In this document: positions 1 through 64,000 of the stretch, piece by piece
How positions within the stretch are numbered: position 1 is the first letter of the stretch
How the letters are laid out: every line of letters begins with the position of its first letter
Made by a program: the position numbers and the translations under genes
Source of the DNA: Elusimicrobiota bacterium
GTDB taxonomy: Bacteria > Elusimicrobiota > Elusimicrobia > UBA1565 > UBA9628
Direction of reading: 5' to 3'
Length of the DNA: 64,000 nucleotides
Assembly: GCA_035534315.1 (NCBI GenBank)
Contig: DATLSD010000059.1
Location: 5,369 to 69,368 of the forward strand
The notes under the pieces: model-generated
Databases searched by the model: none
Seen by the model: the letters and a program-made list of their open reading frames with translations, nothing else
What the model was told of the DNA's origin: nothing

Positions 1-119
1 TTGATGTTCAAGACCGCGGGCGAGGCCTTGGCCGCGGCCGAAGACACCGCGCGGGAATAGGCGTCCAAAGCCTCGTTTTCCAGCTCCGTTTCCGGCCGCT
101 CCGCCGTTGCCTGTTCCAT
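1..119 (-). CDS. partial CDS (N-terminus only, continues past the left edge); probable HtrA/DegP-like S1C serine protease
   Basis: ATG at 119-117 with GGAGG 5 nt upstream (129-125, minus strand). Translation is MEQATAERPETELENEALDAYSRAVSSAAAKASPAVLNI. The LDAYS.AV...A...SP.V.NI lead-in is typical of HtrA-family proteases. It is not in the ORF track because no stop lies inside the window. Confidence 0.4.
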   Translation of the reverse strand, partial: MEQATAERPETELENEALDAYSRAVSSAAAKASPAVLNI

Positions 120-156
120 GGCCGCCTCCTTCCTTATATATAGGGTTCCCGGGCCT

Positions 157-756
157 TTAAGTGGCTTTAAACGTTCCTTCGAAAACGGTCTCCGACAAGG
201 GTTTGCGGCCCGAGGGGAACTCGCGCTCCTGCAGGGCCTTGGGCAAATCTTCTTTCTTGCCCGGCTTGCCAAGCGCGATCATGGCCTGCACCTCGTAGTT
301 GTCGGGAATCTTGAGCGCGGCCTTGGCCTTGTCGTAGTCAAATCCAGCCATGCCGTGGGCCACCAAGCCTTTGAGCGAGGCCTGAAGGGCCAGGCTCATC
401 CAGGCCGAGCCCGTGTCGAAGGCGTGCGTGCGCACCGGGACGGACTTGCCGTTGTTGTCGAAGTCCTTACGGGAGACGGCCACGACCAAGGCCGCGGCGT
501 TCTTGGTCCAGGCTTGGTTAAACTCAACCAGGAAGCTCATGAAGAGCGGCCACTCCTGGCTCTCGCGCGTGGCGTAGACAAAGCGCCATGGCTGGCCGTT
601 GGAGGACGACGGCGCCCAGCGCGCGGCCTCGAACAGCGACAAGAGCGCCTCGCGGCTCAAGGATTCTCCCGACATCGCGCGCGGCGACCAGCGCGAGGGG
701 AAAATGGGGTCGACGGGGTGCTCGGTCTTGCGTGCGTCCAAAACGGCGTTGCTCAT
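157..756 (-). CDS. nitroreductase family protein
   Basis: 199-aa ORF with the nitroreductase-fold signature (RWAPSSSNGQPWRF near the N-terminus, GxAGFD near the C-terminus). AAGGAG RBS at 769-764 precedes ATG 756. Confidence 0.85.
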   Translation of the reverse strand: MSNAVLDARKTEHPVDPIFPSRWSPRAMSGESLSREALLSLFEAARWAPSSSNGQPWRFVYATRESQEWPLFMSFLVEFNQAWTKNAAALVVAVSRKDFDNNGKSVPVRTHAFDTGSAWMSLALQASLKGLVAHGMAGFDYDKAKAALKIPDNYEVQAMIALGKPGKKEDLPKALQEREFPSGRKPLSETVFEGTFKAT

Positions 757-780
757 GGCTGGTCTCCTTGGCGCGGATTA

Positions 781-829
781 AAATGACTGTGTGGTCATTT
801 ATTATACGGCGCGAAAGGCGCGGCGTCAA
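781..829 (-). promoter_or_regulatory. sigma70-type promoter with overlapping palindromic operator for the nitroreductase gene
   Basis: Read on the minus strand: TTGACG (829-824), 17-nt spacer, TATAAT (806-801). Directly after comes the perfect inverted repeat AAATGAC-N6-GTCATTT (800-781) over the expected transcription start. Confidence 0.45.
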
Positions 830-841
830 GGGGCGGGGGAT

Positions 842-3058
842 TTAAGGCGCGGCGGGAGGCTTGGGCAGGCGCACGGTCCGGCTCTTGCCGTTTTTCATCG
901 TGAAGCTCCGCACGAAGGGCTTGGCGCCGGGCCGGCCCGGGACTTCGGCGCTCAGCGTGACGGCCAGCTTCCCGCCGCCCAGCACGCGGTAGGTGACGGC
1001 GACCAGCCTTCCCGCGAAGGGCAAATCGGTCAGGGTCAGCACGCGCCCGGGTTCGTTCCAGGGAATGTGGGGCGAGAGTGTGATTTTCCGCTTAAAGCCG
1101 TTTTCGCTGATGCCGTAGACCGAATGCACCACGGCGTAGAGCCCCAGGGAATTCCACAGCGTGGAAAAGGAACTCAGCTCGCCCTTGGTCTGATCCACGT
1201 CCATGGCCTCGGGCAGGGCCGCGGGATAGACCGAAAGAAGCTGGGACATTTGCTCGGTCGTGCGCAGGAAGTCCGCGCCGCGCCCGGCGGTGGCCTGCGC
1301 CGCGGCCTCAAGAAAGTTGGCGAAGGGCCAGATGCCGCCGTCATTGAACACCGGCTTGGCGCCGTAGGGCTGGGAGTCGGCATGGCCCAGGTTTCCGGGA
1401 GTCCGCAAGTCCTTGTCCGAGGCGGCGAGCGCCGCATTCCAGCGGGATTGGGGGAATACGCCCCATAAGACGCCCAGGCTGTGCGCGACCTCGTCGTACT
1501 TGGGGCTGTAGGCCCCCGGCTTTTGCGGATCGACGAAATCGGCGTAGGAGCCGGCCCGCGGCATCCAAAAGCCGCCGGCCTTGACCGCGGCGTTCAAGGC
1601 GGCCTTGACGGCTTTGCTGCGCCGTTCCCACAGGGATGATTCTTTCTTGCGGCCCACGTCCTTAAGCATGCGCGCGACGCGGTCCAAGGCCGTCGAAAAG
1701 AGCACCTGCTGGTACAAGTTGGCCTTGCCCTTCAGGATTTTCTGCAGCGTGGGCCAGTCTCGCCAGGTGTCCAGGCCCCCGCCGCGGTCAACGAGCATCC
1801 CCGCCCGATCGCGCGAGCTCCACATCTGGTCCATGCGCTGCTCGAGCACCGGCAGGTTGGCCTGCAAGAAAGCCTTGTCGCCGGTCATGCGGGCGTAGTG
1901 CTCGCTGGCAATCGCCAGCATGGACGTGCCGTCCTGCCCGGCCACGAACCCGCCTTGGATGGCGCTCTCCAAGGTTTCGCGCGTGCGCTGGGGCGCGAAA
2001 TAGGTCGAGGACAGGCTGCCGTAGCCCGAGTCGCGGGCCCAGATTTCCGGATGGCCGTACTTAGCGGCGGTAAATCCTCCGTTTTCCGCGGCGAAATCCG
2101 CGTTCATGACGTACTTCAAATAGTTAAGAGCGTCGACGGCCTGGTCGCCGGTCTTGAAGGCGCCGTCGCCCCAGATGATCCGGCGCCAAACGGCGGCGGC
2201 GTTCTTTTGCGCCTGGTCCGCGCCGGCGAGGCCTTGGCCCGCGAGCGCGCGGTAAGAGGCTCGGGCTTGCGCGGCGCTCGTGCCCAGCGCCACCACAAAG
2301 GCGAAATCGGCCGAGCGCCCGGGCTTCACGCTCAGAGAAATGTCGGCGCCAAAGCCGTGGGCCGCGGGGAAAAAAACCGCCGGGCCGGAAGCGCCGATAA
2401 ATCCCGCCGCCGCGGCCAAGGTGTTGGAGGCATTTCGCGCCGCGACCGCGTCCAGGCCCGCGTCCCACGCGGCGTTGGCCTGGCAGGCGGGCTTGAAGCC
2501 CGCGTCGTAGGGATAATAGGCCTCGGCTAGGCAGGGCGCAAACGACGCGGCCAAGGAAAGCGTCGCTTTGGCCTTGCCGGTGTTGGCGACGCTGTAGCGC
2601 TCGATGAGCGCGCGCGGCGCGGCCGGGCCGGTGGACAAGAATTGCCGCTCGGTCATGAGCCAAGGGCCCTCGCGCATTTCCAGCGTGCGCACGCCGTCCG
2701 CGAAGGCCTGGCGCGTCAATGTCCCCGGCGAGATTTTGCCGCCCGCGGAGAAGCCCAGCGCGAGCGAACCCTCGTCCAGGTAAATGTCGTCCTGCCGTTT
2801 CTTATTGCCGAAATCGGGGTAATTGTCGAAAAGGACTTCCAGCGCGCCTGCGGGGGAAAACACGGCCACCAGGTTGTTGTCCGGGTTGTAGAGCTGGTAG
2901 GGCTGGTCGGTCTTGCCGCCCGGAAGCGTCCAGGACTTGGTTTTCTCGTTAAAGGAAAAGCTGGATCCCTTCCATTGCGCGCGGCAGGGCCAAGCCGAGA
3001 GAGCCAAGGCCATGGCGCCCAGTGCCGCAACGCCCGGCGCCGCCGGAATTTTTCTCAT
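842..3058 (-). CDS. secreted glycoside-hydrolase-like protein ((alpha/alpha)6-barrel type; family not assignable by eye)
   Basis: 738-aa ORF with an N-terminal signal peptide (MRKIPAAPGVAALGAMALALSAWPCRA). The C-terminal half has glycosidase-like segments (EIWARDSGYG, LDTWRDW, DGGIWPFANF). Confidence 0.5.
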   Translation of the reverse strand: MRKIPAAPGVAALGAMALALSAWPCRAQWKGSSFSFNEKTKSWTLPGGKTDQPYQLYNPDNNLVAVFSPAGALEVLFDNYPDFGNKKRQDDIYLDEGSLALGFSAGGKISPGTLTRQAFADGVRTLEMREGPWLMTERQFLSTGPAAPRALIERYSVANTGKAKATLSLAASFAPCLAEAYYPYDAGFKPACQANAAWDAGLDAVAARNASNTLAAAAGFIGASGPAVFFPAAHGFGADISLSVKPGRSADFAFVVALGTSAAQARASYRALAGQGLAGADQAQKNAAAVWRRIIWGDGAFKTGDQAVDALNYLKYVMNADFAAENGGFTAAKYGHPEIWARDSGYGSLSSTYFAPQRTRETLESAIQGGFVAGQDGTSMLAIASEHYARMTGDKAFLQANLPVLEQRMDQMWSSRDRAGMLVDRGGGLDTWRDWPTLQKILKGKANLYQQVLFSTALDRVARMLKDVGRKKESSLWERRSKAVKAALNAAVKAGGFWMPRAGSYADFVDPQKPGAYSPKYDEVAHSLGVLWGVFPQSRWNAALAASDKDLRTPGNLGHADSQPYGAKPVFNDGGIWPFANFLEAAAQATAGRGADFLRTTEQMSQLLSVYPAALPEAMDVDQTKGELSSFSTLWNSLGLYAVVHSVYGISENGFKRKITLSPHIPWNEPGRVLTLTDLPFAGRLVAVTYRVLGGGKLAVTLSAEVPGRPGAKPFVRSFTMKNGKSRTVRLPKPPAAP

Positions 3059-3160
3059 CGCGTGTCGTTTTTAGTCCGTCTGCTTAATGATAGGCTTCGC
3101 GGCGCGGCCGGGCAAGAGACGCTTGGCCCAACGCGTTCTGGGTCCAATGGCCGCCATGGT

Positions 3161-3169
3161 TGATATAAT
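3161..3169 (+). promoter_or_regulatory. extended -10 element (TGaTATAAT) 5 nt upstream of ATG 3175; candidate leaderless promoter
   Basis: TG at 3161-3162 and TATAAT at 3164-3169. Only GGGCC lies between the hexamer and the start codon, and there is no RBS. Confidence 0.35.
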
Positions 3170-3174
3170 GGGCC

Positions 3175-4752
3175 ATGCCGAAGCAAAGCCGTTTGCGGCC
3201 CGCGCTTTTTTTCCAAGCCTCGGCGCTTTTGGCCCTGCTGACGTTCTACGGGCTTTTCCTCGCGCAGAAAATCAACCTGGCTTCTGCGGACCTGGGCCGG
3301 CACCTCAAGAACGGCGAGATCATCCTCAAGAGCTGGACGGTGCCCGAAGTCAATCTTTATTCCTACACCTATCCCGGATTCCACGCCATCGACCACCACT
3401 GGGGTACGGGCGTGGTGTTCTGCCTCATTCACCGCTATTGCGGCTTCGTCGGGCTTTCGGTCTTCTCCATCATCCTGGGGCTTTTGACCTTCCTGATTTT
3501 CTTCGACTTGGCGCGCCGGGCGTCGTCCTTCGAGATCGCGGCCCTGTGCGCGGCCGTGCTCATCCCCTGCCTGGGCGATCGGGCCGAAATCCGCCCGGAG
3601 TTCTTCAGCTACTTCTTCGGCGCGGTCTTCCTGTGGGTTTTGTGGCGCTACCGCGACGGCAAGCTTTCCGAAAAGCCGCTCTACGTCCTGCCCTTCCTTG
3701 AAGTTCTTTGGGTCAATCTGCACATCTACTTTTTCCTGGGGCTCTGGCTCTGCGGCGTGTTTTTGCTCGAAGCAGGCTGGGATTATTTCCGCGATCGCCG
3801 TTCGTTTAGGCGGGTCAAGGCGCTCTCCCTGCTCCTGGCGGCGCTCATCGCCGCGGCCATGTTCAACCCCATGGGGTTTGAAGGCGCGGTCTACCCGGCC
3901 TTCATCTTCAATAATTTCGGCTACCGCCTGCTGGAAAACCAGTCGGTGTGGTTCTTGGCGCGGCTCTTCAAGTACCCGCCCGCGCCGTATTTCGAGGCGG
4001 GCTTCGCGCTCCTGGCCGGCTCCTGGCTGGCCGTTTGGGTGTTCCTGCGCCGGCGCTTTTCCGTAGCCCAGCTGCTCTTGAGCGCTTTTTTTTCCGCCAC
4101 GGCCTGGCTCGCGGTCAGGAATTTCACCATGTTCGCCTACTTCGCCCTGCCCTTGGCCGCGGCCAACGTGGGCGCGGTCTTCTCGGCTAAGCGCGCCCCG
4201 GACTGGGCGAAGTCCTGGCTCCTGCCGCTGGCGGCTCTTCTGGCGGTGGCCATGATGCGCTTGGACCCGGCCTATTTCACGACGCGCTGGCGCTACAACT
4301 TCGGCGTGGGCCTGGCGCCGGGCGTGGAGAACTCGGCGCAGTTCTTCATTAAAAACGGTCTCCAAGGCCCCATCATGAACAATTACGACAACGGGAGCTA
4401 CCTGATTTACAATCTCTACCCCAAAGAGCGCGTGTTCGTGGACAACCGTCCCGAGGCCTACCCGGCGTCTTTTTTCCGCGACGTTTACGTGCCCATGCAG
4501 CAAAACGACGCCAAGTGGAAGGAGATGGAGGCGCGCTACGGCTTCAACGCGATCATTTTTTACTGGCACGACCTCACGCCTTGGGGCCAGTCCTTCATCA
4601 TCCGCCGCGTGCAGGACCCGGAGTGGGCCCCGGTTTACGCGGACTCCTACAACGTCATCCTGCTCAAGCGCGACGCCGAGAACGCCCCGCTCATCGCGCG
4701 CTACGAGCTGCCGCCGGGCGTTTTTAGCGTTTCCCGCCCGGGCAAACGCTAG
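3175..4752 (+). CDS. polytopic integral membrane protein with C-terminal soluble domain (possible GT-C-type glycosyltransferase; function unknown)
   Basis: 525-aa ORF with at least 10 hydrophobic helices and then a roughly 130-aa hydrophilic C-terminus. The opposite-strand 504-aa ORF is a low-complexity shadow. Confidence 0.7.
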   Translation: MPKQSRLRPALFFQASALLALLTFYGLFLAQKINLASADLGRHLKNGEIILKSWTVPEVNLYSYTYPGFHAIDHHWGTGVVFCLIHRYCGFVGLSVFSIILGLLTFLIFFDLARRASSFEIAALCAAVLIPCLGDRAEIRPEFFSYFFGAVFLWVLWRYRDGKLSEKPLYVLPFLEVLWVNLHIYFFLGLWLCGVFLLEAGWDYFRDRRSFRRVKALSLLLAALIAAAMFNPMGFEGAVYPAFIFNNFGYRLLENQSVWFLARLFKYPPAPYFEAGFALLAGSWLAVWVFLRRRFSVAQLLLSAFFSATAWLAVRNFTMFAYFALPLAAANVGAVFSAKRAPDWAKSWLLPLAALLAVAMMRLDPAYFTTRWRYNFGVGLAPGVENSAQFFIKNGLQGPIMNNYDNGSYLIYNLYPKERVFVDNRPEAYPASFFRDVYVPMQQNDAKWKEMEARYGFNAIIFYWHDLTPWGQSFIIRRVQDPEWAPVYADSYNVILLKRDAENAPLIARYELPPGVFSVSRPGKR

Positions 4753-4754
4753 GA

Positions 4755-6026
4755 CTAGTACGCGGGCTTGAGGCGCGCGAGTCCTGCCTCGAAGCGCTTT
4801 TGGAAGGCGGGCGACAGGACGTCCGCGCAGGCGGCGTAGCGGATGAAGGGCTCAAAAGCGCCGCTTCGGGGCGCGGCGTCGAAATGCACGCCCACGATGC
4901 CGGCCTCGGCGATGGCCAGGGAGTTGAACGCGCGGGCGGGGGAAAATCCTTGGCCGCGCGCGTAGGCGCTCATATCCCGGCCGAAAGCGCGCCGGGGGAT
5001 TTTCCACAGCGTGAAGAAGCCCGCGTCGGCGCCGCAGGCGGGCTTTAGGCCCGCGGCTTTAAACTGCTTGACCAGGTAAGCCACGCGGGCGCGGTAGAGA
5101 GCGCGCAGGCGGGAAAGCGTCTTGGCCGCCCGCGCGCGGTTGGAGAAAAATTCCCCGTAGGCGGCCATGACCGAGGGCACCGGGCCCGAGTCCGTGTTTC
5201 CTTTAATAACGAGAAAATCCTCCACGAAGTCCTTCGAGCCCGCCAGAGCGCCCAAGCGCGCGCCCGGGTCGCTGAAGGACTTGCTCACCGAGTAAAGCTC
5301 TAGCCATTCCAGTTCCGGAAATTTCGCGGCCGCGCGGGCCAATGAGACGTGCTCCGGGCCGGCCAAGCCCACGTAGGCCGCGTCGTTGACCAGGCGCACG
5401 CGGTTCTTGAGGCAGTAGCGGATAAGTTCTTGCCACTCGGCGCGCGTCGCCGCGACCGAGGCCGGGTTGCCGGGGCGGATGAGGAAAATCAAATCGAGCT
5501 TTTGGCTTCCGGATTTTTTGAGCGCGGCTTTAAGGCGCGCGAGCCTGGGCCGCATGCCGTCCTGCGACAAGAGCGGCCAGACCACGCGCCGGGCGCCCAG
5601 GTAGCCGCCCCAGGCCCCGATGACGTCGTAGGCCGGCAGCGTGGAGGCGAAGCGAAAGGGTTTGGCCCCGCCGCGCCGATCGGCCAGGCCGCAGGCCAAG
5701 GGAATCATCGCGGTCGCGGTCTTGATGCCGGCGATGGGCAGCGCCGCCAAGTGGGGGTAATCCTGCACGCGCACGCCCGCGTGCAATTCCACCATGGCTT
5801 GGGCGAAGCCCAGCAAATTCTTGGCCTCGGCGTAGGTGTGGAAGTCGTAGCCCGCGTCCTCGGCGAAACGCGCCTGGAGCCGCCGGATGTCCGCGGGCGG
5901 CACGCCGTCGGGGTTGCCCAGGGACAAGTTCAAAGGCTCCTGGCCCGTGTCGCGGCGGTAGCCGTCGACCAGGGCGTAGATGGATTGGAATAAGTTGACG
6001 CCTTGGGGGGGGACGCGGCGGCTCAT
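4755..6026 (-). CDS. PLP-dependent aminotransferase, class I/II
   Basis: 423-aa ORF with the PLP-lysine motif YSVSKSFSDPGARLG and an upstream GNP motif (IRPGNPAS). Confidence 0.8.
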   Translation of the reverse strand: MSRRVPPQGVNLFQSIYALVDGYRRDTGQEPLNLSLGNPDGVPPADIRRLQARFAEDAGYDFHTYAEAKNLLGFAQAMVELHAGVRVQDYPHLAALPIAGIKTATAMIPLACGLADRRGGAKPFRFASTLPAYDVIGAWGGYLGARRVVWPLLSQDGMRPRLARLKAALKKSGSQKLDLIFLIRPGNPASVAATRAEWQELIRYCLKNRVRLVNDAAYVGLAGPEHVSLARAAAKFPELEWLELYSVSKSFSDPGARLGALAGSKDFVEDFLVIKGNTDSGPVPSVMAAYGEFFSNRARAAKTLSRLRALYRARVAYLVKQFKAAGLKPACGADAGFFTLWKIPRRAFGRDMSAYARGQGFSPARAFNSLAIAEAGIVGVHFDAAPRSGAFEPFIRYAACADVLSPAFQKRFEAGLARLKPAY

Positions 6027-6106
6027 GTCGAGTGATGATACCCAACTCGGGAGCCGGCCCGCAAAGCCCCTTGCGCGGCGCGGCGCGGCCTGTTAAGCTT
6101 AGGGGC

Positions 6107-7351
6107 ATGAAAACTTGGCTCGGATGTGTGGCTTCCCTTTTGATCGCGGCCGCGCCGGCTCTGGCCCAGAACTCGGCCTCCGGCGACGGGGACTTCGTCC
6201 AGGGGCTTTCCGCGGTGAGCGTCTCGCCGGGCGTGGCCCAGGCCGCGCGGCGGATGAAGGTCAACGTCAAGGCCGAGGCCTACGCCGCCGACCTGCGAAA
6301 GCTGCTGGGCTGGTATGGCCGGGCCGACGCCGAGACCGGGCTTGATCCCGCGGCCATGTCCCGCGTGGTGGTCCAGGGCTTGAAGAAGGGAACTTACGAC
6401 GGCGTCATCTTCGGCGAGTCGCACGGCAACAAGACGGAGCAGGCCGCGGCGCATCTCATCATTGGGAACATCCTCGCCTCCGGCGTCAGGGTGGGCGACT
6501 TCATGTCCGAGGCGACGGACGTGCAGGGAGGCAAGCCCGTGGGGCTCTACTCCGCGGCGCAGTTCGCCCGGGCCGGAGTTCCCGCCGGGCTTTTCGTCAA
6601 CCAGTTCAACCCCGAGCCCGACGTGGCGCGGGGCTTGAAGGCGGCGGGCGCGGGCCTCCTCATCACCTACACCGGCTCGGCGCATACCTGCCCCAAGATG
6701 CGCGATTTGATTTACCAGACCTTCAATGAGTCGGATTTGCATTGGGAGAAGTATTTCCCCGGCCGGCCGACCGTGGCGCAGTCGTTCGCGCGCCACCACA
6801 AGCGGCCCATCATCATGGCCATGGTGGAGGAGTCGGACCCGCTGGATTGGATTGAGTACCTGCTGCTTCAAGACGCGTTCAAGGGCGTCGGCTTGGCGGA
6901 GTTTCACGATAATTTGCAGGCGCTGGAAAAAGGCTGGAGCGACGTGACCGGGAGCTTCGCGGCGCGCCAAGGCGAGGGCTTCATCCAGGCTCCGGGGCAG
7001 CCTAACTTGTACTTGGGCATCGCGCCTACGGACCGCCGGCCGCTGGCCCTGGAGGCTTTAGACCGCGCGACCGCGGACCCGGCCTTCGCCGCGTGGCTGG
7101 GGGATCAAAAAATCCAGAATCTCAGCCTCGAACCGCAGACCAGGTGCGACGCGGCGGGGGCCTGCCGCACGAGCTACCAGATTTACGTCTACAGCGGGGC
7201 CGAGCAGAGCTTGCCCGCCTGCGCCTACGGCCCGGTCAAGGACAAGGACGGCGCGGTGACCAAGCAATGCTTTAGCTCAAGCGCGGACGGCATCTCCGGC
7301 CAGTACGGGGATATTTTCGCCCGGGCCGTTCCGGCGAGCGTCCTGCCTTAA
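6107..7351 (+). CDS. secreted protein of unknown function (GESHGN motif; possibly Tiki/ChaN-like, weak)
   Basis: The internal ATG at 6107 gives a clean signal peptide, MKTWLGCVASLLIAAAPALA. The track ORF starts 25 codons earlier at 6032. There are four Cys near the C-terminus. Confidence 0.65.
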   Translation: MKTWLGCVASLLIAAAPALAQNSASGDGDFVQGLSAVSVSPGVAQAARRMKVNVKAEAYAADLRKLLGWYGRADAETGLDPAAMSRVVVQGLKKGTYDGVIFGESHGNKTEQAAAHLIIGNILASGVRVGDFMSEATDVQGGKPVGLYSAAQFARAGVPAGLFVNQFNPEPDVARGLKAAGAGLLITYTGSAHTCPKMRDLIYQTFNESDLHWEKYFPGRPTVAQSFARHHKRPIIMAMVEESDPLDWIEYLLLQDAFKGVGLAEFHDNLQALEKGWSDVTGSFAARQGEGFIQAPGQPNLYLGIAPTDRRPLALEALDRATADPAFAAWLGDQKIQNLSLEPQTRCDAAGACRTSYQIYVYSGAEQSLPACAYGPVKDKDGAVTKQCFSSSADGISGQYGDIFARAVPASVLP

Positions 7352-7439
7352 TCCGAACCGGCCGCGCGGCCCTTAGGCCCAGCCCGGCCTAGGCCCAAGG
7401 ACACTGCCGGCAAGTTCCAAGCGCGGCTATCCTGGAGCC

Positions 7440-8258
7440 ATGAAGACATGGCTCGCGCTGCCGTTCTCCCTGCTCTTCGCCGCAACGCCCCTGGCGGCTC
7501 AAAACACCTCCGGCGACGCGGCGTTTAGCGCCCAGCTTGCGGGCATCGCGGCTTCTCCGAGCCTGCGCCAAAGCGCGACGGCGTTCAAGATGGCGGCGCG
7601 GACGAGCGCTCCCACGACGTACCCCAAATACAAGGATTTCGTCTTTAGCCAAATCATCTCCAAGCGCCGCCTGACCCGGGCCCTGCAGTCGATGGTCGCG
7701 GCCGCCTACGGCGTGGGCTTTCGCACGCTGGGGGACCCCGACGATTTTTTTCACGGGCACTTTATCTTCGACGGCAAGAGCCCGCGTCCGCGCTTTATTC
7801 TTTGGCACACGCAGGAGCGCGCCAACCTCTACCACCTCTACGCTCCGGGATCCCCCAAGGACTACGTAAACAAGGCCAGGCGCAACTGGATCACGTGGCT
7901 CGATAACGACAAGACCGAGGACGCCGCGCCTTACCGCTACGATTCGCCGGGCCCGCAGTGGTGCGCTGAAGTCGAGGCCTACACGATTTTGCCGGGCATG
8001 ATGGACCCGGCCAAGCTGGGCTTCGCGCCGACTACGATTTCCCAGTATTACCAGTTCGATTTCTACAAGACGGTCTGCGACGGGCGGCAGAAGCGCGCGG
8101 ATTCCAGCGTCATCTCCGTCAAGGAGCCCGGCCGGGGCCGGGTCTGCCTGGAGTTTTCGACCGACCCGAAAAAGGCCTACAGCAAAAATTTCTTCAAGTT
8201 CGCCGGCATGCTGGGCGCGGACAACAAGAAGGGCAAAAACCTCTCCCGCTGTCCGTAG
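7440..8258 (+). CDS. secreted protein of unknown function, N-terminally paralogous to the preceding gene
   Basis: 272-aa ORF with signal peptide MKTWLALPFSLLFAATPLAA, then QNTSGDAAF, which matches QNSASGDGDF of the 6107 gene. Confidence 0.65.
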   Translation: MKTWLALPFSLLFAATPLAAQNTSGDAAFSAQLAGIAASPSLRQSATAFKMAARTSAPTTYPKYKDFVFSQIISKRRLTRALQSMVAAAYGVGFRTLGDPDDFFHGHFIFDGKSPRPRFILWHTQERANLYHLYAPGSPKDYVNKARRNWITWLDNDKTEDAAPYRYDSPGPQWCAEVEAYTILPGMMDPAKLGFAPTTISQYYQFDFYKTVCDGRQKRADSSVISVKEPGRGRVCLEFSTDPKKAYSKNFFKFAGMLGADNKKGKNLSRCP

Positions 8259-8273
8259 GCGCTGAGCCGGCTT

Positions 8274-8768
8274 TTAAGCCGCGGCCAAGTCCCGGATGTA
8301 CCAGCGGTCGCAGCCGAAGTGTCCGGTATTTCCCAGGGGCTTTTCGAGCGGCTTAAAGCCGTTTTTCTCATAGAGCGCGCGGGCCTTGTGCATGCGCTCC
8401 AAGGTTTCCAGGTAGCAGCGCGAAAAGCCCATCAGCACGGCCGCGCCGAGGCAGGCCTCCAAGGCCGCTCGTCCGGCGCCCAGGCCGCGGAGCTCGGGCA
8501 AAAAATACATCTTGCGCAGCTCGCAGACGTCCGGCGGGCCGCCTTCCAAGGGCCCCACGCCCGCGCCGCCCTTGACCTCGCCGTTTAAGGAAACAGTAAA
8601 GTAGGCGTGCCGCGGGCGCGTGTAGGCCTTGGAGATGAAGTCTATTTCAGGGTCGGCGATGGCGAAACCCGGGCCGCAGGCGCCGTATTCCGGCAGGACG
8701 GCGCGGAAAATGCGCGCTAACTGGGCGTCGTCTTCTTCCTTGACGAGGCGCAGCGTGAAGGCCGGCAC
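8274..8768 (-). CDS. GNAT family N-acetyltransferase
   Basis: 164-aa ORF with the acetyl-CoA binding motif (LRGLGAGRAALEA) and overall GNAT layout. Confidence 0.8.
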   Translation of the reverse strand: MPAFTLRLVKEEDDAQLARIFRAVLPEYGACGPGFAIADPEIDFISKAYTRPRHAYFTVSLNGEVKGGAGVGPLEGGPPDVCELRKMYFLPELRGLGAGRAALEACLGAAVLMGFSRCYLETLERMHKARALYEKNGFKPLEKPLGNTGHFGCDRWYIRDLAAA

Positions 8769-8784
8769 AAAGGGCGGCCTGGCG

Positions 8785-9075
8785 CTAGTTGCCGCTGGAG
8801 CGCTGATGTCCGCCCGCGACTTCGCAGGCGCACCAGTCGGGGTGCGGCGCGCCGTCTTTCCAGCCGAACTTTTCGAGGTTGGTCTTGACCCAGCAGGGGT
8901 AGCAGAGCATCAGGCGGTTGACGGGCTTGGTCTCCCCGCAGCGGCGGCACAGGCCGTCCTTGGGCGGCTTTTTTTGGTTTAAGCGCTTGGGGTCCTTCTC
9001 ATCCTTAGGCTCTTCGATGAGCACGTCCTCGTTCGCGAGCGTGCTAGTTTTGTCGTCCAATAATTCCGTGGTCAT
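8785..9075 (-). CDS. small Cys-rich (zinc-ribbon-like) protein, unknown function
   Basis: The start was moved to the internal ATG at 9075 (MTTELLDD...), which has an AGAGGAG RBS and an ATGA overlap with the upstream ORF stop. CRRC...CYPC plus CAC motifs are present, and G/C is strongly preferred at third codon positions. Confidence 0.55.
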   Translation of the reverse strand: MTTELLDDKTSTLANEDVLIEEPKDEKDPKRLNQKKPPKDGLCRRCGETKPVNRLMLCYPCWVKTNLEKFGWKDGAPHPDWCACEVAGGHQRSSGN

Positions 9076-9266
9076 GGTCCGACTCCTCTGTTGCACCGGC
9101 GGCACCAAGCTCCGATGCGTCCGTTGATTGATTTGCGGGTCAACTTCAAAATCTCGCGGCAGCCGGGACAGTGGACGTCGAGGCCAGAGAGGTCCAGGCC
9201 GGGATAGTCTTTTTCGAAGACCTCCTGGCTCATGTGCCTGGGCTGAATCCACTTCCCGTCGTGCAT
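9072..9266 (-). CDS. small zinc-ribbon protein, unknown function
   Basis: 64-aa ORF starting 8 nt after the ispH stop, with CPGC...CRRC motifs. Third codon positions are G/C-rich. Its stop overlaps the start of the next ORF (ATGA at 9075-9072). Confidence 0.5.
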   Translation of the reverse strand: MHDGKWIQPRHMSQEVFEKDYPGLDLSGLDVHCPGCREILKLTRKSINGRIGAWCRRCNRGVGP

Positions 9267-9273
9267 GGGCGGC

Positions 9274-10248
9274 TTATTTTCCTTTCTTGATGATCTGCTC
9301 GAGCTCGTGGGGCAGGGCGAAGTGCATGTCCTCCTCCACGGTCTCGAACTCCTCGACCTGCGTGACGCCGAAGTGATCGCGGCAGTACTTGACCGTCTCC
9401 TGCACCAAAATCTCCGGGGCCGAGGCGCTGGCGGTCAGGCCCAGCGTGTGCACGCCCGCGAGCCACTCTTCCTTGATGCCGGAAGCCCGCTCGATGAGGT
9501 GGGAGTTGACGCCCTGGCCGCGCGCCACTTCGCATAGGCGGAGCGAGTTGGAACTGTTGGGCGCGCCCAGCACCAGCAAGAGATCCACGCGCGGGACCAT
9601 GGCCTTGACCGCGTTCTGGCGGTTCTGCGTGGCGTAGCAGATGTCGTCCTTGGCCGGCGGGCGCAGGTTGGGAAAACGCTTCTTCAAGACCTCGACGATC
9701 TGCTTGGTGTCGTCCAGGGATAAAGTCGTCTGGGTGAGGTAGGCCACCTTGGCCGGATCCTTGACCTGCACGGTCAAGGCTTCCTCGGGCGTGCCTACGA
9801 TTTGGATGTGGTCCGGAGCCTCGCCCATGGTGCCGATGGCTTCGACGTGCTCGGCGTGGCCGATGAGGATGATGGAGAACCCGCGCTTGGCGAGAGCAAT
9901 GGCTTCCAGATGCACCTTGGTCACCAGCGGGCAGGTGGCGTCGATGATCTTCAAGTCGCGGTTCTTGGCTTCCTGCTCCACCTGGGGGGCCACGCCGTGC
10001 GCCGAGAAAACCAGCCAGGAGCCTGCCGGGACTTCCTTCAAGTCCTCGACGAACACCGCGCCCTTGGCGCGCAGCTCGTCCACGACGTAGCGGTTGTGGA
10101 TGATTTCGTGGCGGACATAGACCGGCTTGCCGCAGATTTCGAGCGCTTTCTCCACCACGTCGATGGCGCGCACCACGCCGGCGCAAAAGCCGCGCAGCTT
10201 GGCCAGCACCAGCTTGTCGATTTTGACCTTCGTTTGCGTTTCAACCAT
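9274..10248 (-). CDS. ispH: 4-hydroxy-3-methylbut-2-enyl diphosphate reductase
   Basis: 324-aa ORF with a typical IspH/LytB sequence (RGFCAGVVRAI, HEIIHN, SAHGV, ATCPLVTKVH, nSSNS). Confidence 0.95.
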   Translation of the reverse strand: MVETQTKVKIDKLVLAKLRGFCAGVVRAIDVVEKALEICGKPVYVRHEIIHNRYVVDELRAKGAVFVEDLKEVPAGSWLVFSAHGVAPQVEQEAKNRDLKIIDATCPLVTKVHLEAIALAKRGFSIILIGHAEHVEAIGTMGEAPDHIQIVGTPEEALTVQVKDPAKVAYLTQTTLSLDDTKQIVEVLKKRFPNLRPPAKDDICYATQNRQNAVKAMVPRVDLLLVLGAPNSSNSLRLCEVARGQGVNSHLIERASGIKEEWLAGVHTLGLTASASAPEILVQETVKYCRDHFGVTQVEEFETVEEDMHFALPHELEQIIKKGK

Positions 10249-10263
10249 GGGGTGTCTCCAATC

Positions 10264-12177
10264 CTAGCGCGGGCTCGCCGCGGGGGCGGGCTCGGGTTTC
10301 TTGGCGGCGGATTTTCCCATCCATTCCGCCGTGCGCTGGTAAATCTTGGGTGCGGAGAGGCCCACCAAATCGTAGAGGATGCCCGGCGCGCCGTGGTCGA
10401 CGAATTTGTCGGGCAGGCCCAGGCGCAGGACCTGCGCCTTCAAGCCCAACTCGTCCATGGCTTCCAGGATGGCGGAGCCAAAGCCGCCTTCGAGCATGTT
10501 GTCCTCGATGGTGACCAAGCGCGGCGTCTTGGCGCAGGCTTCCCGCAGAAGCTCGACGTCCAGGGGCTTTACAAAGCGCATGTTGAGCACGCCGGCCGAG
10601 ATGCCGATGTCCTCCAGCTCCTTGGCGGCCTCCAGGGCCGGATGCACGCGCGAGCCGATGGCGACCAAGGTGACGTCCTTGCCGTCCTTCAAGCGCACGC
10701 CCTTGCCCACGGGCAGGACCTGTGGCTCCGCGTCCATCGCCACGCCCACGGACGCGCCGCGGGGATAGCGCAGGCTCGCCGGGCCCTGCAGCGTGAGCGC
10801 CGTATGCAGCATGTGCTGCAGCTCGTTCTCGTCCGCCGGCGCCATGACCGTCATGTTGGGCAGCATGCGCAGGTAGGAGTAGTCGAAGACGCCGTGGTGC
10901 GTGGGGCCGTCCTCGCCGACCAAGCCCGCGCGGTCAAGCGCGAAAACCACGGGGAGCTTCTGCAGGCAGATGTCGTGCTCGATTTGATCGTAGGCGCGCT
11001 GCAGGAAGGTCGAGTAAATCGCGACGACCGGGCGGTAGCCCTCGCAGGCCAAACCGCCGGCGAAGGTGACCGCGTGCGGCTCGGCCAGGCCCACGTCGAA
11101 GTAGCGGCGCGGGAAACGCTCGCGCATGGCGTCCATGCCGGTGCCCTCGGGCATGGCGGCCGTGATGCCGACCACGCGGGGGTCTCGCTCGCTTTCCTTG
11201 ACGACGGCCTTGGCGAAGACCGCGGTGTAGGACGGCGGCAGGGCCTTGGCCGCGGCGTTCTTGGCGAACTCGCCGGTCGTGGGGTCGAACTTGCCCGGGC
11301 CGTGCCACTTGATGGCGTCGGCCTCCGCCGGCGCGTAGCCCTTGCCCTTCTTGGTCACGCAGTGCAGCAGCACCGGGCCCTTGATCTCCTTGATGTGCCG
11401 CAGGACCTCGACCAGCCGGGTCACGTTGTGGCCGTCGACCGGGCCGAAGTAGGAAAATCCCATCTCCTCGAAGAGCATGCCGGGAAACAATAGCACCCGC
11501 GCGCGCTTGGCAAAGCGCATGATGCTCGCGCCCCAGAACTTGAAGCGCGCCAGGAATTTCGCCACGGACTCCTGGGCGCCGCGCACCGCGCCCAAGGTCA
11601 GGAGCTTGGTCAGGAACACGCCCAACGCGCCCACGCGGTGGGAGATGAACATCTGATTGTCGTTTAAGACCACCAGCAGATCGCTTTGCAGCATGCCCGC
11701 GTTCTGCAGGCCCTCGTAGGACTCGCCGCCTGTCATGCAGCCGTCCGAGACGATGGCCACGACCTTATTTTTCTCGCCTTTCAAGTCCCGGGCCACGGCC
11801 ATGCCCAGCGCGGCGGAAATCGCGGTCGAGGCGTGCCCCGCGCCGAAGGTATCGTAGGGGGATTCGGTGCGCTTTAAAAAGCCCGAGATGCCGCCGAATT
11901 GCCGGATGTCGGCCAAGCTCTCGCGGCGGCCGGTCAGGACTTTGTGCCCGTAGGTCTGGTGACCCGTGTCCCAGACCAGCTTATCCTTGGGCGTGTTGAA
12001 GACGTAGTGCAGGGCGACGGTGATGTCCGCGCAGCCCAGGCTCGAGCCGAAGTGCCCGCCGATTTTGGCCACCGTGTTGATGAGGTACTCCCGCACCTCG
12101 GCGACGACCGTGGGAAGCTTGTCGGGGCCGAGCTTGCGCAAATCTTCCGGGCTGTTGATTTTATCCAAAAGTTCCAT
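10264..12177 (-). CDS. dxs: 1-deoxy-D-xylulose-5-phosphate synthase
   Basis: 637-aa ORF with DXS hallmarks (GGHFGSSLG, WDTGHQTYGHK, GDGxMTGG thiamine-diphosphate motif). Confidence 0.95.
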   Translation of the reverse strand: MELLDKINSPEDLRKLGPDKLPTVVAEVREYLINTVAKIGGHFGSSLGCADITVALHYVFNTPKDKLVWDTGHQTYGHKVLTGRRESLADIRQFGGISGFLKRTESPYDTFGAGHASTAISAALGMAVARDLKGEKNKVVAIVSDGCMTGGESYEGLQNAGMLQSDLLVVLNDNQMFISHRVGALGVFLTKLLTLGAVRGAQESVAKFLARFKFWGASIMRFAKRARVLLFPGMLFEEMGFSYFGPVDGHNVTRLVEVLRHIKEIKGPVLLHCVTKKGKGYAPAEADAIKWHGPGKFDPTTGEFAKNAAAKALPPSYTAVFAKAVVKESERDPRVVGITAAMPEGTGMDAMRERFPRRYFDVGLAEPHAVTFAGGLACEGYRPVVAIYSTFLQRAYDQIEHDICLQKLPVVFALDRAGLVGEDGPTHHGVFDYSYLRMLPNMTVMAPADENELQHMLHTALTLQGPASLRYPRGASVGVAMDAEPQVLPVGKGVRLKDGKDVTLVAIGSRVHPALEAAKELEDIGISAGVLNMRFVKPLDVELLREACAKTPRLVTIEDNMLEGGFGSAILEAMDELGLKAQVLRLGLPDKFVDHGAPGILYDLVGLSAPKIYQRTAEWMGKSAAKKPEPAPAASPR

Positions 12178-13113
12178 TTAACGATCCCTCGCAATCACGT
12201 AATCGGCCAAGTCGTGGAGCATCTTGGCCTTTTGTCCGAACGGCGAAATCTTGCGGTGCGCCTGCGCGACGAGCGCGCGGGCCTTGGCGCGGGCCTTGGG
12301 AAGGCCGTAGAGCGCGGCGTAGGTCAGCTTCTGGTTCTGCGCGTCGGAGCCGTTCTTGCCCAGCTTCTTCTTGTCCCCGACCACGTCCAGGATGTCGTCC
12401 GCGATTTGAAAGGCCAAGCCCATGGCGAAGCCGTACTCGCGCAGGGCTTTGCGCTTGGCCGAAGAGGCCTTGGTCAGCACGGCGCCGGCCTCCAGGCTCG
12501 CGGCGATTAAGGCGGCGGTCTTTCTCCGGTGGATTTGCTCCAAGGCGCGCGCCGGGTCAAAGCCGTGGTTCTTGCCCTTCCACTCCTCAGCCTCCAAATC
12601 CGCCACCTGCCCGCCCACCATGCCCTGCGTTCCGGCGCCCTGGGCCAGCACGCGGATGAGTTCCGCGGTCGAGCGGGCGTCCAGGCCCAGCTCCTGGGCG
12701 TTGTCCGCCGCGGCCTCGAAAGCGTAGGTTAAGAGCCCGTCGCCGGCCAAAATCGCCATGGCCTCGCCGAAGACCTTGTGGTTGGTGGGCTTGCCGCGGC
12801 GCAAATCGTCGTCGTCCATGGCCGGCAGATCGTCGTGGATGAGGGAATAGGTGTGGATCATCTCCAGCGCCGCGGCGGCCCTGGCCACGCGCTCGGGCTT
12901 TTCGCCGCAGGCCTCGGCCGCGGCCATCACCAGGATGGGGCGCAGGCGCTTGCCGCCGGCGAAAATCGAATAACGCATGGCTTCGCGCACGGTCTTGGGC
13001 TCGCCGCTTTTGGGCTTGAAGAGCTTGGCCAAAGCCTTGTCCGCCAAGGCCAAGCGGCTCTTGAGATAAGATTCAAGCGCGGTCATGGTTTGCTTCCCAT
13101 TTCCTTCGGTCAT
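12178..13113 (-). CDS. ispA: farnesyl diphosphate synthase (polyprenyl synthetase family)
   Basis: The first Asp-rich motif, [21 protein letters not shown], matches the E. coli IspA sequence as I recall it. The second motif is FQIADDILD. The start at 13113 was chosen because it forms an ATGA overlap with the hpnG stop; an alternative ATG lies at 13086. Confidence 0.9.
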
Positions 13114-13838
13114 AGGCACGGGAGAAACTCCTGTAGGAACTCGGACAACACGCCCATGGCCCGGCGCTGGCGCCGCCCCAAGGACCAAAGCCGGACGAGG
13201 CTTCCCGCGTTGGCCGCGGCAAACTTGACGAGGCTTGCGGCGTCCTCGCCGGCAGGAACTCTCGAGGGCAGTTCTTCGTCAAGCTCATCTAAAATCACGC
13301 GCAGGGCCAGGGCCGGAACGCCGCGGCCTCTGGCCCAGCGCCGCACGGCGGCCGTCTCCATGTCCACGGCCAGTGCGCCGGTCTCTTCGCCCAGGGCCCT
13401 TTTTTGCGCGGGCGACGCGACGCCGTCTGAATTGACCACGCCGCCTAAATGCAGGGCCGCTCCGGTTTTTTTCGCGGCCGCGCGGGCGGCGTCCTTCCAG
13501 CGGGAGTGCTCATCGGGAATGTCCGCGACGATGCTGTCGGATTTGGCTTGAGCGTTTAAGGCGCCGGCCAGGCCGACGCTCAAGACGCGGGAAAGTTTTT
13601 CAGCGGGAAGAATCGTTCCTAGCGCGCGGGACGCGTTGTCCGCGCCCATGCCGGTTTTGACCAGCAGGACGGGCGTTTCTTGAACGCGGCCCGAGAACAG
13701 AAAAGTTCCGGCGGAAACAAGTTTCAGCCGCCGCGCCAAGGGCGCTGCTTCCCAGCGCGTCGCCGCGCACAGGAGAACCGCGCCGGTCCGCTCGGCCGGC
13801 GTCTGGGAAAGTTCCGGAGCTTCCGCCATCTCGATCAT
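13110..13838 (-). CDS. hpnG: hopanoid-associated phosphorylase (PNP/UDP family)
   Basis: 242-aa ORF with nucleoside-phosphorylase-like motifs ([19 protein letters not shown]). It sits between hpnA and ispA inside the hopanoid operon. Confidence 0.8.
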
Positions 13839-14866
13839 GCCGGGGTCAAATCCTGCGCGGCCGCGGCGGCGCGGCCTTTGACGTAGCTATGGTCAGTGAA
13901 ATAGCGCACGGCTTCCTTGAGCGCTTCCTCGGCCGGGCGGGGGGAATATCCCAGTTCCCGCTTGGCCTTGGATGAGTCAAACCACATGTAGTGCTTGGCC
14001 ATGCGCACGGCGTCCAGCGGCGCCAAGGGCTCGCCGCCGAAAATTCCCGCGCGGGCGCTGTCTATGGCCGCGAAAGCGTAGGCCACGGCGTATGGCGTCT
14101 TGAACTTGGGGGGCTTGGCGCCGGAAATCTTGGCGATGAGGAGCAGGATGTCCTTCAAAGTGAGGTTCTCGCCGCCCAAAATGTAGCGTTCGCCCACGCG
14201 GCCCTTCAAGGCGGCCAGGAGATGCCCCTGCGCCACGTCCTTGACCGCGACGATGTTTAATCCCGTATCGATGTAGGAAGGCATGCGACCGCTCAAAAAA
14301 TCCACCACGATTTTTCCCGTGGGCGTGGGCTTGACGTCGTAGGCGCCGATGGGCGCGGCGGGGTTGACCACTACGACGGGCCGTCCCTTGGCGGCCAAGT
14401 CCAAAACGGCGTTCTCGGCTAAAAATTTAGATTTCTTGTACGCGCCTACGATGGTCTCGGGGCCCGGATAATGGGAGCTCTCGTCGGCGGGGGTCTTGTC
14501 CGCCCGGACTTTAACCGCGGCCACGCTCGAGCAGTGCACCACGCGCTCGGCGCCCGCCTTGGCCGCGGCCTCGACCACGTTGATGGAACCCTGCACGTTG
14601 GCGGCCAGCATTTTCTCCGGCTTGGGCACCCAGACGCGGTAGTCGGCCGCGACATGGAAGACATAGCGCGCGCCCGCGGCGCCGCGGGCGAGGCTTTCCG
14701 GCGAGAGCAGATCGCCCTCGACGATGTCCACGTCCAGTCCCGCGAGATTTTTCCGGTTGGAGCCGGGGCGGGCCAAGGCCTTGACCTTGAAGCCCTTGTC
14801 CAGCAGCAGGCGGACCAGGTTGGCGCCGACGAAACCCGTGCCGCCGGTGACGAAAACGGTGTCCAT
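13835..14866 (-). CDS. hpnA: NAD-dependent epimerase/dehydratase, hopanoid-associated sugar epimerase type
   Basis: The start was moved to ATG 14866 (MDTVFVTGGTGFVGANLV, a Rossmann GxxGxxG). It overlaps the hpnH stop by 1 nt. A YxxxK motif (YKKSK) is present. Confidence 0.8.
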   Translation of the reverse strand: MDTVFVTGGTGFVGANLVRLLLDKGFKVKALARPGSNRKNLAGLDVDIVEGDLLSPESLARGAAGARYVFHVAADYRVWVPKPEKMLAANVQGSINVVEAAAKAGAERVVHCSSVAAVKVRADKTPADESSHYPGPETIVGAYKKSKFLAENAVLDLAAKGRPVVVVNPAAPIGAYDVKPTPTGKIVVDFLSGRMPSYIDTGLNIVAVKDVAQGHLLAALKGRVGERYILGGENLTLKDILLLIAKISGAKPPKFKTPYAVAYAFAAIDSARAGIFGGEPLAPLDAVRMAKHYMWFDSSKAKRELGYSPRPAEEALKEAVRYFTDHSYVKGRAAAAAQDLTPA

Positions 14867-16011
14867 CAAGCGCGCGGCGTGAGAGAGCCCTCCTCGCTCT
14901 TGGTTTGGGAAGCGGCGGGCGCGGCTGCCGCCACGGTTTCTTCGTAGCTCGCGTCCGGCCGGCGCGGGTAGGCGCGCTTGGCCTTTAAGGGGCCGTGGAT
15001 GGAGGCGTAGTCCTTCACCAGGTCGAAGAACCGGCTCCAGCTGGAAAATCCGTCCTTGACCGCGGTGGGCTCGAAGCCGCAGTGGGTCATGCAGTTGGCG
15101 CACTTGGGATTGCCCGACGCGTGGCCGTACTGCGACCAGTCCGTGGTCTCCAAAAGCTCCTTGTAGGTCTTGGCGTAGCCCGCGTCGGCCATCAGGTAGC
15201 AGGGCTTCTGCCAGCCAAAGACGTTCCGGAGAGGCAGGCCCCAGGGCGTGCAGTCGTAGTCGCGCTTGCCTTCCAGGAAGTCCAGGTAGAACGGGCTGTG
15301 GTTGAAGTCCCAGCCCTTCGTGCGCCAGTCCTTCAAGGTCTCGCGGAACCAGGCCTTGGTCTGCTCGTTCTTGAGGAAGATGTCCTGCTGAGGCGCCTTC
15401 TCGTAGGCGTAGCCGGGGGAGATCATCATGCCGTCGGCGCCCAAGGCCATCACCTCGTCGAAGAAGCGGCGGAACTCGTCCGAGCTCTCGCCCTGGAAGA
15501 TGGTGGTGTTGGTCATGACGTTGAAGCCCTTGGACTTGGCGAGCTTAATCGCCGAAACCGCGGTCTTGTAGACTCCGTCGCGGCAGACCGCTCGGTCGTG
15601 GGTCTTTTCCAGGCCGTCCAAGTGGATGGAGAAGATGAGGTTGGGGCTGGGCTTGAACTTGTGGATGTTGCGCTCGAGCAAGATGGCGTTGGAGCAGAGA
15701 TAAATGAACTTGCCGCGCTCGATGAGCCCGTCGACGATGCGCCCGATTTCCGTGTGGACCAGGGGCTCGCCGCCGGCCACGGTCACCACGGGCGCGCCGC
15801 ACTCCTCGGCCGACTCCCAGCACTCCTCGGGGGTCAGGCGCTTGCGCAGGATGTCGGTGGGATACTGGATCTTGCCGCAGCCCGCGCACTCGAGGTTGCA
15901 GGCGAAGAGGGGCTCGAGCATCATCACGACCGGATATTTCTCGACGCCCTTTAACTTCTGGGCGACGAGATATTTGAAAACGGACATTTGCATCTGCCAA
16001 GGGGAAGGCAT
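14866..16011 (-). CDS. hpnH: adenosyl-hopene transferase (radical SAM)
   Basis: 381-aa ORF with the radical SAM motif CNLECAGCGK close to the N-terminus. It lies directly downstream of shc. Confidence 0.9.
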   Translation of the reverse strand: MPSPWQMQMSVFKYLVAQKLKGVEKYPVVMMLEPLFACNLECAGCGKIQYPTDILRKRLTPEECWESAEECGAPVVTVAGGEPLVHTEIGRIVDGLIERGKFIYLCSNAILLERNIHKFKPSPNLIFSIHLDGLEKTHDRAVCRDGVYKTAVSAIKLAKSKGFNVMTNTTIFQGESSDEFRRFFDEVMALGADGMMISPGYAYEKAPQQDIFLKNEQTKAWFRETLKDWRTKGWDFNHSPFYLDFLEGKRDYDCTPWGLPLRNVFGWQKPCYLMADAGYAKTYKELLETTDWSQYGHASGNPKCANCMTHCGFEPTAVKDGFSSWSRFFDLVKDYASIHGPLKAKRAYPRRPDASYEETVAAAAPAASQTKSEEGSLTPRA

Positions 16012-16037
16012 GGTTTATTCTCCTGGTGCCGGCCGCA

Positions 16038-18203
16038 TTAGATTGCGGCCGGCGTGCCGTCAGCGGCCGCGGATTCCGCGCCAAAATCCCTCTCCTGTTT
16101 CTTGAGAAGCTTGAGATAGGTTCCCAAGGCTTGGAGTGGGAAATAGCGGCGGTACATGGTGTATTCGAGGTAGAAAACTTTGGGGAATCCCGTGCCTGTG
16201 TATTCGGTCTCATCCCATGAGCCGTCCTGCTTCTGGGTCGCGACGAGGTGCGCCATGCCGCGGGCGACAGAGTCGTCCATGACGCCGGCGGCCATGAGCC
16301 CCATGACGGCCCAGGCGGTCTGCGACGGCGTGGAGGGGCCGCGGCCCTTCTTGGACGTGTCCGCGTACGTTTCGCAGGTCTCGCCCCAGCCGCCGTCTTC
16401 TTTTTGCACGGACTTAAGCCAGGCCACGGCTTTTTGGATGTAGGTCTGGCTCATGTCCTCTTCGATGGCGGCCAAGCCCCGCAGGACCTGCCAGGTGCCG
16501 TAAATGTAGTTGACGTTCCAGCGGCCGAACCATGAGCCGTCCTCTTCCTGGTTCTTGCGGATGAAGCGCACGGCTTTTTCCACGCAGGCGTAGCTCCGGT
16601 CGTAGCCGACGTAGCCCAGAAATTCCAGCACGCGCCCGGTGACGTCCACGGACGGCGGATCGATCATCGCGTTATGATCGGCGAAGGGAATTTTGGTGAA
16701 AATCGCCTTGGTGTTGTCCTTGTCGAACGCGGCCCAGCCGCCGTCGGCGCACTGCATGGAGAGCACCCAGTTGAGGCCCCGCAGGCAGGCTTTTTCGCGC
16801 GCCTGCGAGAGGGGCTCTTCCAGGTGGACGTGGCGCAGGGCCAGCATGACCATGGCGCTGTCGTCGACGTCCGGGTAAAATGGGTTGTTGAACTCGAAGT
16901 ACCAGCCGCCCGGCTGGCCCTGGGGGTTGTTGACCTTCCAGTCGCCGACGACCTTGACCTCCTTGGAGATGAGCCAGTCGGTTGCCTTGACCAGCGCGGG
17001 GTTGTCGCTGGCCAGGCCGGACTCCGCCAGCGCGATGACGGAAATCGCGGTGTCCCACACGGGCGACCAGCTCGGCTGCATCTCGAGCTTGGAGCCGGGA
17101 ACCTCCAGAAATTCCAGCGCGCGCAGCTGTTCCATCAGCCGCGGGTCGGTGTCGGAGTATCCCAGGCACTTCATGGCCATGATGGTGTTGACGATGCCGG
17201 GGTAGATGGCGCCCAGGCCGTCGGAGTCCTGCAGGCGCTCCAAAATCCAGTCCTCGGCCAGGCGCAGGGCCCATAGGCGGATCCAATGGCCGCCGTGGCC
17301 TTCGATGGTCTTCAAGCCCTTGTCCCACCAGAGGAAAAACGAAGTCCAGGAGATGAACCCGTGCGGAGCCACCGCCTCCTTAAGAGGGACGTGGCGCCGG
17401 GAGTCGGGGAAGAGTTCGTCCAAGACCGCGTGCGGCGGGCATGAAATCGGCGGGCGGTTCGCCCAGACCACGCTCAAGGGGATGACGATGGAGCGCGTCC
17501 AGGACGAGACCTGGTAGATGTTGAAGTAAAACCACTTGGGGAAGAGCATGAGCTCGGGTGGAATCGTGGGCACGCCGCGCCAGTCGTATTGGCCGAACAC
17601 GGCCATGTAAAACTTGGTGTAAGTGTTGACTTTGTGGATGCCGCCCAGTTCCTTGATCCGGCGCCGGGCCGCGGCCAAGCGCGGATCATCCTGCGAATGG
17701 CCGGCGAACTTGAGCGCCCAATAGGCTTTGACCGTGGCGGAAATATCCGAGGGTCCGTGGCGGTAGATTGGCCAGCCGCCGTCGGGGAGCTGCTCGCTCA
17801 GGATGTGATCGGCCAAGCCGCGGATTTTGGGGGAATCGCCCCGGCCTAGGAAGTTGAACAGCATGACAGTGTCGGATTCCAGCGTCGTGTCGGCCCGCAG
17901 CGGCTCGTACCAATAGCCGTCTTCCTGGTTCTGTATGCTCAAAAGCGAGTTTTGCGCGCGCGCGATGCTTTCCTTAAGCTCCCTGGGAGCGTCGGCGTGC
18001 GCGTGGGAGCCCGAACGGGAGGGCTTCAAGTTTTCCGTCCACCCGTCCGGTTTTTTGTCGGCGGCGAGCCAATTGGAGACGAGATTCTTGATCATCGGCG
18101 GCAACTGATTATAGCGAATTCCGAGGGAGGCGTTCAATTTCGACTCCGAACGCGCAGCGGCGTCGTCTTCGGGCTTCTCGGGTCCGGACGGGCGTGGCGA
18201 CAT
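16038..18203 (-). CDS. shc: squalene-hopene cyclase
   Basis: 721-aa ORF with the catalytic DxDD motif (DVDDSAMV) and repeated QW motifs (QxxDGSW/GGW). Confidence 0.95.
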   Translation of the reverse strand: MSPRPSGPEKPEDDAAARSESKLNASLGIRYNQLPPMIKNLVSNWLAADKKPDGWTENLKPSRSGSHAHADAPRELKESIARAQNSLLSIQNQEDGYWYEPLRADTTLESDTVMLFNFLGRGDSPKIRGLADHILSEQLPDGGWPIYRHGPSDISATVKAYWALKFAGHSQDDPRLAAARRRIKELGGIHKVNTYTKFYMAVFGQYDWRGVPTIPPELMLFPKWFYFNIYQVSSWTRSIVIPLSVVWANRPPISCPPHAVLDELFPDSRRHVPLKEAVAPHGFISWTSFFLWWDKGLKTIEGHGGHWIRLWALRLAEDWILERLQDSDGLGAIYPGIVNTIMAMKCLGYSDTDPRLMEQLRALEFLEVPGSKLEMQPSWSPVWDTAISVIALAESGLASDNPALVKATDWLISKEVKVVGDWKVNNPQGQPGGWYFEFNNPFYPDVDDSAMVMLALRHVHLEEPLSQAREKACLRGLNWVLSMQCADGGWAAFDKDNTKAIFTKIPFADHNAMIDPPSVDVTGRVLEFLGYVGYDRSYACVEKAVRFIRKNQEEDGSWFGRWNVNYIYGTWQVLRGLAAIEEDMSQTYIQKAVAWLKSVQKEDGGWGETCETYADTSKKGRGPSTPSQTAWAVMGLMAAGVMDDSVARGMAHLVATQKQDGSWDETEYTGTGFPKVFYLEYTMYRRYFPLQALGTYLKLLKKQERDFGAESAAADGTPAAI

Positions 18204-18302
18204 TCCTTTTATTATATGCTGAAACCGGGCCCGGAGCCTGGGCCTCTGGGCCTAATCAAGGCGGAAAAAAGGCCTAGGAAACGCGGGCAAATGATGGGGC
18301 GA

Positions 18303-19595
18303 TCAGGCGGGCTTGGGCGCGAACCTGGGCCAAAGCGCCTTCAAGGCGTAGCCGAGGCCCAGGATGGCCAGACTCCACCAGACTTGCTGGAGGCCGCCCT
18401 GGGCGCCCAGCCACAGCGTGGTCGCGACGCCGATGACGGGAATGGCGAGCCCGCCGGGCAGGCGCCAGCCCTTGCTCACGCGGTGCTCGTGGTGGCGGCG
18501 CAGGCGCAGAGCCGGCACGGCGACGCAGGTGGAGACGTATTGCGCGCAGACCACGATGTTGCTGAAGTCGACGAGCTTGTTGAAATTGAGGAACACCGTG
18601 AGCGTGAACACGGCCGCGGCATTGGCCAGGATTGCTACGTAGGGAGTCTGAAACTTCGAGTGAAGCTTGGCCAGGGAGGGGGGCAGGTGCCCGTCCTCGG
18701 CCAGCGAGAAAAGGTAGCGCGGGGTGACGATGGCCGAGCCGGCGTTGTAGCCGGCGGTGGAAAAAAGGGCGGCAACGACCATGATCACGGCCCAAATCGG
18801 GCCCAGCCCCGCGCCGGCAGCGTCGGCCAGCGGCTTGGTGGATCCGGCCAGATTCGCCGTCAAGCCCACGGCCGTCGCTTGCACGGCCATATAGAGCAGC
18901 GCCGCCAGAGACAGGGAAATGATGATGGCCAAGGGGATGTTCTTTTCCGGGTTCTTGGTTTCTCCGGCGGGCACCGGGATCGACTCGAAGCCTTGAAAGG
19001 CGAAGTAGGCCAGGAAGCAGGCTTGGCCCAAGGGCTTCCACCCGTGCGGCGCGAAGGGATGGTAGAACGCGGCCGTGATGTGCGGCAAGCCCAAGATCAC
19101 GAAGAGCCCCAGGGGGATGAGCTTGGCCGCGGTGAAGAAATCCGAAGTCCAGGCGCCCAGCTTCACGCCGCGGTAGTTGACGGCATAGAAGGCCGAGAGA
19201 ACGCAGATGGCGACGATTTTCGCGGCCCAAGCTCCGCTAAAGACCGGATTGAAGTGCCCTAAATAGGCGGCGATGCCGTTGGCCACGGCGGCTCCGCTGA
19301 AAATCTGGGTGATCCAGGACATCCAGCCGATGCCGTAGCCGACGCCGGGCCCGAAAGCCTCGCAGGCGTAGAGATAGCTGCCGCCGGTTTGCTGGAAATG
19401 GGACGACGCCTCGGCGTAGCAGAGCCCCACGCTGATGAGGAGAAGCCCGGTCAGGCCGAAGGACACAATGGAGGCGGGCCCCAGAAAGCCGACTAGAAGC
19501 CCGGGAAAAAGAAAGACCCCCGAGCCCACGATGGCGTTGATGCCGATGCAGGAGAGATCGAAGAGGTTTAAAGCGCGCTTGCCTTCCGAGTGCAT
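18303..19595 (-). CDS. APC-family amino acid permease
   Basis: The start was moved to ATG 19595 (MHSEGKRALNLFDLSCIGINAIVGSGVFLFPG, the consensus N-terminal APC motif). About 12 TM helices. The upstream 172 codons of the track ORF overlap the neighbouring gene and look non-protein-like. Confidence 0.85.
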   Translation of the reverse strand: MHSEGKRALNLFDLSCIGINAIVGSGVFLFPGLLVGFLGPASIVSFGLTGLLLISVGLCYAEASSHFQQTGGSYLYACEAFGPGVGYGIGWMSWITQIFSGAAVANGIAAYLGHFNPVFSGAWAAKIVAICVLSAFYAVNYRGVKLGAWTSDFFTAAKLIPLGLFVILGLPHITAAFYHPFAPHGWKPLGQACFLAYFAFQGFESIPVPAGETKNPEKNIPLAIIISLSLAALLYMAVQATAVGLTANLAGSTKPLADAAGAGLGPIWAVIMVVAALFSTAGYNAGSAIVTPRYLFSLAEDGHLPPSLAKLHSKFQTPYVAILANAAAVFTLTVFLNFNKLVDFSNIVVCAQYVSTCVAVPALRLRRHHEHRVSKGWRLPGGLAIPVIGVATTLWLGAQGGLQQVWWSLAILGLGYALKALWPRFAPKPA

Positions 19596-19600
19596 GCTTT

Positions 19601-20488
19601 TTAGTCTCCGGCCGCGGCCGAGCGAAGCATGGCGGCGGCGGTGTAGGTCACGACGGCGATGACCAGCCAGCGCAGGATTTTCAAGGGCAGAGACTTGACG
19701 ATGTAGGCCGCGATGAGCACGCCCGGGATGCCGCCCAGGGCCAGGGCCAGGGCCGTGCCCGGGCTGTAGCGCCTTTTTTGCATGAAGCGCGGGCTTGCCA
19801 CGGGCATCAAAAAGGCGCAGGAGCCCATCATGATGGGAAAAGCCGCCTGCGGGTTCATGCCCAAGAGGCTTACCAGCACCATGCAGGGGGCGTAGAGCCC
19901 GATGCCCAAAGTCATGAGCGCGCCCAGCACGAAGTTGCCGGCCAGGCCCAGGGCCAAGAGCGGTCCGGAAAGGTTTCGCGCCGCGCCGCCGGCGGGGAAA
20001 AGACCCAGGTTGGACATGAGGAAAAACGCCGCCGCGGCCAGAAGCGCCGCGCCCATGCCGATTTGAATTTTCCGCTTGGGCAGGGAGGCGACAACGCCGG
20101 CGCCCAGCCACGCGCCCAGAATCGAGGCCGCGATCATGAGAATCAAGGTCTTGGCGCCGACCTCCACCGCGGCCATGAAGGCGAAGGCTTCCAGGAAAGT
20201 CGGGATGGTGTCGCCGATGTTGAGCGTTCCCGGGATGAGTTCGTCGGGCACCAGACGAAAAATCTTGAAGAGGGAGGTCTGCTGGGCGTAGGAGCCGATG
20301 CCGAGCGTGTCGAAGAAGTTGGTGACGAAGCCGATGAGGAGTTCGATGCCGCCGGGGCGAAGGCGCCGGATGCTCCCGGCCTCGGGCGCCGGTTTTCTAG
20401 TCTTGAGCAGATCCGCGGCCCAGAGGGCGATAAAGCCCGCGGCGAAGAGGCCCAGCGTCGAGAGCAAAAAAAACCGCGCGCGGGCCAC
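19601..20488 (-). CDS. TauE/SafE (DUF81) family anion exporter
   Basis: Only the C-terminal 295 codons of the 830-aa track ORF are protein-like (repeated GxGxG-type TM motifs: FFDTLGIGSYA, ALMTLGIGLYAP). A putative GTG start at 20488 lies 12 nt after the stop of the upstream permease. Confidence 0.7.
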   Translation of the reverse strand: MARARFFLLSTLGLFAAGFIALWAADLLKTRKPAPEAGSIRRLRPGGIELLIGFVTNFFDTLGIGSYAQQTSLFKIFRLVPDELIPGTLNIGDTIPTFLEAFAFMAAVEVGAKTLILMIAASILGAWLGAGVVASLPKRKIQIGMGAALLAAAAFFLMSNLGLFPAGGAARNLSGPLLALGLAGNFVLGALMTLGIGLYAPCMVLVSLLGMNPQAAFPIMMGSCAFLMPVASPRFMQKRRYSPGTALALALGGIPGVLIAAYIVKSLPLKILRWLVIAVVTYTAAAMLRSAAAGD

Positions 20489-20499
20489 GGGGGACTGGA

Positions 20500-22032
20500 T
20501 TAGGCGACCGGTTCCGGCTTTTCTTCCTGATGCAGCGCCAACTTGCGGCGGTGCTGGGCCATGACGCTGTGGTGGCGCCCGTAGAACAGATAGATGACCA
20601 GGCCGATGATAAGCCAGACGATGAGGCGGATCCAGTTCTCGACGGGCAGGGAGAACATCAGCAGCAGGCAGAGCGCGATGCCTAGGATGGGGAAGAGCGG
20701 CACCATGGGACATCGAAAGGGCCGTTCCGCTTCGGGGTTGGTCTTGCGCATGATGAGCACGGCCGCGCAGACCATGACGAAGGCCAAAAGCGTGCCGATG
20801 TTGACCAGCTCCGCCAGGATGCGCAGGGGGATGAACGCGCCCAGGAGCGCGACCACGATGCCGGTCAGGATGGTCGATTTCCAAGGGGTCTTGAAGCGCT
20901 CGTGGATGGCGGCGAAGAACTTGGGCGGCATAAGGCCGTCGCGCGCCATGGCCAGGAAGATGCGGGGCTGGCTCAGCATCATGACCAGAAGCACCGAGGT
21001 GATTCCGGCCAGGGCCCCGAAGGAAACCAGGAACTGGGCCCAGGGCAAGCCCACTTGCAAAAACGCGTGGGAGATGGGGGCGTCGATGTTGATCTTGTTG
21101 TAAGGCACCATGCCGGTGATGACCGCGGTCACGGCGATGTAAAGGACGGTGCAGATGATGAGGGAGGCGATGATGCTGATGGGGACGTCTTTCTGCGGGT
21201 TTTTCGCCTCTTCCGAGTAGGCGGAGAGGGAGTCGAAGCCGATGTAGGCGAAGAAGATGACGGCGGCTCCCGCCAGCATGCCCAGCGGATCTCCTCCCGG
21301 GCTGGTTTTCCCGTAGATGGTCTTGCCGAAAAAGCTCAAGCCGCCGTAGCCGAAGGGCGCGAAGGGATGCCAGTTTTGCGGGTGGACGTAGAAGGCGCCG
21401 ACCGCGATGACGAAGAGCACGATGACGAGCTTGATGGCGACGATGACGGCGTTGACCGTCGCGCTCTCCTCGATGCCCACGACGAGGATGTAGGTCATGA
21501 CGGCCGCGATGACGATGGCCGGGAAGTCCATGACGGTGCCGGTGGCGAAAAGGTGTCCCGTGGCCGGATTGAAGTCGAACGGCGCGTCCCTCAATATATA
21601 AGGAATGTGGAGGCCGAACGAACTGATGAGATCCTGGAAATAGTGGGACCAGCCGTGCGCCACCGTGGCGGCCGCGACGGTGTACTCCAGAATGAGGTCC
21701 CAGCCGATGATCCAGGCGAAGAGCTCGCCCAGGGTCGCATAGGCGTAGGTGTAGGCCGATCCCGTGACCGGAACCATGGCCGCGAACTCCGCGTAGCAGA
21801 GCGCGGCGAACACGCAGGTGATGCCCGAGACGACGAAGGAAACAATGAGCGCGGGGCCGGCTTTGTCGTGCGCGGCCACGCCCGTCAGGACGAAGATGCC
21901 CGTGCCGATGATGGCGCCGATGCCCAGAGCCGTCAGACCAATGGGGCCCAAGGCGCGCTTTAAGCGATTCTCGCCCTCCATCTCCTCGAGGAGGAGCTTC
22001 AACGGTTTTTTGGCGAAGAAATCCTTGATCAC
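20500..22032 (-). CDS. APC-family amino acid permease (cationic amino acid transporter-like)
   Basis: 510-aa ORF with a GTG start. N-terminal motif LGPIGLTALGIGAIIGTGIFVLTG; 12-14 TM helices. Confidence 0.9.
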   Translation of the reverse strand: MIKDFFAKKPLKLLLEEMEGENRLKRALGPIGLTALGIGAIIGTGIFVLTGVAAHDKAGPALIVSFVVSGITCVFAALCYAEFAAMVPVTGSAYTYAYATLGELFAWIIGWDLILEYTVAAATVAHGWSHYFQDLISSFGLHIPYILRDAPFDFNPATGHLFATGTVMDFPAIVIAAVMTYILVVGIEESATVNAVIVAIKLVIVLFVIAVGAFYVHPQNWHPFAPFGYGGLSFFGKTIYGKTSPGGDPLGMLAGAAVIFFAYIGFDSLSAYSEEAKNPQKDVPISIIASLIICTVLYIAVTAVITGMVPYNKINIDAPISHAFLQVGLPWAQFLVSFGALAGITSVLLVMMLSQPRIFLAMARDGLMPPKFFAAIHERFKTPWKSTILTGIVVALLGAFIPLRILAELVNIGTLLAFVMVCAAVLIMRKTNPEAERPFRCPMVPLFPILGIALCLLLMFSLPVENWIRLIVWLIIGLVIYLFYGRHHSVMAQHRRKLALHQEEKPEPVA

Positions 22033-22135
22033 TCTTGTTCCCCTTGTGTTTAAAAACTTTTTTCATTATACCCAACGCGCGCCGGGAAATCAAAATAATA
22101 TTTTCGATTCAGCTCGTTTTTTCTATGATAGGCCG

Positions 22136-22567
22136 ATGGCTCCGCGCTGGCTCGATTTCAAGGAGAACATGTCCGATTACGCGCGTTACCACGCGCACCC
22201 GGGCAACCGCGCCTGCCACGCCGTGGGCATTCCGCTCATCATGCTGGCCGTGGTCCGCTGGACCCAGTGGCCTGGCTTCCCGTTTGTTCCGGGGGCGGCG
22301 GCGGTCCTTCCTTTATATTACTACTGGGACGCGGGTTTGGCGCTGGCCATGACCGCCGTGATCCTGGCCATGGCGGCGCTCGTCCCGCATCTGAGTTCGG
22401 CCGCCGTGTGGGGATCGTTTATCCTCGGCTGGGTGTTCCAGTTCGTCGGCCACGCGGTCTTCGAGAAAAAAAGCCCCGCCTTCACGCGCAACCTCGTCCA
22501 TCTGCTCGTGGGTCCGCTGTGGATTCTTCGGGAGACGACCGGCATCGGGCGCGGCTCCGCGCGGTAG
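22136..22567 (+). CDS. DUF962 (Mpo1-like) membrane protein
   Basis: The start was moved to ATG 22136 (MAPRWLDFKENMSDYARYHAHPGNRACHAVGIP). The HxxxxNxxxHxxGxP lead-in and four TM helices fit DUF962. TATGAT lies 6 nt upstream of the ATG. Confidence 0.7.
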   Translation: MAPRWLDFKENMSDYARYHAHPGNRACHAVGIPLIMLAVVRWTQWPGFPFVPGAAAVLPLYYYWDAGLALAMTAVILAMAALVPHLSSAAVWGSFILGWVFQFVGHAVFEKKSPAFTRNLVHLLVGPLWILRETTGIGRGSAR

Positions 22568-22591
22568 CTGAAAATATTTTTTCGCTCAGTG

Positions 22592-22620
22592 TTGACAAAG
22601 CGGAGTCGAAGTGTTAATCT
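22592..22620 (+). promoter_or_regulatory. sigma70-type promoter of the Rieske/cytochrome b operon
   Basis: TTGACA (22592-22597), 17-nt spacer, TAATCT (22615-22620). An AAGGA RBS follows 11 nt before ATG 22644. Confidence 0.5.
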
Positions 22621-22643
22621 ACTCCGCAAGGATTTCAACACCG

Positions 22644-23201
22644 ATGAGTGAGGATCAGTTAAAAACTTCCGCTTCCGCCAGCCCTGCCGTTTCCCCAGTT
22701 CCGCCGTCCCCAGCGAAAAAGCCGTCTTCCGGAATGAGCCGCGGCCAGTTTTTGCTGGCGGGCTACGGGGCCTTGGCCGCGTTCGGGGCGGTCCTCGCTG
22801 GATCCGCCGGGCGCTTTTTCTTTCCCAACGTCATCTACGAGCCTTCCGCCATCTTCAACGCGGGCCCCGTCAAGGATTTCGGTCAAGGCGTCTCCCTGAA
22901 ATGGATCAATAAGCTGGTCTGGGTCATTCGCACCTCCAAGGGCGTCTATGGCCTCATCGCGATTTGCCGCCACCTGGGCTGCAAGCCCAACTGGTTCCAG
23001 GACCAGCAGCTCTTCAAGTGCCCGTGCCACGGCTCGGTCTACACCAAGGAAGGTCTTATTATCGCGGGCCCGGCGCCGAGGAATTTGTGGCGGCCGCATC
23101 TCGAGATCACGACGACCGGCGATTTGATCGTGGACAAAAGCATCGTCCAGGACACGCCGCCCATGTACTACCAGCCGCCTTTCTTCTTGCCCCTCTCCTA
23201 G
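22644..23201 (+). CDS. Rieske [2Fe-2S] subunit of a cytochrome bc/b6f-type complex
   Basis: Rieske boxes CRHLGC and CPCHGS are present, with an N-terminal TM anchor. The start at ATG 22644 is supported by the promoter and RBS. Confidence 0.9.
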
Positions 23202-23209
23202 GCTTGCGA

Positions 23210-24865
23210 ATGCCAGATATCGAAGAACTGAAAAAAGAAGTCGTCAACTCGCAGATCTGGCGCAGCATTTTTCGCGGCGGCACTTGGAGCGACACGCCGC
23301 GGGACCGCGCCAACCACATGATCGGCAACGTGTGGATGCACATCCAGCCCGCGAAGGTCCGCAAGCGGGCGCTGGAGTGGACCTATACCTGGGGCTTGGG
23401 CGGCATCTCGTTTTTTCTCTTCCTGGTCCTGGTGCTCAGCGGCGTGCTCCTCATGTTCTACTACCGGCCCGTTCCCGGCCTGGCTTTCCGGGACATCAAG
23501 GACCTGACCTACGCCGTGACGCTGGGCAAGTTTCTGCGCAACGTCCACCGCTGGGCGGCCCAGGCCATGGTTCTTATCGTCATCCTGCACATGCTGCGCG
23601 TGTTCTTGACGGGCAGCTACAAGAGGCCCCGCGAGTTCAATTGGTGCGTGGGCGTCATTCTCCTCACCTTGACCCTGTTCTTGTCCTTCACCGGCTACCT
23701 GCTCCCGTGGGATCAATTGGCGCTTTGGGCCGTGACCGTGGGAACCAACATGGCCGGCGCGACGCCGTTCTTGGGCAACGCCGGGCCTTTTGGCGCGTCG
23801 CTGATGCACATGCAGATGAACAACGATATCCGCTTCGTGCTTTTGGGCGGCACCACGGTCGGCGCCAACACCTTGGTCCGCTTCTACGTGCTGCACTGCG
23901 TGGCGGTGCCGCTTTTGCTCGGGGTTCTCATCATCCTGCATTTCTGGCGCGTGAGAAAGGACGGGTTTTCCGCGGCTCCTTACGGGGAAGTGACCGAGCC
24001 CAAGCTCGACACGTGGCCCAACCTCATCAAGCGCGAATACATCGCCGCGGCGGCGTGCCTTTTAGTTCTGATGGTCTGGGCGCTGCTGGTCAACGCGCCC
24101 TTGGACGTCATCGCCAACCCGCACGCCACGCCCAACCCGGAAAAAGCTCCGTGGTACTTCGTGGGCCTGCAGGAGATGCTCTACTACTTTGATCCCTGGA
24201 TTGCCGGCGTCATGGTCCCTAACGTCATTATCGTGGGCTTGATGGCCATCCCGTTCATCGATCCGAGCCCGAAGGGCATCGGCCGCTACTCCTTCAAGGA
24301 GCGGCCCTTCGCGAACACCATGTTCCTGCTGGGCATCATCATGTGGTTCATCTTCATCTTCATGGGCGAGTTCTGCCGGGGCCCGAACTTCATGTGGTAT
24401 TGGCCGTGGCAGTCCTGGCTGCTGCAAAAGCCGGCGCCTCTGGCGACCTGGGATCTCTTCGGCCCGGCCGGGGTGGGGAAATACCCGACGATTTTGGGTC
24501 TGGCCTTGATCGGCGCGGCTTTTTCGGGCGTCGTGCTGCTGCCGAAGCTAATTAAGAAAAACTTGAGCCTCGTCAAGGCGACCTTGGGCTGCGCCGTCGG
24601 GTTTTCCCTCGTCGCGCTCATCCTGCGCTACGGCGCGCACGTGCCGCTAAGCCACGGCGCCTGGATCGTCTTCTTCGGAACGTTTATCTCTTTCTTCGGG
24701 GTCCTTATCCCCCAAAGGCACATCCGCCATTTGGACTGGGCCCGGTATCTGGTCACCATGATCCTCGTCGCCTGCACCATGGGCCTGCTGGTCAAGATTT
24801 GCGCGCGCTTGGCGTTCAACATCAAGTATCTGGTCACCATCCCCTCCGTGTTCTTGAACATATAG
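23210..24865 (+). CDS. cytochrome b (fused b6-like and subunit-IV-like domains plus extra C-terminal TM helices)
   Basis: The start was moved to ATG 23210 (MPDIEELKK). Heme-ligand His pairs are [15 protein letters not shown] and [16 protein letters not shown], the latter with 14 intervening residues as in b6. A Qo-site PEWY-type motif follows, here reading APWYF. Total length is 551 aa. Confidence 0.9.
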
Positions 24866-24868
24866 CCC

Positions 24869-26284
24869 ATGTATAGAAAACTATTCGTCCTTTTTAACTT
24901 CGCCCTCGTGGCGGTTTTAGCTTATGCGATTTGGCGCAGCGCCCACCCGATGTGGAAGGTTTACCAGCGCACTTATTACAACATGGCCGCGGACGCGATG
25001 GAGAAGCAGGCCGCGACGATAAAGGATCCCGCCGCGGCGGCTAAGATGCGCGAGCAGGCCGAGGATCTCCGCAACACGCCTCTCAAGATCAAGCAGATTC
25101 TGACCGTTTTCGGCGGCGTGGACCGCTGCACCACGTGCCACGTGGCCATGGATGAATTCGTCAACCCGACCATGAAGAACGATTTCACGCAGCAGCCTTA
25201 CGCGGCCCACCCGCTGGTCGACGGCATTGATTTCAACAAGACCCACAATTTCCAAAAATACGGCTGCACCGTCTGCCACCAGGGCCAGGGCATGGCCACG
25301 ACCGCGAAGGACGCCCATGGCTTCGTGGACAACTGGCAAAAGCCCCTCTTGAAGGGCAAGTACATCCAGGCGGCCTGCGCGCGCTGCCACGCCAATTTCG
25401 AGCACGCCAAGGGAATGGAGTTCGTGGCCCTGGGCAAGAAGCTCTTCTACAAGCACGGTTGCCAGGGCTGCCACGCCATCGACGGCGTGGGTCAGACCGT
25501 CACCGTGGACCTGGGCGACATCGCCGATAAGCCGCTGGAGAGAATCGAGCCGTATAACTTCTCGCTTGTCCGCATCGACGGCAAGGCTCTGCCCAAGGAC
25601 CAGTGGACCCTGCAAAACTGGATTTTCGCCCATGTCGCCTCCGACCCTGAGTCCTTCGTGGTCAACGATCCGCTGGCCAAGTACAATCCGCAGCCCATCG
25701 CGCCCACCGGCATGGTCAATTGGACGGCCGACGACGCCTCCGGCCACCGGGAATTGAGCGAGCAAGACGCCGCGGCTATCACGACGTTCCTGCTTTCCTT
25801 GACGCACGAGCAGATTCCCTACCAGTACCACGTCGCGGGCATCGGCCCGATGCCCGATCCGGATCCGCATTTTGCCGATCCCGTCGCGCACGGCAAGTAC
25901 GTGTTCGAGAAATACGGCTGCGCCGCTTGCCACGGGCTCCTGGGCGCCAAAGGCCGGCGTAATTTCAACGCCCTGGGGCCCGGCCAGGTGTCCCTGGATC
26001 AATACGCCAAACTTTCCGACGCCCAGAAAATCGCGGAGATGGCCAAAGGCCGCGAGCCGACCTTGACCCAGGTGGTGGGCACTTACGATCATCAGGAATT
26101 GGTCAACAAGATATCCAACGGCGTGCCGGAGGCGGCCGTCGCGCGCTACAATCCCGATGGGCCGATGCCGCCTCTCTATATGCCGGCATGGAAGAAGCGC
26201 GGCTTGCAGGGCAAGGAGTTGGACGATTTGGCGACGTGGCTTTTGACCATCGGTCAAAGCAATCAGTCTCAGGGAGGATTCTAG
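24869..26284 (+). CDS. membrane-anchored pentaheme c-type cytochrome
   Basis: 471-aa ORF with an N-terminal TM helix and five CxxCH motifs (CTTCH, CTVCH, CARCH, CQGCH, CAACH). Confidence 0.85.
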   Translation: MYRKLFVLFNFALVAVLAYAIWRSAHPMWKVYQRTYYNMAADAMEKQAATIKDPAAAAKMREQAEDLRNTPLKIKQILTVFGGVDRCTTCHVAMDEFVNPTMKNDFTQQPYAAHPLVDGIDFNKTHNFQKYGCTVCHQGQGMATTAKDAHGFVDNWQKPLLKGKYIQAACARCHANFEHAKGMEFVALGKKLFYKHGCQGCHAIDGVGQTVTVDLGDIADKPLERIEPYNFSLVRIDGKALPKDQWTLQNWIFAHVASDPESFVVNDPLAKYNPQPIAPTGMVNWTADDASGHRELSEQDAAAITTFLLSLTHEQIPYQYHVAGIGPMPDPDPHFADPVAHGKYVFEKYGCAACHGLLGAKGRRNFNALGPGQVSLDQYAKLSDAQKIAEMAKGREPTLTQVVGTYDHQELVNKISNGVPEAAVARYNPDGPMPPLYMPAWKKRGLQGKELDDLATWLLTIGQSNQSQGGF

Positions 26285-26286
26285 TC

Positions 26287-27000
26287 ATGCGGAACTATTT
26301 CAAGTATTTAGGCTTGGCGTTGGGCATCGTGGTCGCGTTCGGCCTGATGGCCCTGGTCAACACGGTTTCCGCGTCGGCCGCCGGCAAGAGCGCGGCCGAG
26401 CTTCAGCGCGAGCAGGCGCTGGCCAACCCCTATCCCAATGATTTGGGCCCGGAGCGCCTGGACGCCGCGACGATGAAGGCCTATCCGGCCAAGTTCTTCG
26501 TAGGCCTTTCCGCAGCGGAAAAGCTCATGGCCAAGGACGATCACACGGGCGCGCTTCCTGCCGACACCGGCGGCTACGCCCTCATGCTGGTGCGCTGCTC
26601 GACGTGCCACAGCGCGGCGCGGCCCTTGAACAGCCGCTTCGTCGAAGTGCCCGGCGAGGGCAAGCCCGGCACGCCGGCCTACATCGCCTCGGCGGCGGAC
26701 GCGATGAAGAAGCTCAAGGCCGAGCATCCCGAGTACTTCGCCGCGGAGAACTCCGGAGTCTGGCAGATCGGGGATCACATCTGGAGCCGCTACGTGCACC
26801 GCATGATGAACAAGCCCGGTTGCCCGGTCAACGGCGTCGAAGGCAAGAAGATTTGGGAGTTCCTGGTCTATGACGGCATGCACCGCAAGGTGGGCGCCGG
26901 CTCCACGGCTTGGAAGGCCCATCAAGAAAAGCTCATCGACGAGTTTAAGGCCAAGTATCCCAAGCGCTACACGGTGCTTAAGCAGGAAGACGACCTTTAG
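26287..27000 (+). CDS. membrane-anchored or secreted monoheme c-type cytochrome-like protein
   Basis: The start was moved to ATG 26287 (MRNYFKYLGLALGIVVAFGLMALV). A single CSTCH motif is present. It starts 3 nt after the stop of the pentaheme gene. Confidence 0.7.
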   Translation: MRNYFKYLGLALGIVVAFGLMALVNTVSASAAGKSAAELQREQALANPYPNDLGPERLDAATMKAYPAKFFVGLSAAEKLMAKDDHTGALPADTGGYALMLVRCSTCHSAARPLNSRFVEVPGEGKPGTPAYIASAADAMKKLKAEHPEYFAAENSGVWQIGDHIWSRYVHRMMNKPGCPVNGVEGKKIWEFLVYDGMHRKVGAGSTAWKAHQEKLIDEFKAKYPKRYTVLKQEDDL

Positions 27001-27070
27001 TCTCCGTCTTCTTTCCGCGACCGCCGAAAAAATCTAGAAGCCGGGAGCGGGCTTAGGCTCCGCCCGAACT

Positions 27071-28243
27071 ATGCGCGTCGCCGTCGTCTACGGACGAATC
27101 CCTTCCGGCCATGCCTCCGCCGCCCAAGCGTTGGAGAGCCATCTGCGCGCGCGCGGCTGCGAGTGCGTCCCGGTCAGCGCCGCCTCGGACATAAACCCGG
27201 TCCTGGGTCCATTCCTGGACAAGCTTTACGTTTGCGTTCTGGAGTCCTGCCCCTGGCTGTGGCGAGCGATCTACGATCGCCGGGCGGTTTCGGGCGCCGC
27301 GGGAATTTTCCAGAGCCTTTATTGGCGGTTTTGCGCTCCCCAAGTTCTTGGGGCGATTGAGAAGATCGAGCCGGACGTCATCGTCTGCACCCACGCCGCG
27401 CCGCTTGCGGTCCTGGCGCTGGGCAAGGCGCGGGGTTTGGTGCGGCCCAAACTCGTCGCCTGCCCCACGGATTACGACGTCCATTCCTTCTGGATGTCCC
27501 CGAAGGTTGATTTGTATTTGGCGCCGTCGGCTTTCGCGGCCGGACGCTTGGCCGAGGCCGGCATCGAGCGCGCGCGCATCGTCGAAACCGGCATCCCGAT
27601 TGACGAGGTCTTCGCGACCCCTCTGGATAAGACTCAGGCGCGGCGCGGCCTAGGCTTGCGGGCCCAGGGTCCGGTCCTTCTTCTTTCGGGCGGCAGCCGC
27701 GGCCTGGGCGGCATCGCCCAAGCCGCGGAGGTGCTGCTCAAGGGATGCCCTCGGGCCCAGGTCGCGGTATTGTGCGGGGAAAACAAGAGGCTGTGGTCCC
27801 GCCTCGACGCCGCGGCGAAGTCCGAGCCGAGGCTTAGAGCTTATTTGCGGGCGGACAAGAATTTGGTCAGACGGCTCATGGCCGCGGCCGACGCGCTCAT
27901 AGGAAAAGCGGGAGGTGTGACGCTCGCGGAGGCCTCGGCCGCCGGAGTGCCCGTGGTTTTTTGGGGGGCGCTGCCGGGCCAGGAGGAAAGAAACGCGCGC
28001 CGTTGGCTCGGCGCCGGAGCCGCGCGGGAAGCCCGCTCGGCGGCGGATCTTCTCCGAAGTATTTCCATCCTGATTTCCGACCGCGCCGAAGCGGCCGCTC
28101 TCATTGAGAACGCCGAGGCCTTGAGCCGCCCGGCCGCGGGGTGGGCGGCGGCCGACGCCGTGCTCGGCCTGGGGACGCTGCGGGCGCGCCTTGCCCCGCC
28201 GCTGGCGTCAGCGGCGGGCGAATGCCCGTCGGGCGCGCTTTAG
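27071..28243 (+). CDS. GT28-family glycosyltransferase (MGDG synthase / diacylglycerol glycosyltransferase-like)
   Basis: 390-aa ORF. The N-terminal MGDG-synthase-like region (VVYGRIPSGHASAAQAL) and the C-terminal GT-B nucleotide-sugar domain (GKAGGVTLAEASAAGVP) are both present. Confidence 0.75.
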   Translation: MRVAVVYGRIPSGHASAAQALESHLRARGCECVPVSAASDINPVLGPFLDKLYVCVLESCPWLWRAIYDRRAVSGAAGIFQSLYWRFCAPQVLGAIEKIEPDVIVCTHAAPLAVLALGKARGLVRPKLVACPTDYDVHSFWMSPKVDLYLAPSAFAAGRLAEAGIERARIVETGIPIDEVFATPLDKTQARRGLGLRAQGPVLLLSGGSRGLGGIAQAAEVLLKGCPRAQVAVLCGENKRLWSRLDAAAKSEPRLRAYLRADKNLVRRLMAAADALIGKAGGVTLAEASAAGVPVVFWGALPGQEERNARRWLGAGAAREARSAADLLRSISILISDRAEAAALIENAEALSRPAAGWAAADAVLGLGTLRARLAPPLASAAGECPSGAL

Positions 28244-29176
28244 AACCCAAAGCGCCAAGCGCGGATCAGGCGCCAAAGTCTTGTCGTCCCAGGCGTAAGG
28301 CAAGCCGCGCAAAATCCCGACGATGTGGGTTTCGACGCCGCCGCGCGCCACGAGCTCCGGAACCACGAGAGCGCGGCCGCCGTTTTCATCCGCGCGCCGG
28401 ACCATATCCCTGAGGATTGCATCGGCCTTGGCCTTGACCGGAGGCGGGGCATCGTCCCGGATGGTGGCGGCCCACGCGGCTTTATAGCCGCCCGCGGCGC
28501 GGATTTTCCGGCACAGGCCGCGCATGGTCGCGAGCCACATTTTATTTTCGGCGTTGTCCACCGGACCGTGGCCGACCAGAATGACGGTTTCTTTGGAGGG
28601 CCGGCGCCGCGAGCCGGGAGGCAAGCAGTGCCGGGCCGCACAAGGAAATGATGTTGCGGCCCGGCGGCTCAATTCCTTGGCGCGATCGATGAGGATGTCC
28701 GCGACCAGCGGATCGTCGTCGAGCGCCCTGGTCATGACGATTTTAGCCCGCAGCACGACGCGCTTGTGGGGGTCGAAATCCATTCCGGCCATATATAGGA
28801 TGGCGGACGGGAGCTTTTTCATGGCCTGGATGAAAACCCTCGACGGCGCCGAGCTCAGGCGCAGCGCATATCTGGTCTGATCCATCACCGAAGAGTGAGA
28901 ATTGATGAAAAGCGGGACTACGGCGATTCTCTTTACTCCGCGGGCCTCCAAGCGGTCGACGGCGGCCTGCATGGCGTCGGGAGCGGCCATGCCGAAGGCG
29001 ACTTCGGCCGGGACGCGCGCGTTGACGGCTCGCCTGATGCCGGAAACCTGGGAATCCCACTCCTTGCCCGCGCCGTGGGCCAGGATTAGGATGCCGTAGG
29101 AGGGCGCGGAAGTCTCGGCGGGCTGCGCCGCGAAAGAGAAGGGCGCAAATATCAAAAGGAATAAAGAAAGGATCAT
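28208..29176 (-). CDS. secreted two-domain CbiX/SirB-like (class II chelatase fold) protein
   Basis: The start was moved to ATG 29176 (ATGA overlap with the hemA stop). Signal peptide MILSLFLLIFAPFSFAA is followed by two CbiX-like halves (ILILAHGAG... and VILVGHGPVD...). The upstream part of the 607-aa track ORF is an alternate frame over hemA. Confidence 0.65.
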   Translation of the reverse strand: MILSLFLLIFAPFSFAAQPAETSAPSYGILILAHGAGKEWDSQVSGIRRAVNARVPAEVAFGMAAPDAMQAAVDRLEARGVKRIAVVPLFINSHSSVMDQTRYALRLSSAPSRVFIQAMKKLPSAILYMAGMDFDPHKRVVLRAKIVMTRALDDDPLVADILIDRAKELSRRAATSFPCAARHCLPPGSRRRPSKETVILVGHGPVDNAENKMWLATMRGLCRKIRAAGGYKAAWAATIRDDAPPPVKAKADAILRDMVRRADENGGRALVVPELVARGGVETHIVGILRGLPYAWDDKTLAPDPRLALWVLKRARRAFARR

Positions 29177-30246
29177 GAGATTTCGGAGGATTCCTGAAGA
29201 TTGGAGTGCTTGAAGCTCGCCTCGCGGCCCGTGCCCAGGGATTTCTCCCACAGGCCGAACTCCCGGACTTTTTCCGCCACGATGCCGCGCGCGTGGTCGA
29301 GCTCCACGCCCCGCTTCTTCATGTTTTCGGCCACGACCGACTCCAGGTCCTCCAAACGGTAGACGTAGACGTGGTCGATGCCGTGCGCGGTTTCCTCGAC
29401 GTTCCGGGGCAGCGCGATGTCCAGGATGAAGAGCGAACGCCCTTGGCGAGCGCGGGCGGCCTGCCGGATCATGTCGCTGGTGAGAATGGGCCGTTCGGCG
29501 GAGGTGGACGCGATGACGATGTCCGCGCGCTCCAAGGCCGAGGGAAGTTCCTCCCAGGGGACGGCTTGGGCCAGGAACTGCGCCGCCAGCGCGCGGGCCT
29601 TTTCCCACGTCCGGTTGACCACGGTCAAGCGCAGTATTTTTTGGCTGATCAAGTGGCGCGCCGTGGTTTCGGCCATGGCTCCGGCGCCGACGATCAGGGC
29701 CGTGGCGCCCTGCAGCCCGCCGAAGATGGTGTGCGCCAGCTGCACGGAGACCGAGGCCACCGAGGTTTGCCCGATGGCGACGCCCGTTTCGCTCCGGACT
29801 TTCTTGCCCACGTAGAGAGCCCGCTGGAACAAGACGTTGAAGTATTTTCCGGTCATCCCCGCCGAGTGGGCCGCCTCGTAGGCGTCCTTGACCTGGCCCA
29901 GTATCTCGCTTTCCCCGACGACCAGGGAATCGAGCCCGGAGGAAACCTCGAAAAGGTGCTTGACGGCGTCCTCGCCGCCGAAGCGGTAGGCGTAGCGCGA
30001 GAGGGGAACCCCGGAGATTTGCTCGAGCCACGCCGTGATGCGGTTTTCCACGGTGTCCGTGCTTTCTCCGGCGGGCATGAAGTAGACTTCGAAGCGGTTG
30101 CAGGTGGAGAGAACGGCCGCTTCCTTGGTCCCGCCGGCCTTGATCCGTTTGGCTAGTTCCGAAGCGGAAAGGAGCGCCAATCGCTCCCGCACGTCCAAGG
30201 GCGCGCTCTTGTGATTCAATCCCAACAGGGCCAGGCTCTGTTCCAT
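29173..30246 (-). CDS. hemA: glutamyl-tRNA reductase
   Basis: 357-aa ORF with LGLNHKSAPLDVRE, catalytic Cys in STCNRFEVY, and the NADPH motif VGAGAMAE. It is shorter than the usual ~420 aa at the C-terminus. Confidence 0.9.
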   Translation of the reverse strand: MEQSLALLGLNHKSAPLDVRERLALLSASELAKRIKAGGTKEAAVLSTCNRFEVYFMPAGESTDTVENRITAWLEQISGVPLSRYAYRFGGEDAVKHLFEVSSGLDSLVVGESEILGQVKDAYEAAHSAGMTGKYFNVLFQRALYVGKKVRSETGVAIGQTSVASVSVQLAHTIFGGLQGATALIVGAGAMAETTARHLISQKILRLTVVNRTWEKARALAAQFLAQAVPWEELPSALERADIVIASTSAERPILTSDMIRQAARARQGRSLFILDIALPRNVEETAHGIDHVYVYRLEDLESVVAENMKKRGVELDHARGIVAEKVREFGLWEKSLGTGREASFKHSNLQESSEIS

Positions 30247-30271
30247 GGCTGCTCGGCCGCTCCTGCGAAGA

Positions 30272-31126
30272 TCAGCCTCCGCCGGAAAGATATCCGTGGA
30301 GCGGGCTCAGGAAGTTGACGCCCAGGAACGTGAAGAGCACGCAGGCGAACCCCAGCATGGAAACGTAGACCGCTTTCTTGCCGCGCAGGCCCTTGACGAA
30401 GCGCATGTGCAGGTAGCCGGCGTAGACCAACGCGGTGATGAGCGCCCAGGTCTCTTTCGGATCCCAGCCCCAGAAGCGGCCCCAGGCGCTGTAGGCCCAA
30501 ATGCCGCCCATGATGATGCCCACGGTGAGCACCGGGAAGGCCCAGACGATGATGCGGTAGTTGAGGTTGTCGAGCTCCTCGATGGAGGGCAGGCGGTAGC
30601 AAAGTTCGCCGGGCTTGCGGGATTTGATCTGACGCTCCTGAATGAGAAGCGCCACGCCCACGCCGAAGGCGTTGCCGAAGGCGGCGTAGGAGGTCATGAG
30701 AATCACCGGATGGATGTTGATCCAGTAGTTCTGCAGGGCCGGCACCAAGCCCTCGACGGCCGGATTGGCGAAGATGATGGCCGAGCCTGTGCCGATGACG
30801 GCCCAGGGAAGCACGAAGGCGCCCAGAATGCCCAGCTGGTGCCGGCTTTCGATGAGAAAAAACACCGCCACGGTGGCCAGCGACAGGAAGGAGAGCGCGC
30901 CGAAGAAGGAGTTGATGGGGAAGTAGTACCGGTTGTCCGGAATCTTCCAGAAATAATGCATGCCGAAGCCGAAGCTCGCGAGATGCAGCGCCAAGCCGGC
31001 GCCGACCAATCGGAACATCCAAGAGCTCCACTTGTCGTCTTTGTTGTACAGGTAGACGAAGGCCGCGGCCGTCGCCAGGGTGTAAAAGGCCAGCGCTCCT
31101 TTTAGGAAAACAACCTCGTAATTCAT
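30272..31126 (-). CDS. ccsA: cytochrome c biogenesis protein CcsA/ResC (System II)
   Basis: 284-aa polytopic ORF with the tryptophan-rich WWD motif (WGRFWGWDPKETWA). Confidence 0.9.
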   Translation of the reverse strand: MNYEVVFLKGALAFYTLATAAAFVYLYNKDDKWSSWMFRLVGAGLALHLASFGFGMHYFWKIPDNRYYFPINSFFGALSFLSLATVAVFFLIESRHQLGILGAFVLPWAVIGTGSAIIFANPAVEGLVPALQNYWINIHPVILMTSYAAFGNAFGVGVALLIQERQIKSRKPGELCYRLPSIEELDNLNYRIIVWAFPVLTVGIIMGGIWAYSAWGRFWGWDPKETWALITALVYAGYLHMRFVKGLRGKKAVYVSMLGFACVLFTFLGVNFLSPLHGYLSGGG

Positions 31127-31129
31127 CTT

Positions 31130-32641
31130 TTAAGGAACCTCCACGATCGGATTTTCCGTCAGTTGAAAATTGTCCTCGGATTTAAGCTCGGAGCGAAGCG
31201 ACTTGGCCAGGAGCCTGAACTCCGCCTCGTATTCCCGCGTCCCGCGCGAGCTCCACGCGCCCAGGCTGGTCCGGCAGGAATTTTCTCCGGCGGATTCCAG
31301 CAGCACCCAGACCCGGCGCCGGTGCATGTAAAAAAGCGCGATCATTCCCAGGAGCCACATGAGGGCGCCCAGGACGACGATGGGAAATCCCGGATCGTAA
31401 GCGACCTGGATGCCGGAAAACAAAATCGGATCGATGGCGGCGAGCTGGAAGGGCGGCGCCGGAGCGTGGGAGAGCTGGCCCTGGGCGTCCTCGGTAAAGC
31501 AGATGTCGGGATAGTTCTTGAGGAGCCAAAGCGGCGAGGTCTGGTGCGGCCCCACGCTGAACATCAGGCGCACCGCGGGGTTTTTTAAGTCCAAGGACGC
31601 CGTGTCGGCCTGCCCGTTGGTGACGGTGAAATTGGGGAGCATCATGTCCGCCTCGACGGTGAAGGGGGTCCCGGGAATCTTGACGGGCACCCGCTGCGGC
31701 AGCTTGAGCGTCTCCTTGCCCAGCTTCAAGGTGACGCTGCGGAACATGCCTCCGGCGCCCCAGGACGCCTGGTAGAAGCGCACGCCGTTGACGTCCAAGG
31801 GGTGGTTCACGCGGATGACCTTCTTGCCCAGAAGCTGGTCGCCGGACATCACCCGCGCGTCCGAGGCGAAGAGCTTGGGGTCCATGGTTCCGGGGTAATA
31901 TTCGATGGTGAACTTGTCCACGTAGACGTCGACGGGCTCCTTCATCGTCCAGGGATGGCCCCAGAAGAGCTGCTGTACTCGCTCGGAAAAAGAGCGCGGA
32001 TCAAAGAGCCGCTGCATGCGCCGGGAGCCGCCTTCCAGGACCGGCACCATTTCCACGAAGCCGAAGACGCTGCGGATGAGCGCGCCCACGAGGATGACGA
32101 CGAGCCCGATGTGGGCGAAATAGGAGCCCCAGCGCTGGATTCGGTGCCGGGTGCCGACGAAGGCGCCCGCCGTCCCGGGCAGGAAAAACTCCTCCTTGAC
32201 GGCGTAGCCCTCGCGCTTCAAGTGCCCCTGCGCCGCTTTCGAAGCCTCATTCAAGCCCAGCTTGGAGGTAAAGAAGGCCTGGAAGGGCTTAAGCTTCAAG
32301 GCGGCTTCCTTCTTATCCAGGTGCTTTTCCAAATCTTCCTCGTTGGTGAGCTCAGGCGGCAGGGAGACGACGCCGACGTCCGGAGGCTTGTTCCAAAGCT
32401 TGCAGAGCACGATGTCCACGGCCATCAAGGCCAGGATGCCCAGGAACCACCAACTGTGGTAGAGATCGAAAAGCCCGAAGAAGCTGAAAAACTTGGTCCA
32501 CAGCGGGTGCGCCTGCATGAAGGCGTTGGCTTTCTCCGGCTCCTGGCCGAGTTGGGGCAGGATGGTGCCCACGGCGGAGAAAAACGCGATAAGGGCGCCC
32601 AGGAAGATGTTAAATCGGATGGAGCGAAGGATGCGTGTCAT
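31130..32641 (-). CDS. ccsB: cytochrome c biogenesis protein CcsB/ResB (System II)
   Basis: 503-aa ORF with an N-terminal TM pair, a large soluble loop and C-terminal TM helices. It lies directly upstream of ccsA, which is the typical ResB layout. Confidence 0.85.
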   Translation of the reverse strand: MTRILRSIRFNIFLGALIAFFSAVGTILPQLGQEPEKANAFMQAHPLWTKFFSFFGLFDLYHSWWFLGILALMAVDIVLCKLWNKPPDVGVVSLPPELTNEEDLEKHLDKKEAALKLKPFQAFFTSKLGLNEASKAAQGHLKREGYAVKEEFFLPGTAGAFVGTRHRIQRWGSYFAHIGLVVILVGALIRSVFGFVEMVPVLEGGSRRMQRLFDPRSFSERVQQLFWGHPWTMKEPVDVYVDKFTIEYYPGTMDPKLFASDARVMSGDQLLGKKVIRVNHPLDVNGVRFYQASWGAGGMFRSVTLKLGKETLKLPQRVPVKIPGTPFTVEADMMLPNFTVTNGQADTASLDLKNPAVRLMFSVGPHQTSPLWLLKNYPDICFTEDAQGQLSHAPAPPFQLAAIDPILFSGIQVAYDPGFPIVVLGALMWLLGMIALFYMHRRRVWVLLESAGENSCRTSLGAWSSRGTREYEAEFRLLAKSLRSELKSEDNFQLTENPIVEVP

Positions 32642-32711
32642 CTAATGCGAAACTCTTAAGATATTCTACTCTTTTGAATCCGGTTTGTCCCGGTTCGCGC
32701 AAAAGCGGCCG

Positions 32712-34121
32712 CTAGGAAATCATGAAGCTCCAGGCGGCATAGCGCCCGGAGTGCGACAAGGAGACGCCCCAGTCCTGGACTTTGCCGCGCAGAAGCACTT
32801 TGGGGATGCCGCCCTCGTCCGCGAAGGCCAGCAGGGCGGGCGAGGGGATTTCATCGGAGGATTTGGCGATGAATTCCAGGCACTTGCCGCGGGCGAAGTC
32901 ATGGGCGTCTTGGCCCGCGGGAACTTCCGCGACTTCCCAAAGGACGTCTCCGGGCGTCTCGTCGTCTCCGATGAATCCGCCGCGCAGGACCGCGACGCAG
33001 TGGATTTTGTCCTCGTCTTCGTGGGTGAAGCGGATGTCGAAGCGCGCTCCGGTGGGAAGGTGGACGATTCTCTTTCGAAACAAATCGGCTTCCAGCATCC
33101 GGAAGGCTCCCGACGGCGTCTGGATGCCGGACTGGGCCAGCGCCTTGTGCGCGGCTTCCTTGGCCGCGATGAACTTGCACGCCTCGGCAAAGCGCGCGAA
33201 CCCCGGCGCGACGGCCTCCAGGGACTTCATTTCGCGCCCGGTCAGGTGCCGAGCCGCCCATTCGGGGTCCATCTCGCCGCTGGCCGCGTCGAAGTGCTCC
33301 GCGAGCGCCGGGGATTTGAGATCCAGGACGTCGTTGCCGCCGCAGTTTTTGGGCAGCGGGCTCGCCGCGAACCATTCTTCCTGCAGTTCGGCGAGTTCGT
33401 CGAAGAGCCGCTGGGCGACGGCGCGCGGCGCGGTTTCTCCCGGCAAGACGGCGGGGATGAGCCGGCCGTAGGAGCGAAACGTCTCGCCGCGCCGGGGCAT
33501 CGCCGTGGTGTAGAGCTGGCTTTCGCCGCGCACGTAGACGCAGAGAAACTTGGCGTCAGGGACCTCCAGGGCCAGGCGCCCCAGGAAATCCTTGGGCCGG
33601 TGGCGCTCCAGCCAGCCCGAGCGCGCGCGGCTCGCTTCCGGATACATGAAAACGGACTCGCCCCGCTTTAAGAGCCATTCGCACTTGGCGAAGACGTTTT
33701 TCCGCCAGCGCTCCGAGGCCTCGTCCTCGCCTTCGCGCAAAAACGGGATGCAGCGGCACAAGTACATCAGCGCGCGCACGGAGATTTTTTTGGGCCAAGA
33801 TCCCAGGTGGTAATAGTTGCGGTATTCCGGGGTGGACCAGGGAATCAGGCGCGTGCGGTGGAGCTTGCGCCAAGGCACCACGGCCGCGAAGACCAGGAAG
33901 GAGTCGATGAGGGTCAGGTGGTTGGCCGCCCAGAACAGAGGGCCGTCGTGGGCGTCGAGCTCCTTCCAGATTTTTTCCTGGAACTCGCGGGCGTTGGAGA
34001 AGCGGTAGCCAAAGCGCCAGCGAAAGACGACGCGGATGAAGGCGTAGAGAGGGTAGGTTGCGAGCAGCGAAAGCCAGCGCTGCAGCCGCAGGCTCGCGAC
34101 GTCCCAAACATCCAAAGTCAT
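32712..34121 (-). CDS. fusion protein: PlsC/LPLAT-type acyltransferase (N-terminal) plus 4'-phosphopantetheinyl transferase (C-terminal)
   Basis: The N-terminal half has acyltransferase motifs NHLTLID (HX4D) and FMYPEASRARSG (PEGTR-like). The C-terminal half has PPTase motifs GNDVLDL, FIAAKEAAHKAL and VSLSHSGRYAAW. Confidence 0.7.
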   Translation of the reverse strand: MTLDVWDVASLRLQRWLSLLATYPLYAFIRVVFRWRFGYRFSNAREFQEKIWKELDAHDGPLFWAANHLTLIDSFLVFAAVVPWRKLHRTRLIPWSTPEYRNYYHLGSWPKKISVRALMYLCRCIPFLREGEDEASERWRKNVFAKCEWLLKRGESVFMYPEASRARSGWLERHRPKDFLGRLALEVPDAKFLCVYVRGESQLYTTAMPRRGETFRSYGRLIPAVLPGETAPRAVAQRLFDELAELQEEWFAASPLPKNCGGNDVLDLKSPALAEHFDAASGEMDPEWAARHLTGREMKSLEAVAPGFARFAEACKFIAAKEAAHKALAQSGIQTPSGAFRMLEADLFRKRIVHLPTGARFDIRFTHEDEDKIHCVAVLRGGFIGDDETPGDVLWEVAEVPAGQDAHDFARGKCLEFIAKSSDEIPSPALLAFADEGGIPKVLLRGKVQDWGVSLSHSGRYAAWSFMIS

Positions 34122-34129
34122 TAGGTTTG

Positions 34130-34170
34130 GGACGTCCCGAACCTACGCATTTCCGATGTTCGGGACGTCC
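34130..34170 (-). other. intercistronic 13-bp perfect stem-loop 8 nt upstream of the acyltransferase-PPTase start codon
   Basis: GGACGTCCCGAAC (34130-34142) pairs with GTTCGGGACGTCC (34158-34170) across a 15-nt loop. No T-run follows on the coding (minus) strand. Confidence 0.5.
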
Positions 34171-34193
34171 TTGGACGAGAGCAAAGAGGCGGC

Positions 34194-35099
34194 TTAGGCC
34201 AGGGCGCGCTCGGCTTCCTGCAGGCTCTGGCGCACAATCGCCCGGATTTCCTCGATTTTGGCTTGAATCACGGGCGTGCGCTCGGCCGCTTCCCGGGCGA
34301 CCGCGCTCGAGACCGCGAGTTTTTGCGCGCTCATCCTAAGCCGGGTGCGCACCTCGGCTTCCTCGGCGCGCAAAGACGCCAGGCGCTCGGCGTCGTTGGT
34401 CGCGGAGACGCCCTTGATTTTGTCCTCGATGACGCTCAGCTCCTGGCGGAGGGAATCGTAGGCGGCCTTGTCGTTCTGGCTGATTTTCTGCCGGGACGCG
34501 GTGAAGGCTGCGGCGTCGCCGATGAGGGCCTCGTAAGCCTTAGCTTGATCGCACAAGGCCTTCAAGTTCGCCTTGGCCTCGTCTTTCTCCGGGCCGGCGA
34601 GCTTCTCGATGCGCGCGACGAGCTTCTTCAAGGCGTCGTTGGTCCGGTAGCCCTCGCCGACCGAGGTGACGTAGGCGAAGGAGACGACCTTGGACAAATA
34701 GGCTTCGTTCTTGGGCATGTGGCCCAGGTCCACGAGCATCTTGATGGAGAGGCCCGGCGTGGCCGCGGTGGCGTCCTGGCCTTCCAGGATGCGCAGCTTG
34801 CCCAGCTCTCCGTCCTCGAGCTTGAATTCGGAGCTTCCCTCGGAGAGCGGCACGCGCTTGGTCTTCTTGGTCAGGAACTGCCGCTCGATGGACATGGTGA
34901 TGTCGGCGAGGTTGGAGGATTCGATGCCCATGCCGATGATGTGGCCCAGAAACGGCGTGTTGGCGTCGGCCTGGGACCAGTTGGCCTCGTTGGTGGCGTA
35001 TTTCCTGACGCCGGCGATGATGCGCTTCTCCGCGTCTTCGGGGGTGATCGCGTTTAAATCCGTCGCTTCGATGGTCGCTTCCTTGCGTTTGAATGCCAT
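34194..35099 (-). CDS. hypothetical protein: ~170-aa N-terminal globular domain plus ~130-aa C-terminal coiled coil
   Basis: The start was moved to ATG 35099, which has a strong RBS (AAGGAGGAAGAC). The translation is protein-like with no motif I recognise. The C-terminus is heptad-like and rich in Ala, Glu, Lys and Arg. Confidence 0.7.
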   Translation of the reverse strand: MAFKRKEATIEATDLNAITPEDAEKRIIAGVRKYATNEANWSQADANTPFLGHIIGMGIESSNLADITMSIERQFLTKKTKRVPLSEGSSEFKLEDGELGKLRILEGQDATAATPGLSIKMLVDLGHMPKNEAYLSKVVSFAYVTSVGEGYRTNDALKKLVARIEKLAGPEKDEAKANLKALCDQAKAYEALIGDAAAFTASRQKISQNDKAAYDSLRQELSVIEDKIKGVSATNDAERLASLRAEEAEVRTRLRMSAQKLAVSSAVAREAAERTPVIQAKIEEIRAIVRQSLQEAERALA

Positions 35100-35109
35100 G
35101 TCTTCCTCC

Positions 35110-36417
35110 TTATTTCCCGTCCCAGCGCTTGAAAAGCAGGCAGCCGTTGACGTCTCCGAAGCCGAACGACGCCTTGATGACGTATTCCAGCCGGGCCTGC
35201 CGCGCTTGGCGCGGGATGCTGTTTCCAATTTTAGCAATTTGCGGGTGGATCTCGTCGCTGTTGATGGAGGGGTGAACGTAGCCGTTGGCCAGTTGATCGG
35301 CGGCCGCGACGCACTCAAGAGCTCCGGCCGCGCCCAGGCAGTGGCCGATCATGGACTTGGTCGACTGGATGAGCGGGAATTTCTCGGGCGGCAGCTCCAG
35401 GGCCTTCATCCAGCTCGCGATTTCGCGCGGGTCGGCCCCGGTCGAGGTGAGGTGCCCGTTGATGAGCGAAATTCGGTCCGGAGAAACGCCGGAATCCTCG
35501 ATGACGCGCCGGATGCAGCGCGTCACGCCGTCCGGGTTGGGGAAGGTCATGGTGCCGCCGTCTCTTTGCCCGCCCGAGTTGCAAAACGCGGAGATAAGCT
35601 CGCAGATGATTTCGGCGCCGCGCTTTTGCGCGGACTCAAGGGTCTCCAAGCGCAGTACGCCGGCGCCCCCCGCCGGCACGAAGCCGCAGGCGCCCGCGCC
35701 CATGGGCTGCGAGCCTTTTTCCGGAGCCTCGTTGAAGCGCGAGCAGAGCACGTCGCGCATGGCGTCGAAGCCCGCCCAGATGCCGAAGTGGGTGCCTTCC
35801 GCGCCGCCCGCGTACATGGACTCGGCAAATCCCATCTGGATGTGCTTCCAGGCCTCGAAAATCGCCTCGGTGCCGGTGTTGCAGGCGGAGCTGTTGGAAC
35901 TGGTCTGCCCGCCCAGGCCCAGGAAGCGCCCCACGGCCACGGAGACCGAACTGTTCATCACCTTGGGCACGATGTCCGCGCCCATGGGGATGGTGCCGCG
36001 GCCGGGCTCCTGCGCCTTGGCCTCGGCCATGACCGGAGCGAGCTCCTGGAAAATCGTGTCCATGCCGCCGATGCCGCAGCCCATGATGGCGCCGGAATTC
36101 CAGTCGACCGGGCTGTTCTGATAGTTTTTGGAGTCGAGCGAAGCGCCCGAGTTTTTCGCGCACTCGACCGCGGCCAGCACAGCGTAAATCATGGCCTCGC
36201 TCATCTTGTGGTAGTCGGCCTCGGGGAGGACCTTCAAGATGGCGTCCTCGTCGGTGGGGGGAATGCCGCCGATTTGGCAGGCGAAGTTGAGCTCCTTTAG
36301 CTCCTCGTGCCGGCTGATGCCGGACCGGCCGGCCTTCAAGGCCTCCCGGAACGCCGGAACGCCCACGCCGTTGGGCGCCACCGCGCCCAACCCCGTCACC
36401 ACCACTCTTTTTCTCAT
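35110..36417 (-). CDS. beta-ketoacyl-ACP synthase (KAS I/II, FabF/FabB-like)
   Basis: The start was moved to ATG 36417 (MRKRVVVTGLGAV), forming an ATGA overlap with the upstream dehydratase stop. The Cys-His-His triad context is present (SSACNTG, NGHLTSTGA, SMIGHCLGAAG). Confidence 0.9.
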   Translation of the reverse strand: MRKRVVVTGLGAVAPNGVGVPAFREALKAGRSGISRHEELKELNFACQIGGIPPTDEDAILKVLPEADYHKMSEAMIYAVLAAVECAKNSGASLDSKNYQNSPVDWNSGAIMGCGIGGMDTIFQELAPVMAEAKAQEPGRGTIPMGADIVPKVMNSSVSVAVGRFLGLGGQTSSNSSACNTGTEAIFEAWKHIQMGFAESMYAGGAEGTHFGIWAGFDAMRDVLCSRFNEAPEKGSQPMGAGACGFVPAGGAGVLRLETLESAQKRGAEIICELISAFCNSGGQRDGGTMTFPNPDGVTRCIRRVIEDSGVSPDRISLINGHLTSTGADPREIASWMKALELPPEKFPLIQSTKSMIGHCLGAAGALECVAAADQLANGYVHPSINSDEIHPQIAKIGNSIPRQARQARLEYVIKASFGFGDVNGCLLFKRWDGK

Positions 36418-36905
36418 TTTAGCGTCTCCAAATTTTTGGGCACCCAGAGGCCCGATGTCTTGCCGGAGAAAATCTCCTCGCCGTCCTTGGGTCCGCCCAT
36501 GAATTGAATCTCCACGTAGCTCACCAGCTTGTTGTTGCGGAAATATCCGTCCTCGCCGAAGGTCGCCTGGGCCGCCACCTTGTCGCCCGGCCGCACCATC
36601 TTCTTGAACGCGCCGTGCTCGACTTCGGTGAAAAATCCGACCAAGGTCTTGAACTCCTCCGGAGAGATCCTGCTGCTCAGGAGGTAAATGCACCAGGCCA
36701 CGTTGCCCGTCTGCGCCGCCATCTCGATGAGCTTGACGCCGGGCACCACGGGATTGCCCGGGAAATGCCCGGCGCAGTCCTCGTCCTTCCAGGTGTAAGC
36801 GGTGAGGATGTGCTCTTCGTCCAACTCCAGAATCTCGTCGACAAAGCGCATGGGCCTTTGCTGCGGCACCAAGGCCAGGACTTCCTGCGGCGTCAAAGCG
36901 TTCAT
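36414..36905 (-). CDS. FabZ/FabA-like hotdog 3-hydroxyacyl-ACP dehydratase
   Basis: 163-aa ORF with the motif HFPGNPVVPGVKLIEMAAQ and the lead-in RPMRFVDEILEL. Confidence 0.85.
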   Translation of the reverse strand: MNALTPQEVLALVPQQRPMRFVDEILELDEEHILTAYTWKDEDCAGHFPGNPVVPGVKLIEMAAQTGNVAWCIYLLSSRISPEEFKTLVGFFTEVEHGAFKKMVRPGDKVAAQATFGEDGYFRNNKLVSYVEIQFMGGPKDGEEIFSGKTSGLWVPKNLETLK

Positions 36906-36915
36906 AGCCGGACCT

Positions 36916-37644
36916 CTACAGCCCCATGCCGCCGTCGACGTTCAAGACGGCGCCGTTTAGGTAGTCGTTTTCGATGAAGTGGCAGACGGCTTGGGCCACG
37001 GCCTCGGGCGCGCCGAAATTTCCCAGCGCGATTTGGGAGAGAATCCTGTTCTTGACGTCGGGCGCGATGGCCTCGGTCATGGGCGTTTGGATGAAGCCGG
37101 GCGCGACCGCGTTGACGCGCACGCCGCGCGGGCCCAACTCCGCGGCGAACTGCTTGGTCAGGGCTTCGAGGGCGGCCTTGGACGCGCGGTAGAGCGCGCT
37201 GCCCACCAGGGCCGTGCGCGCCAGCACCGAGCTCACGTTCACGATGACGCCCGAGCCCGACTTGGCCATCTCCTTGCCGAAGTCGCGCATCAAAAAGGCC
37301 GGGCTCTTCAAGTTGACGCCGAGGATGGCGTCGAACGAGGCTTCCTCGATTTGCAGCGCGGGCTCGTGCGGCTTGTCCACGCCGGCGTTGTTGACCAGGA
37401 TGTAGGGCGCGCCTTCCTTCATGACGGCGTCCAGGAGCGCCTGGCGGCCGGCGGCCGAGGACAAATCGGCCTGGACCACGAAGGACTCGGGAATCTCCGC
37501 GCGCAGGGCCTCGGCCGACTTCTGGTTGCCGCGGCAGTGCAGGCAGACGCGGATTTCGCCCTCGGATTTTTCATGGACGGCCTTGGCCACGGCGCGGCCG
37601 ATGCCGCCCGAGGCGCCCGTCACCACCGCGATGTCTTTAGGCAT
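36916..37644 (-). CDS. fabG: 3-oxoacyl-ACP reductase (classical SDR)
   Basis: 242-aa ORF with the TGASGGIG cofactor motif, NNAG, and catalytic YRASK (YxxxK). Confidence 0.9.
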   Translation of the reverse strand: MPKDIAVVTGASGGIGRAVAKAVHEKSEGEIRVCLHCRGNQKSAEALRAEIPESFVVQADLSSAAGRQALLDAVMKEGAPYILVNNAGVDKPHEPALQIEEASFDAILGVNLKSPAFLMRDFGKEMAKSGSGVIVNVSSVLARTALVGSALYRASKAALEALTKQFAAELGPRGVRVNAVAPGFIQTPMTEAIAPDVKNRILSQIALGNFGAPEAVAQAVCHFIENDYLNGAVLNVDGGMGL

Positions 37645-37738
37645 GATGGCTCCTGGTCAAGATGACTCCGCTAAAGGCCCCGGCTGGCCGTGGCCATGGC
37701 CGGGCCCAGCCCTAAATAGCTGGAAAAACGCGATATAA

Positions 37739-37885
37739 GATAGGCAAATGATAGGCAGCAGATAGGCAGATAGGGTCTGGAGATAGGGTCTGGATAGTGG
37801 GTGGCTAGTAGGTGGCTAGGCCTAGATAGCCAGGTGGCTAGGGGGTGGCTAGGGGGGTAGATAGGGGGTAGACAGGGGGTAGATA
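37739..37885. repeat. array of cascading short direct repeats with ~11-bp phasing
   Basis: The array contains GATAGGCA x3 (37739, 37750, 37761) and GATAGGGTCTG x2 (37769, 37782). It then contains GTGGCTAG x4 (37801, 37812, 37834, 37845) and GGGGGTAGA[T/C]A x3 (37853, 37864, 37875). Local GC is lower than in the flanks. Confidence 0.8.
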
Positions 37886-37979
37886 GCGGCCGGACAGGGT
37901 ACGAGCAATTACTAGACGTCATGATTCCAGCCCAAAAACGGGAACTTTTGCCGACCTTGATCGTATAAAGGGATGCGAC

Positions 37980-38051
37980 TGCCGGGTAGCTTAACGGTAA
38001 AGCATCCGTCTGTCAAACGGAGCGATGCGGGTTCGACTCCCGCCCGGGCAA
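37980..38051 (+). tRNA. tRNA-Asp (anticodon GTC), atypical acceptor stem, no encoded CCA
   Basis: A hand-folded cloverleaf fits. Acceptor is TGCCGGG/CCGGGCA and the D arm is GCTT-AACGGTA-AAGC. The anticodon arm is TCCGT-CTGTCAA-ACGGA with U33 and A37. The variable loop is GCGAT and the T arm is GCGGG-TTCGACT-CCCGC. There is a U1-A72 pair, one G-G mismatch at 5:68, and discriminator A. Confidence 0.7.
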
Positions 38052-38058
38052 CCCGCAA

Positions 38059-38099
38059 GGAGGCCCGATCTGCTCCGGTCGGACGGAGATCGGGCCTCC
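38059..38099 (+). terminator. 13-bp perfect hairpin immediately 3' of the tRNA (processing or termination structure; no T-run)
   Basis: GGAGGCCCGATCT (38059-38071) pairs with AGATCGGGCCTCC (38087-38099). The loop can extend the stem (TCCG/CGGA). Confidence 0.35.
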
Positions 38100-38179
38100 G
38101 CCTGCGGAAGCGGAGAACGTTTTTAATAAACGCTTCCTTTCCGCTCGTGCTGGGCGCAGCATATCGCGCCCAGCGCCTA

Positions 38180-38208
38180 TTGACAAAAATACCGTCTGCT
38201 GATACACT
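38180..38208 (+). promoter_or_regulatory. near-consensus sigma70-type promoter in the tRNA/KASIII intergenic region
   Basis: TTGACA (38180-38185), 17-nt spacer, TACACT (38203-38208). A 9-bp hairpin (38149-38174) lies directly upstream. Confidence 0.4.
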
Positions 38209-38215
38209 GATTTTT

Positions 38216-38268
38216 GACAGACGGATGCAAGCTACCCAAGCCCCGGGAAACCGGGGCTTTTCGTTTTT
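38216..38268 (+). ncRNA. candidate ~50-nt small RNA antisense to the 5' half of the adjacent tRNA-Asp, ending in an intrinsic terminator
   Basis: 38216-38237 is the exact reverse complement of tRNA nt 38002-38014 plus 37984-37992. It is followed by GCCCCGG-GAAA-CCGGGGC (38240-38257) and TTTTCGTTTTT (38258-38268). Confidence 0.3.
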
Positions 38269-38279
38269 AGCGCCAGGCC

Positions 38280-39278
38280 TCACTGCGCCTCCATGTAGCC
38301 GCCGCCCCAGGCCAGGCCCGAGCCCAGCACCGCGTAGACGATTTTGTCGCCTTTGCGCAGCTTGTCCAAATTTTGCGCGATGACCGAAGGGCAGCCCGCG
38401 GCCGCGATGTTGCCCTGCGTGTGGACATTGCGCAGGTGCTTCTCCGGAGGCAGATGCAGGTGGCCGATGATGGAATCCTGCATGACGTAGTTGGCCTGGT
38501 GCGCCACGGTGTAGGCGTCCTCGGCGTAGAGCCCCTTTTTCTGCGCGATGTCCTCGAACATCTCGCAGGTCTTGCGGATGGAAAACTCCCGCACCGCCGC
38601 GCCGTTCTGAGCGAAATGCCCGGCCGCGTCGATTGTGATGTCGTCGGCGCCCCTGGGATCGGTCTCGAAAATCATGGGCTCGACCGAGAGCCGCCCCGCG
38701 TGGCGGGCCGAGAGGACCTCCGCGGCCGCGCCGTCGCCCCAGATATATCCGTCCACGCTCTTGGCGGAGTAGTCCGTGCGCGTGGTGTAGGCGCTGGCCT
38801 GCACGCACAGGATAAATTCCGGCAGGCGCGGCTCCATGTCCGCGAGGATCCGCATGTGCCGCGCGAACGAGGAGCAGGCGCTGTTGACGTCGCAATGGGG
38901 CCCCGAGCCGACGCCCAGGGCCTTGGCGATGAGGTTCGCGGTCGAAGGGATGGTCTCAAAGGGCGTGTCGGTATTGGCGATGACCAGGCCGATTTTTTCG
39001 GCCGGCACGCCGGCCTGGGCCAGGGCTTTTTTGGCGGCCTTCGCGCCCATGGCCACTGGCGTCTCGCCGCGGGCGCGCGCGTGAATCATCGCTTGGACCG
39101 GGTTTTGGTTCTTGGTTTTGAGGATGTAGTCCTTGCTCAGGACCGAGTAGCGCTTGTAGATGCCCAGGCGCGACTTGACCCACTCCGGGCCGCGCTCCAG
39201 GCCCACCTCGTCGTGGAGAAACTCGTTGGAAATTTCCGTTTCGGGGAGATAGCAGCCCATCCCCAGGATGGAGAGCAT
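38280..39278 (-). CDS. 3-oxoacyl-ACP synthase III (FabH-like KASIII)
   Basis: The start was moved to ATG 39278 (MLSILGMGCYLP). Catalytic Cys is in NSACSSF, His in AHQAN and Asn in QGNIAAAG. Confidence 0.9.
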   Translation of the reverse strand: MLSILGMGCYLPETEISNEFLHDEVGLERGPEWVKSRLGIYKRYSVLSKDYILKTKNQNPVQAMIHARARGETPVAMGAKAAKKALAQAGVPAEKIGLVIANTDTPFETIPSTANLIAKALGVGSGPHCDVNSACSSFARHMRILADMEPRLPEFILCVQASAYTTRTDYSAKSVDGYIWGDGAAAEVLSARHAGRLSVEPMIFETDPRGADDITIDAAGHFAQNGAAVREFSIRKTCEMFEDIAQKKGLYAEDAYTVAHQANYVMQDSIIGHLHLPPEKHLRNVHTQGNIAAAGCPSVIAQNLDKLRKGDKIVYAVLGSGLAWGGGYMEAQ

Positions 39279-39282
39279 GCGG

Positions 39283-40257
39283 CTAAATCCCGGAGATGGA
39301 CTCGCCGCCGTCGACCGTGATGACGGCGCCGTTGGTCCAGGCGAGGCCCGGCAGGCACAGGGTGTAAATCGTCTCGGCCACGTCATCGGGCGTGGTCAGG
39401 CGGTGAAAGGGGTTGCGCAGGCGGGCTTGCGCCTTCATCAAGTCGAAGTTGGGAATCGCGTTGCCGGCGGGGGTGTCCGTGATGCCGGCCTGGAGCACGT
39501 ATGAGCGCGCGCCGTAGGGCGCCAACTCCAGGGCCATGGCGCGGCAAGACGCTTCCAGGGCGCACTTGGCGGCCGAGACCGCGGCGTAGCCGCGCCAGGC
39601 GATCTCGTTGCCTTCGGAGGTCATGGCGACCAGGCGCGCGTCCTTGGTCAGCAGGCCGTCCTTTAAAAGCTCGCGGCCCCAGAGCAGGTAGTCGTAGCCC
39701 ATCATCCAGACGGTTTTCTGCAAATCTTCCTCGCCGAGAAGGGCGTCCTTGTAGGGAATCCTGCTCTCGGCCAAGGTGTGGAGCGCGTCGCAGCCCTTTT
39801 GGTGGAACGCGTCGTTGACGGCTTTCTTGAGCGCGTCGGGAGAAACCTGGACGCCTTGGGCCGAGAGCGCCTCGGAGAGCCCCTTGAGGGCCTGGCCGCG
39901 GAAGTCGGGGGCTTTGGCGTCCACCATGAGCTTGCAGGCGCCGGCGGCGATGGAATGCAGGAAGAGGTGGACCTTGCCCTGGCCCGCGCGCTGCGCGATG
40001 CTCTCGAAGACCTCGCCGCGGCCGTCCTCGTCGAAGAGGTTGACGTTGTGCGCGGCGAACTCGACGCCTTGCGCGCGGATTTCGTCGAAGTGGGGCTTGA
40101 TGACCGTCTCGACCGCGCCTTCCTTGTCCTTATGCGCGACGAGGATGTTCAGGCCGGCCCGGGCCAGGCGCTTGGCCGCGGCCAGGCCGAAGCCCGAGGA
40201 GCCGCCCAGGATCACGGCCCATAGTCCGGAGCCTTCGAAACGGCGTTCTTTTTCCAT
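39283..40257 (-). CDS. SDR-superfamily enoyl-ACP reductase-like protein (FabI/FabL-type Y-x6-K)
   Basis: The start was moved to ATG 40257 (MEKERRFEGSGLWAVILGGSSGFG). The catalytic spacing YAAVSAAK is Tyr-x6-Lys, as in enoyl reductases, not the YxxxK of ketoreductases. An insertion of roughly 60 aa is present relative to classical SDRs. Confidence 0.7.
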   Translation of the reverse strand: MEKERRFEGSGLWAVILGGSSGFGLAAAKRLARAGLNILVAHKDKEGAVETVIKPHFDEIRAQGVEFAAHNVNLFDEDGRGEVFESIAQRAGQGKVHLFLHSIAAGACKLMVDAKAPDFRGQALKGLSEALSAQGVQVSPDALKKAVNDAFHQKGCDALHTLAESRIPYKDALLGEEDLQKTVWMMGYDYLLWGRELLKDGLLTKDARLVAMTSEGNEIAWRGYAAVSAAKCALEASCRAMALELAPYGARSYVLQAGITDTPAGNAIPNFDLMKAQARLRNPFHRLTTPDDVAETIYTLCLPGLAWTNGAVITVDGGESISGI

Positions 40258-40304
40258 AAAATGGACCGCTTGCTTGGCGCCGCAAGGGCCTGCCGAGCGG
40301 CGGC

Positions 40305-40589
40305 CTACTTCTGGACTTCGAGAAGCTTCTTCTTGACCAGATCGCCGATGAGCGCGGCCGCGTCCTTTTTGGCCTTGGCCTCGTCCACGTCGAATTCCGC
40401 GCAGACGGCTTCCACGACGGCATCCACATCCGCGCCTTCGCCCAGCTTCTCCCAAATGACGACGCCGACCTCGTTGAGGGAAAAATATTCGCTCGATTCG
40501 AGATCCAGGATGACGGCTTCCTTGTCCACCTGGCGCCACGCGGCGCGCTCGGCGTGCTTGTACTTCACGGAGTCGTTTTTAGTCGCCAT
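40305..40589 (-). CDS. PqqD-family (RRE-type peptide-binding chaperone fold) protein
   Basis: 94-aa ORF. WRQVDKEAVILDLESSEYFSLNEVGVVIWEKL followed by an acidic helical tail matches the PqqD consensus. An AAGAGG RBS lies upstream. There is no ACP DSL motif. Confidence 0.75.
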   Translation of the reverse strand: MATKNDSVKYKHAERAAWRQVDKEAVILDLESSEYFSLNEVGVVIWEKLGEGADVDAVVEAVCAEFDVDEAKAKKDAAALIGDLVKKKLLEVQK

Positions 40590-40647
40590 GAATTTAGTGC
40601 CTCTTAGCGTAAATTAATTATGAAAACGTGGGGATATCCTAATAAAT

Positions 40648-41397
40648 TTATCCGCCCCGCGCAATTGGGGAGGTGAGGCGGATGAAGGTCTCGATGTTGC
40701 CCTTCGGGCCGTGAACCGGAGATTCGAAAACGCCGGCTTCCGCGAGGCCCAGGGCTTCGGCGGCCGCGCGGACTTTAGCCAGGGCTTGAGCGCGGGCCGC
40801 GGGGTCGCGCACGACGCCTTTGGGCGCGAGCTTGGGCCCGACCTCGAACTGGGGTTTGACCAGGGCGAGAAGCTCCCAGGGAGTTTTCAGGCAGGCGGCG
40901 ATGGCGGGCAGGACCAGAGTCAGCGAGATAAACGAGACGTCCGCGGTCGCGAAATCGGGCGCCGGGTCGAAAAGCGCCGGGTTTAAATTCTTGGCGTGGG
41001 TCTTTTCGATGCCCACGACGCGCGGGTCGGCCGCGAGCTTGGCGTGAAGCTGGCCATGGCCCACGTCCACGGCGTAGACGCGGACCGCGCCAGCCTGCAG
41101 GAGGCAGTCGGTAAATCCCCCGGTAGACGCGCCCACGTCGAGGCAGACGCGTCCGCGGGGCGAAGCGCCCAAGCCTTCGAGCGCCGCCGCGAGCTTCAAG
41201 CCGCCGCGGGACACATAAGGGCAGGGGGAACGGACTTCGATTTTCGCGTCCTCGTCGATCAAGGCGCCGGCCTTGGTTTGCGCGCGGCCGTCCACGAACA
41301 CCTGTCCGGCCATGAGGCAGGCCTTGGCCTTGGTCCGGGTGGGCGCCAAGCCGCGCAGGACCAGCAGTTCGTCGGCCCGGACGCGCGATTTTTTCAA
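40648..41397 (-). CDS. tlyA: TlyA family rRNA (cytidine-2'-O)-methyltransferase
   Basis: A TTG start at 41397 lies 2 nt after the upstream stop. The S4-like N-terminus (RADELLVLRGL), the SAM motif LDVGASTGGFTD and KPQFE are present. Confidence 0.85.
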   Translation of the reverse strand: MKKSRVRADELLVLRGLAPTRTKAKACLMAGQVFVDGRAQTKAGALIDEDAKIEVRSPCPYVSRGGLKLAAALEGLGASPRGRVCLDVGASTGGFTDCLLQAGAVRVYAVDVGHGQLHAKLAADPRVVGIEKTHAKNLNPALFDPAPDFATADVSFISLTLVLPAIAACLKTPWELLALVKPQFEVGPKLAPKGVVRDPAARAQALAKVRAAAEALGLAEAGVFESPVHGPKGNIETFIRLTSPIARGG

Positions 41398-41399
41398 GA

Positions 41400-42023
41400 T
41401 CAGACGGCGACGCCCAGCGCGCCGAGGCTCGCGCGCAGATCGGCCGGGCTCGTGTAGCGGATGGCGTTGATGCCCAGGCGCCGCGCCGCGGCGACATTTT
41501 CCTTGAGATCGTCGATGAACACGGTTTCGGCGGCGGCCGCGCGGGCCTTGAGCAGGGCCGCGCGGTAGATTTCCGGCTCCGGTTTTCTCAATCCCAGGCG
41601 GTAGGAAAGCAGCGCGCCATGGACGCGGCGCGGAAACGAATAGTTGCGTCGGATGAAATCGTAATGGAGCTCGTTGGTGTTGGAGAGCAGGTAGACCTTG
41701 CGGCGCAGGCGCACGGCGTTCATGATTTCTTCGGTTTCCGGGTTCAAGGTGAAGTCGCACCAGGCATCGCAGAAAGCGCTCCAGTTTTCCTTGTAGCCGA
41801 GCTTCGCGCGGAAGAGCTTGAAAAATTCCGCGGGGGTCAGATGGCCGCGCTCAAGCTTGTCGGAGAGGCGCTCGATCCAGAAATAACCGGCGATGGCCAG
41901 CGGCGAGCGTCCGGTCGCGCGCGAAAGATGCATGACGAAGGCTTTGGCGTTGAAGCGGAGCAGGACGTTGCCGATGTCGAAGAAGACGGCGCGAATTTCG
42001 GGTTTTTCTCCGCTCCTGGTCAT
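41400..42023 (-). CDS. HAD-superfamily hydrolase, subfamily IA
   Basis: The start was moved to ATG 42023. Motif I is FFDIGNVL (DxG variant), with downstream SNT and a C-terminal FIDD motif. Confidence 0.8.
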   Translation of the reverse strand: MTRSGEKPEIRAVFFDIGNVLLRFNAKAFVMHLSRATGRSPLAIAGYFWIERLSDKLERGHLTPAEFFKLFRAKLGYKENWSAFCDAWCDFTLNPETEEIMNAVRLRRKVYLLSNTNELHYDFIRRNYSFPRRVHGALLSYRLGLRKPEPEIYRAALLKARAAAAETVFIDDLKENVAAARRLGINAIRYTSPADLRASLGALGVAV

Positions 42024-42039
42024 GCCGTCCGGCAAAAGG

Positions 42040-42993
42040 TCAGTAAGGAAGCGGCGGGAGGATAAGAACCGGGACGGATTGCGGGGACGTGGAGTCCATT
42101 TTCGCCGCGGCTTTCTTTTTGGATATCTTGAGGCTTTTTTTATCATTGAGAACGATGGGGGAAACCGAAATATCCTTGTCGCCCCAATCCGTGTGCACCC
42201 GCGCCTGCGTGGGCGAGATTTGAGTTATCTCTTGGATGACGGGGTCCACCAGCCAATGGGCGCATTTCAAGCCGGAGACCATGAGATCTCGGGGCGCATG
42301 AATGGTCCACTGGACGGCGTTCGAGGTCACGATGATCGTGTTGGAGGATTTGCCGTGATCCTCCGCGTATTTGTACCGAAAATTGCTCCGATCCATCACC
42401 ATGGTGAGATGGCCCTGCCCGATGATGAGGGCCAGCATATGGTAAGGCTTGCCGTCCTGCGCTTCCCCCTCCGCCGGAACCATGCTGTCGATGGAGTATT
42501 TGGCCATGAGCTTGGCCACATCCGGCCCGTCGATGACGTAAATTTTGTTCTGCGTCCAGGAGGGGTTGGTGAAAAGCTCAAGGTCGTTGTAGTGCCGCGC
42601 GACGGCCGTGCCGATCATGAGATCGGCGTCGGCAAAATCAAAATGGCGCGCGTACGCCGCGTTGGCCTGCGGCAGATTTTGGACCAAAAGGGTCGCCTCA
42701 TCCAGGGTCAGCGGCGCCAGGCCGGCCCAAAGCGCGTCGGACACGATGGGCGGTTCTTGGGCCTCCGCCGCGGGCTGTTGGACGGGCACGGCGATGGGCA
42801 GGGGCGCGGGAACAAACGGCGTGCGGGAAAAGCGCAGGGCGCCCATCCCTGAGCCGTCGAAGCTTTGCGCGGAAAAAATAGTTCCGAGACGAACGGCCTG
42901 AGGAAGCGCGGCGGCTTGGGCGGCTGCGGCGGCCCCCAAATACACTGCGATGGCGGCTGCGGCCCTTCGAAGGGTATAGGTCTTTTGTACCAT
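42040..42993 (-). CDS. secreted protein of unknown function
   Basis: The start was moved to ATG 42993, which gives a signal peptide (MVQKTYTLRRAAAAIAVYLGAAAAAQA). I recognise no motif. Confidence 0.6.
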   Translation of the reverse strand: MVQKTYTLRRAAAAIAVYLGAAAAAQAAALPQAVRLGTIFSAQSFDGSGMGALRFSRTPFVPAPLPIAVPVQQPAAEAQEPPIVSDALWAGLAPLTLDEATLLVQNLPQANAAYARHFDFADADLMIGTAVARHYNDLELFTNPSWTQNKIYVIDGPDVAKLMAKYSIDSMVPAEGEAQDGKPYHMLALIIGQGHLTMVMDRSNFRYKYAEDHGKSSNTIIVTSNAVQWTIHAPRDLMVSGLKCAHWLVDPVIQEITQISPTQARVHTDWGDKDISVSPIVLNDKKSLKISKKKAAAKMDSTSPQSVPVLILPPLPY

Positions 42994-43061
42994 GGTTGCT
43001 GGATTATACTCTGGTATCTTCAGCCGATACAAGTCCCTTTCGGCCTAAGGCGTACTCGGGG

Positions 43062-44003
43062 CTAAGGACCCAGAGGCGCGGATGAGGCGGGCACAAGCTC
43101 CCACTCGGCGAGCATGTCCTCGGCGCGGACGTCTTTCGCGTCGGATTTTGCGATGATCCGCGCCGGCCCGATTGCCTGCGGCGGGGTCCTCTCGGGTTCT
43201 CCGGGGGCATAGACGCCCAGGCAGGGAATGCCCAGGGCGTTGGCCAAGTGCAGGGGCCCTGAATCGTGGCCGACGAAGACGTCGCACAAAGATAGAGCGG
43301 CTGCGGCGACGAAGAGGGAGTTCGCCGTCAAATCATCTGCGTAATTCCAGGATGGCCGCGGATTCGGGGCGCTTCTAACTCGATTGAGTTCCGTCGCCGT
43401 TCCGAACCATAGGGTCGCAACGCCGCGATCTTCGAGCATGTTCGAGAGCCGAATCCACTCGGCCAAGGCGACGCAGCGTTCGGCCGCGCCGGCGAAGGGA
43501 TGAAGCGCCGTCGTGCGGCGGGCGAAAAACGGCCTAAGCCGCAGGCGTTCCTGGGCCAGCGGTTCACGATTGAGAGAGCAGGCAAGATGGACGTTTTGCA
43601 GACCAAGCGGTTCCAAGAGCCGCGAGAGCTGCGTAAGAACCGGCTTGCCGGGATCCGCGGCCGGGAGCGCGTCCGTCAACCAGCGGGCGGTTCCGGGACG
43701 GTGGAAACCGATGCGCCGGGGGACGCCGGCCAGAGCGACGGCCGCCGCCGTCTTGGAGGATTGCGAGGCCAGCAGGGCCGCGTCGTATTTCGCGCGCCGA
43801 ACCTCCAGCCAGCTTCTCAAAAAAGGAGCCAAAGGGCCTTGCCCGCGGCCGGGACTTCTGTCCCAAAAAGGATCGGCGGCGTGGCAGGCGCCGAGCCCGG
43901 GGATCAAGGGAGCGATGCCGGAGGCGTAGCTCTTGCACCAAATCCCGACGAAGGAGCCCGGGATCAGTGATTTGAGTTTGGGAACGAGGCTCGCGGCGAA
44001 CAC
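43062..44003 (-). CDS. GT9-family glycosyltransferase (LPS heptosyltransferase-like); true N-terminus probably lies upstream of the first canonical start
   Basis: The C-terminal GT9 motif VGHDSGPLHLANALGIPCLGVY is present. The conserved N-terminal strand RRFLVVSLDNLGDL is encoded in frame at 44045-44004, before the GTG at 44003. Confidence 0.8.
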   Translation of the reverse strand: MFAASLVPKLKSLIPGSFVGIWCKSYASGIAPLIPGLGACHAADPFWDRSPGRGQGPLAPFLRSWLEVRRAKYDAALLASQSSKTAAAVALAGVPRRIGFHRPGTARWLTDALPAADPGKPVLTQLSRLLEPLGLQNVHLACSLNREPLAQERLRLRPFFARRTTALHPFAGAAERCVALAEWIRLSNMLEDRGVATLWFGTATELNRVRSAPNPRPSWNYADDLTANSLFVAAAALSLCDVFVGHDSGPLHLANALGIPCLGVYAPGEPERTPPQAIGPARIIAKSDAKDVRAEDMLAEWELVPASSAPLGP

Positions 44004-44063
44004 GAGGTCGCCCAGATTGTCCAGGCTGACGACGAGAAAGCGCCGGGGCGCGGCGGGCGGCGT

Positions 44064-44294
44064 TTAGGAGTCCTCCCAGGCTTTTTTGAGCAACTTGCCC
44101 TGATCCTTGATGAGCACCTCCACCTTGGCCTTGGCTTCCTCGAGCTGGCGGCTCAAGTCCTTGGCCAGGGCGACGCCTTTCTCGAAGGTTTCCAGCGACT
44201 GTTCGAGCCCGTGCTCGCCCGATTCAAGATCAACGACCAGCTCCTCGAGTTTTTTCAACCGCTCCTCGAAAGAATCTTTCTTAATGTTTTTCAT
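44064..44294 (-). CDS. xseB: exodeoxyribonuclease VII small subunit
   Basis: The start was moved to ATG 44294 (MKNIKKDSFEERLKKLEELV, the typical XseB helix). It is 76 aa and overlaps the xseA stop by 1 nt. Confidence 0.9.
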   Translation of the reverse strand: MKNIKKDSFEERLKKLEELVVDLESGEHGLEQSLETFEKGVALAKDLSRQLEEAKAKVEVLIKDQGKLLKKAWEDS

Positions 44295-45559
44295 CACGGT
44301 TTGCCCCCTATATCCTTCGGAGGCAAACCATTCCCTTCGGTCATGGCCACCTCGCATTCGATTCGGCCTTCGGCCAGGCGCAGGCGCAGCCGATCTCCGG
44401 GCCGCACCTGACCGGCGCTGCGGATGATTTCCAGATGAGGAAGCTTTTCGGCGATGGCGTAGCCGCGCCCGAGAACCTTGAGCGGGCTGTAGGCCTCAAG
44501 CTTCGCCGCGCCCATCGCCAGGGCCTGCTTGGCCCTGAGCAGCGCCTGCGCCGCGCCGTCCTCGAGCCGCATCCAGAGATCGTCCAGGAATCGGGTCCTG
44601 TCCTCGTAAATTCGCTCCGGGCTCTGCAACAGGGGGTGCGATGCCGCGCGCGAGAGGCGTTCCGACAAGACTTGTATTTTTTCGCGCAGGGCCGCGGCCA
44701 GTTCCTGCTCCCGCGACTCGATTTGCCCGAGCACGGCGCGCCGGTCCGGAGCCGCCAGTTCGGCCGCGGCCGACGGCGTGGGCGCGCGCTGGTCCGCGAC
44801 GAAGTCGGCGATGGTGAAATCCGTCTCGTGCCCCACGCAGGACACCACGGGAATCTTCGACTCGGCGACGGCGCGGGCCGCGGTTTCCTCGTTGAAGGCC
44901 CACAAATCCTCCATCGAGCCTCCGCCGCGGCCGACCAGGAGGACGTCCGTTTCCGGAAAAAACTCGTTGAAATCGCGCACCGCGCCGGCGATTTCCTCGG
45001 CGGCGCCCTCGCCCTGGACCTTGACCGGATAAATCAGGACGCGGGCCAGGGGCCAGCGCCGCCCCAGCACCGAGATCATGTCGTGGACCGCGGCGCCCTG
45101 CCCGGAGGTCACCACGCCGACGCAGGAAGGGAAGGCCGGCAGGGGCTTCTTGCGCGACTCGTCGAAAAGGCCTTCCGCGGCCAACCGGGCCTTTAGCTGC
45201 TCGAAGGCGAGCTGCAGCGCCCCTTTCTCGCGCGGCTCCATCCAGGAGACGACGAACTGCAAATCGCCCCGCTTGACGTAGGACGACGCCCGGCCGCGGA
45301 CCAGGACCTTGAGCCCGTCCTCGGGCTTGAACTTGAGGCCCAGCGCCGCGCCTTTGAAGAGGACCGCGCGGATTTGCGCCTCCTCGTCCTTGAGCGTCAG
45401 GTAGGTGTGGCCGGAGGGGTAGAGTTTGCAGTTGGAAACTTCGCCCTCCATCCAGATTTCCGGCAGGCTGTTCTCCAGCAGATCATGGATGAGGCCGTTG
45501 ACCTCGGAGACGGTGTAAATCCTGGCGCCGGCCGACGGCGCGGCGCTAGCCTTCGCCAT
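44294..45559 (-). CDS. xseA: exodeoxyribonuclease VII large subunit
   Basis: The start was moved to ATG 45559. The N-terminal OB-fold lead-in (YTVSEVNGLIHDLLE, GEVSN, SGHTYLTLKD) and the catalytic region are present. Confidence 0.9.
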   Translation of the reverse strand: MAKASAAPSAGARIYTVSEVNGLIHDLLENSLPEIWMEGEVSNCKLYPSGHTYLTLKDEEAQIRAVLFKGAALGLKFKPEDGLKVLVRGRASSYVKRGDLQFVVSWMEPREKGALQLAFEQLKARLAAEGLFDESRKKPLPAFPSCVGVVTSGQGAAVHDMISVLGRRWPLARVLIYPVKVQGEGAAEEIAGAVRDFNEFFPETDVLLVGRGGGSMEDLWAFNEETAARAVAESKIPVVSCVGHETDFTIADFVADQRAPTPSAAAELAAPDRRAVLGQIESREQELAAALREKIQVLSERLSRAASHPLLQSPERIYEDRTRFLDDLWMRLEDGAAQALLRAKQALAMGAAKLEAYSPLKVLGRGYAIAEKLPHLEIIRSAGQVRPGDRLRLRLAEGRIECEVAMTEGNGLPPKDIGGKP

Positions 45560-46889
45560 GCCCGTCTTCCTTAATACGCGCGCGCAGCGCTTCCAGGCGC
45601 TTCTTGATTTCCGCCTCGCCGCCGAGGCTTCCGGGCTCGTAGAATTTGGCGGGGTCCGGCATGTAGTTCTGCGCCACATGGTGCCCGGGATAATCGTGAG
45701 GATATTTGTATCCCGCGCCGTGCCCGCGGCTTTCGGCGTCCATGTTCGCGTCCCGCAGGTGCAGCGGCACCTCGCGGCGCGCGCCGTTTTTGACCTCGGA
45801 CAAGGCGGCGTCGACGGCCAGATAGGCCGAGTTGGATTTAGGCGCCGACGCGATGTAGACCACGGCCTCGGCCAAGGGGATGCGGGCCTCCGGCATGCCC
45901 AGAGACTCGACCGCGCGGAAAGCCGCGTCGGCGATCAAAAGGGCACGGAAGTCGGCCAATCCCACGTCCTCGGCCGCGCAGATGAGCGCGCGGCGGGCGA
46001 TGAAGCGCGGGTCCTCGCCCGCCGCGAGCATCTTGGCCATCCAATAGAGCGCCGCGTCGGGGTCGGAGCCGCGCATGGACTTGATGAAGGCGGAGATGTG
46101 ATCGTAGTGATCGTCGGACTTCTTGTCGTAGCGGATTTGCCGCCGCTGAATGGACTCCTCCGCGACCTCAAGACCCACGCGCCGGCGGCCGCTCACGGGC
46201 GCGGTGGACAAGACCGCGAGCTCAAGGGAGTTCAGCAGACGGCGCGCGTCTCCGCCGGAAAATCTCAGCAGGTGCTTGGCCGCCTCGGGCGAAAGCTCGG
46301 CCTTCAAGGCGCCGAGCCCGCGCGTCTCGTCCTTGAGCGCGCGGTCCATCAGGCGCTTGAGATCGTCCTCGGAGAGCGGCTCGAACTCGAAGGCGGTCAC
46401 GCGGGACAAAAGCGCGGCGTTGACGGAAAAGGACGGGTTTTCGGTGGTGAGTCCGATCATCATGACTTCGCCGCGCTCGACCGCGGGCAAAAGCGCGTCT
46501 TGCTGGCTGCGGTTGAAGTGGTGGATCTCATCGACGACCAGAAGCGTCGGCTTGCCCAGGCTCAGATCGTAGCGGGCCGCGTCCAGGGCTTTTTTGATGT
46601 CGGCCACGCCGGCGGCGACGGCGTTAAGGCTCGTGACCTTGGCGTCGATGGATTTGGAGACAATCGCGGCCAAGCCCGTCTTGCCGCAGCCGGGAGGCCC
46701 GAAAAAAACGGCGGATGAGAATTTTCCCGATTCGACGAGGCGGCGCAGCATGCGCCCGGGCCCGAGGATTTTTTCCTGGCCGAAAAACTCGTCCAGGGTT
46801 TGCGGGGCCATGCGCGCGGCCAAGGGCCGGCGATCGGAGGCCGCGGCGCTCTGGAAAAGCTCGTTCTGCGCTGAATCCTGCGGCATCAA
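45546..46889 (-). CDS. rarA: replication-associated recombination protein A (AAA+ ATPase)
   Basis: 447-aa ORF with Walker A GPPGCGKT, Walker B LVVDEIHHFN and the C-terminal MgsA domain (ALYWMAKMLAAGEDP). Confidence 0.9.
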   Translation of the reverse strand: MMPQDSAQNELFQSAAASDRRPLAARMAPQTLDEFFGQEKILGPGRMLRRLVESGKFSSAVFFGPPGCGKTGLAAIVSKSIDAKVTSLNAVAAGVADIKKALDAARYDLSLGKPTLLVVDEIHHFNRSQQDALLPAVERGEVMMIGLTTENPSFSVNAALLSRVTAFEFEPLSEDDLKRLMDRALKDETRGLGALKAELSPEAAKHLLRFSGGDARRLLNSLELAVLSTAPVSGRRRVGLEVAEESIQRRQIRYDKKSDDHYDHISAFIKSMRGSDPDAALYWMAKMLAAGEDPRFIARRALICAAEDVGLADFRALLIADAAFRAVESLGMPEARIPLAEAVVYIASAPKSNSAYLAVDAALSEVKNGARREVPLHLRDANMDAESRGHGAGYKYPHDYPGHHVAQNYMPDPAKFYEPGSLGGEAEIKKRLEALRARIKEDGHGEG

Positions 46890-47191
46890 GAGGCGGCGCC
46901 CGCGGCCGACAGGGCGGACTCCAGGGTCCGGGAGAGCTCCTCGATTTTCTTCTCGAAAAAGAGCCGCTCCGTCTCGCGGCCTTCTTTTTCGCGGGCCAGT
47001 TCCGCGGCGTAGGCCAGCGCGGCCAGCACCGCGAGCTTGGAGCTGTCCGCGATTTTTTCGTTCTGCTCGGAAATCTCTCGGATTTTCTCGTCCACTTTCT
47101 GGGCCAGGGAGCTGATCTCGATGGGGGTCAGGCCCTCGATTTCGACCGTCAGGCGGCGGCGGAAAATTTCGACGTCGACCTTGTCGTTCAC
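46886..47191 (-). CDS. zapA: cell division protein ZapA
   Basis: 101-aa ORF with a ZapA-like sequence (VEIFRRRLTVEIEG...AVLAALAYAAEL). Confidence 0.8.
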   Translation of the reverse strand: MNDKVDVEIFRRRLTVEIEGLTPIEISSLAQKVDEKIREISEQNEKIADSSKLAVLAALAYAAELAREKEGRETERLFFEKKIEELSRTLESALSAAGAAS

Positions 47192-47204
47192 GGCTTGCCT
47201 CTAG

Positions 47205-47435
47205 TCATCCTATTTTCTCCAGCTTGCGGGAAATCTTGAGCAGCCGCGCGCGCAGCCGGGCCTGCGCGGAGGCTCCTGCCGTCAGGCGCTTGACCTGCTC
47301 CTTCAAGCTCTTGTTCTCGGCTTCGAGCTTGGCCGCGTCCTTGGCCAGGCGCGCGTTGTCCTCGGCGAGTTGGCGCAGCCTTTTGGCCGACGATTCGGCC
47401 AGGGATTCCAGCTTCTTGAGCCCGTGGAGCGTCAT
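47205..47435 (-). CDS. small coiled-coil protein (ZapB-like)
   Basis: 76-aa ORF that is entirely heptad-like. It sits between pheT and zapA, and its start overlaps the pheT stop. Confidence 0.5.
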   Translation of the reverse strand: MTLHGLKKLESLAESSAKRLRQLAEDNARLAKDAAKLEAENKSLKEQVKRLTAGASAQARLRARLLKISRKLEKIG

Positions 47436-49876
47436 TTACCGCGCAGGCGCGCGCCCAGGTTTTTCTCGAGAGCGCTCACGATGCCTTGGACGGCCGCGGC
47501 GACTTCGCCGTCCGTCAGGGTGCGGTCGGCGCGTCCGAAAAAAAGACGCAGCGTCATGCTGGTTTTTCCGGCCCCGATGGAGCTCCCGGCAAAAACGTCG
47601 GTTAGGGCGACGCCTTGGAAGCTTTCCCCGGCCGCCGAGCGGACCGTTTTCTCGACCTGCTCGTAGCGGGAATTTTCCGGCAGGACCATGGAAATGTCCC
47701 GCCAGGAGCCGGGGAATTGGCTGTAGGGCTCGAATCTGAACGTCCGTCCGCCATCCACCAGGCCCGTGAGCGTCTCCAAGTCGATTTCGAAGAGACAAAT
47801 TGCCCGCGGCCCGAAGTCCCAAGCCGCGGCGGCTTGGGGATGCAAAGTGCCGACCAGTCCGAGCAGGGATTGGCTTTCGGTTTTGGCGGCGATGTCCGCG
47901 CTAATTCCAGGGTGGAAAAGCCGGCGAAGATCGTTCCAGCCAGGATTTAGGGAGCTTCCGGCGCCGTTCTCAGCGCGGAAGGTGGCGGCTGTTCCCGCCA
48001 GCAAATTTTCCATGACGCCCTTGGCGCGGTAGAAGTCGTATTCAGCGTTGGCCTCGCCGCGCCAGAAAGTCTCGCAGATCGGGCCGCTCAGCACGCCGGC
48101 CGCGCGCCAATTTTCCGCGATGACGCCATTTTTCTCGATCCGATAGGCTTTGCCGATTTCAAAGAGCCTGACCGTGCGCGCGCCCCGGCTCAAATTCAAG
48201 GCGGCGTTTTGCAGCAGGCCAGGGAGAAGGCTCGGCCGCAGCACCGCGCCCTCTTCGGAGAGGGGATTGGCCGGACGAGCCCAGGCGCTGGACTCCGCTT
48301 GCCGCGCGGCGGCGAGAGTTTTTTCCGAAACGAAATCCTGGTTGTACGCCTCCGAAAGCCCGGCCGCGGCCAAGCGCGCGCGGCTGCGAATGACGGTTGC
48401 GGCGATGGGCGGGAGTTTGGAAGCCGCAGGGGCCGAGTGCGGAGCGCGGGCGGGAATGCGCCCGTAGCCAAGAAGCCTGGCGGTCTCTTCCGCTAAGTCC
48501 CATTCCGTGGCCAAGTCCCGCCGGTAGCTCGGGGGATAAAAAACGATGCCGCTTGCGGAGGATGTTTTTCGCGCCGAAATGCGGTCCAGGGCCTGGGAAA
48601 TTTCCGCCGGGGCGAAATTGGAGCCTAGGATTTTGTTGATGCGCTCGGCCGAGACTGAAATGGGCTCGGGGGCGGAAGGAATATTGCCCACGCTCATCGC
48701 GGATTCCGTCCGGGTGGATTTCCCGCACAGCTCGCGGAGCAGAGTCTCCGCCAGGGCCGCGGCCGCGGGCGGGGCCGCCGGGTCGGTCCCGCGCTCGAAG
48801 CGGTAGGAGGAGTCCGAGCGCAGGCGCAGGATTTGCGAGCCGCGCCGCACCACGACGGGGGAAAAGCACGCGCTCTCCAGAAGCGCCCGCTTGGTCTTGT
48901 CCGTGATGGAGCTCTCCGTGCCGCCCATGACTCCGGCGATGGCCGCGGGCCTTTGGGCGTCGGCGACGACCAGGCATTCCGGCGCGAGCTCGTAGGTTTT
49001 TCCGTCCAAGGCCGCGATGCTCTCGCCCTTTTTGGCGAAGCGCACCGTGATTTCGCCGCCCGCGATTTTGTCGTAGTCGAAAGCATGCAGGGGCTGACCG
49101 ACGTCCATCAAGACGTAGTTGGTGATGTCCACGAGCGCGTTGATGGGGCGCAGCCCCACGGCCTCCAGCCTGGCGCAGAGCCACCCGGGGCTGGGCCTGA
49201 TGTCCAGGCCGGAAAAAACTTTGCCGATGTAAAGCGGGCAGGCACCCGCGTCCGCCACGCTGATTTTAAGCGGAGCCGCGGCCTCGAGAGAGGGCTCCGG
49301 CCGGCGGGCCTGCAAGGGCAGGGACAGCGCCGCCGAGAGTTCCCGCGCCAGCCCCAGGTGGGACAGGCAGTCCGGCCGATTGGGCGTGACTTCGACTTCC
49401 AGGACCAGGTCCGGCTTGGCCAGCAAGGAGCTTAGGTCCGCGCCGCTTGGGGTGTCGGACTTTAAAATAAGGATGCCGCCATGATCCGAGCCCAGGCCCA
49501 GTTCCGCCGCGGAGCAGAGCATGCCGTGGGATTCCACGCCGCGGATGACGGTCTTGGCCAAGGTCCGCCCGCCGGGGAGCGTGGCGCCGGGCCTGGCCAG
49601 GGGAACTATTTGCCCGGCCGCGATGTTCTTGGCGCCGCAGACCACGGGAAAGACTTCCCCGCCGGACTCAACCGAGCAAACCGAGAGCCGGTCCGCGTTG
49701 GGATGCTTGCCGACCGACAAAATTTTGGCGGCCGCGACGCCCGAGAAGGCCGCGCCCCGCTGCTCGATGGAGGACACCTCGAGGCCTAGGTTCAGCAGCG
49801 CCTTGGCCAAATCCTCGGCGCCGAGGTTTAAGGACGGCAGGTGCTCTTTGAGCCAGTCAAGCGAAATTTTCATCAA
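47432..49876 (-). CDS. pheT: phenylalanine--tRNA ligase beta subunit
   Basis: 814-aa ORF with an N-terminal tRNA-binding domain (MKISLDWLKEHL, HPNADRL), B3/4 and B5 regions and a C-terminal FDX-ACB domain. Confidence 0.95.
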   Translation of the reverse strand: MMKISLDWLKEHLPSLNLGAEDLAKALLNLGLEVSSIEQRGAAFSGVAAAKILSVGKHPNADRLSVCSVESGGEVFPVVCGAKNIAAGQIVPLARPGATLPGGRTLAKTVIRGVESHGMLCSAAELGLGSDHGGILILKSDTPSGADLSSLLAKPDLVLEVEVTPNRPDCLSHLGLARELSAALSLPLQARRPEPSLEAAAPLKISVADAGACPLYIGKVFSGLDIRPSPGWLCARLEAVGLRPINALVDITNYVLMDVGQPLHAFDYDKIAGGEITVRFAKKGESIAALDGKTYELAPECLVVADAQRPAAIAGVMGGTESSITDKTKRALLESACFSPVVVRRGSQILRLRSDSSYRFERGTDPAAPPAAAALAETLLRELCGKSTRTESAMSVGNIPSAPEPISVSAERINKILGSNFAPAEISQALDRISARKTSSASGIVFYPPSYRRDLATEWDLAEETARLLGYGRIPARAPHSAPAASKLPPIAATVIRSRARLAAAGLSEAYNQDFVSEKTLAAARQAESSAWARPANPLSEEGAVLRPSLLPGLLQNAALNLSRGARTVRLFEIGKAYRIEKNGVIAENWRAAGVLSGPICETFWRGEANAEYDFYRAKGVMENLLAGTAATFRAENGAGSSLNPGWNDLRRLFHPGISADIAAKTESQSLLGLVGTLHPQAAAAWDFGPRAICLFEIDLETLTGLVDGGRTFRFEPYSQFPGSWRDISMVLPENSRYEQVEKTVRSAAGESFQGVALTDVFAGSSIGAGKTSMTLRLFFGRADRTLTDGEVAAAVQGIVSALEKNLGARLRGK

Positions 49877-50921
49877 ATTGAACGAGAAAGCGCTGATCGT
49901 TTTCGTAGAAGAGCCTCATGTCATTGACGCCCAGGCGCAGCATGGCCACGCGTTCGACGCCCACGCCGAAGGCGAATCCCGACCATTGCGCGGGATCCAG
50001 GTCCACGGCCTTGAGCACGTTGGGGTTCACGACGCCGGCGCCCAAAATTTCCATCCAGCCCGAGCGCTTGCAGGCCGGGCAGCCGGCGCCCGAGCAGAAT
50101 AGGCACCGGACGTCGACCTCGGTCGAGGGCTCGGTGAAAGGGAAATAGGAGGGGCGGTAGCGGGTTTGGGTCTTCGGGCCGAAGAGCTCCTTCAAGAAGA
50201 AATCTAGCGTGCCCTTCAAGTCAGCGAACGAAACCTCCTTGTCCACGGCCAGTCCCTCGATTTGATGGAACACGGAGGAGTGCGAGGCGTCCACTTCTTC
50301 GTGGCGGAAGACGCGGCCCGGGCAGATGATGCGCAGGGGCGGCTTTTGCTTTTCCATGACGCGGATCTGCACCGGCGAGGTGTGGGTGCGCAGGACGCCG
50401 GGAGCGTCCTTGAGGTAGAACGTGTCGAGCATGTCCCGGGCCGGATGATGCTTGGGGATGTTGAGCGCCTCGAAGTTGTGATGTTCCGTTTCCACGTGCG
50501 GGCCTTGCGCCAGCGAAAACCCCATCAGGGTGAGGATGCGCGTCATCTCATCCATGACTAAAGTCAGGGGGTGCAGTTGTCCGCGCGGCTCGCGGTAGGA
50601 CGGCAGGCTGACGTCGATTTTTTGGCCCGACAATTTGGATTGAAGAAGAGTTTCTTCGAGCTCCGCTTGGCGGCGCGCGATGGCGGCCTCGAAATGTTCC
50701 TTGGTTTGCTGGGCCTTGGGGCCTAGCTCGCGTTTTTCCGCGATGGGGAAGTCTTTAAGGAGCTTGAGGAGCTCGGTCAGTTCGCCCTTGCGGCCCAAGA
50801 ACCGCACGCGGATGTCGTCTAGGGCCTTTGCCTCGGCCGCGGCCAGCGGCGCGGCCGCCGTGAAAGCCGCGCGCACGGCTTCCAGCTGGGATTCCCACTT
50901 GTCGCGATCGGTTTCGGGCAT
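49857..50921 (-). CDS. pheS: phenylalanine--tRNA ligase alpha subunit
   Basis: 354-aa ORF with class II aaRS motifs (HPARDMLDTFY, FRHEEVDASH, GAGVVNPNVL...GFAFGVGVERVAML). Confidence 0.95.
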   Translation of the reverse strand: MPETDRDKWESQLEAVRAAFTAAAPLAAAEAKALDDIRVRFLGRKGELTELLKLLKDFPIAEKRELGPKAQQTKEHFEAAIARRQAELEETLLQSKLSGQKIDVSLPSYREPRGQLHPLTLVMDEMTRILTLMGFSLAQGPHVETEHHNFEALNIPKHHPARDMLDTFYLKDAPGVLRTHTSPVQIRVMEKQKPPLRIICPGRVFRHEEVDASHSSVFHQIEGLAVDKEVSFADLKGTLDFFLKELFGPKTQTRYRPSYFPFTEPSTEVDVRCLFCSGAGCPACKRSGWMEILGAGVVNPNVLKAVDLDPAQWSGFAFGVGVERVAMLRLGVNDMRLFYENDQRFLVQFDENFA

Positions 50922-51026
50922 GGAAAAAACTACTCTAAAACCCTCTCCACACGTCGCTCCGGCAATCCGTAAGCCGGAGCCCAGTCACATGGATTGCGGC
51001 TTGCGCCGGAATGACGGGCGCGGGCT

Positions 51027-51377
51027 CTACGCGCCGCCGGACGCCAAAGACACCAGCTTCTTGAACGAGGCGCCGTCCCGAATCGCCATTTCGGAAAGCA
51101 TCTTGCGGTTCAAGGTCACGCCGGCTTTCTTTAGGCCCGAGATGAACCGGCCGTAGGAGACGCCGTGCTCCCGGCAGGCGGCGTTGATGCGGGTGATCCA
51201 CAGGGAGCGGAAATCGCCCTTGCGGTCCTTGCGTCCGACGTAGGAAACCGCCAGCGAACGCTCGACGGCCTGCTTGACTTGGCGCCATTTGCGGCTCTTA
51301 TCGGAATAAAAGCCCTTGGCGAGCTTGAACTTCTTCTTCTTGTGGCGGCGGGTGGTAACTCCGGATTTTATTCTCAT
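51027..51377 (-). CDS. rplT: 50S ribosomal protein L20
   Basis: 116-aa ORF (MRIKSGVTTRRHKKKKFKLAKGFY...). Confidence 0.95.
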   Translation of the reverse strand: MRIKSGVTTRRHKKKKFKLAKGFYSDKSRKWRQVKQAVERSLAVSYVGRKDRKGDFRSLWITRINAACREHGVSYGRFISGLKKAGVTLNRKMLSEMAIRDGASFKKLVSLASGGA

Positions 51378-51380
51378 GGC

Positions 51381-51578
51381 TTATGCGTAGGGCAGGAACC
51401 GAGACATCGTCCGTCCCTCGGTCCTGGTCAACTCGTTTTTTTGATTGAGAGAACGCCTCCGATCATTCTTCATGGGGGCGATAAGGTGGCGCCGGCCTGG
51501 CCTATAGTGCCGCCATTTGCCGGAGGCCGATTTGGAAAAGCGCTTTTTGGCGCCGCTGTGCGATTTTATTTTCGGCAT
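51381..51578 (-). CDS. rpmI: 50S ribosomal protein L35
   Basis: 65-aa ORF (MPKIKSHSGAKKRF...). Confidence 0.95.
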   Translation of the reverse strand: MPKIKSHSGAKKRFSKSASGKWRHYRPGRRHLIAPMKNDRRRSLNQKNELTRTEGRTMSRFLPYA

Positions 51579-51595
51579 GTGATTCTCCCAGAATC

Positions 51596-52138
51596 CTATC
51601 GTTTGGGCATTAAAGTCATGGACAGGCGGTTGCGATCGGTCAGCGGCGCCTGCTCCACCGCCGCGAGCTCGGCCAGCCGCTCCTGGATGGACTTGAGCAG
51701 CTTCATGCCCAAGTCCTGGTGGGCCATCTCGCGTCCGCGAAAAACAACGGTGATGCGGACCTTGTCTCGAGCCGTCAAAAAGCCCGTCATCTGCCTGATT
51801 TTGACGTCAAGGTCGTGCTGCCCGATGTGCGGCTTGATGCGCACTTCCTTGAGGAACCCGGATTTCTGGTTCCGGTGGGATTCGCGCTCCTTTTTCTCCT
51901 GCTCATAGCGGTACTTGGAATAGTCTAGAACTTTGCAGACGGGAGGGTTGGCCTGCGGCGCGATTTCGATCAGGTCCATCCCGCGGGTTCTGGCCAGCGC
52001 CAGGGCTTCGCTGATGGGCCGAATTCCGATTTGAGTGCCGTCCGAATCGATGAGCCGTACCGTCGCCGCTGAAATTCTGTTGTTGATGCGGACGGTTTCG
52101 GTGGGCCTGCCTCCGAATCTGTTGTTGTGGTTGTTGAT
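51596..52138 (-). CDS. infC: translation initiation factor IF-3 (non-canonical ATC or ATT start)
   Basis: The conserved IF-3 body (RINNRISAATVRLIDSDG...PPVCKVLDYSKYRYE...) is present. No in-frame ATG, GTG or TTG lies between the RBS region and the N-domain. ATC at 52138 follows GGAAGAGGAAAG; an alternative ATT lies at 52162. The long N-terminal extension in the track ORF is not protein-like. Confidence 0.85.
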   Translation of the reverse strand: MNNHNNRFGGRPTETVRINNRISAATVRLIDSDGTQIGIRPISEALALARTRGMDLIEIAPQANPPVCKVLDYSKYRYEQEKKERESHRNQKSGFLKEVRIKPHIGQHDLDVKIRQMTGFLTARDKVRITVVFRGREMAHQDLGMKLLKSIQERLAELAAVEQAPLTDRNRLSMTLMPKR

Positions 52139-52264
52139 GGCTTTCCTCTTCCGTTTTAAAATGCGGCCCGCCGACGATGCCTCCGGATGGCCGAGGCTGA
52201 TGATATCAACTTCGCCTCTTCGCGTCAAGCGCGGGACGCCGCCTTTCCGAGTCGGGGCCGCGGT

Positions 52265-52294
52265 TTGACAGGAGGTCCTGCAGTTTTCTATCCT
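52265..52294 (+). promoter_or_regulatory. sigma70-type promoter for the 52326 gene
   Basis: TTGACA (52265-52270), 18-nt spacer, TATCCT (52289-52294). Confidence 0.4.
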
Positions 52295-52325
52295 TGCAAA
52301 GCAGTTTCGTCGGATGGGGGTATTG

Positions 52326-52856
52326 ATGAAAAAAGCGCTCGTCGTATCCATCGTCATCGCGTCCGCGGCGGCCGTAGCGCAAGCCGGTCCCGTCCCGACG
52401 CTTTCCCAAGCTTTCTCGCAGTTGAGCCAAGCTCTTAAGCCCGCGGCGTCCCGCTTAGCCGCGGCGGCCGGCGCCGGTTTCCATTCGGTCGCCGTCCCGC
52501 AAAACGTGACATTCAATCTGGAGTGGCATAACGGCCGCTGGCATCTGATGCCCGATCCAAATCCGCCGTTTTCCGGCCTGCGCATCGCCGTGTATGCGGG
52601 CCAGCATGTCCGCTTGAATTTGACCAATCCGGTTCTGGCGGACCAAGACGACGGCGCCAGCTTCGACGTGGACGGCCTTGATGCCCTGGTCGACGGAAAG
52701 CCGACCCACGGCATTCATGTCTGGCTTCCCGTCGCCGTCGGACAAATCACAGTGGATTTCGTCGCGCCGTCCAAGGAGAGCCTCTTCCCGATTTACGCCA
52801 CCTATTCGGGAGCTTCCGACGGCCCCGTCGGCCAGATTGTGGTCTTGAAACCCTAG
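52326..52856 (+). CDS. secreted protein of unknown function
   Basis: ATG 52326 (MKKALVVSIVIASAAAVAQA signal peptide) is preferred over the track start at 52314, with a GGGGG RBS 5 nt upstream. The mature part is beta-rich. Confidence 0.65.
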   Translation: MKKALVVSIVIASAAAVAQAGPVPTLSQAFSQLSQALKPAASRLAAAAGAGFHSVAVPQNVTFNLEWHNGRWHLMPDPNPPFSGLRIAVYAGQHVRLNLTNPVLADQDDGASFDVDGLDALVDGKPTHGIHVWLPVAVGQITVDFVAPSKESLFPIYATYSGASDGPVGQIVVLKP

Positions 52857-52860
52857 CGGA

Positions 52861-53787
52861 TTGAATCCTCTTCTCTCCGCTTTCCTGCGCGGAATCCTCT
52901 TCGCCCTCGGCTCGGCCGTCAGCCTTTTGCCCCGAAGCCTTGAATTGCCCTTGGGCCGCGCGCTGGGCCGCTTGGCGGCTCATGTGCTGGTTGCCCGCCG
53001 CCGCATCGCGGAGGACAACATCCGGCGCTGCCTTCCGGAGTTGACGCCGGAGCAGCAAAAAAAGCTCCTGCGGGAAAATTTCGAGCACTACGGCATCCTG
53101 GCTCTCGAGATCCTGCACATGTTCTCCCCGATTCCCGGCCATTATCGCCGCTATACCGCCCGCGTCACCCGACTGGATAACTTCGAGCATTGGAAGCGGG
53201 CGGCGGATAGAGGCAAGGGCGTTCTTTTCGTTTCGGCGCACCTGGCGAATTGGGAATTCGCGGCCGGCGCCGCCGCCTTGAACGGCATAGCGATCACCAT
53301 TACGACCAGGTATTTGAAGCCTAAATGGCTGCACCGCAAGATGGAGGCGACGCGGCTCTCCACCGGGGTGCGCGCCCTATATCAGCCGCGAACCCTGCCC
53401 GGAGTCCTGCGGGCGCTTCGGGCCAACGAAGCCGTAACCTTTGTCATGGATCAATATGCTCCTCCCCCCATGGGGACATGGGCCGTCTTTTTCGGCGCCA
53501 AAGTCCACACCCTCGCCGCCGTCGGGAGCATCGCCCAACGCACCGGAGCGGCGATTATTCCGGCCAAACAGCGCCGGACGCCCGACGGCATCGTGCACAT
53601 CGTCTTTGATCCCGCGGTGGACCTGGGCGACGCCGCCGGCGATCCGGACAAGGCCACGCAGATTCTGGTCTCGCGCGTCGAGAAATGGATCCGCGAGGAG
53701 CCGAGCCAATGGCTTTGGGTGCACAGGCGGTTCAAGAACGCCGTGTGGCCGGATTCAGGTCCGGCCGTTTCTTCGCGGGCCTCTTGA
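52861..53787 (+). CDS. LpxL/HtrB-family lipid A biosynthesis (lauroyl/myristoyl) acyltransferase
   Basis: 308-aa ORF with a TTG start and an N-terminal TM helix. The family motif is VSAHLANWEF (HX4E/D). Confidence 0.8.
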   Translation: MNPLLSAFLRGILFALGSAVSLLPRSLELPLGRALGRLAAHVLVARRRIAEDNIRRCLPELTPEQQKKLLRENFEHYGILALEILHMFSPIPGHYRRYTARVTRLDNFEHWKRAADRGKGVLFVSAHLANWEFAAGAAALNGIAITITTRYLKPKWLHRKMEATRLSTGVRALYQPRTLPGVLRALRANEAVTFVMDQYAPPPMGTWAVFFGAKVHTLAAVGSIAQRTGAAIIPAKQRRTPDGIVHIVFDPAVDLGDAAGDPDKATQILVSRVEKWIREEPSQWLWVHRRFKNAVWPDSGPAVSSRAS

Positions 53788-54626
53788 TGGCGGACGCGCG
53801 GTCTTTCCGGACGGCCGACGGCTCGCTCCATCTCCGGGTTTGGCCATCAGAGGGAAAGCGGCCGCTTCTGATGGTGCACGGGATGGCCGGCAACTCCCAT
53901 TGGTGGGATTGCGCCGCCCCGCTTCTGGCCCGCGATTTTGAGCCGGTCGCCCTGGATTTGGGCGGCCACGGGGACAGCTCTTGGCATGAGGACGGCGATT
54001 ATCCCGGCGAGGGATTCGTCGAGGACATCGAGCGGGCCCGCTTGGCGTTGGGGTGGGAGAAATTTTTTCTTTGCGGGCATTCCTTCGGGGCGCGGATGTC
54101 GCTGGACTACGCGATCAAGCATCCGCAGCGGCTCGCGGGCCTCATCGCCGCCGACTTCATGCCGGAATACCGGCAGCCCAATCCCAAGAAGAAGAGTTTT
54201 TTAGCCCGGTTCAAGCCGCGGCAGCCTTTCTATAAGGAACGCGAGGAAATCATCGGACGTTTCCACCTTCAGCCTCCGGGAAATCGCATGGATGCCGCGC
54301 AACTCCGCGCCTTGGCCCAATCGTGCGTGCGCCAAACGGAAAGAGGCTTTACCTGGAAGACGGACTGGCGGATTTTTACGTTCATCTACGAGAGCGCGTG
54401 GCCCGTTTTCCCGAAGCTGAGCATGCCCTGCTTTATTATCCGCGGGGAGTTCAGCACGGTCATGGAACGGCAGGACTTCGAGGGAGTGGTCAAGGCCGTG
54501 CCGGGCGCCCGAGGCCTGGAGATTCCCGAGTCCTTCCACCACGTTTCCCTGGACACTCCGCGGGAGTTTTCTTCGGCCGTGTCCGACTTCGCCCTGGGGC
54601 TTGAAAAGAAGGCCATGGCTTCATGA
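53787..54626 (+). CDS. alpha/beta hydrolase
   Basis: The start was moved to ATG 53787 (1-nt overlap with the upstream stop). The HG oxyanion motif (MVHGMAGN) and nucleophile elbow GHSFG are present. Confidence 0.8.
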   Translation: MADARSFRTADGSLHLRVWPSEGKRPLLMVHGMAGNSHWWDCAAPLLARDFEPVALDLGGHGDSSWHEDGDYPGEGFVEDIERARLALGWEKFFLCGHSFGARMSLDYAIKHPQRLAGLIAADFMPEYRQPNPKKKSFLARFKPRQPFYKEREEIIGRFHLQPPGNRMDAAQLRALAQSCVRQTERGFTWKTDWRIFTFIYESAWPVFPKLSMPCFIIRGEFSTVMERQDFEGVVKAVPGARGLEIPESFHHVSLDTPREFSSAVSDFALGLEKKAMAS

Positions 54627-55087
54627 ACAACGCGAAACCCAAGCATTTCGTGGCCACGGGCTACGTGGTCCGCGGCGGCAAGACCCTGCTGCTGTTCCAT
54701 AAAAAACTGCAAATGTGGCTGCCGCCCGGCGGCCATATCGAGGAGAACGAAACGCCGGAAGAGGCGCTGCGGCGCGAAATTCTCGAGGAGACCGGCTTGA
54801 AGGTGAAAATCCTTTCGCCCCGGGTGGCTCCCAATCCTCCGGAGCCCGAAGTCCGCTACCTGCACATCCCAAACCATGTCCAGTTGGAGCATATCCCCGG
54901 CCACGAGGATCACGTCGATTTGGTCTATTTTTGCCGCGCGCTGGACGGCGAGCCCGTTTTTTCCGTTCGAGAGCACGAGGCCATGCGCTGGCACGGCCCT
55001 GCGGACTTGAAAAAGCCCCATGTTCGGACCGAAGTGCGCCGCACCGGTCTTGAAGCCATCCGCTACGCCAGGGGCCGCGTCTCTTGA
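54623..55087 (+). CDS. NUDIX hydrolase
   Basis: 154-aa ORF with the Nudix box GGHIEENETPEEALRREILEETGL. Confidence 0.85.
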   Translation: MNNAKPKHFVATGYVVRGGKTLLLFHKKLQMWLPPGGHIEENETPEEALRREILEETGLKVKILSPRVAPNPPEPEVRYLHIPNHVQLEHIPGHEDHVDLVYFCRALDGEPVFSVREHEAMRWHGPADLKKPHVRTEVRRTGLEAIRYARGRVS

Positions 55088-55190
55088 CCTCGACCGGCGA
55101 AAATAGACACAATGGAGCCGTTCAACCGGCTTGGGCCGCTTTCAAGCTTAGCCCCGGCACGGACTTCCGTCATCATGGAGAAAAGAGCAA

Positions 55191-55448
55191 ATGCCTAAAG
55201 CCGCCAACGCCGCATTCATGAAGGAGCTGACGATCAGCCCCGCTTTGGCCAAAATCGTCGGCGCCAAGCCCCTGCCCCGGACCCAAGTCGTCAAGAAGCT
55301 CTGGGAGTACATCAAGAAGAACAAGCTTCAGGACACGAAGAACAAGCGCAACATCAACGCGGACGAAAACTTGAAGGCCGTTTTCGGCGGCAAGTCCACC
55401 GTCAGCATGTTCGAGATGACCAAGCTCGTCAGCAAGCACTTGAGCTAA
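55191..55448 (+). CDS. SWIB/MDM2 domain protein
   Basis: 85-aa ORF. PLPRTQVVKKLWEYIKKNKLQD...INADENLKAVFG matches the SWIB consensus. A GGAGAAAAG RBS is present. Confidence 0.8.
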   Translation: MPKAANAAFMKELTISPALAKIVGAKPLPRTQVVKKLWEYIKKNKLQDTKNKRNINADENLKAVFGGKSTVSMFEMTKLVSKHLS

Positions 55449-55452
55449 ACCC

Positions 55453-55815
55453 TTGTCAGTCCGAGCAGTCGCGGGGAAGGCGGCGGCGCTGGCCCTGGCC
55501 GCCGCTTTCCTCGGAGGTTGCGGCATCCTTTATACGGGCATCGCGGAGCCCTATTCCTACCGTTCGGCCTCGCCCGTGGACGTCAAGGCCAGCGAGACGG
55601 ATCCACTGGTCACCGGAGAATCCTGCAACCAAAGCGTGCTGTTTTTGTTCAGTTGGGGGGACGGCGGCTACGCGGACGCAGTCTCTTCGGCGCTCAAGGG
55701 CGATACCAAAGACGTCCTCTATGACGTGAAGGCGGACGTCAAAGTCCGCGCCTATCTGCTGGGTCTCTACACCAAGACCTGCACCGTCGTCACCGGGAAA
55801 ATCGGCCGTCTCTAA
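55453..55815 (+). CDS. TRL-like lipoprotein
   Basis: 120-aa ORF with a TTG start and lipobox LGGC. The body sequence (CNQSVLFLFSWGDGGY...YDVKADVK) resembles the TRL family. Confidence 0.65.
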   Translation: MSVRAVAGKAAALALAAAFLGGCGILYTGIAEPYSYRSASPVDVKASETDPLVTGESCNQSVLFLFSWGDGGYADAVSSALKGDTKDVLYDVKADVKVRAYLLGLYTKTCTVVTGKIGRL

Positions 55816-55946
55816 TTGCCGCGGCCGTCCGCGGCCGTCCCCAATCCCATCTTCGCATAGGTCTTAAGTCCCACCAGCCCTTGGGCCTATTGCCAGGCTC
55901 CGGCTGGAACTATCGACCCTATTTAGGGAAGCTCTTATATATCAGA

Positions 55947-55991
55947 ATAACGCCGGCTCGGACGCGCGAGCGCGCGTCCGCGTTATATTTT
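55947..55991 (+). terminator. GC-rich hairpin plus T-run: terminator of the TRL gene and/or leader structure of the M50-Hsp100 gene
   Basis: ATAACG/CGTTAT outer pairs flank the 10-bp palindrome CGGACGCGCG-AG-CGCGCGTCCG (55959-55980). ATTTT follows. It lies 25 nt upstream of ATG 56016. Confidence 0.45.
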
Positions 55992-56015
55992 GGACTAGAC
56001 AAGGATACCGGCTAC

Positions 56016-59000
56016 ATGGAGATTGCGTCGCGGCGCTTGGCGGTCAAAATTTTGGCGTTGGGGCTTTCATCCGCGCTCGTCCTGGTGTCTCCGGGGCTGG
56101 GCTGCTACGGCGCCCTGGCTGCTGGCTTCGAGGCTCCCGAGGCCGGAGCCGAGGCCCCCGCGAATTTTTCTCTTGCGCCGCTTTCCACTCTGAATAATGC
56201 CGTTTTGCCTGGGGGTGCGCCCCTGGGAAGCATCGGCGGCGTCAATATCCCCGAGTTGCTTTCCGGCCTTGAGCGCGCGCCGTCTCTGACTCCCGAGGAG
56301 GCAGACGTCCTTCGCGGCGTTGAGGCCGCGGGAACTTCCCAGGAGCGGGCCACGGTTGCCGTGGCGCGGCTGGCGGAACTCGCCGCGCGCGTCCGCGCGC
56401 AAGCCAACGCGCTGCCTGAACTGGCGCTTGGGGCGAAAAAGAGCGGCGACGCTCTCGGCTTTGAGCGCGCCGTCACCCAGGTGAGCGCCTACCGTAATTT
56501 CTTGAACGTCCCGAACCTGGAGAAATTGAACGCCGCCCAAAAGAGCTTGGCCGGCATGAAGACGGCGCAGGCGCAAGGTTTGGTGGCCCAGGCGCGGAGG
56601 CTTTGGGGCAAGCCGGCGCCAGCGATCGTCAAAGCCGGCGCCGATGTCGATGCGGCGCGGGGTCTTCCGTCCGGGCTTCTTGAGCCTTCAGGCGCTTCCG
56701 GCGTTCAGCGCGGCACGGAGATCCCGGCGCCGCGGCATGCGTCGGCTGTCGTGAGTTTGGCGCGAAAAATTTCCTCCGTCGGCCCGGGCCGCTGGCGCCG
56801 GCTCTTAAGCGCGGCGGCCGTCATCGGCGGCGCCGCGGCTCTCATCCTCACTCACGGCGCGGCGTTAAGCGTCAACTCGGTTCTTTACGGCGCGGCGCTG
56901 ATGTCCGGCATTCTTCTCCATGAGACGGGCCACCTCTACTTGGCCCGCCGCCTGGGAGACGACACGGCCCGGCGTTTTAGCCAGGGGAGCCTCAACCCCT
57001 TCAAGCACGTCGATCCCTGGGGCACCGTCGTGCTGCCCTTCTTGAGCTTGGTCGCAAGCTCGACTTTCCTCCATGTTCCGTTGCTGCTGGGCTGGGCCAA
57101 GCCCATCCCGGTCGATTACAACAAGCTGGCCGACCCCAAGCGAGACGCGGCCAAGGTCGCCTTCGCTGGTCCCGCGGCGAACGCGGCGGCGGCGGCATTG
57201 GCGTGGGGCGCCCGCTTGGCGCTGGTCTCGACCGGAGTCATCGTCGCCGGAGGCTTGGCGGCGTCCGCGCTCCAAGCCGCGGCCGTGGTCAATCTGGCTC
57301 TGGCCGCGTTCAATCTCTTGGCGCCGCTGCCCCACGCCGACGGGTTCAAGATCGGCATCCGCTGGTGGCCGACCCGCGTCTACCGTTCCGCGTGGGCGCG
57401 CAATCCGGAACTGCCCAACGGAGCCTATCAAGGCATTTTCCGGCGGCTCTACGAAGGCCCGGCCAATCCGCTGGCTTGGCTTTCGCGCCACGGCTTTTCT
57501 CCGCGCCGCGTCCAGCGCCTGACTTGGGGGCTCGGCTTGGCGGCGTTTTCGGCCGCTTCCTTGGCCGGCTATTTCTGGCTGGGCCTGCCGGTGGTGGGCA
57601 TCGCCTTGGCTTGCAGCCAGGCGTACTACTGCATCTACGAAAAGGTACAGAACGAAGAGGCGGTTAAGTCCCTGCGCGGCATCCTGGGCGGCTGGGCCCG
57701 CTGGGCGGCGGATTTGGCGGAAAAGGGCGAGCTGCGCTCGGAAGTCGACAGCGAGCGCTTCGAGAACATCATGGCCGAGGTGCTGGACGGCGACTTGATG
57801 GACGAGGTTATCGGCTCCGAGGGCTTCGATTCGCTTTCCAACGACGAGAAATGGAGCCGTTTCCAGGACGCGTTTATCGGCCGCGCCGCCGAGGCCCTGC
57901 ACGCGGATCCGCGCGGATTGCCGGACGACGACGTGCAAAGCATCCGCCAGAAACTTTTTGAAAGCCAGGACGGCCAGGCCAGGCTCGCGGAGCTGCGCCG
58001 CTGGATGGAGCAGCGATGGGACGGCCGCGACATCTGGTCGCGTTGGCGCACGGAAAAACGCAAAGGCCAGGACGGTCGGGCCGGGGGTTCGCAGGGCGAG
58101 CAAGCCGTCAAGAAAGCCGGAACGATGCTGGGCCTCATCGCCGTGGCGGCGCTGGGCGGCCTCGCTTTGCCGCATATTCTGGGCGCGCACGTCGCGTTGA
58201 GCGCCATGGGTCCGCTGGGCCTTTTGCTGGGCTCCATCGAGGACTCCTCAACGCCGCCTGCCGCGGCCGCGCGCCTGCCGCAAAAGCCTTTCCTCGAAGC
58301 CGCCGAAGATCCGGCCGTGGATCTCTCGCGCGAGGACAAAAAGTTTTTGACGGCCATGTTCGGCCGGCGCGCGATCGAGGAGATTGTTCCCGACGAGACT
58401 CCCGTCATCGGAAGGCTCGAGGAAATGAACAAGATGGTTCCCGTCATCGCCGCTCCTTCCGGCGACGCCAACGGCGTGGTGCTGGTGGGCAAGGCGGGCG
58501 TGGGCAAGACCGCGGTTCTCCGGAAAGTGATCCAGGCGGTCGGTATCTCTCGCGGGCAGGAGGGCGAGGGCAGCACCTTCCGCCTCTCCACCTTGGACGA
58601 ACGCTATTACTTGTCGCTGGATCCCACCCAAATCCTGGACCAAATGGCGCAGGATAATTCAACGGCGGTGCTTTCGAGCCTGCTCCGCATCCTGGCTAAA
58701 TTCAACGTTTTGCAGCGCGGCCGGGGCGCCAAGGTCGTCTTGGTCGTCGACGAGGTGCACACCCTTTTCCAGGACGCGCAATACGGCCCCCGCATAAAGA
58801 ATCTGATCAAAAAACCTCTGGAGCGCGGCGATGTCGCCATCGTGGGCGGCACCACCAAAGGGGAGTACGACAAGTACATCAGGCCCGACGAGGCCATCAA
58901 GCGCCGCTTGAAGCCCGTCGAGGTGCCGGAATATGACGAGGCGCAGTCCCTGCGCGCCTTGCAGGAGTCGCGGTCCTACTATGAGCGGCGCTACGGGGTG

Positions 59001-61328
59001 AAAATCGAACCCTCCGCGCTCAAGGCCGCGGCCGAGAATTCCAAGGTTGATCAGGAAATCTTTCTGCCGGGCCGAGCCTTCCATTATCTCATCGAGGCGC
59101 TGCGGGTCGCCGATTTCCAGAGCCGCCGCGATCGCCTGTCCTTGGCCATCCAGGACAAGATGAGCGAACTGGAGTACGCGTTCAAGCGCTTGGAAGAAGA
59201 GAAGGCCAAACTGTTCCAGGCCGAACCCGGGGCCGTCGCCGAAGAAGAGGCGTCCCAAGCGCCCAGCGTCATCGACTTGGAGAACGCGGCGGCGCGGCTG
59301 GTCGAGGACCTGGTGGCGCTCTATCGCCAGCGCCAGGCGATTCCTTCCGGCGGCGTCCCGACCGTTGATGAACATCTGGTCAACGACAAGATCGTCGAGG
59401 AAACCGGCGTCGCCACCAACCAGCTGACTTTGGGCCGCGAGGACATGCATAAGTACGTCGAGATGGAGCAGTCCCTAAACAAGATCGTGGTGGGCCAGGA
59501 AGAGGCGGTCCACGTGATTTCCGACGCCGTGCGCCGCAGCAAGTCCGGCATGCACGACTCCGAGGACGAGCCTATCGGCGTCTTTTTGCTGACCGGCCCC
59601 ACCGGCACGGGCAAGACCTATTTCGCCAAGAAGCTCGCGGACTTCCTCTTCGGCAGCGAGAACGCCATGATTCGCCTCGACATGTCGGAGTACATGCAGC
59701 CGCACGAGGTCGCCAAGATGACGGGCGCGCCTCCGGGCTACGTGGGCTTCGAGCAGGGCGGGACGCTGACCGAGGCGGTCCGCAAGCACCCCTACAGCGT
59801 GGTGCTTTTCGACGAAATTGAGAAGGCCAACCCGGCCGCGTGGCTTATTCTGCTGCAGGTTTTGGCCGACGGCCGCCTGACCGACGGCCACGGGCGGACC
59901 GTGAGCTTCAAGAACACTATCGTGCTCATGAGCTCCAACGTGGGCATGATGAGCCTCGATTTGGGGCCCTACGAAAAAGCTTACGCGGTGTTGAAGGCGC
60001 AGTGGGACGCGTCGGAGGGCGACGAAGCCCGGCGCGCCGAGGTGGAGGCTCAGCTTTCCGAGTTCGGCGTCCGGATGGCGCGCGAAATCCGGGAGAAGGC
60101 CGTCGCCGCGACCAACGAGGCCATGACCGGGATGTTCCCGCCTGAGTTCCGCGGGCGCCTGCAGTACGATCCCATCGTCTTTAATCCCATGACCATGGCG
60201 ATGATGGAAAAAATCGCGCCGCTGGAATTGGAAAAGGTGCGTCGCAAGGTCGGGCAGAGGGGAAACGAGCTGGAATGGACTCCCGAGGTCGTCAAGCTTC
60301 TCGTTCATGAGGGCTACAGCGTGGACAAAGGCGCGCGGCCGTTGCGCAATGCCATCAAGAACCTGGTGGAGTCGCCCATTTCCCGCGAAATCCTGGAATC
60401 CGCCGCGAAAGGCGGAGCCCAGCCCGGCCCCAAGCGTATCCGCTTAAGCGTGCAAAAGGGCAAAATCAACGTGGCCGTGGAGCCTTTGCCCGTCAAGCCC
60501 GCGCTCAAGGCTCCTCCCGCCGAGGCGATGAGCCGCGAGATATTCGATCGCCTGGTGACTCTGGTGGAGCAGGCGGTCGAGGAAAACGCGGAGATGGGCC
60601 TGACCCGGGAAATCCTCGATCGGTGGATTCTGGATGAAATCAAGAGCCATCCCGCGGAGGAAGACGCAAAGCCTGCGGCCCCCGCGACGGTCGCCGAGGG
60701 AGCCGCTGAGAAAACTCAGGGAACAGCCATTGCGGCTCCCGCCGCCCCGGCGCCATCGCAGGAGGCTTCTTTGCTGGCTCAGAATGAGGCGCCTGGGTTG
60801 GGCGCGCAAGACCCGATAATCACCCAGGGCGATCAGGAAACCGCCAAGGAATTCCGGACCGGCGTCGCGCGGCAAATCAAGGAAGCGCTCGAGCGCGAGC
60901 ATTATCCCGAAAGCGTCCAGGAGGCCCTGCTGCGATCCGTGCCCTCGGAAGCCGAGCCCTATGAAGGATGGCTCAAGGTATTTTTGCGCCAAGCCGGCGT
61001 CGGCCGCGAGGGAGGGCTTCAAGTCCGCTACCGGATTAATCCGCAATCGGCCGTGGTCTCGATTCACGCCAGCGGCCCCTTGAGCGAATCGGAGGCGGCG
61101 TTTCTGCGCGCGCATTTCACCGGCCGCGTCCCGGCCAGCGCCCAGGAGTCGCTCGATCGGGCGGAAGGCGGCAACATTCTCAAGCAGGACAGCTCGAGCC
61201 GCCTCTGTTTCGAGCTCTACCGCATCCTTTCCGCGATTCCCGGGGCGCGCCTGGGGTATTCAACCGGCGCTTCCGGAACGGATTATTGGCTCGAACTTCC
61301 CAATCCCGCGGCGCATGAATCGAGATAG
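56016..61328 (+). CDS. giant fusion protein: N-terminal Ala-rich region + M50 (site-2) metalloprotease membrane domain + two-ring Clp/Hsp100 AAA+ ATPase + C-terminal extension
   Basis: One uninterrupted ORF. ATG 56016 with an AAGGA RBS is preferred over the TTG at 55881. Motifs: HETGH at 56919-56933; NLALAAFNLLAPLPHADG at 57291-57344; Walker A GKAGVGKT at 58488-58511; Walker A GPTGTGKT at 59595-59618; Walker B boxes VVLVVDEVH and VVLFDEIEKA; sensor-2 GARPLRN. Confidence 0.85.
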   Translation: MEIASRRLAVKILALGLSSALVLVSPGLGCYGALAAGFEAPEAGAEAPANFSLAPLSTLNNAVLPGGAPLGSIGGVNIPELLSGLERAPSLTPEEADVLRGVEAAGTSQERATVAVARLAELAARVRAQANALPELALGAKKSGDALGFERAVTQVSAYRNFLNVPNLEKLNAAQKSLAGMKTAQAQGLVAQARRLWGKPAPAIVKAGADVDAARGLPSGLLEPSGASGVQRGTEIPAPRHASAVVSLARKISSVGPGRWRRLLSAAAVIGGAAALILTHGAALSVNSVLYGAALMSGILLHETGHLYLARRLGDDTARRFSQGSLNPFKHVDPWGTVVLPFLSLVASSTFLHVPLLLGWAKPIPVDYNKLADPKRDAAKVAFAGPAANAAAAALAWGARLALVSTGVIVAGGLAASALQAAAVVNLALAAFNLLAPLPHADGFKIGIRWWPTRVYRSAWARNPELPNGAYQGIFRRLYEGPANPLAWLSRHGFSPRRVQRLTWGLGLAAFSAASLAGYFWLGLPVVGIALACSQAYYCIYEKVQNEEAVKSLRGILGGWARWAADLAEKGELRSEVDSERFENIMAEVLDGDLMDEVIGSEGFDSLSNDEKWSRFQDAFIGRAAEALHADPRGLPDDDVQSIRQKLFESQDGQARLAELRRWMEQRWDGRDIWSRWRTEKRKGQDGRAGGSQGEQAVKKAGTMLGLIAVAALGGLALPHILGAHVALSAMGPLGLLLGSIEDSSTPPAAAARLPQKPFLEAAEDPAVDLSREDKKFLTAMFGRRAIEEIVPDETPVIGRLEEMNKMVPVIAAPSGDANGVVLVGKAGVGKTAVLRKVIQAVGISRGQEGEGSTFRLSTLDERYYLSLDPTQILDQMAQDNSTAVLSSLLRILAKFNVLQRGRGAKVVLVVDEVHTLFQDAQYGPRIKNLIKKPLERGDVAIVGGTTKGEYDKYIRPDEAIKRRLKPVEVPEYDEAQSLRALQESRSYYERRYGVKIEPSALKAAAENSKVDQEIFLPGRAFHYLIEALRVADFQSRRDRLSLAIQDKMSELEYAFKRLEEEKAKLFQAEPGAVAEEEASQAPSVIDLENAAARLVEDLVALYRQRQAIPSGGVPTVDEHLVNDKIVEETGVATNQLTLGREDMHKYVEMEQSLNKIVVGQEEAVHVISDAVRRSKSGMHDSEDEPIGVFLLTGPTGTGKTYFAKKLADFLFGSENAMIRLDMSEYMQPHEVAKMTGAPPGYVGFEQGGTLTEAVRKHPYSVVLFDEIEKANPAAWLILLQVLADGRLTDGHGRTVSFKNTIVLMSSNVGMMSLDLGPYEKAYAVLKAQWDASEGDEARRAEVEAQLSEFGVRMAREIREKAVAATNEAMTGMFPPEFRGRLQYDPIVFNPMTMAMMEKIAPLELEKVRRKVGQRGNELEWTPEVVKLLVHEGYSVDKGARPLRNAIKNLVESPISREILESAAKGGAQPGPKRIRLSVQKGKINVAVEPLPVKPALKAPPAEAMSREIFDRLVTLVEQAVEENAEMGLTREILDRWILDEIKSHPAEEDAKPAAPATVAEGAAEKTQGTAIAAPAAPAPSQEASLLAQNEAPGLGAQDPIITQGDQETAKEFRTGVARQIKEALEREHYPESVQEALLRSVPSEAEPYEGWLKVFLRQAGVGREGGLQVRYRINPQSAVVSIHASGPLSESEAAFLRAHFTGRVPASAQESLDRAEGGNILKQDSSSRLCFELYRILSAIPGARLGYSTGASGTDYWLELPNPAAHESR

Positions 61329-64000
61329 CCGGGCAGTTCGGGCTCTCTCGCTGCTTTTGAGCGCGGGCCTCCTGCTGGCGTCGCCGGGCGCGGGCGTTTA
61401 CGCCGCCTTGGCCGCGGAAGTCCTCCCGGCCGAAGGTCCTTCCGTGGAGGGGTCCGCTCCAGCCTTGATTTCGCCCGAAATCCTTTCCCAAGCCCGGGGG
61501 ATGGTGTTCAACGGGCTGGATGCCGGCGATCTTTTGGAGGGCCTCGCTCGGCCGAGCCAGCTCTCGCCGGAACTCGCGCAGGCGCTGGCTCCGGTGGTCA
61601 GTGCCGCGGCAGGGAACGCGCCGGAGGCCGAAAGCGCCCGCCGGAAAGCGTTGGAGGCTTTGACGCGCAAAGCCGCGCAGGAGCGGCGCCGCGCGGATAA
61701 GATACTGGCTTCGGAGCCGGAGGGAATCGCGAAAGCGAACGCGTCCGGCCTGGAGAAGGCTTTAAGCCGTCTTAAGCCTTACGAGCCGTTGCTGGACGCG
61801 TCGCGGCGGGAAAAAATCGCGGTGCTGGAGCGGAGGATCACTCTATATAAGGAAGAACGGATTAAAATGGGAGTCAGCCAAGCCGCTGAAGCCTGGGGCG
61901 CCCGCGCGGCCCTGGCGCAGGCGGTTTCCATCGGCGCGGCGCCGCCCAAAATAGCGCTTGCGGATTCTTTGACGCCGCCCAAGACCTTGCCCGGACGGCT
62001 GCGGGTTTACGGCGCGGAGCGCGGCGCTCTCGGGTCAGCCCTTCTTAAGCTCAATATGCCGGTGGCTCCGGCCTATTTGCGCTCCGGAGGAGCCTTCATC
62101 GATTTTAAGAACGCGGAGGAGGCCGCCAAGGCGGCCGTGGCTTTGGCGGGGCTTGATATCGTCTCTTCGGTGGCGGTTCATCCGGACGTCGTATCTTATT
62201 TTCCGAAGACGTCCGCTTCAAAAGCGCCGGCGGCGGATGAGAACGCGCCGGTCCAATCCGTGCCGCCGATCTTGATGGCGGACCGGCTCACGGCCAAGGA
62301 AGAGCTTTCCGGCAATCGCTTGGACGCGCACTTTGGCTCCCAGGAAGCGCTCGCTCGCTGGGGAGGTAAAAATGCCGATGAGCCTCGCCTCTATTTTTTC
62401 ATGTCGAGCCGCGAAGCGGCCATCGAGAGAGCGCTGGAGCTGCTTGCTGATCCCAATCTAACCCGATTGGAGGTTCCAGCCGCCTTGAAGCCGCTCCTTG
62501 ATCGGCGCCTCGATTTAGCTCCGTCGGAGCCGATGCCTCTTTCCGAAGAACTCCTGCGCCGCTTGCGGGTTCGGCCCGGCATGGCGGAAGCAAGGAGCGT
62601 CAACGTCCATTTCGCCGATCCTTTGTCGGCCGATTCAATCCGGTCGTTTCTGGAGCGTTTCGGCGTTGAGAAGCCGGCGATCAACGTGGGCGAATACATC
62701 GCCACGCCGGATTTATTCTCCTCTCTGGAGGATGCGGCGGAAAAAACCATCGCGCTCCTGCGCCAAAAGGAAATCGCCTGCATCCGGGTCGCCAAGTCGC
62801 TGGCGGACTTGATCGCGGAGCGCCTGCGCGGCCCGCAAGGATCTCCCGGAGAAGCGGCGCAGGGCGAAGCCTCGGACGCGGTCCTGCCCATGCCGGAGAA
62901 TTTTTCCGTCGGCTGGAACGGCCCTGGGAAGAGCGTTGAAATCGTCAACGGGAACGCGGCGAGCGAAACAGCGGCTTTGCAGTCCTACGGGGAGGACTCC
63001 GGGCGTTCCGGCTTGCCGCGCTTCCAGCGCGTAGCCGCGGCCCAAGCCTACCGCGAGGCGATTTCCATCGTCAAGTCCTTAATCGAAGAGGGGCGGACCA
63101 TCGACGTAAATTGGCGGATGGGATCCGGGCGCATCGTGATCCGGGTCCAGGCGTCGGCGCTCACTCTTTCCGCGGACGCCGTTCGCTATCTCAAGGCCGC
63201 CTTCGCGCCGCAAACCGTGGTGGGGCATAATTTCAGGGCCGGCGGCGGGCGGCTTTATTACGCGGCCGGGGAATCTCCCGCCGTCATCTGGATCGAAATT
63301 CCCGGAGGAGGCGACTCGTCTTCTCCAGCGTCCGCCCCGGAGGGCCATGCTCCGGAACCGCAGGCGCAGCCCGCCGCCGAAACTTTTTCACCGGCGTCCA
63401 AGGTGGCGGCCTTCGACGCGGCCCTCCACCCGCGGGCTTCCGCCGGACGCGTGTTCGTCTCGGCCGCTTCCGGCGCCGAGGCGCGCGCGGCCTTAAGCGC
63501 GGCGCTTGAAGCCGAAGGGTTCGGAGGCGTGCCGGTGATGACGATGCGGCCCGGCGCCGCGTCCTCATCATACCAAGCCTTCGTGACCATGACGAGCGCG
63601 CGGGACGCGGCGCGGTTGGCTCTAGCCGCGGCCGCGTCCGACGCGATTTCAGCCGTGACCGTGCATCCGGAGGCTTATGCCCGAGTCGTTAACCTCAGTT
63701 TGGACGGCGATATCCAGGCGTCCCGGGCTCCAGCCGATGCGCAAGGCGTGCCGTCAGCCTCCGCAGGACTTCAAACTTCATTCCTTTCTCCTGAGGACGC
63801 GGACAAGATTTCCGAATCCGCGGATATAACGGCGGAAAACACCATTTGGATTTGGGGCGACGATATTTCAAAAAAGAGGGAAGTAGAGGATTTGGCGAGC
63901 CGCGCGGGCCTCTCCATTTTCCTGCACGGAACATCCAATGTCAGCCCGCGGTTTACTCTCAAGGGCTCGGCTCCGGACACGGCCGCTGTCATGCGCGTCG
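61315..64000 (+). CDS. large secreted or membrane-anchored repeat protein (partial, over 895 codons, runs off the right edge); not in the ORF track
   Basis: ATG 61315 overlaps the stop of the giant gene by 14 nt. I read the frame by eye as open to position 64000, which is consistent with no plus-strand ORF being listed after 61328. The N-terminus MNRDSRAVRALSLLLSAGLLLASPGAGVYAALAA is signal-like. The translation is protein-like throughout. Confidence 0.75.
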   Translation, partial: MNRDSRAVRALSLLLSAGLLLASPGAGVYAALAAEVLPAEGPSVEGSAPALISPEILSQARGMVFNGLDAGDLLEGLARPSQLSPELAQALAPVVSAAAGNAPEAESARRKALEALTRKAAQERRRADKILASEPEGIAKANASGLEKALSRLKPYEPLLDASRREKIAVLERRITLYKEERIKMGVSQAAEAWGARAALAQAVSIGAAPPKIALADSLTPPKTLPGRLRVYGAERGALGSALLKLNMPVAPAYLRSGGAFIDFKNAEEAAKAAVALAGLDIVSSVAVHPDVVSYFPKTSASKAPAADENAPVQSVPPILMADRLTAKEELSGNRLDAHFGSQEALARWGGKNADEPRLYFFMSSREAAIERALELLADPNLTRLEVPAALKPLLDRRLDLAPSEPMPLSEELLRRLRVRPGMAEARSVNVHFADPLSADSIRSFLERFGVEKPAINVGEYIATPDLFSSLEDAAEKTIALLRQKEIACIRVAKSLADLIAERLRGPQGSPGEAAQGEASDAVLPMPENFSVGWNGPGKSVEIVNGNAASETAALQSYGEDSGRSGLPRFQRVAAAQAYREAISIVKSLIEEGRTIDVNWRMGSGRIVIRVQASALTLSADAVRYLKAAFAPQTVVGHNFRAGGGRLYYAAGESPAVIWIEIPGGGDSSSPASAPEGHAPEPQAQPAAETFSPASKVAAFDAALHPRASAGRVFVSAASGAEARAALSAALEAEGFGGVPVMTMRPGAASSSYQAFVTMTSARDAARLALAAAASDAISAVTVHPEAYARVVNLSLDGDIQASRAPADAQGVPSASAGLQTSFLSPEDADKISESADITAENTIWIWGDDISKKREVEDLASRAGLSIFLHGTSNVSPRFTLKGSAPDTAAVMRV

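Follow-up and report, generated by a model that had tools for sequence, protein, structure and literature searches.

A divergent fatty-acid synthesis operon of Elusimicrobiota, probably serving as the housekeeping one, with a probable atypical second acyl carrier

The locus was analyzed within a 64-kb stretch of DNA (the window) from a 70 % complete MAG of an uncultivated Elusimicrobiota bacterium, hereafter G000. Eight minus-strand genes were found at positions 32712-40589, and both their identity and their order agree with those given in an earlier note on this DNA. Together with two intergenic features, they are:

40305-40589, minus strand: PqqD/RRE-like protein, 94 aa (Pfam PqqD, E=2.5e-19)
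39283-40254, minus strand: enoyl reductase (ER), FabL/FabI-like SDR of ~323 aa with an insertion (adh_short_C2 and Enoyl_reductase PF12241)
38280-39275, minus strand: KASIII (FabH-like), the initiating condensing enzyme (ACP_syn_III and ACP_syn_III_C)
37980-38053, plus strand: tRNA-Asp(GTC), found by ARAGORN between KASIII and KR
37737-37899, no strand: phased array of short repeats with units of ~11-13 bp, found by TRF in the intergenic gap upstream of KR
36916-37644, minus strand: ketoreductase (KR), FabG-like SDR, 242 aa (TIGR01830, 188 bits; cut-off 298)
36414-36905, minus strand: hotdog dehydratase (DH), FabZ-like, 163 aa (FabA PF07977)
35110-36417, minus strand: elongating ketosynthase (KS), 435 aa, Cys-His-His (TIGR03150, 275 bits; cut-off 494)
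34194-35099, minus strand: 301-aa protein (CC301), ACP-derived N-domain by homology and model, and C-terminal helical domain
32712-34121, minus strand: AT/PPTase fusion, 469 aa, N-terminal LPLAT and C-terminal AcpS-like PPTase

ATGA overlaps had been proposed for several junctions; one was found between DH and KS (36414-36417), while all other junctions are gaps of 50, 7, 635, 10, 10 and 72 nt. The plus-strand tRNA-Asp and the repeat array are both present in the KASIII/KR gap. TRF reported the array with periods of 11-13 and 22 (scores 32-66), and terminator-like hairpin sites flank the tRNA gene (38096-38115 and 38238-38259). No tRNA was found at this gap in the congeneric loci L034 and L040, nor in other genera. 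The cluster is therefore split by a tRNA in this locus, but the split is not a trait of the cluster, since the insertion is species-specific.

The co-occurrence of these genes, which the earlier note had proposed to check, was followed across genomes. A unit with the order ER-KASIII-KR-DH-KS-301aa-AT/PPTase-FabD is common to ~70 Elusimicrobiota species and is kept as one operon, with FabD after AT/PPTase, in ~65 of the 70 species loci. In one low-GC relative a giant acetyl-CoA carboxylase gene directly follows FabD. FabD is absent from the window and was located on another contig of the MAG (C37:392-1240), with its GHSMG motif intact. The supposed lack of FabD is thus a local rearrangement, the gene having been relocated to another contig in this genus. 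The PqqD-like gene, in turn, is found upstream of ER in two further loci, L034 and L040, both from this genus, whereas the ~65 others lack it there; it is a genus-specific neighbor outside the conserved operon.

As had been suggested, the cluster encodes a full condensation-reduction cycle, the catalytic motifs of its enzymes are intact, and its character is non-canonical, every enzyme scoring far below its equivalog cut-off. ER has FabL as its best NCBIfam match (100 bits, cut-off 328) and B. subtilis FabL (3oic, E=7e-15) as its best PDB match; the Y-x6-K motif expected of it is present as YAAVSAAK. KASIII scores 160 bits with PRK09352 (cut-off 249), and its Cys, His and Asn motifs are read as ACSSF, HQAN and GNIAAAG. 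KR, with an intact YxxxK motif, shares 36 % identity with the canonical FabG encoded in the same-genus genome G001 and is, judged by sequence, a paralog of the canonical FabG that adjoins acpP in relatives. DH reaches 63-67 bits on FabZ models (cut-offs 113 and 155), matches FabZ structures in the PDB at E ~1e-13 and retains the His/Glu catalytic motif. It is a second copy, the canonical FabZ of the MAG (C9:8116-8586) scoring 172 bits, above its cut-off. Weak precomputed matches of DH to ApeI/ApeP-like proteins were also present.

Phylogenetic placement of KS, also proposed in the earlier note, put it in a clade with 100/100 support and a stem of 1.42, outside both FabF and FabB; in this tree the cluster KS is a separate deep clade. 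tblastn of the MAG genome revealed a single KS and a single KASIII. At E<=1e-10 the cluster KS is the only KS in G001 (98 % complete), G003, G005 (99 %), G009, G012 and G013; no further KS was found in the same-genus genomes that are 98 % and 95 % complete, nor in five other near-complete genera. The complete genome CP096137 contains the cluster KS and one Pfa-like megasynthase, and no other KS. Among 61 genomes of the family, FabF above the equivalog cut-off occurs in only 6, all of one genus (g5), and all the others carry the cluster KS at 255-288 bits. CC301 was likewise found in this MAG and in 15 of 15 sampled family relatives outside g5, but in none of five g5 genomes. Within the family, canonical FabF (in one genus) and the cluster (in all other genera) are therefore mutually exclusive. 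Three or four genomes of more distant relatives contain both, among them G032, G033 and G035, and in G032 they share one 1.9-Mb contig. The AT domain is missing from the cluster in all three of these named genomes, and KASIII is also missing in G032 and G033. In FabF-bearing distant genomes the cluster may play an accessory role, and perhaps did so ancestrally.

A search for the housekeeping fab and acpP genes elsewhere located AcpS and FabZ in the MAG and acpP in sister genomes. The canonical AcpS (C43:13592-13909) is separate from the fusion PPTase, and the MAG itself contains a canonical lpxD-lpxC-fabZ-lpxA cluster. No canonical ACP (PF00550) was found anywhere in the MAG, hence none in the window; at 70 % completeness, an absence from G000 alone is weak, and the case rests on the sister genomes. 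There, acpP is present in 29 of 31 relatives and AcpS in 30 of 31. G001 has the genes as rpmF-fabG-acpP-rnc, without plsX, fabH, fabD or fabF, and the rpmF-(plsX)-fabG-acpP-rnc contig seen in sister genomes is missing from the incomplete MAG. Because the cluster occurs alongside a canonical AcpP and AcpS, there is no strict need for a second carrier. Neither PlsX nor PlsY was found in G000-G003, G005 and G012.

The dedicated PPTase noted earlier was recovered as an AcpS-like domain of ~215 aa fused to an LPLAT. In the protein encoded in the window, the PPTase half has no Pfam match. Its identity follows from its homologs, most of the 120 listed (168 found) carrying both PF01648 and PF01553, and from the C-domain profile, which matches solved AcpS structures (3qmn, E=3.8e-7). 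The motifs GxD, KEA..K and S.SH are invariant and the Asp, Glu and Lys residues conserved; AcpS-type synthases share the corresponding GxD...(F)AAKEAxxKA...S(L)SH pattern, but are ~120 aa long and are not fused to the C-terminus of an LPLAT. Like the PPTases of secondary-metabolite clusters, the domain is a cluster-encoded second copy beside the housekeeping AcpS. At its N-terminus the fusion has a divergent LPLAT domain (PF01553, 26.8 bits, cut-off 23) with an HX4D motif, NHLTLID. It shares this motif, a PEG-like block (YPEAxRxRSG), a hydrophobic N-terminus and linkage to a FAS operon with PlsC and PlsB; it is, however, very divergent from them (27-40 bits), and its profile matched no solved LPLAT. 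No PF01553 protein other than the fusion was found in G012, and one other was found in G005. Since family genomes that keep PlsX and PlsY also keep the fusion, it is not simply a replacement for them. We found no description of an LPLAT-PPTase fusion in the literature.

CC301, whose gene has a strong Shine-Dalgarno sequence (AAGGAGG), had no sequence match in Pfam, NCBIfam or the PDB, and PF00550 did not match it even at E<=10. The family is small, with 22 representatives among 1.84 billion proteins. AF2 models predict an N-domain (approximately residues 15-135) and a C-terminal domain of ~160 aa with five helices. In Foldseek searches of the PDB about 30 of 35 matches of the N-domain were ACPs (target-normalized TM ~0.58-0.77), with E-values of 0.13 or worse and a pLDDT below 50 in the loop that bears Ser61; the whole-protein fold matched nothing more specific than helical bundles and BAR-like proteins. 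The CC301 profile finds a 77-aa protein, P0260, at E=6e-5, and P0260 in turn matches PF00550 above the gathering score as well as 89 ACPs in the PDB. Throughout, the serine register is consistent (CC301 S61, P0260 S44, ACP pantetheine Ser). Direct hhalign comparison with an ACP profile gave a local match of only 23 columns (P=0.047, probability 1 %). All 30 aligned sequences have Ser61, as do the remote members P0257 and P0260, and together with the following helix the residue stays invariant down to 44 % overall identity; mean column identity is 71-72 %. The PPTase domain is always encoded in the gene right after CC301, as a stand-alone gene in four distant genomes.

By homology through this intermediate and by predicted fold, the CC301 N-domain is ACP-derived. 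It shares with ACPs (AcpP, mitochondrial ACP/NDUFAB1, the anammox-specific ACP 7auf) helix I, the long loop and the serine that starts helix II, the predicted folds superpose, and a PPTase gene adjoins. It differs in having GIES for DSL, a beta-hairpin insert of ~27 residues (75-101) after helix II, a non-acidic character (pI 5.7 vs 4.1 for AcpP) and the fused five-helix domain. The absence of an ACP from the window thus holds for recognizable, PF00550-type ACPs, but not for ACP-derived domains, and the description of the cluster as lacking ACP is probably wrong, the protein described as a coiled coil beginning with an ACP-like domain. CC301 is probably a dedicated, atypical second acyl carrier, with Ser61 as the putative pantetheinylation site and a presumed role in chain building or hand-off.

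Among known systems, canonical type II FAS (plsX-fabH-fabD-fabG-acpP-fabF of E. coli and B. subtilis, with fabZ, fabI or fabL, and acpS) is built from the same discrete enzymes, whose catalytic motifs the cluster preserves, and it too joins chain synthesis to a phospholipid acyltransferase by having the gene in its operon. The cluster differs from it in gene order, in sub-cut-off scores, in its KS clade and in having CC301 and the LPLAT-PPTase fusion where acpP and plsX stand, acpP and canonical fabG being encoded elsewhere in this lineage. With aryl-polyene and type II PKS-like lipid clusters it has in common discrete KS, KR and hotdog DH and an LPLAT. It lacks their KS/CLF pair, small ACPs, LolA/MMPL export, glycosyltransferase and thioesterase genes, and its KS is the sole one in the genome. 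Its enoyl reductase sets it further apart, since the chains made would be saturated.

Gene content, catalytic motifs, distribution, FabF exclusivity, the ACP-like fold and homology of CC301 and the homology of the PPTase lead us to favor, at a probability of roughly 0.68, a lineage-specific housekeeping FAS II, apparently the only one, with CC301 as a probable second carrier feeding an LPLAT hand-off. The earlier note had instead proposed a dedicated accessory pathway beside a housekeeping FAS. This fails because, for condensing enzymes, the cluster is the only fab set: KS and KASIII are the sole ones in the MAG, and KS is the sole one in relatives 95-99 % complete. The MAG being 70 % complete, a normal FAS II could be encoded in the unassembled 30 %, leaving the cluster to make a specialized lipid; the divergent, paralog-like, sub-cut-off enzymes, the duplication of KR, DH and PPTase functions, and the cluster standing beside FabF in G032, G033 and G035, which suggests an accessory origin, would all fit. 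We consider this quite improbable, given the absence of another KS from the same-genus and other near-complete genomes, the reduced canonical operon of G001 and the exclusivity across the family; moreover, an organism with LpxA and LpxD must make acyl-ACP somehow.

A primary FAS working on canonical AcpP only, with CC301 as a degenerate ACP-fold scaffold, tether or regulator (like structural mitochondrial ACP) and the PPTase-like domain inactive or serving AcpP, is unlikely, although it has several points in its favor. AcpP and AcpS are retained, CC301 departs from ACPs in charge, hairpin and helical domain and is missed by PF00550, its whole fold resembles only generic bundles and BAR-like proteins, and its extreme conservation would fit a scaffold with many partners. 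Against it, the serine that defines a carrier, at the start of helix II, does not vary; every genome, including those where AT is missing, pairs CC301 with a PPTase whose Asp, Glu and Lys motifs are intact; and an extra PPTase would have little purpose if there were no extra substrate for it.

In the favored reading, of a housekeeping FAS II with CC301 as second carrier, the ancestral unit would have been a single operon from ER to FabD. FabD would later have moved and the PqqD-like gene been placed upstream in this genus, and the tRNA-Asp with its repeats been inserted in this species. The condensing enzymes, the sole enoyl reductase found and FabD would belong to a divergent lineage that has displaced canonical fabH, fabD and fabF, leaving rpmF-(plsX)-fabG-acpP-rnc, acpS and lpxD-lpxC-fabZ-lpxA as remnants. 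The AcpS-like domain encoded by the next gene would probably activate CC301 at Ser61. The acyl hand-off to a lipid acceptor proposed earlier is plausible on sequence grounds: the LPLAT domain probably moves finished chains to a glycerolipid acceptor, which would be glycerol-3-phosphate or a lysophospholipid. Such a hand-off would tie the making of fatty acids to that of membrane lipids in a genus without PlsX and PlsY.

The cluster was annotated on the minus strand between positions 40589 and 32712 of the window, with a tRNA gene and a repeat array in its largest gap.

Features of the lipid cluster (window coordinates)
within 40589-32712, minus strand: PqqD-like ORF (Pfam E=2.5e-19)
within 40589-32712, minus strand: enoyl reductase (ER), a 323-aa SDR with adh_short_C2 and Enoyl_reductase domain
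within 40589-32712, minus strand: KASIII (FabH-like)
within 40589-32712, minus strand: FabG-like ketoreductase (KR)
within 40589-32712, minus strand: FabA/FabZ-type hotdog protein (DH)
within 40589-32712, minus strand: elongating ketosynthase (KS)
within 40589-32712, minus strand: 301-aa protein, no family match
within 40589-32712, minus strand: 469-aa protein, weak match to LPLAT (PF01553)
37980-38053, plus strand: tRNA-Asp(GTC), inside the 635-bp KASIII-KR gap
37737-37899: phased 11-13-bp repeats, adjoining tRNA-Asp

The same cluster genes are present in a public gene call of identical metagenome contigs. The G+C content of the window is 60-67 %. Catalytic motifs, as read from the translation, are retained in the KS, KASIII, KR, DH and acyltransferase. 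The KS triad Cys-His-His is found in the window translation as SACNTG, INGHLTSTG and SMIGHCLGAAG, and the protein aligns over its full length with FabF and FabB structures. The ER carries a Y-x6-K motif, YAAVSAAK. Together with FabD, which has a GHSMG motif and is encoded on another contig of the MAG (G000:C37:392-1240) and within the operon in relatives, the functional set of a type II FAS (KASIII, KR, DH, ER and malonyl transacylase, each with catalytic motifs) is complete. Of the several ATGA overlaps reported earlier, only the one at the DH/KS junction was found; the remaining gaps are 7 to 72 nt, apart from the 635 bp between KASIII and KR. Directly downstream of tRNA-Asp (window 38180-38268), a promoter-like sequence (TTGACA-17-TACACT, 10/12) precedes a strong terminator-like hairpin at 38238-38259.

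Comparison with NCBIfam equivalog models gave 275 bits for the KS (cut-off 494), 123 bits for KASIII (cut-off 292), 188 bits for the KR (cut-off 298) and 63-67 bits for the DH (cut-offs 113 and 155). All cluster enzymes score far under these cut-offs and do not qualify as canonical FabF, FabH, FabG or FabZ. In a KS tree, where FabF and FabB references were transcribed from alignments to their structures, the cluster KSs form one clade with 100/100 support and a long stem, outside the FabF and FabB groups. The low scores and the separate KS clade bear out the description of the cluster as non-canonical.

At first sight, such scores mark the enzymes as paralogues, and the earlier note had proposed an accessory pathway beside a housekeeping FAS. 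Genome content points the other way. A tblastn search of the whole MAG (1.81 Mb, 70 % complete) revealed one KS and one KASIII, both from the cluster. Among 31 related genomes, no KS at E<=1e-10 other than the cluster KS (69-92 % identical) was found in the congeners G001 (98 % complete) and G003 (95 %) or in G005 (99 %), G009, G012 and G013. FabF above the curated cut-off (641-651 bits) occurs in only six of 61 family genomes, all from a single genus, g5; outside g5 the cluster KS is present at 255-288 bits and no KS attains the FabF cut-off, and in the small genomes of the family the cluster KS is the only one. The 301-aa gene was found in this MAG and in 15/15 sampled family relatives outside g5, and in 0/5 g5 genomes. 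No other condensing enzymes were thus detected in the lineage, as judged from MAGs that are 95-99 % complete and a sole closed genome, CP096137, which also has a Pfa-like megasynthase holding its only other KS domains. By the earlier note's own standard, a KS and KASIII that are the only ones refute an accessory role in this organism. The cluster is probably a lineage-specific housekeeping FAS II with an atypical second carrier.

In sister families f2 and f3 (G019-G027, same order; e.g. G019:C34:15136-15978 and G024:C3:140356-141093), most genomes are without any type II KS. KS domains there lie only in 2000-2900-aa Pfa/PKS-like open frames, also with AT and tandem ACP domains; these genomes may derive all fatty acids from a PUFA-synthase-like megasynthase.

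Parts of the canonical system persist. Canonical acpP is present in 29/31 relatives, and in G001 it lies in rpmF-fabG-acpP-rnc, the familiar operon without plsX, fabH, fabD and fabF. Neither a PF00550 match nor a close FabG was found in the 70 % complete MAG, where the rpmF-fabG-acpP-rnc contig is missing. The MAG does encode a canonical AcpS (contig C43) and an outer-membrane and lipid A block, bamA-skp-lpxD-lpxC-fabZ-lpxA-lpxI-like-oxidoreductase-lpxB (G000:C9:2803-12451), in which FabZ, LpxA, LpxC and LpxD, and only these four, were confirmed by family models, all above equivalog cut-offs. The presence of AcpS and the lpx block implies that the cell needs acyl-AcpP, which only the cluster enzymes could make.

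Canonical FabF and the cluster occur together in three or four more distant genomes, in one of which (G032) both lie on one 1.9-Mb contig. The cluster of these genomes is without the acyltransferase (AT) domain and, in G032 and G033, also without KASIII. In the KS tree their cluster KSs nest within the Elusimicrobiota clade, and their canonical FabFs group with those of g5. A possible scenario is that both systems were present in an ancestor, that genus g5 would have retained the canonical one, and that the rest of the family would have retained the cluster and lost fabH, fabD and fabF.

The 301-aa protein (34194-35099, minus strand) had no sequence match in Pfam, NCBIfam or PDB. Its family is narrow: 252 homologues, all annotated as hypothetical, and only 22 representatives among 1.84 billion proteins. 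An alignment of 30 sequences, with overall identity down to 44 %, revealed 44 invariant positions in residues 1-145, including G58, I59, E60, S61 and the following helix. The segment GMGIESSNLADITMSIERQF of the protein resembles ACP helix II. Profile methods returned little: the isolated N-domain matched nothing in Pfam, PF00550 included, even at E<=10; a PDB profile search with the full 301-aa family gave coiled-coil noise only; and hhalign of the N-domain against a small ACP alignment produced a 23-column match in the right register at P=0.047 and 1 % probability.

In structure prediction, the full-length AF2 model (pLDDT 84) has an N-domain with helices 20-34 and 64-74, a hairpin at 75-101 and helices 115-124 and 132-135, followed by five long helices. 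Foldseek with this model retrieved only generic helical bundles (E>=0.06), and the N-domain was therefore modelled alone (pLDDT 70.7, the Ser61 loop at low confidence). About 30 of 35 PDB matches of this model are acyl carrier proteins, with E-values of only 0.13-10 for a query model of pLDDT 70.7 and target-normalised TM of ~0.58-0.77. They include E. coli AcpP, T. thermophilus ACP, H. pylori ACP complexes, an anammox-specific ACP and 83-88-residue complex I subunits.

A search with the N-domain profile also found P0260, a stand-alone 77-aa protein (E=6e-5), which is 36 % identical to the 301-aa protein over 61 residues (pairwise BLASTP E=3e-13). P0260 matches 89 PDB ACPs, and only this remote relative reaches the PF00550 gathering score (21.2 bits, gathering score 20.8). 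The register is constant across alignments, three of them independent, Ser61 of the 301-aa protein corresponding to Ser44 of P0260 and to the pantetheine serine. P0260 (L109:2106-2339) has a GINS site and bridges canonical ACPs and the 301-aa family. It is encoded on a 3.6-kb metagenome contig next to cysS, among small hydrophobic ORFs (small membrane proteins); these neighbours rule out that it is a fragment of a frameshifted 301-aa gene.

The N-domain is thus likely ACP-derived. That it is a working carrier is favoured by a narrow margin; three features speak against this role: the lack of acidic character (pI 5.7), the hairpin insert and the low confidence of the modelled Ser61 loop. The earlier note's statement that no ACP is encoded is probably wrong in view of the fold, the link to P0260 and the invariant Ser61, with which a carrier role would be consistent.

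The 469-aa protein (32712-34121, minus strand) is a fusion. Most of the best 120 of its 168 homologues (53-93 % identity) carry both PF01553 and PF01648, and their sources, where named, are Elusimicrobia. The PPTase half of the window protein matched nothing in Pfam even at E<=10; homologues 55-66 % identical to the window fusion carry PF01648. A profile of the C-terminal ~215 residues matched 14 AcpS structures at E<0.01 (best 3.8e-7). Invariant motifs of this domain are GxD, KEA..K and S.SH, with G14, D16, K73, E74 and K78 invariant; together with the profile match, conservation of the Mg/CoA-binding Asp, Glu and Lys identifies it as a PPTase, the second one alongside the housekeeping AcpS. 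Four distant genomes have a gene for the PPTase alone, without an acyltransferase, next after the 301-aa gene; in one of them it starts two codons past the stop. This arrangement reduces the conserved core to the ACP-like protein and its PPTase. Such a pair typically marks a dedicated carrier.

The LPLAT half scores 26.8 bits with PF01553 (gathering score 23) and keeps HX4D and a PEG-like block, with N67, H68, T70 and D73 invariant; a profile of the whole fusion matched no solved LPLAT structure in the PDB. Neither PlsX nor PlsY is present in this genus, G005 or G012. In G012 no PF01553 protein other than the fusion was found, and in G005 only one other, which makes a glycerolipid acyltransferase role plausible. 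As a counterpoint, larger genomes that retain PlsX and PlsY retain the fusion as well. The proposed hand-off of the acyl chain to a lipid acceptor remains reasonable with an HX4D-containing LPLAT joined to a PPTase and a plausible part in glycerolipid synthesis. In family f1, genomes G009, G011 and G013 have PlsY and are without PlsX.

The 301-aa protein was found in the genomes of 70 species, almost all of which bear the label Elusimicrobia or Elusimicrobiota. The gene order ER-KASIII-KR-DH-KS-301aa-AT/PPTase is conserved in ~65/70 of these, usually with FabD closing the operon. In this genus FabD lies outside the operon; the tRNA-Asp insertion is absent from the operon of both congeners and of other genera. 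Both features are thus recent, local rearrangements, and neither the missing FabD nor the split by a tRNA is the meaningful trait that the earlier note took it for. Linkage of PqqD to the operon is confined to this genus. Other insertions were observed in the congeners: G003 has ~1.3 kb between the KS and 301-aa genes (L040:7729-9001), and G001 has ~3 kb without a tRNA between KASIII and KR (L034:8958-11958); the operon seems to be an insertion hotspot in this genus. Several relatives have tandem KASIII pairs in the operon (L043, L045, L055, L096), 63-77 % identical to the window copy. Downstream of FabD, a divergent low-GC relative has one ORF of >1833 aa (L110:11652-16867) that joins biotin carboxylase, BCCP and carboxyltransferase into a giant fusion, a bacterial single-chain acetyl-CoA carboxylase.

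Known cluster types were considered as well. Aryl-polyene hallmarks (a KS/CLF pair, dedicated small ACPs, LolA/MMPL export genes) were not found among the operon genes of the window and 70 related loci, and assignments to aryl-polyene, ladderane, Ole and DarB types were dropped, as family scores were only weak and matching accessory genes were absent. The PqqD domain does not mark a PqqD/RRE-dependent RiPP system: the gene is flanked by the ER and an FtsJ/TlyA-like methyltransferase, not by a radical SAM or other RiPP maturase and a precursor peptide. A literature search found no description of the cluster, the LPLAT-PPTase fusion or the 301-aa family, and by that measure the fusion is unprecedented.

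The same organism appears equipped for hopanoids, as the earlier note held: an isoprenoid/hopanoid block on the minus strand upstream in the window (9274-18203) contains ispH, dxs, a polyprenyl synthase gene, an HpnH-like radical SAM gene (DUF3463) and the squalene-hopene cyclase gene shc. Overall, what that note observed is largely right; in its interpretation, the non-canonical nature and the lipid hand-off stand, the accessory role and the weight given to the tRNA and the missing FabD do not, and the lack of an ACP probably does not.

We tentatively propose, with a probability of roughly 40 %, that a displaced, deep-branching FAS II with two carriers provides the essential fatty acids and membrane lipids of most members of one Elusimicrobiota family. 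One carrier would be ordinary AcpP; the other would be a new ACP class pantetheinylated by its own AcpS-like domain, which is fused to the acyltransferase that receives the finished chain. This arrangement would replace PlsX/PlsY in small-genome genera. The new carrier would have the fold of an ACP with GIES as its attachment site, together with a beta-hairpin insert and a fused domain of five helices, and its activation and the off-loading of the chain would reside on one polypeptide.

A lipid cluster that looks ACP-less in a MAG may in fact have an ACP and may not be an accessory system. ACP, FabF, FabH and FabD rank with the best-studied and most strongly conserved proteins of bacteria and are antibiotic targets. 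A free-living bacterial lineage appears to have replaced its condensing enzymes and FabD by a separate deep clade, and to have gained two further proteins, an acyltransferase-PPTase fusion and an unrecognised ACP-derived protein of 300 residues. Should the carrier function hold, the definition of ACP would be widened, the central protein of lipid synthesis would be seen to escape standard annotation, and the family would offer a natural example of physically coupled carrier activation, chain synthesis and lipid assembly.

Follow-up and report, generated by a model that had tools for sequence, protein, structure and literature searches.

The locus analysed here raises the question of whether an intramembrane protease and a Clp/Hsp100 unfoldase are joined in one polypeptide chain, and what such a protein would do. 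Within the window, that is, the whole stretch of 64,000 nucleotides that was analysed, the open reading frame concerned runs on the + strand, as do all features below, from 55881 to 61328 without interruption, and its length is 1,815 codons if counted from a TTG, or 1,770 if counted from the ATG at position 56016. Residues were numbered from this ATG, and TTG-based numbers are converted by subtracting 45. The ATG follows a GC-rich hairpin, a T-rich run and AAGGA (55957..56015), the last being a ribosome-binding site approximately 9 nt 5' of it, and it encodes the same Met at which orthologues P0002 and P0003 start. The first-pass annotation had described a single uninterrupted ORF of about 1,770 codons (56016-61328); the ORF was found intact with 1,770 codons from the ATG, and each of the motifs quoted there was located after the subtraction of 45. 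The gene product is a conserved single-chain membrane protein that carries an apparently competent M50 site-2 protease (S2P) and a two-module Clp/Hsp100 ATPase with a complete set of NBD2 translocation motifs.

The fusion recurs well beyond the window. Assemblies from JGI, ENA and NCBI together contain 7 contigs with orthologue P0002, which is 89% identical to the window protein over its full length, and the full-length architecture was also seen in seven other proteins with 32-89% identity. The M50-plus-linker module was detected in approximately 45 species-level Elusimicrobiota genomes, and the family forms approximately 19 clusters at 50% identity. Among 25 family sequences, all 13 that were long enough to show both NBDs carried the fusion, 3 further sequences ended after reaching NBD1, and the M50 and Clp parts lay in one polypeptide in every good-quality member. 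The fusion defines a phylum-restricted family of proteins of 1,800-3,000 aa, which is conserved only in uncultivated Elusimicrobiota and is labelled in the source annotations 'AAA family ATPase' and nothing further. In agreement with the earlier statement that no described enzyme of such architecture was known, no published description of an M50 and AAA+/Hsp100 fusion was found in the literature searched, which covered few subscription-journal papers. A known anti-phage defence system was ruled out, as PADLOC returned generic AAA matches only.

The M50 core (aa 282-445; 56859..57350) was delimited from Pfam and PDB profile matches and from invariant residues. Its HETGH (aa 302-306; 56919-56933) sits in a hydrophobic helix (aa 282-312), as expected of an HExxH in a transmembrane helix. 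The core further contains a GWAKPIPVD-bearing segment at the position of the re-entrant loop (aa 334-367), a GPxxN helix and NLALAAFNLLAPLPHADG (aa 426-443; 57291-57344), in which Asp442 is the third zinc ligand. H302, E303, H306 and D442 were invariant in 8 aligned proteins with identities down to 31%. The second M50 motif (NxxPxxxLDG type), FNLLAPLPHADG, has invariant F432, N433, P437, L438, P439, D442 and G443, and it reads HADG in the window clade and QLDG in other clades. Pfam Peptidase_M50 (PF02163; curated cut-off 27.2 bits) scored 29.7 bits for the window protein and up to 33.2 for homologues, and a profile search against the PDB matched 3b4r (E=2.5e-6), 9j82 and 8vjm, the solved proteins being mjS2P, an Aquifex RseP-type protease and SpoIVFB. 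Judged by the score above the cut-off and the matches to solved S2Ps, the polytopic block at the N-terminus is a genuine M50/S2P domain, which upholds the identity first proposed for the HETGH/NLALAAFNLLAPLPHADG block. An S2P three-helix core, in which the HExxH and LDG helices run parallel and the first two core helices enclose a re-entrant loop, would be compatible with the loop charges and with the place of aa 334-366; the AF2 prediction was of moderate quality, and Foldseek of the model of aa 250-700 (multi-domain, pLDDT 66.6) gave no meaningful match in the PDB, a result that at this model quality does not speak against M50.

The closest relatives of the protease part are stand-alone 'site-2 protease family proteins' (~220 aa, PF02163; 37-51% identity, E ~1e-43), which match the M50 profile at E ~1e-38 to 1e-43 and have SLNPxxHxDPxGT and GWAKPxPVD motifs in common with it. 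By this similarity, the M50 part belongs to this class of small proteins. The stand-alone S2Ps consist of the protease core alone, whereas in the window protein this core is accompanied by an extra helix and domain on its N-terminal side, by two hairpins and a helical domain, and by the ATPase. We know of no functional characterisation of this very large class, for which the fusion provides a first functional context. In homologue P0025, HEMAQ replaces HExxH.

Upstream of the protease, hydropathy indicates a signal-peptide-like helix (aa 5-35; 56028..56120) with the motif SPGxGxYxALAA, conserved both across one subfamily and in the product of the downstream gene; the N-termini resemble Sec signal peptides with AxA-type sites. 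It is followed by an Ala-rich N-domain (aa 36-255; 56121..56780), which is paralogous to the N-terminus of the downstream product (BLASTP E=5e-11, 31% identity over 200 aa), so that the signal-anchor-like N-terminus and Ala-rich region noted at first were both recovered. Transmembrane helix A (aa 258-280; 56787..56855), preceded by GPGRWRR, was assigned from hydropathy, an AF2 helix and loop charge. Behind the protease core, a basic loop with YEGP (aa 446-495; 57351..57500) is probably cytoplasmic by conservation and charge (Y479, E480, G481 and P482 invariant; mean 7.9 K+R). The two extra hydrophobic hairpins claimed earlier were found at aa ~496-541 and 703-741. Of these, hairpin F/G (57501..57638; hydropathy, AF2) consists of AF2 helices broken at conserved Pro525 and ends in the family motif CS(Y/Q)(D/A)YYC, and hairpin H/I (58122..58238; hydropathy) is missing from P0007 and present in its close relative P0008, which implies an even number of membrane crossings. 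Between them lies a helical domain of ~150 aa (aa 542-700; 57639..58115; AF2 pLDDT 76-93), presumably cytoplasmic, which profile comparison located only inside the fusion family. Neither Pfam nor NCBIfam gave a usable match for the N-domain, the region behind the M50 core or the C-terminus. As read from sequence and hydropathy, a linker of ~55 aa (58239..58400) leads to NBD1 in place of a Clp N-domain. In homologues of 2,500-3,000 aa, several hundred to ~1,000 aa of prodomain-like repeats are inserted between the membrane and NBD1, and ring-membrane apposition is thus not family-wide.

The orientation of the protease was deduced from loop charges in 18 members and from comparison with solved S2Ps. 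Mean K+R was 0.0 in loops A-B, D-E and F-G, and 2.0, 2.3, 4.3, 7.9 and 2.9 in the alternate loops. SpoIVFB and mjS2P have a membrane re-entrant loop, and their zinc site is reached by water from the cytoplasm (PMC11486902); the segment between the HExxH and GPxxN helices occupies the position of this loop. Because of the loop charges and the re-entrant-loop position, the active site was placed facing the cytoplasm. Accordingly, the protease is probably oriented like a canonical S2P, the zinc site opening to the cytoplasm, and everything after the last hairpin, both ATPase modules included, is predicted to be cytoplasmic. The dispensability of hairpin H/I in P0007 also favours this topology. 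The parity of the signal-peptide-like N-terminus is at odds with this topology.

The first ATPase module, NBD1 with its lid (aa 796-1070; 58401..59225), was defined from Pfam, alignment to ClpB (6oax) and invariant columns. It contains Walker A GKAGVGKT (825-832), VVLVVDEVH (907-915) with Walker B D912/E913, sensor-1 T946/T947 and Arg fingers R963/R964. The pore-loop-1 tyrosine is missing: 'LDQMAQDNSTAV' stands opposite 'AGAKYRGEFEER' of ClpB, and the family consensus aligned with ClpB 'KYRGEFE' is without an aromatic residue. As had been claimed, a short coiled-coil region of ClpC-like length follows (aa 1071-1150; 59226..59465), which aligns contiguously to ClpC 180-785 and in split form to ClpB. 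NBD2 with D2-small (aa 1151-1466; 59466..60413), defined from AAA_2, ClpB_D2-small, invariant columns and ClpB alignment, contains Walker A GPTGTGKT (1194-1201), VVLFDEIEKA (1262-1271) with Walker B D1266/E1267, the invariant pore loop GAPPGYVG (1237-1244), sensor-1 N1308, R1381 and sensor-2 GARP (1439-1442) within GARPLRN. G825-T832, D912, T946/T947, R963/R964, G1194-T1201, D1266/E1267, N1308, R1381 and R1441 were invariant in the 8 aligned proteins. The only exception among Walker, sensor and Arg-finger residues was in P0006, in which the NBD1 Walker B Glu is Asp.

The Pfam scores were 174 bits for AAA_2 and 58 bits for ClpB_D2-small, so that, with the M50 match, profile searches supported each of these parts of the initial domain assignment; AAA_lid_9 matched weakly (17.6 bits, below the cut-off of 22.8). 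The best PDB matches of the ATPase were ClpB and ClpC (~1e-93). From these matches and motifs, the C-terminal part is recognisable as a two-module Clp/Hsp100 ATPase. It resembles ClpB and ClpC in its two nucleotide-binding modules, lid, short coiled coil, D2-small and full set of NBD2 motifs. In contrast to them, it is membrane-embedded, it lacks the NBD1 pore-loop tyrosine, and it gave no Pfam match for Clp_N, the membrane region and the 55-aa linker standing before NBD1 instead. The ClpB equivalog TIGR03346 scored 387 bits against a cut-off of 1232. At the site of the ClpP-docking loop of ClpA/ClpC, the helical insertion of NBD2 is ~30 aa longer than in ClpB, and a reading of the sequence between SNVG (1307-1310) and FPPEF (1375-1379) showed no [LIV]-G-[FL] ClpP-docking tripeptide. 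Thus, the complete class-1 Hsp100 unit described at first stands for both modules and GARPLRN, but not for a complete NBD1 ring; without the pore-loop tyrosine in NBD1, translocation can be assumed for one ring only.

Behind the ATPase, aa 1467-1600 (60414..60815) bring the Clp fold to its end and include a helical stretch that is conserved and an Ala/Pro linker of low complexity; this extension has no Pfam match. AlphaFold modelling, proposed in the first-pass annotation, was of moderate quality for the membrane part; for the C-terminal domain (aa 1601-1770; 60816..61325), pLDDT was 75.9 and pTM 0.74. In a Foldseek search of the PDB with this domain, all of the top 50 matches were kinase CA/GHKL-type domains, RetS included, or the related ChpT phosphotransferase (probability 0.80-1.00, E ~1e-3 to 2e-2, TM ~0.3-0.4). 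The N, G1 (DxGxG) and G2 (GxGLG) boxes are missing, the stretches reading FLRQA, ASGPLS and DSSSRL, and Pfam HATPase_c did not match the domain. With moderate confidence, the last 170 aa can be regarded as a degenerate histidine-kinase catalytic (GHKL)-like fold without ATP-binding boxes. Consequently, the ~300 C-terminal residues first reported as free of motifs are indeed blank in Pfam, but the last 170 of them are kinase-like by fold. A protease chamber formed by these 300 aa was considered and rejected on the basis of this fold.

The downstream partner gene (61315..64000, running off the window), identified from its sequence and from homologues, is translationally coupled to the fusion gene, its ATG overlapping the fusion-gene stop by 14 nt. 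The orthologue of its product has 1,493 aa. In the partner, the N-terminal module of the fusion protein is combined with prodomain-like repeats, and the partner's tail shows homology to the tail at the C-terminus of the 2,500-3,000-aa homologues; these giants carry in fused form the modules that the overlapping gene encodes here. A scan for SPGxxxYxA in the window and all fetched loci (~20 kb per genome) returned family members and the partner only, and within that range a wider role of the motif as a sorting signal found no support. The partner also seemed to bear a domain similar to the C-terminal one of the fusion protein, which is a visual impression only; BLASTP of the C-terminal domain against the partner gave no significant similarity.

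In the best reading of these data, to which we give an even chance, the fusion protein would be a machine anchored in the membrane, in which cleavage within the membrane is coupled to extraction and unfolding driven by ATP. The AAA+ modules would assemble the protein into a hexameric ring, whose NBD1 face would adjoin the membrane and six S2P domains arranged as a collar. These domains would cut the transmembrane segments of substrates, and the ring would then grip the cytoplasm-exposed end of the cut substrate, pull the fragment from the membrane and unfold it at the expense of ATP. A role in substrate or adaptor binding and in regulation may fall to the prodomain-like repeats, to the pseudo-kinase domain and to the helical-repeat-like tail, modules that in the window lineage would come partly in trans from the overlapping downstream gene. 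Hsp100 rings take in substrates at the NBD1 face, as in the structures of ClpB, Hsp104 and ClpA, and in the window protein the last membrane helix and NBD1 are only ~55 aa apart. Of the two mechanisms first offered, extraction is favoured by this geometry because the entry face of the ring would point at the membrane, and ATP-driven feeding into the protease is disfavoured.

The alternative that survives best, although we consider it unlikely, is a membrane-tethered unfoldase or signalling device whose M50 part acts mainly in cis and not on a broad set of substrates. The protease would cut its own membrane segment or the N-terminal helix common to the protein and its partner, and the soluble Clp, pseudo-kinase and tail module would thereby be released or activated. 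The hydrophobic N-terminal helix with its helix-breaking SPG, shared by both proteins and confined to them in the loci examined, would suit this explanation, as would the odd topology of this helix and the C-terminal kinase-like fold, which is typical of signalling proteins. However, a subfamily with an 'AAQ'-type N-terminus keeps the whole architecture without the SPG motif, and the full conservation of NBD2 translocation motifs suggests polypeptide substrates.

It is rather improbable that proteins of the cytoplasm or the membrane are unfolded by the ring and then driven toward the M50 domain for degradation, as in a compartmental AAA+ protease. Such feeding has precedents, as the known fused AAA+ proteases FtsH and Lon all pass unfolded chains to the protease domain (PMC7593790), and an S2P zinc site is open to the cytoplasm (PMC11486902). 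However, the protease of the window protein precedes NBD1 in the chain, at the side where substrate enters an Hsp100 ring, and the exit (NBD2) side bears a flexibly linked pseudo-kinase domain and not a protease. Moreover, S2P sites take extended membrane-embedded segments laterally, without a degradation chamber (PMC11486902). The FtsH/Lon arrangement, with M41 or S16 C-terminal to a single AAA+ module, is not that of the window protein, in which Pfam matched neither protease domain.

RseP-type S2Ps clear signal peptides, the N-termini of the family are like Sec signal peptides with AxA-type sites, and the partner gene is translationally coupled. An envelope-biogenesis or secretion motor for exported proteins with a common N-terminal signal, e.g., an ATPase combined with a signal-peptide peptidase and dedicated to the giant partner protein, could be constructed from these features, and we hold it to be a poor prospect. 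The partner tail is homologous to the region C-terminal to the cytoplasmic ATPase in the giants, and the partner has no membrane segment beyond its N-terminal helix, which argues that it is cytoplasmic.

Finally, the chance that two separate genes were merged by a chimeric assembly join or an unnoticed frameshift is negligible: the locus appears as several ORFs in three long-read genomes (L007, L012 and L037), but conserved motifs run there into out-of-frame Arg-rich sequence, as expected of indel errors, a one-base shift restores 'AWIEY|LQNVKLNDGKS' in a broken locus, and the unbroken fusion was recovered from JGI, ENA and NCBI assemblies that are independent of one another, at identities of 32-89%. 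Natural M50/Clp splits in these three genomes were therefore dismissed as frameshift artefacts. Between the M50 and AAA parts of the window gene, where the first-pass annotation had warned of a stop, frameshift or assembly joint, none was found, and the conservation of the architecture across independent assemblies and orthologues excludes a hidden one.

Cleavage followed by unfolding is known from separate proteins. RseP cleavage products are passed on to ClpXP, and in the RseP/RasP-ClpXP pathway the M50 protease cuts near the cytoplasmic face before a Clp unfoldase takes the cytoplasmic fragment (PMC7593790). The window protein shares its catalytic motifs, and probably also its orientation, with this protease. 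RseP/RasP and ClpXP differ from it in being separate proteins, with single-ring ClpX handing to ClpP, whereas the window protein has one chain, two ATPase modules, no ClpP-docking tripeptide and an S2P without PDZ. In eukaryotes, RHBDL4 cleavage is coupled to p97 extraction, an intramembrane protease being physically coupled to a double-ring AAA+ protein and clipped membrane or lumenal proteins being dislocated to the cytoplasm (PMC9437926). In contrast to the window protein, RHBDL4 is a serine rhomboid with a non-homologous protease part, and its coupling is non-covalent via a p97-binding motif. The RHBDL4-p97 system is ubiquitin-dependent. The mechanism favoured here would unite in one polypeptide what the RseP-then-ClpX pathway and the RHBDL4-p97 pairing divide between separate proteins.

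FtsH is similar in its N-terminal membrane anchor, in an AAA+ ring whose entry face is toward the membrane, and in a single chain that unites a zinc HExxH protease with an ATPase and acts on membrane proteins. Its AAA module is single and its M41 protease forms a soluble chamber on the exit side, whereas the window protein has an intramembrane M50 domain on the entry side and an Hsp100-type ATPase. The CBS domain of SpoIVFB binds ATP. SpoIVFB is likewise an S2P with a cytoplasmic C-terminal domain (PMC11486902), but this domain senses ATP only and is not a motor.

As the known pairs of intramembrane protease and AAA+ protein (RseP-ClpXP, RHBDL4-p97) are always separate proteins, their hand-over is difficult to investigate. 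That the two occur naturally as a covalent fusion is Rosetta-stone evidence for an ancient and selectable coupling, and a single-polypeptide system would allow a structural study of the transfer of a cleaved transmembrane segment to a translocating ring. It would also allow structural work on whether force can take the place of site-1 trimming and on the role of a pore-loop-less NBD1. Somewhat short of an even chance, the family may represent an unrecognised class of ATP-dependent membrane protease, in which a hexameric Hsp100 motor and six S2P domains covalently joined to it would combine cutting and forced extraction in one machine. If so, bacteria would have a single-chain counterpart to the rhomboid-p97 ERAD module of eukaryotes, and the prodomain-like repeats, the pseudo-kinase domain and the helical-repeat tail would be the adaptor modules of this bacterial machine.

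In the loci examined, no conserved neighbourhood pointing to substrates was found. The neighbourhoods of P0004 and P0006 have nothing in common with that of the window except a NUDIX hydrolase gene near P0004. A cluster of ECF sigma, anti-sigma and MucB genes lies ~6 kb upstream of P0004 and was read as coincidental because it is present in one locus only.

The fusion gene was read from the window as a single open frame, 55881..61328 (+), without interruption. Since AAGGA lies at the correct spacing 5' and the orthologues P0002 and P0003 share the same start, the ATG at 56016 is the likely start codon, giving a predicted protein of 1,770 residues, from which residues are counted here. About 30 nt 5' of this codon, at 55957-55990 (+), a GC-rich inverted repeat (GGACGCGCGAGCGCGCGTCC) is followed by a T-rich run, which may be a leader hairpin or may terminate the SWIB/TRL genes upstream. 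The motifs quoted in the first-pass annotation, which had proposed the fusion of an M50 site-2 protease (S2P) with a double-ring Clp/Hsp100 unfoldase, were all found in their places in the sequence and the family alignments. In the profile search that it had proposed, Pfam matched Peptidase_M50 (PF02163, 29.7 bits; curated cut-off 27.2), AAA_2 (174 bits) and ClpB_D2-small (58 bits) on the translated frame; generic AAA models matched over NBD1, the first of the two AAA+ modules, and AAA_lid_9 matched weakly.

A whole-protein search returned seven relatives with the full architecture (32-89% identity, 1,763-3,042 residues), in all of which PF02163, AAA_2 and ClpB_D2-small occurred together; where a source name was given, it was only "AAA family ATPase [Elusimicrobiota bacterium]". 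The orthologue P0002 was found on seven contigs from JGI, ENA and NCBI assemblies, with the gene order of the window. In a scan of 1.84 billion representative proteins with the A2 profile, built from the M50-plus-linker region (aa 250-700), the entire 425-position module was matched by about 19 clusters (50% identity), and the next tier comprised thousands of stand-alone proteins of ~200-230 residues matching the protease core only (E ~1e-38). Both nucleotide-binding modules were within reach in 13 of the 25 family sequences examined, and all 13 contained two Walker A motifs, a PPGYVG (or PPSYVG) pore loop and GARP; three further sequences extended to the first Walker A and then ended. Among one-genome-per-species GTDB contigs, the full module was present in ~45 genomes, some with two copies, nearly all labelled Elusimicrobiota or Elusimicrobia and a few just "bacterium".

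In three long-read assemblies (loci L007, L012 and L037, from the single-contig or complete Elusimicrobiota genomes CBDIQC010000001.1 and CP096137.1), the locus consists of several ORFs. A natural split of the M50 and Clp parts was rejected there, because the translation turns out-of-frame and Arg-rich within conserved motifs and a one-base shift recovers the conserved text, as expected of indel errors. Such frameshifts yield truncated database proteins, e.g., P0012 ending '...AWIEYCRT', and gene calls from these assemblies underestimate protein size. With these splits explained and the full architecture conserved in independent assemblies, a chimeric join or hidden frameshift, against which the first-pass annotation had cautioned, was excluded, and the chance that assembly or frameshift produced the fusion is vanishingly small.

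The A2 profile matched the solved S2Ps mjS2P (3b4r, E=2.5e-6), an Aquifex RseP-type protease (9j82) and SpoIVFB (8vjm), and the M50-only profile A4 retrieved ~220-residue sequences named "site-2 protease family protein / Zn-dependent protease" (E ~1e-43, 37-51% identity). PF02163 scored 43-64 bits on five tested stand-alone proteins from the A2 search. H302, E303, H306 and D442 were invariant in eight aligned proteins, as were the SxNP, GT, KP.D.N and GP..N signatures of the stand-alone S2P class; HEMAQ replaces HExxH in one distant member, P0025. These profile matches and invariant residues identify the protease part by sequence as a bona fide M50 of the small stand-alone class, in agreement with the earlier reading of the HETGH and second-motif block, and predict that it is catalytically competent. 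The same M50 class was also seen in another fusion in public data, P0011 (1,049 aa), where a signal-like N-terminus, a low-complexity region, M50 and more membrane helices precede a subtilase (PF00082), and a small-S2P-type M50 lies near the C-terminus (residues 1711-1902) of P0119, an unrelated giant polytopic protein of 2,218 aa. Positions 339-371 of A2 (~aa 590-625) weakly matched the C-terminal region of Shigella IpaH E3 ligases (E 0.04-0.9), probably a chance likeness of helical segments.

The closest solved relatives of the ATPase part were ClpB and ClpC (~1e-93), and the ClpC alignment ran unbroken across residues 180-785, pointing to a short middle coil of ClpC length. Walker A was invariant in both modules. 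In Walker B, D1266/E1267 of NBD2 and the Asp of NBD1 were invariant, the NBD1 Glu being Asp in P0006; sensor-1 (TT in NBD1, N1308 in NBD2), the Arg fingers (R963/R964 and R1381) and the NBD2 sensor-2 GARP, a feature not applicable to NBD1, were invariant as well. Pore loop 1 is an invariant GAPPGYVG in NBD2; in NBD1, "LDQMAQDNSTAV" stands opposite "KYRGEFE" of ClpB, and an aromatic residue was absent from the family consensus of this loop. The complete double-ring Hsp100 unit described earlier thus holds for the ATPase residues, intact in both modules, but the translocation loop is found in NBD2 only. Pfam detected no Clp N-domain in the fusion protein. The helical insertion between SNVG and FPPEF is ~30 residues longer than that of ClpB and, as read from the sequence, contains no [LIV]-G-[FL] tripeptide, the ClpP-docking signature of ClpA, ClpC and ClpX. 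NCBIfam models for ClpB, ClpV, ClpA, ClpK and ClpG scored 300-387 bits, all far under their equivalog cut-offs, and membership tests placed the protein outside ClpB, ClpA/ClpC and FtsH/Lon. The motif comparison and the missing N-domain and docking tripeptide argue for an Hsp100-like ATPase orthologous to none of ClpB, ClpA, ClpC and ClpV, with NBD2 as the likely motor and NBD1 as a likely assembly or regulatory ring.

Of the ~300 C-terminal residues previously left without a recognised motif, the last 170 were modelled by AF2 at pLDDT 75.9 and pTM 0.74. The best 50 Foldseek PDB matches were all kinase catalytic (GHKL-type) domains, mostly of histidine kinases and including RetS, or the related ChpT phosphotransferase (probability 0.80-1.00, E ~1e-3 to 2e-2). 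Both RetS and ChpT are relatives deficient in these boxes for ATP binding. Here, the sequence at the N, G1 and G2 box positions reads FLRQA, ASGPLS and DSSSRL, so that the ATP boxes are missing and the model suggests a pseudo-kinase domain. A protease chamber at the C-terminus was ruled out by this fold. The parts of the fusion thus belong to known families or folds, i.e., M50, Clp/Hsp100-like and GHKL-like.

AF2 and hydropathy defined helix A (aa 258-280), helix B with HExxH (aa 282-312), segment C (aa 334-366), helix D with GPxxN (aa 374-405), helix E (aa 412-435) followed by D442, hairpin F/G (aa 496-541) and hairpin H/I (aa 703-741); the AlphaFold model proposed earlier reached no more than moderate quality for this membrane part. 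Among 18 family members, mean K+R was 0.0 in loops A-B, D-E and F-G, and 2.0 before A, 2.3 in B-C, 4.3 in C-D, 7.9 in E-F and 2.9 after G. By the positive-inside rule, A, D and F would therefore cross in-to-out and B, E and G out-to-in, with segment C probably re-entrant from the cytoplasmic side. The predicted arrangement would match that of mjS2P and SpoIVFB, whose HExxH motif is fronted by a membrane re-entrant loop lying between TM2 and TM3 and whose zinc site is open to water from the cytoplasmic side (PMC11486902). Hairpin H/I is missing in P0007 but not in its close relative P0008, and hydrophobic segments C-terminal to it are absent from all family members; therefore, H/I must make an even number of crossings. 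Accordingly, the helical domain (542-700), both ATPase modules and all C-terminal parts would be cytoplasmic, which fits the requirement of the ATPase.

The N-terminus resembles a Sec signal peptide (basic n-region, 12-17-residue h-region, AxA-like end) and would put the N-domain outside; helix A, together with the RWRR ahead of it, would instead put this domain inside. Signal-like helices are encoded at 56028-56120 in the fusion gene and 61330-61420 in the partner gene, and they contradict the topology drawn from loop charges and from partner-tail homology. The N-termini of one subfamily conserve an SPGxGxYxALAA motif, and those of the second subfamily have an AAQ-type end; in several homologues, 'GPRWV' motifs are repeated in the N-domain, the last copy immediately before helix A.

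The partner gene starts at 61315 (+), overlaps the fusion-gene stop codon by 14 nt and exits the window at 64000. Its orthologue (L001 13279-17760) encodes 1,493 residues without any Pfam annotation. The first ~200 residues of the partner are paralogous to the fusion-protein N-terminus (E=5e-11), including the hydrophobic helix and SPGxGxYxALAA; the middle holds ~100-residue repeats resembling by eye those of the giant homologues, for which a Pfam scan of the partner gave no confirmation; and the final ~400 residues share homology with the C-terminal tails of four giant homologues, P0004 (E=1.8e-34), P0021, P0005 and P0007. The shared N-module, repeats and tail suggest that the window lineage carries a two-gene form of what is elsewhere a single polypeptide of 2,500-3,000 residues, and the partner looks like a recent gene split with a duplicated N-terminal module. 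In the giant forms its modules adjoin the cytoplasmic ATPase, so a cytoplasmic location is the simplest reading for the partner as well; this argues for a shared helix that anchors in the membrane with unusual topology, and against an export signal. The giant homologues carry up to ~ten repeats (by eye) of ~100 residues ending in 'V..V.V.P' (examined in P0006 aa 640-1660, P0007, P0008 and P0012-P0022). In P0006 they are placed after hairpin H/I and before NBD1; PF22148, the Fervidolysin N-terminal prodomain, hits one of them at 24.3 bits (cut-off 21).

A single chain thus carries intact S2P catalytic residues and intact ATPase residues in both modules, and the whole arrangement is kept across a phylum-level clade. 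Hsp100 proteins are hexameric, with substrate entry at the NBD1 face. As NBD1 is separated from the last membrane helix by only ~55 residues, its entry port would face the membrane and the S2P domains. Function in these uncultivated hosts is entirely inferred; the best-supported model, to which we give about an even chance, is that the S2P domains would cut transmembrane segments, after which the ring would seize the cytoplasmic end, extract the fragment from the membrane and unfold it. This favours the extraction of cleaved membrane proteins, one of two mechanisms offered by the first-pass annotation. Precedents exist in RseP, which frees the RseA/MucA cytoplasmic domain that ClpXP degrades (PMC7593790), and in RHBDL4, whose cleavage is coupled to p97-driven dislocation via a p97-binding motif (PMC9437926). 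However, in the giant forms the repeats set ring and membrane several hundred to ~1,000 residues apart, the gene context points to no substrate, and the membrane part was modelled at moderate quality only. A cis-acting signalling role, by processing of the protein itself or of its partner, is unlikely. Feeding of substrate into the intramembrane site, the other mechanism offered, is disfavoured and quite improbable, since the protease would then have to lie on the side of NBD2, a position taken by the pseudo-kinase domain on its flexible tether; an envelope or secretion role is equally doubtful.

Extraction after cleavage would amount to ATP-dependent membrane proteolysis, or Clp-coupled regulated intramembrane proteolysis, in which the intramembrane protease is covalently fused. 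No description of an M50 fusion with Hsp100 or any AAA+ protein was found, in line with the earlier claim of novelty, in a search that was thin on subscription journals, so an earlier mention is possible. The architecture should surprise specialists, and it would open the transfer of substrate between protease and unfoldase to direct tests. A known anti-phage defence system was rejected, as PADLOC gave only generic AAA matches. At the locus of P0004 (L085 1154-3178), genes for an ECF sigma factor and a zf-HC2 anti-sigma factor occur with a MucB/RseB-like gene ~6 kb upstream; this cluster, seen at one locus only, is probably coincidental, yet it fits the S2P theme.
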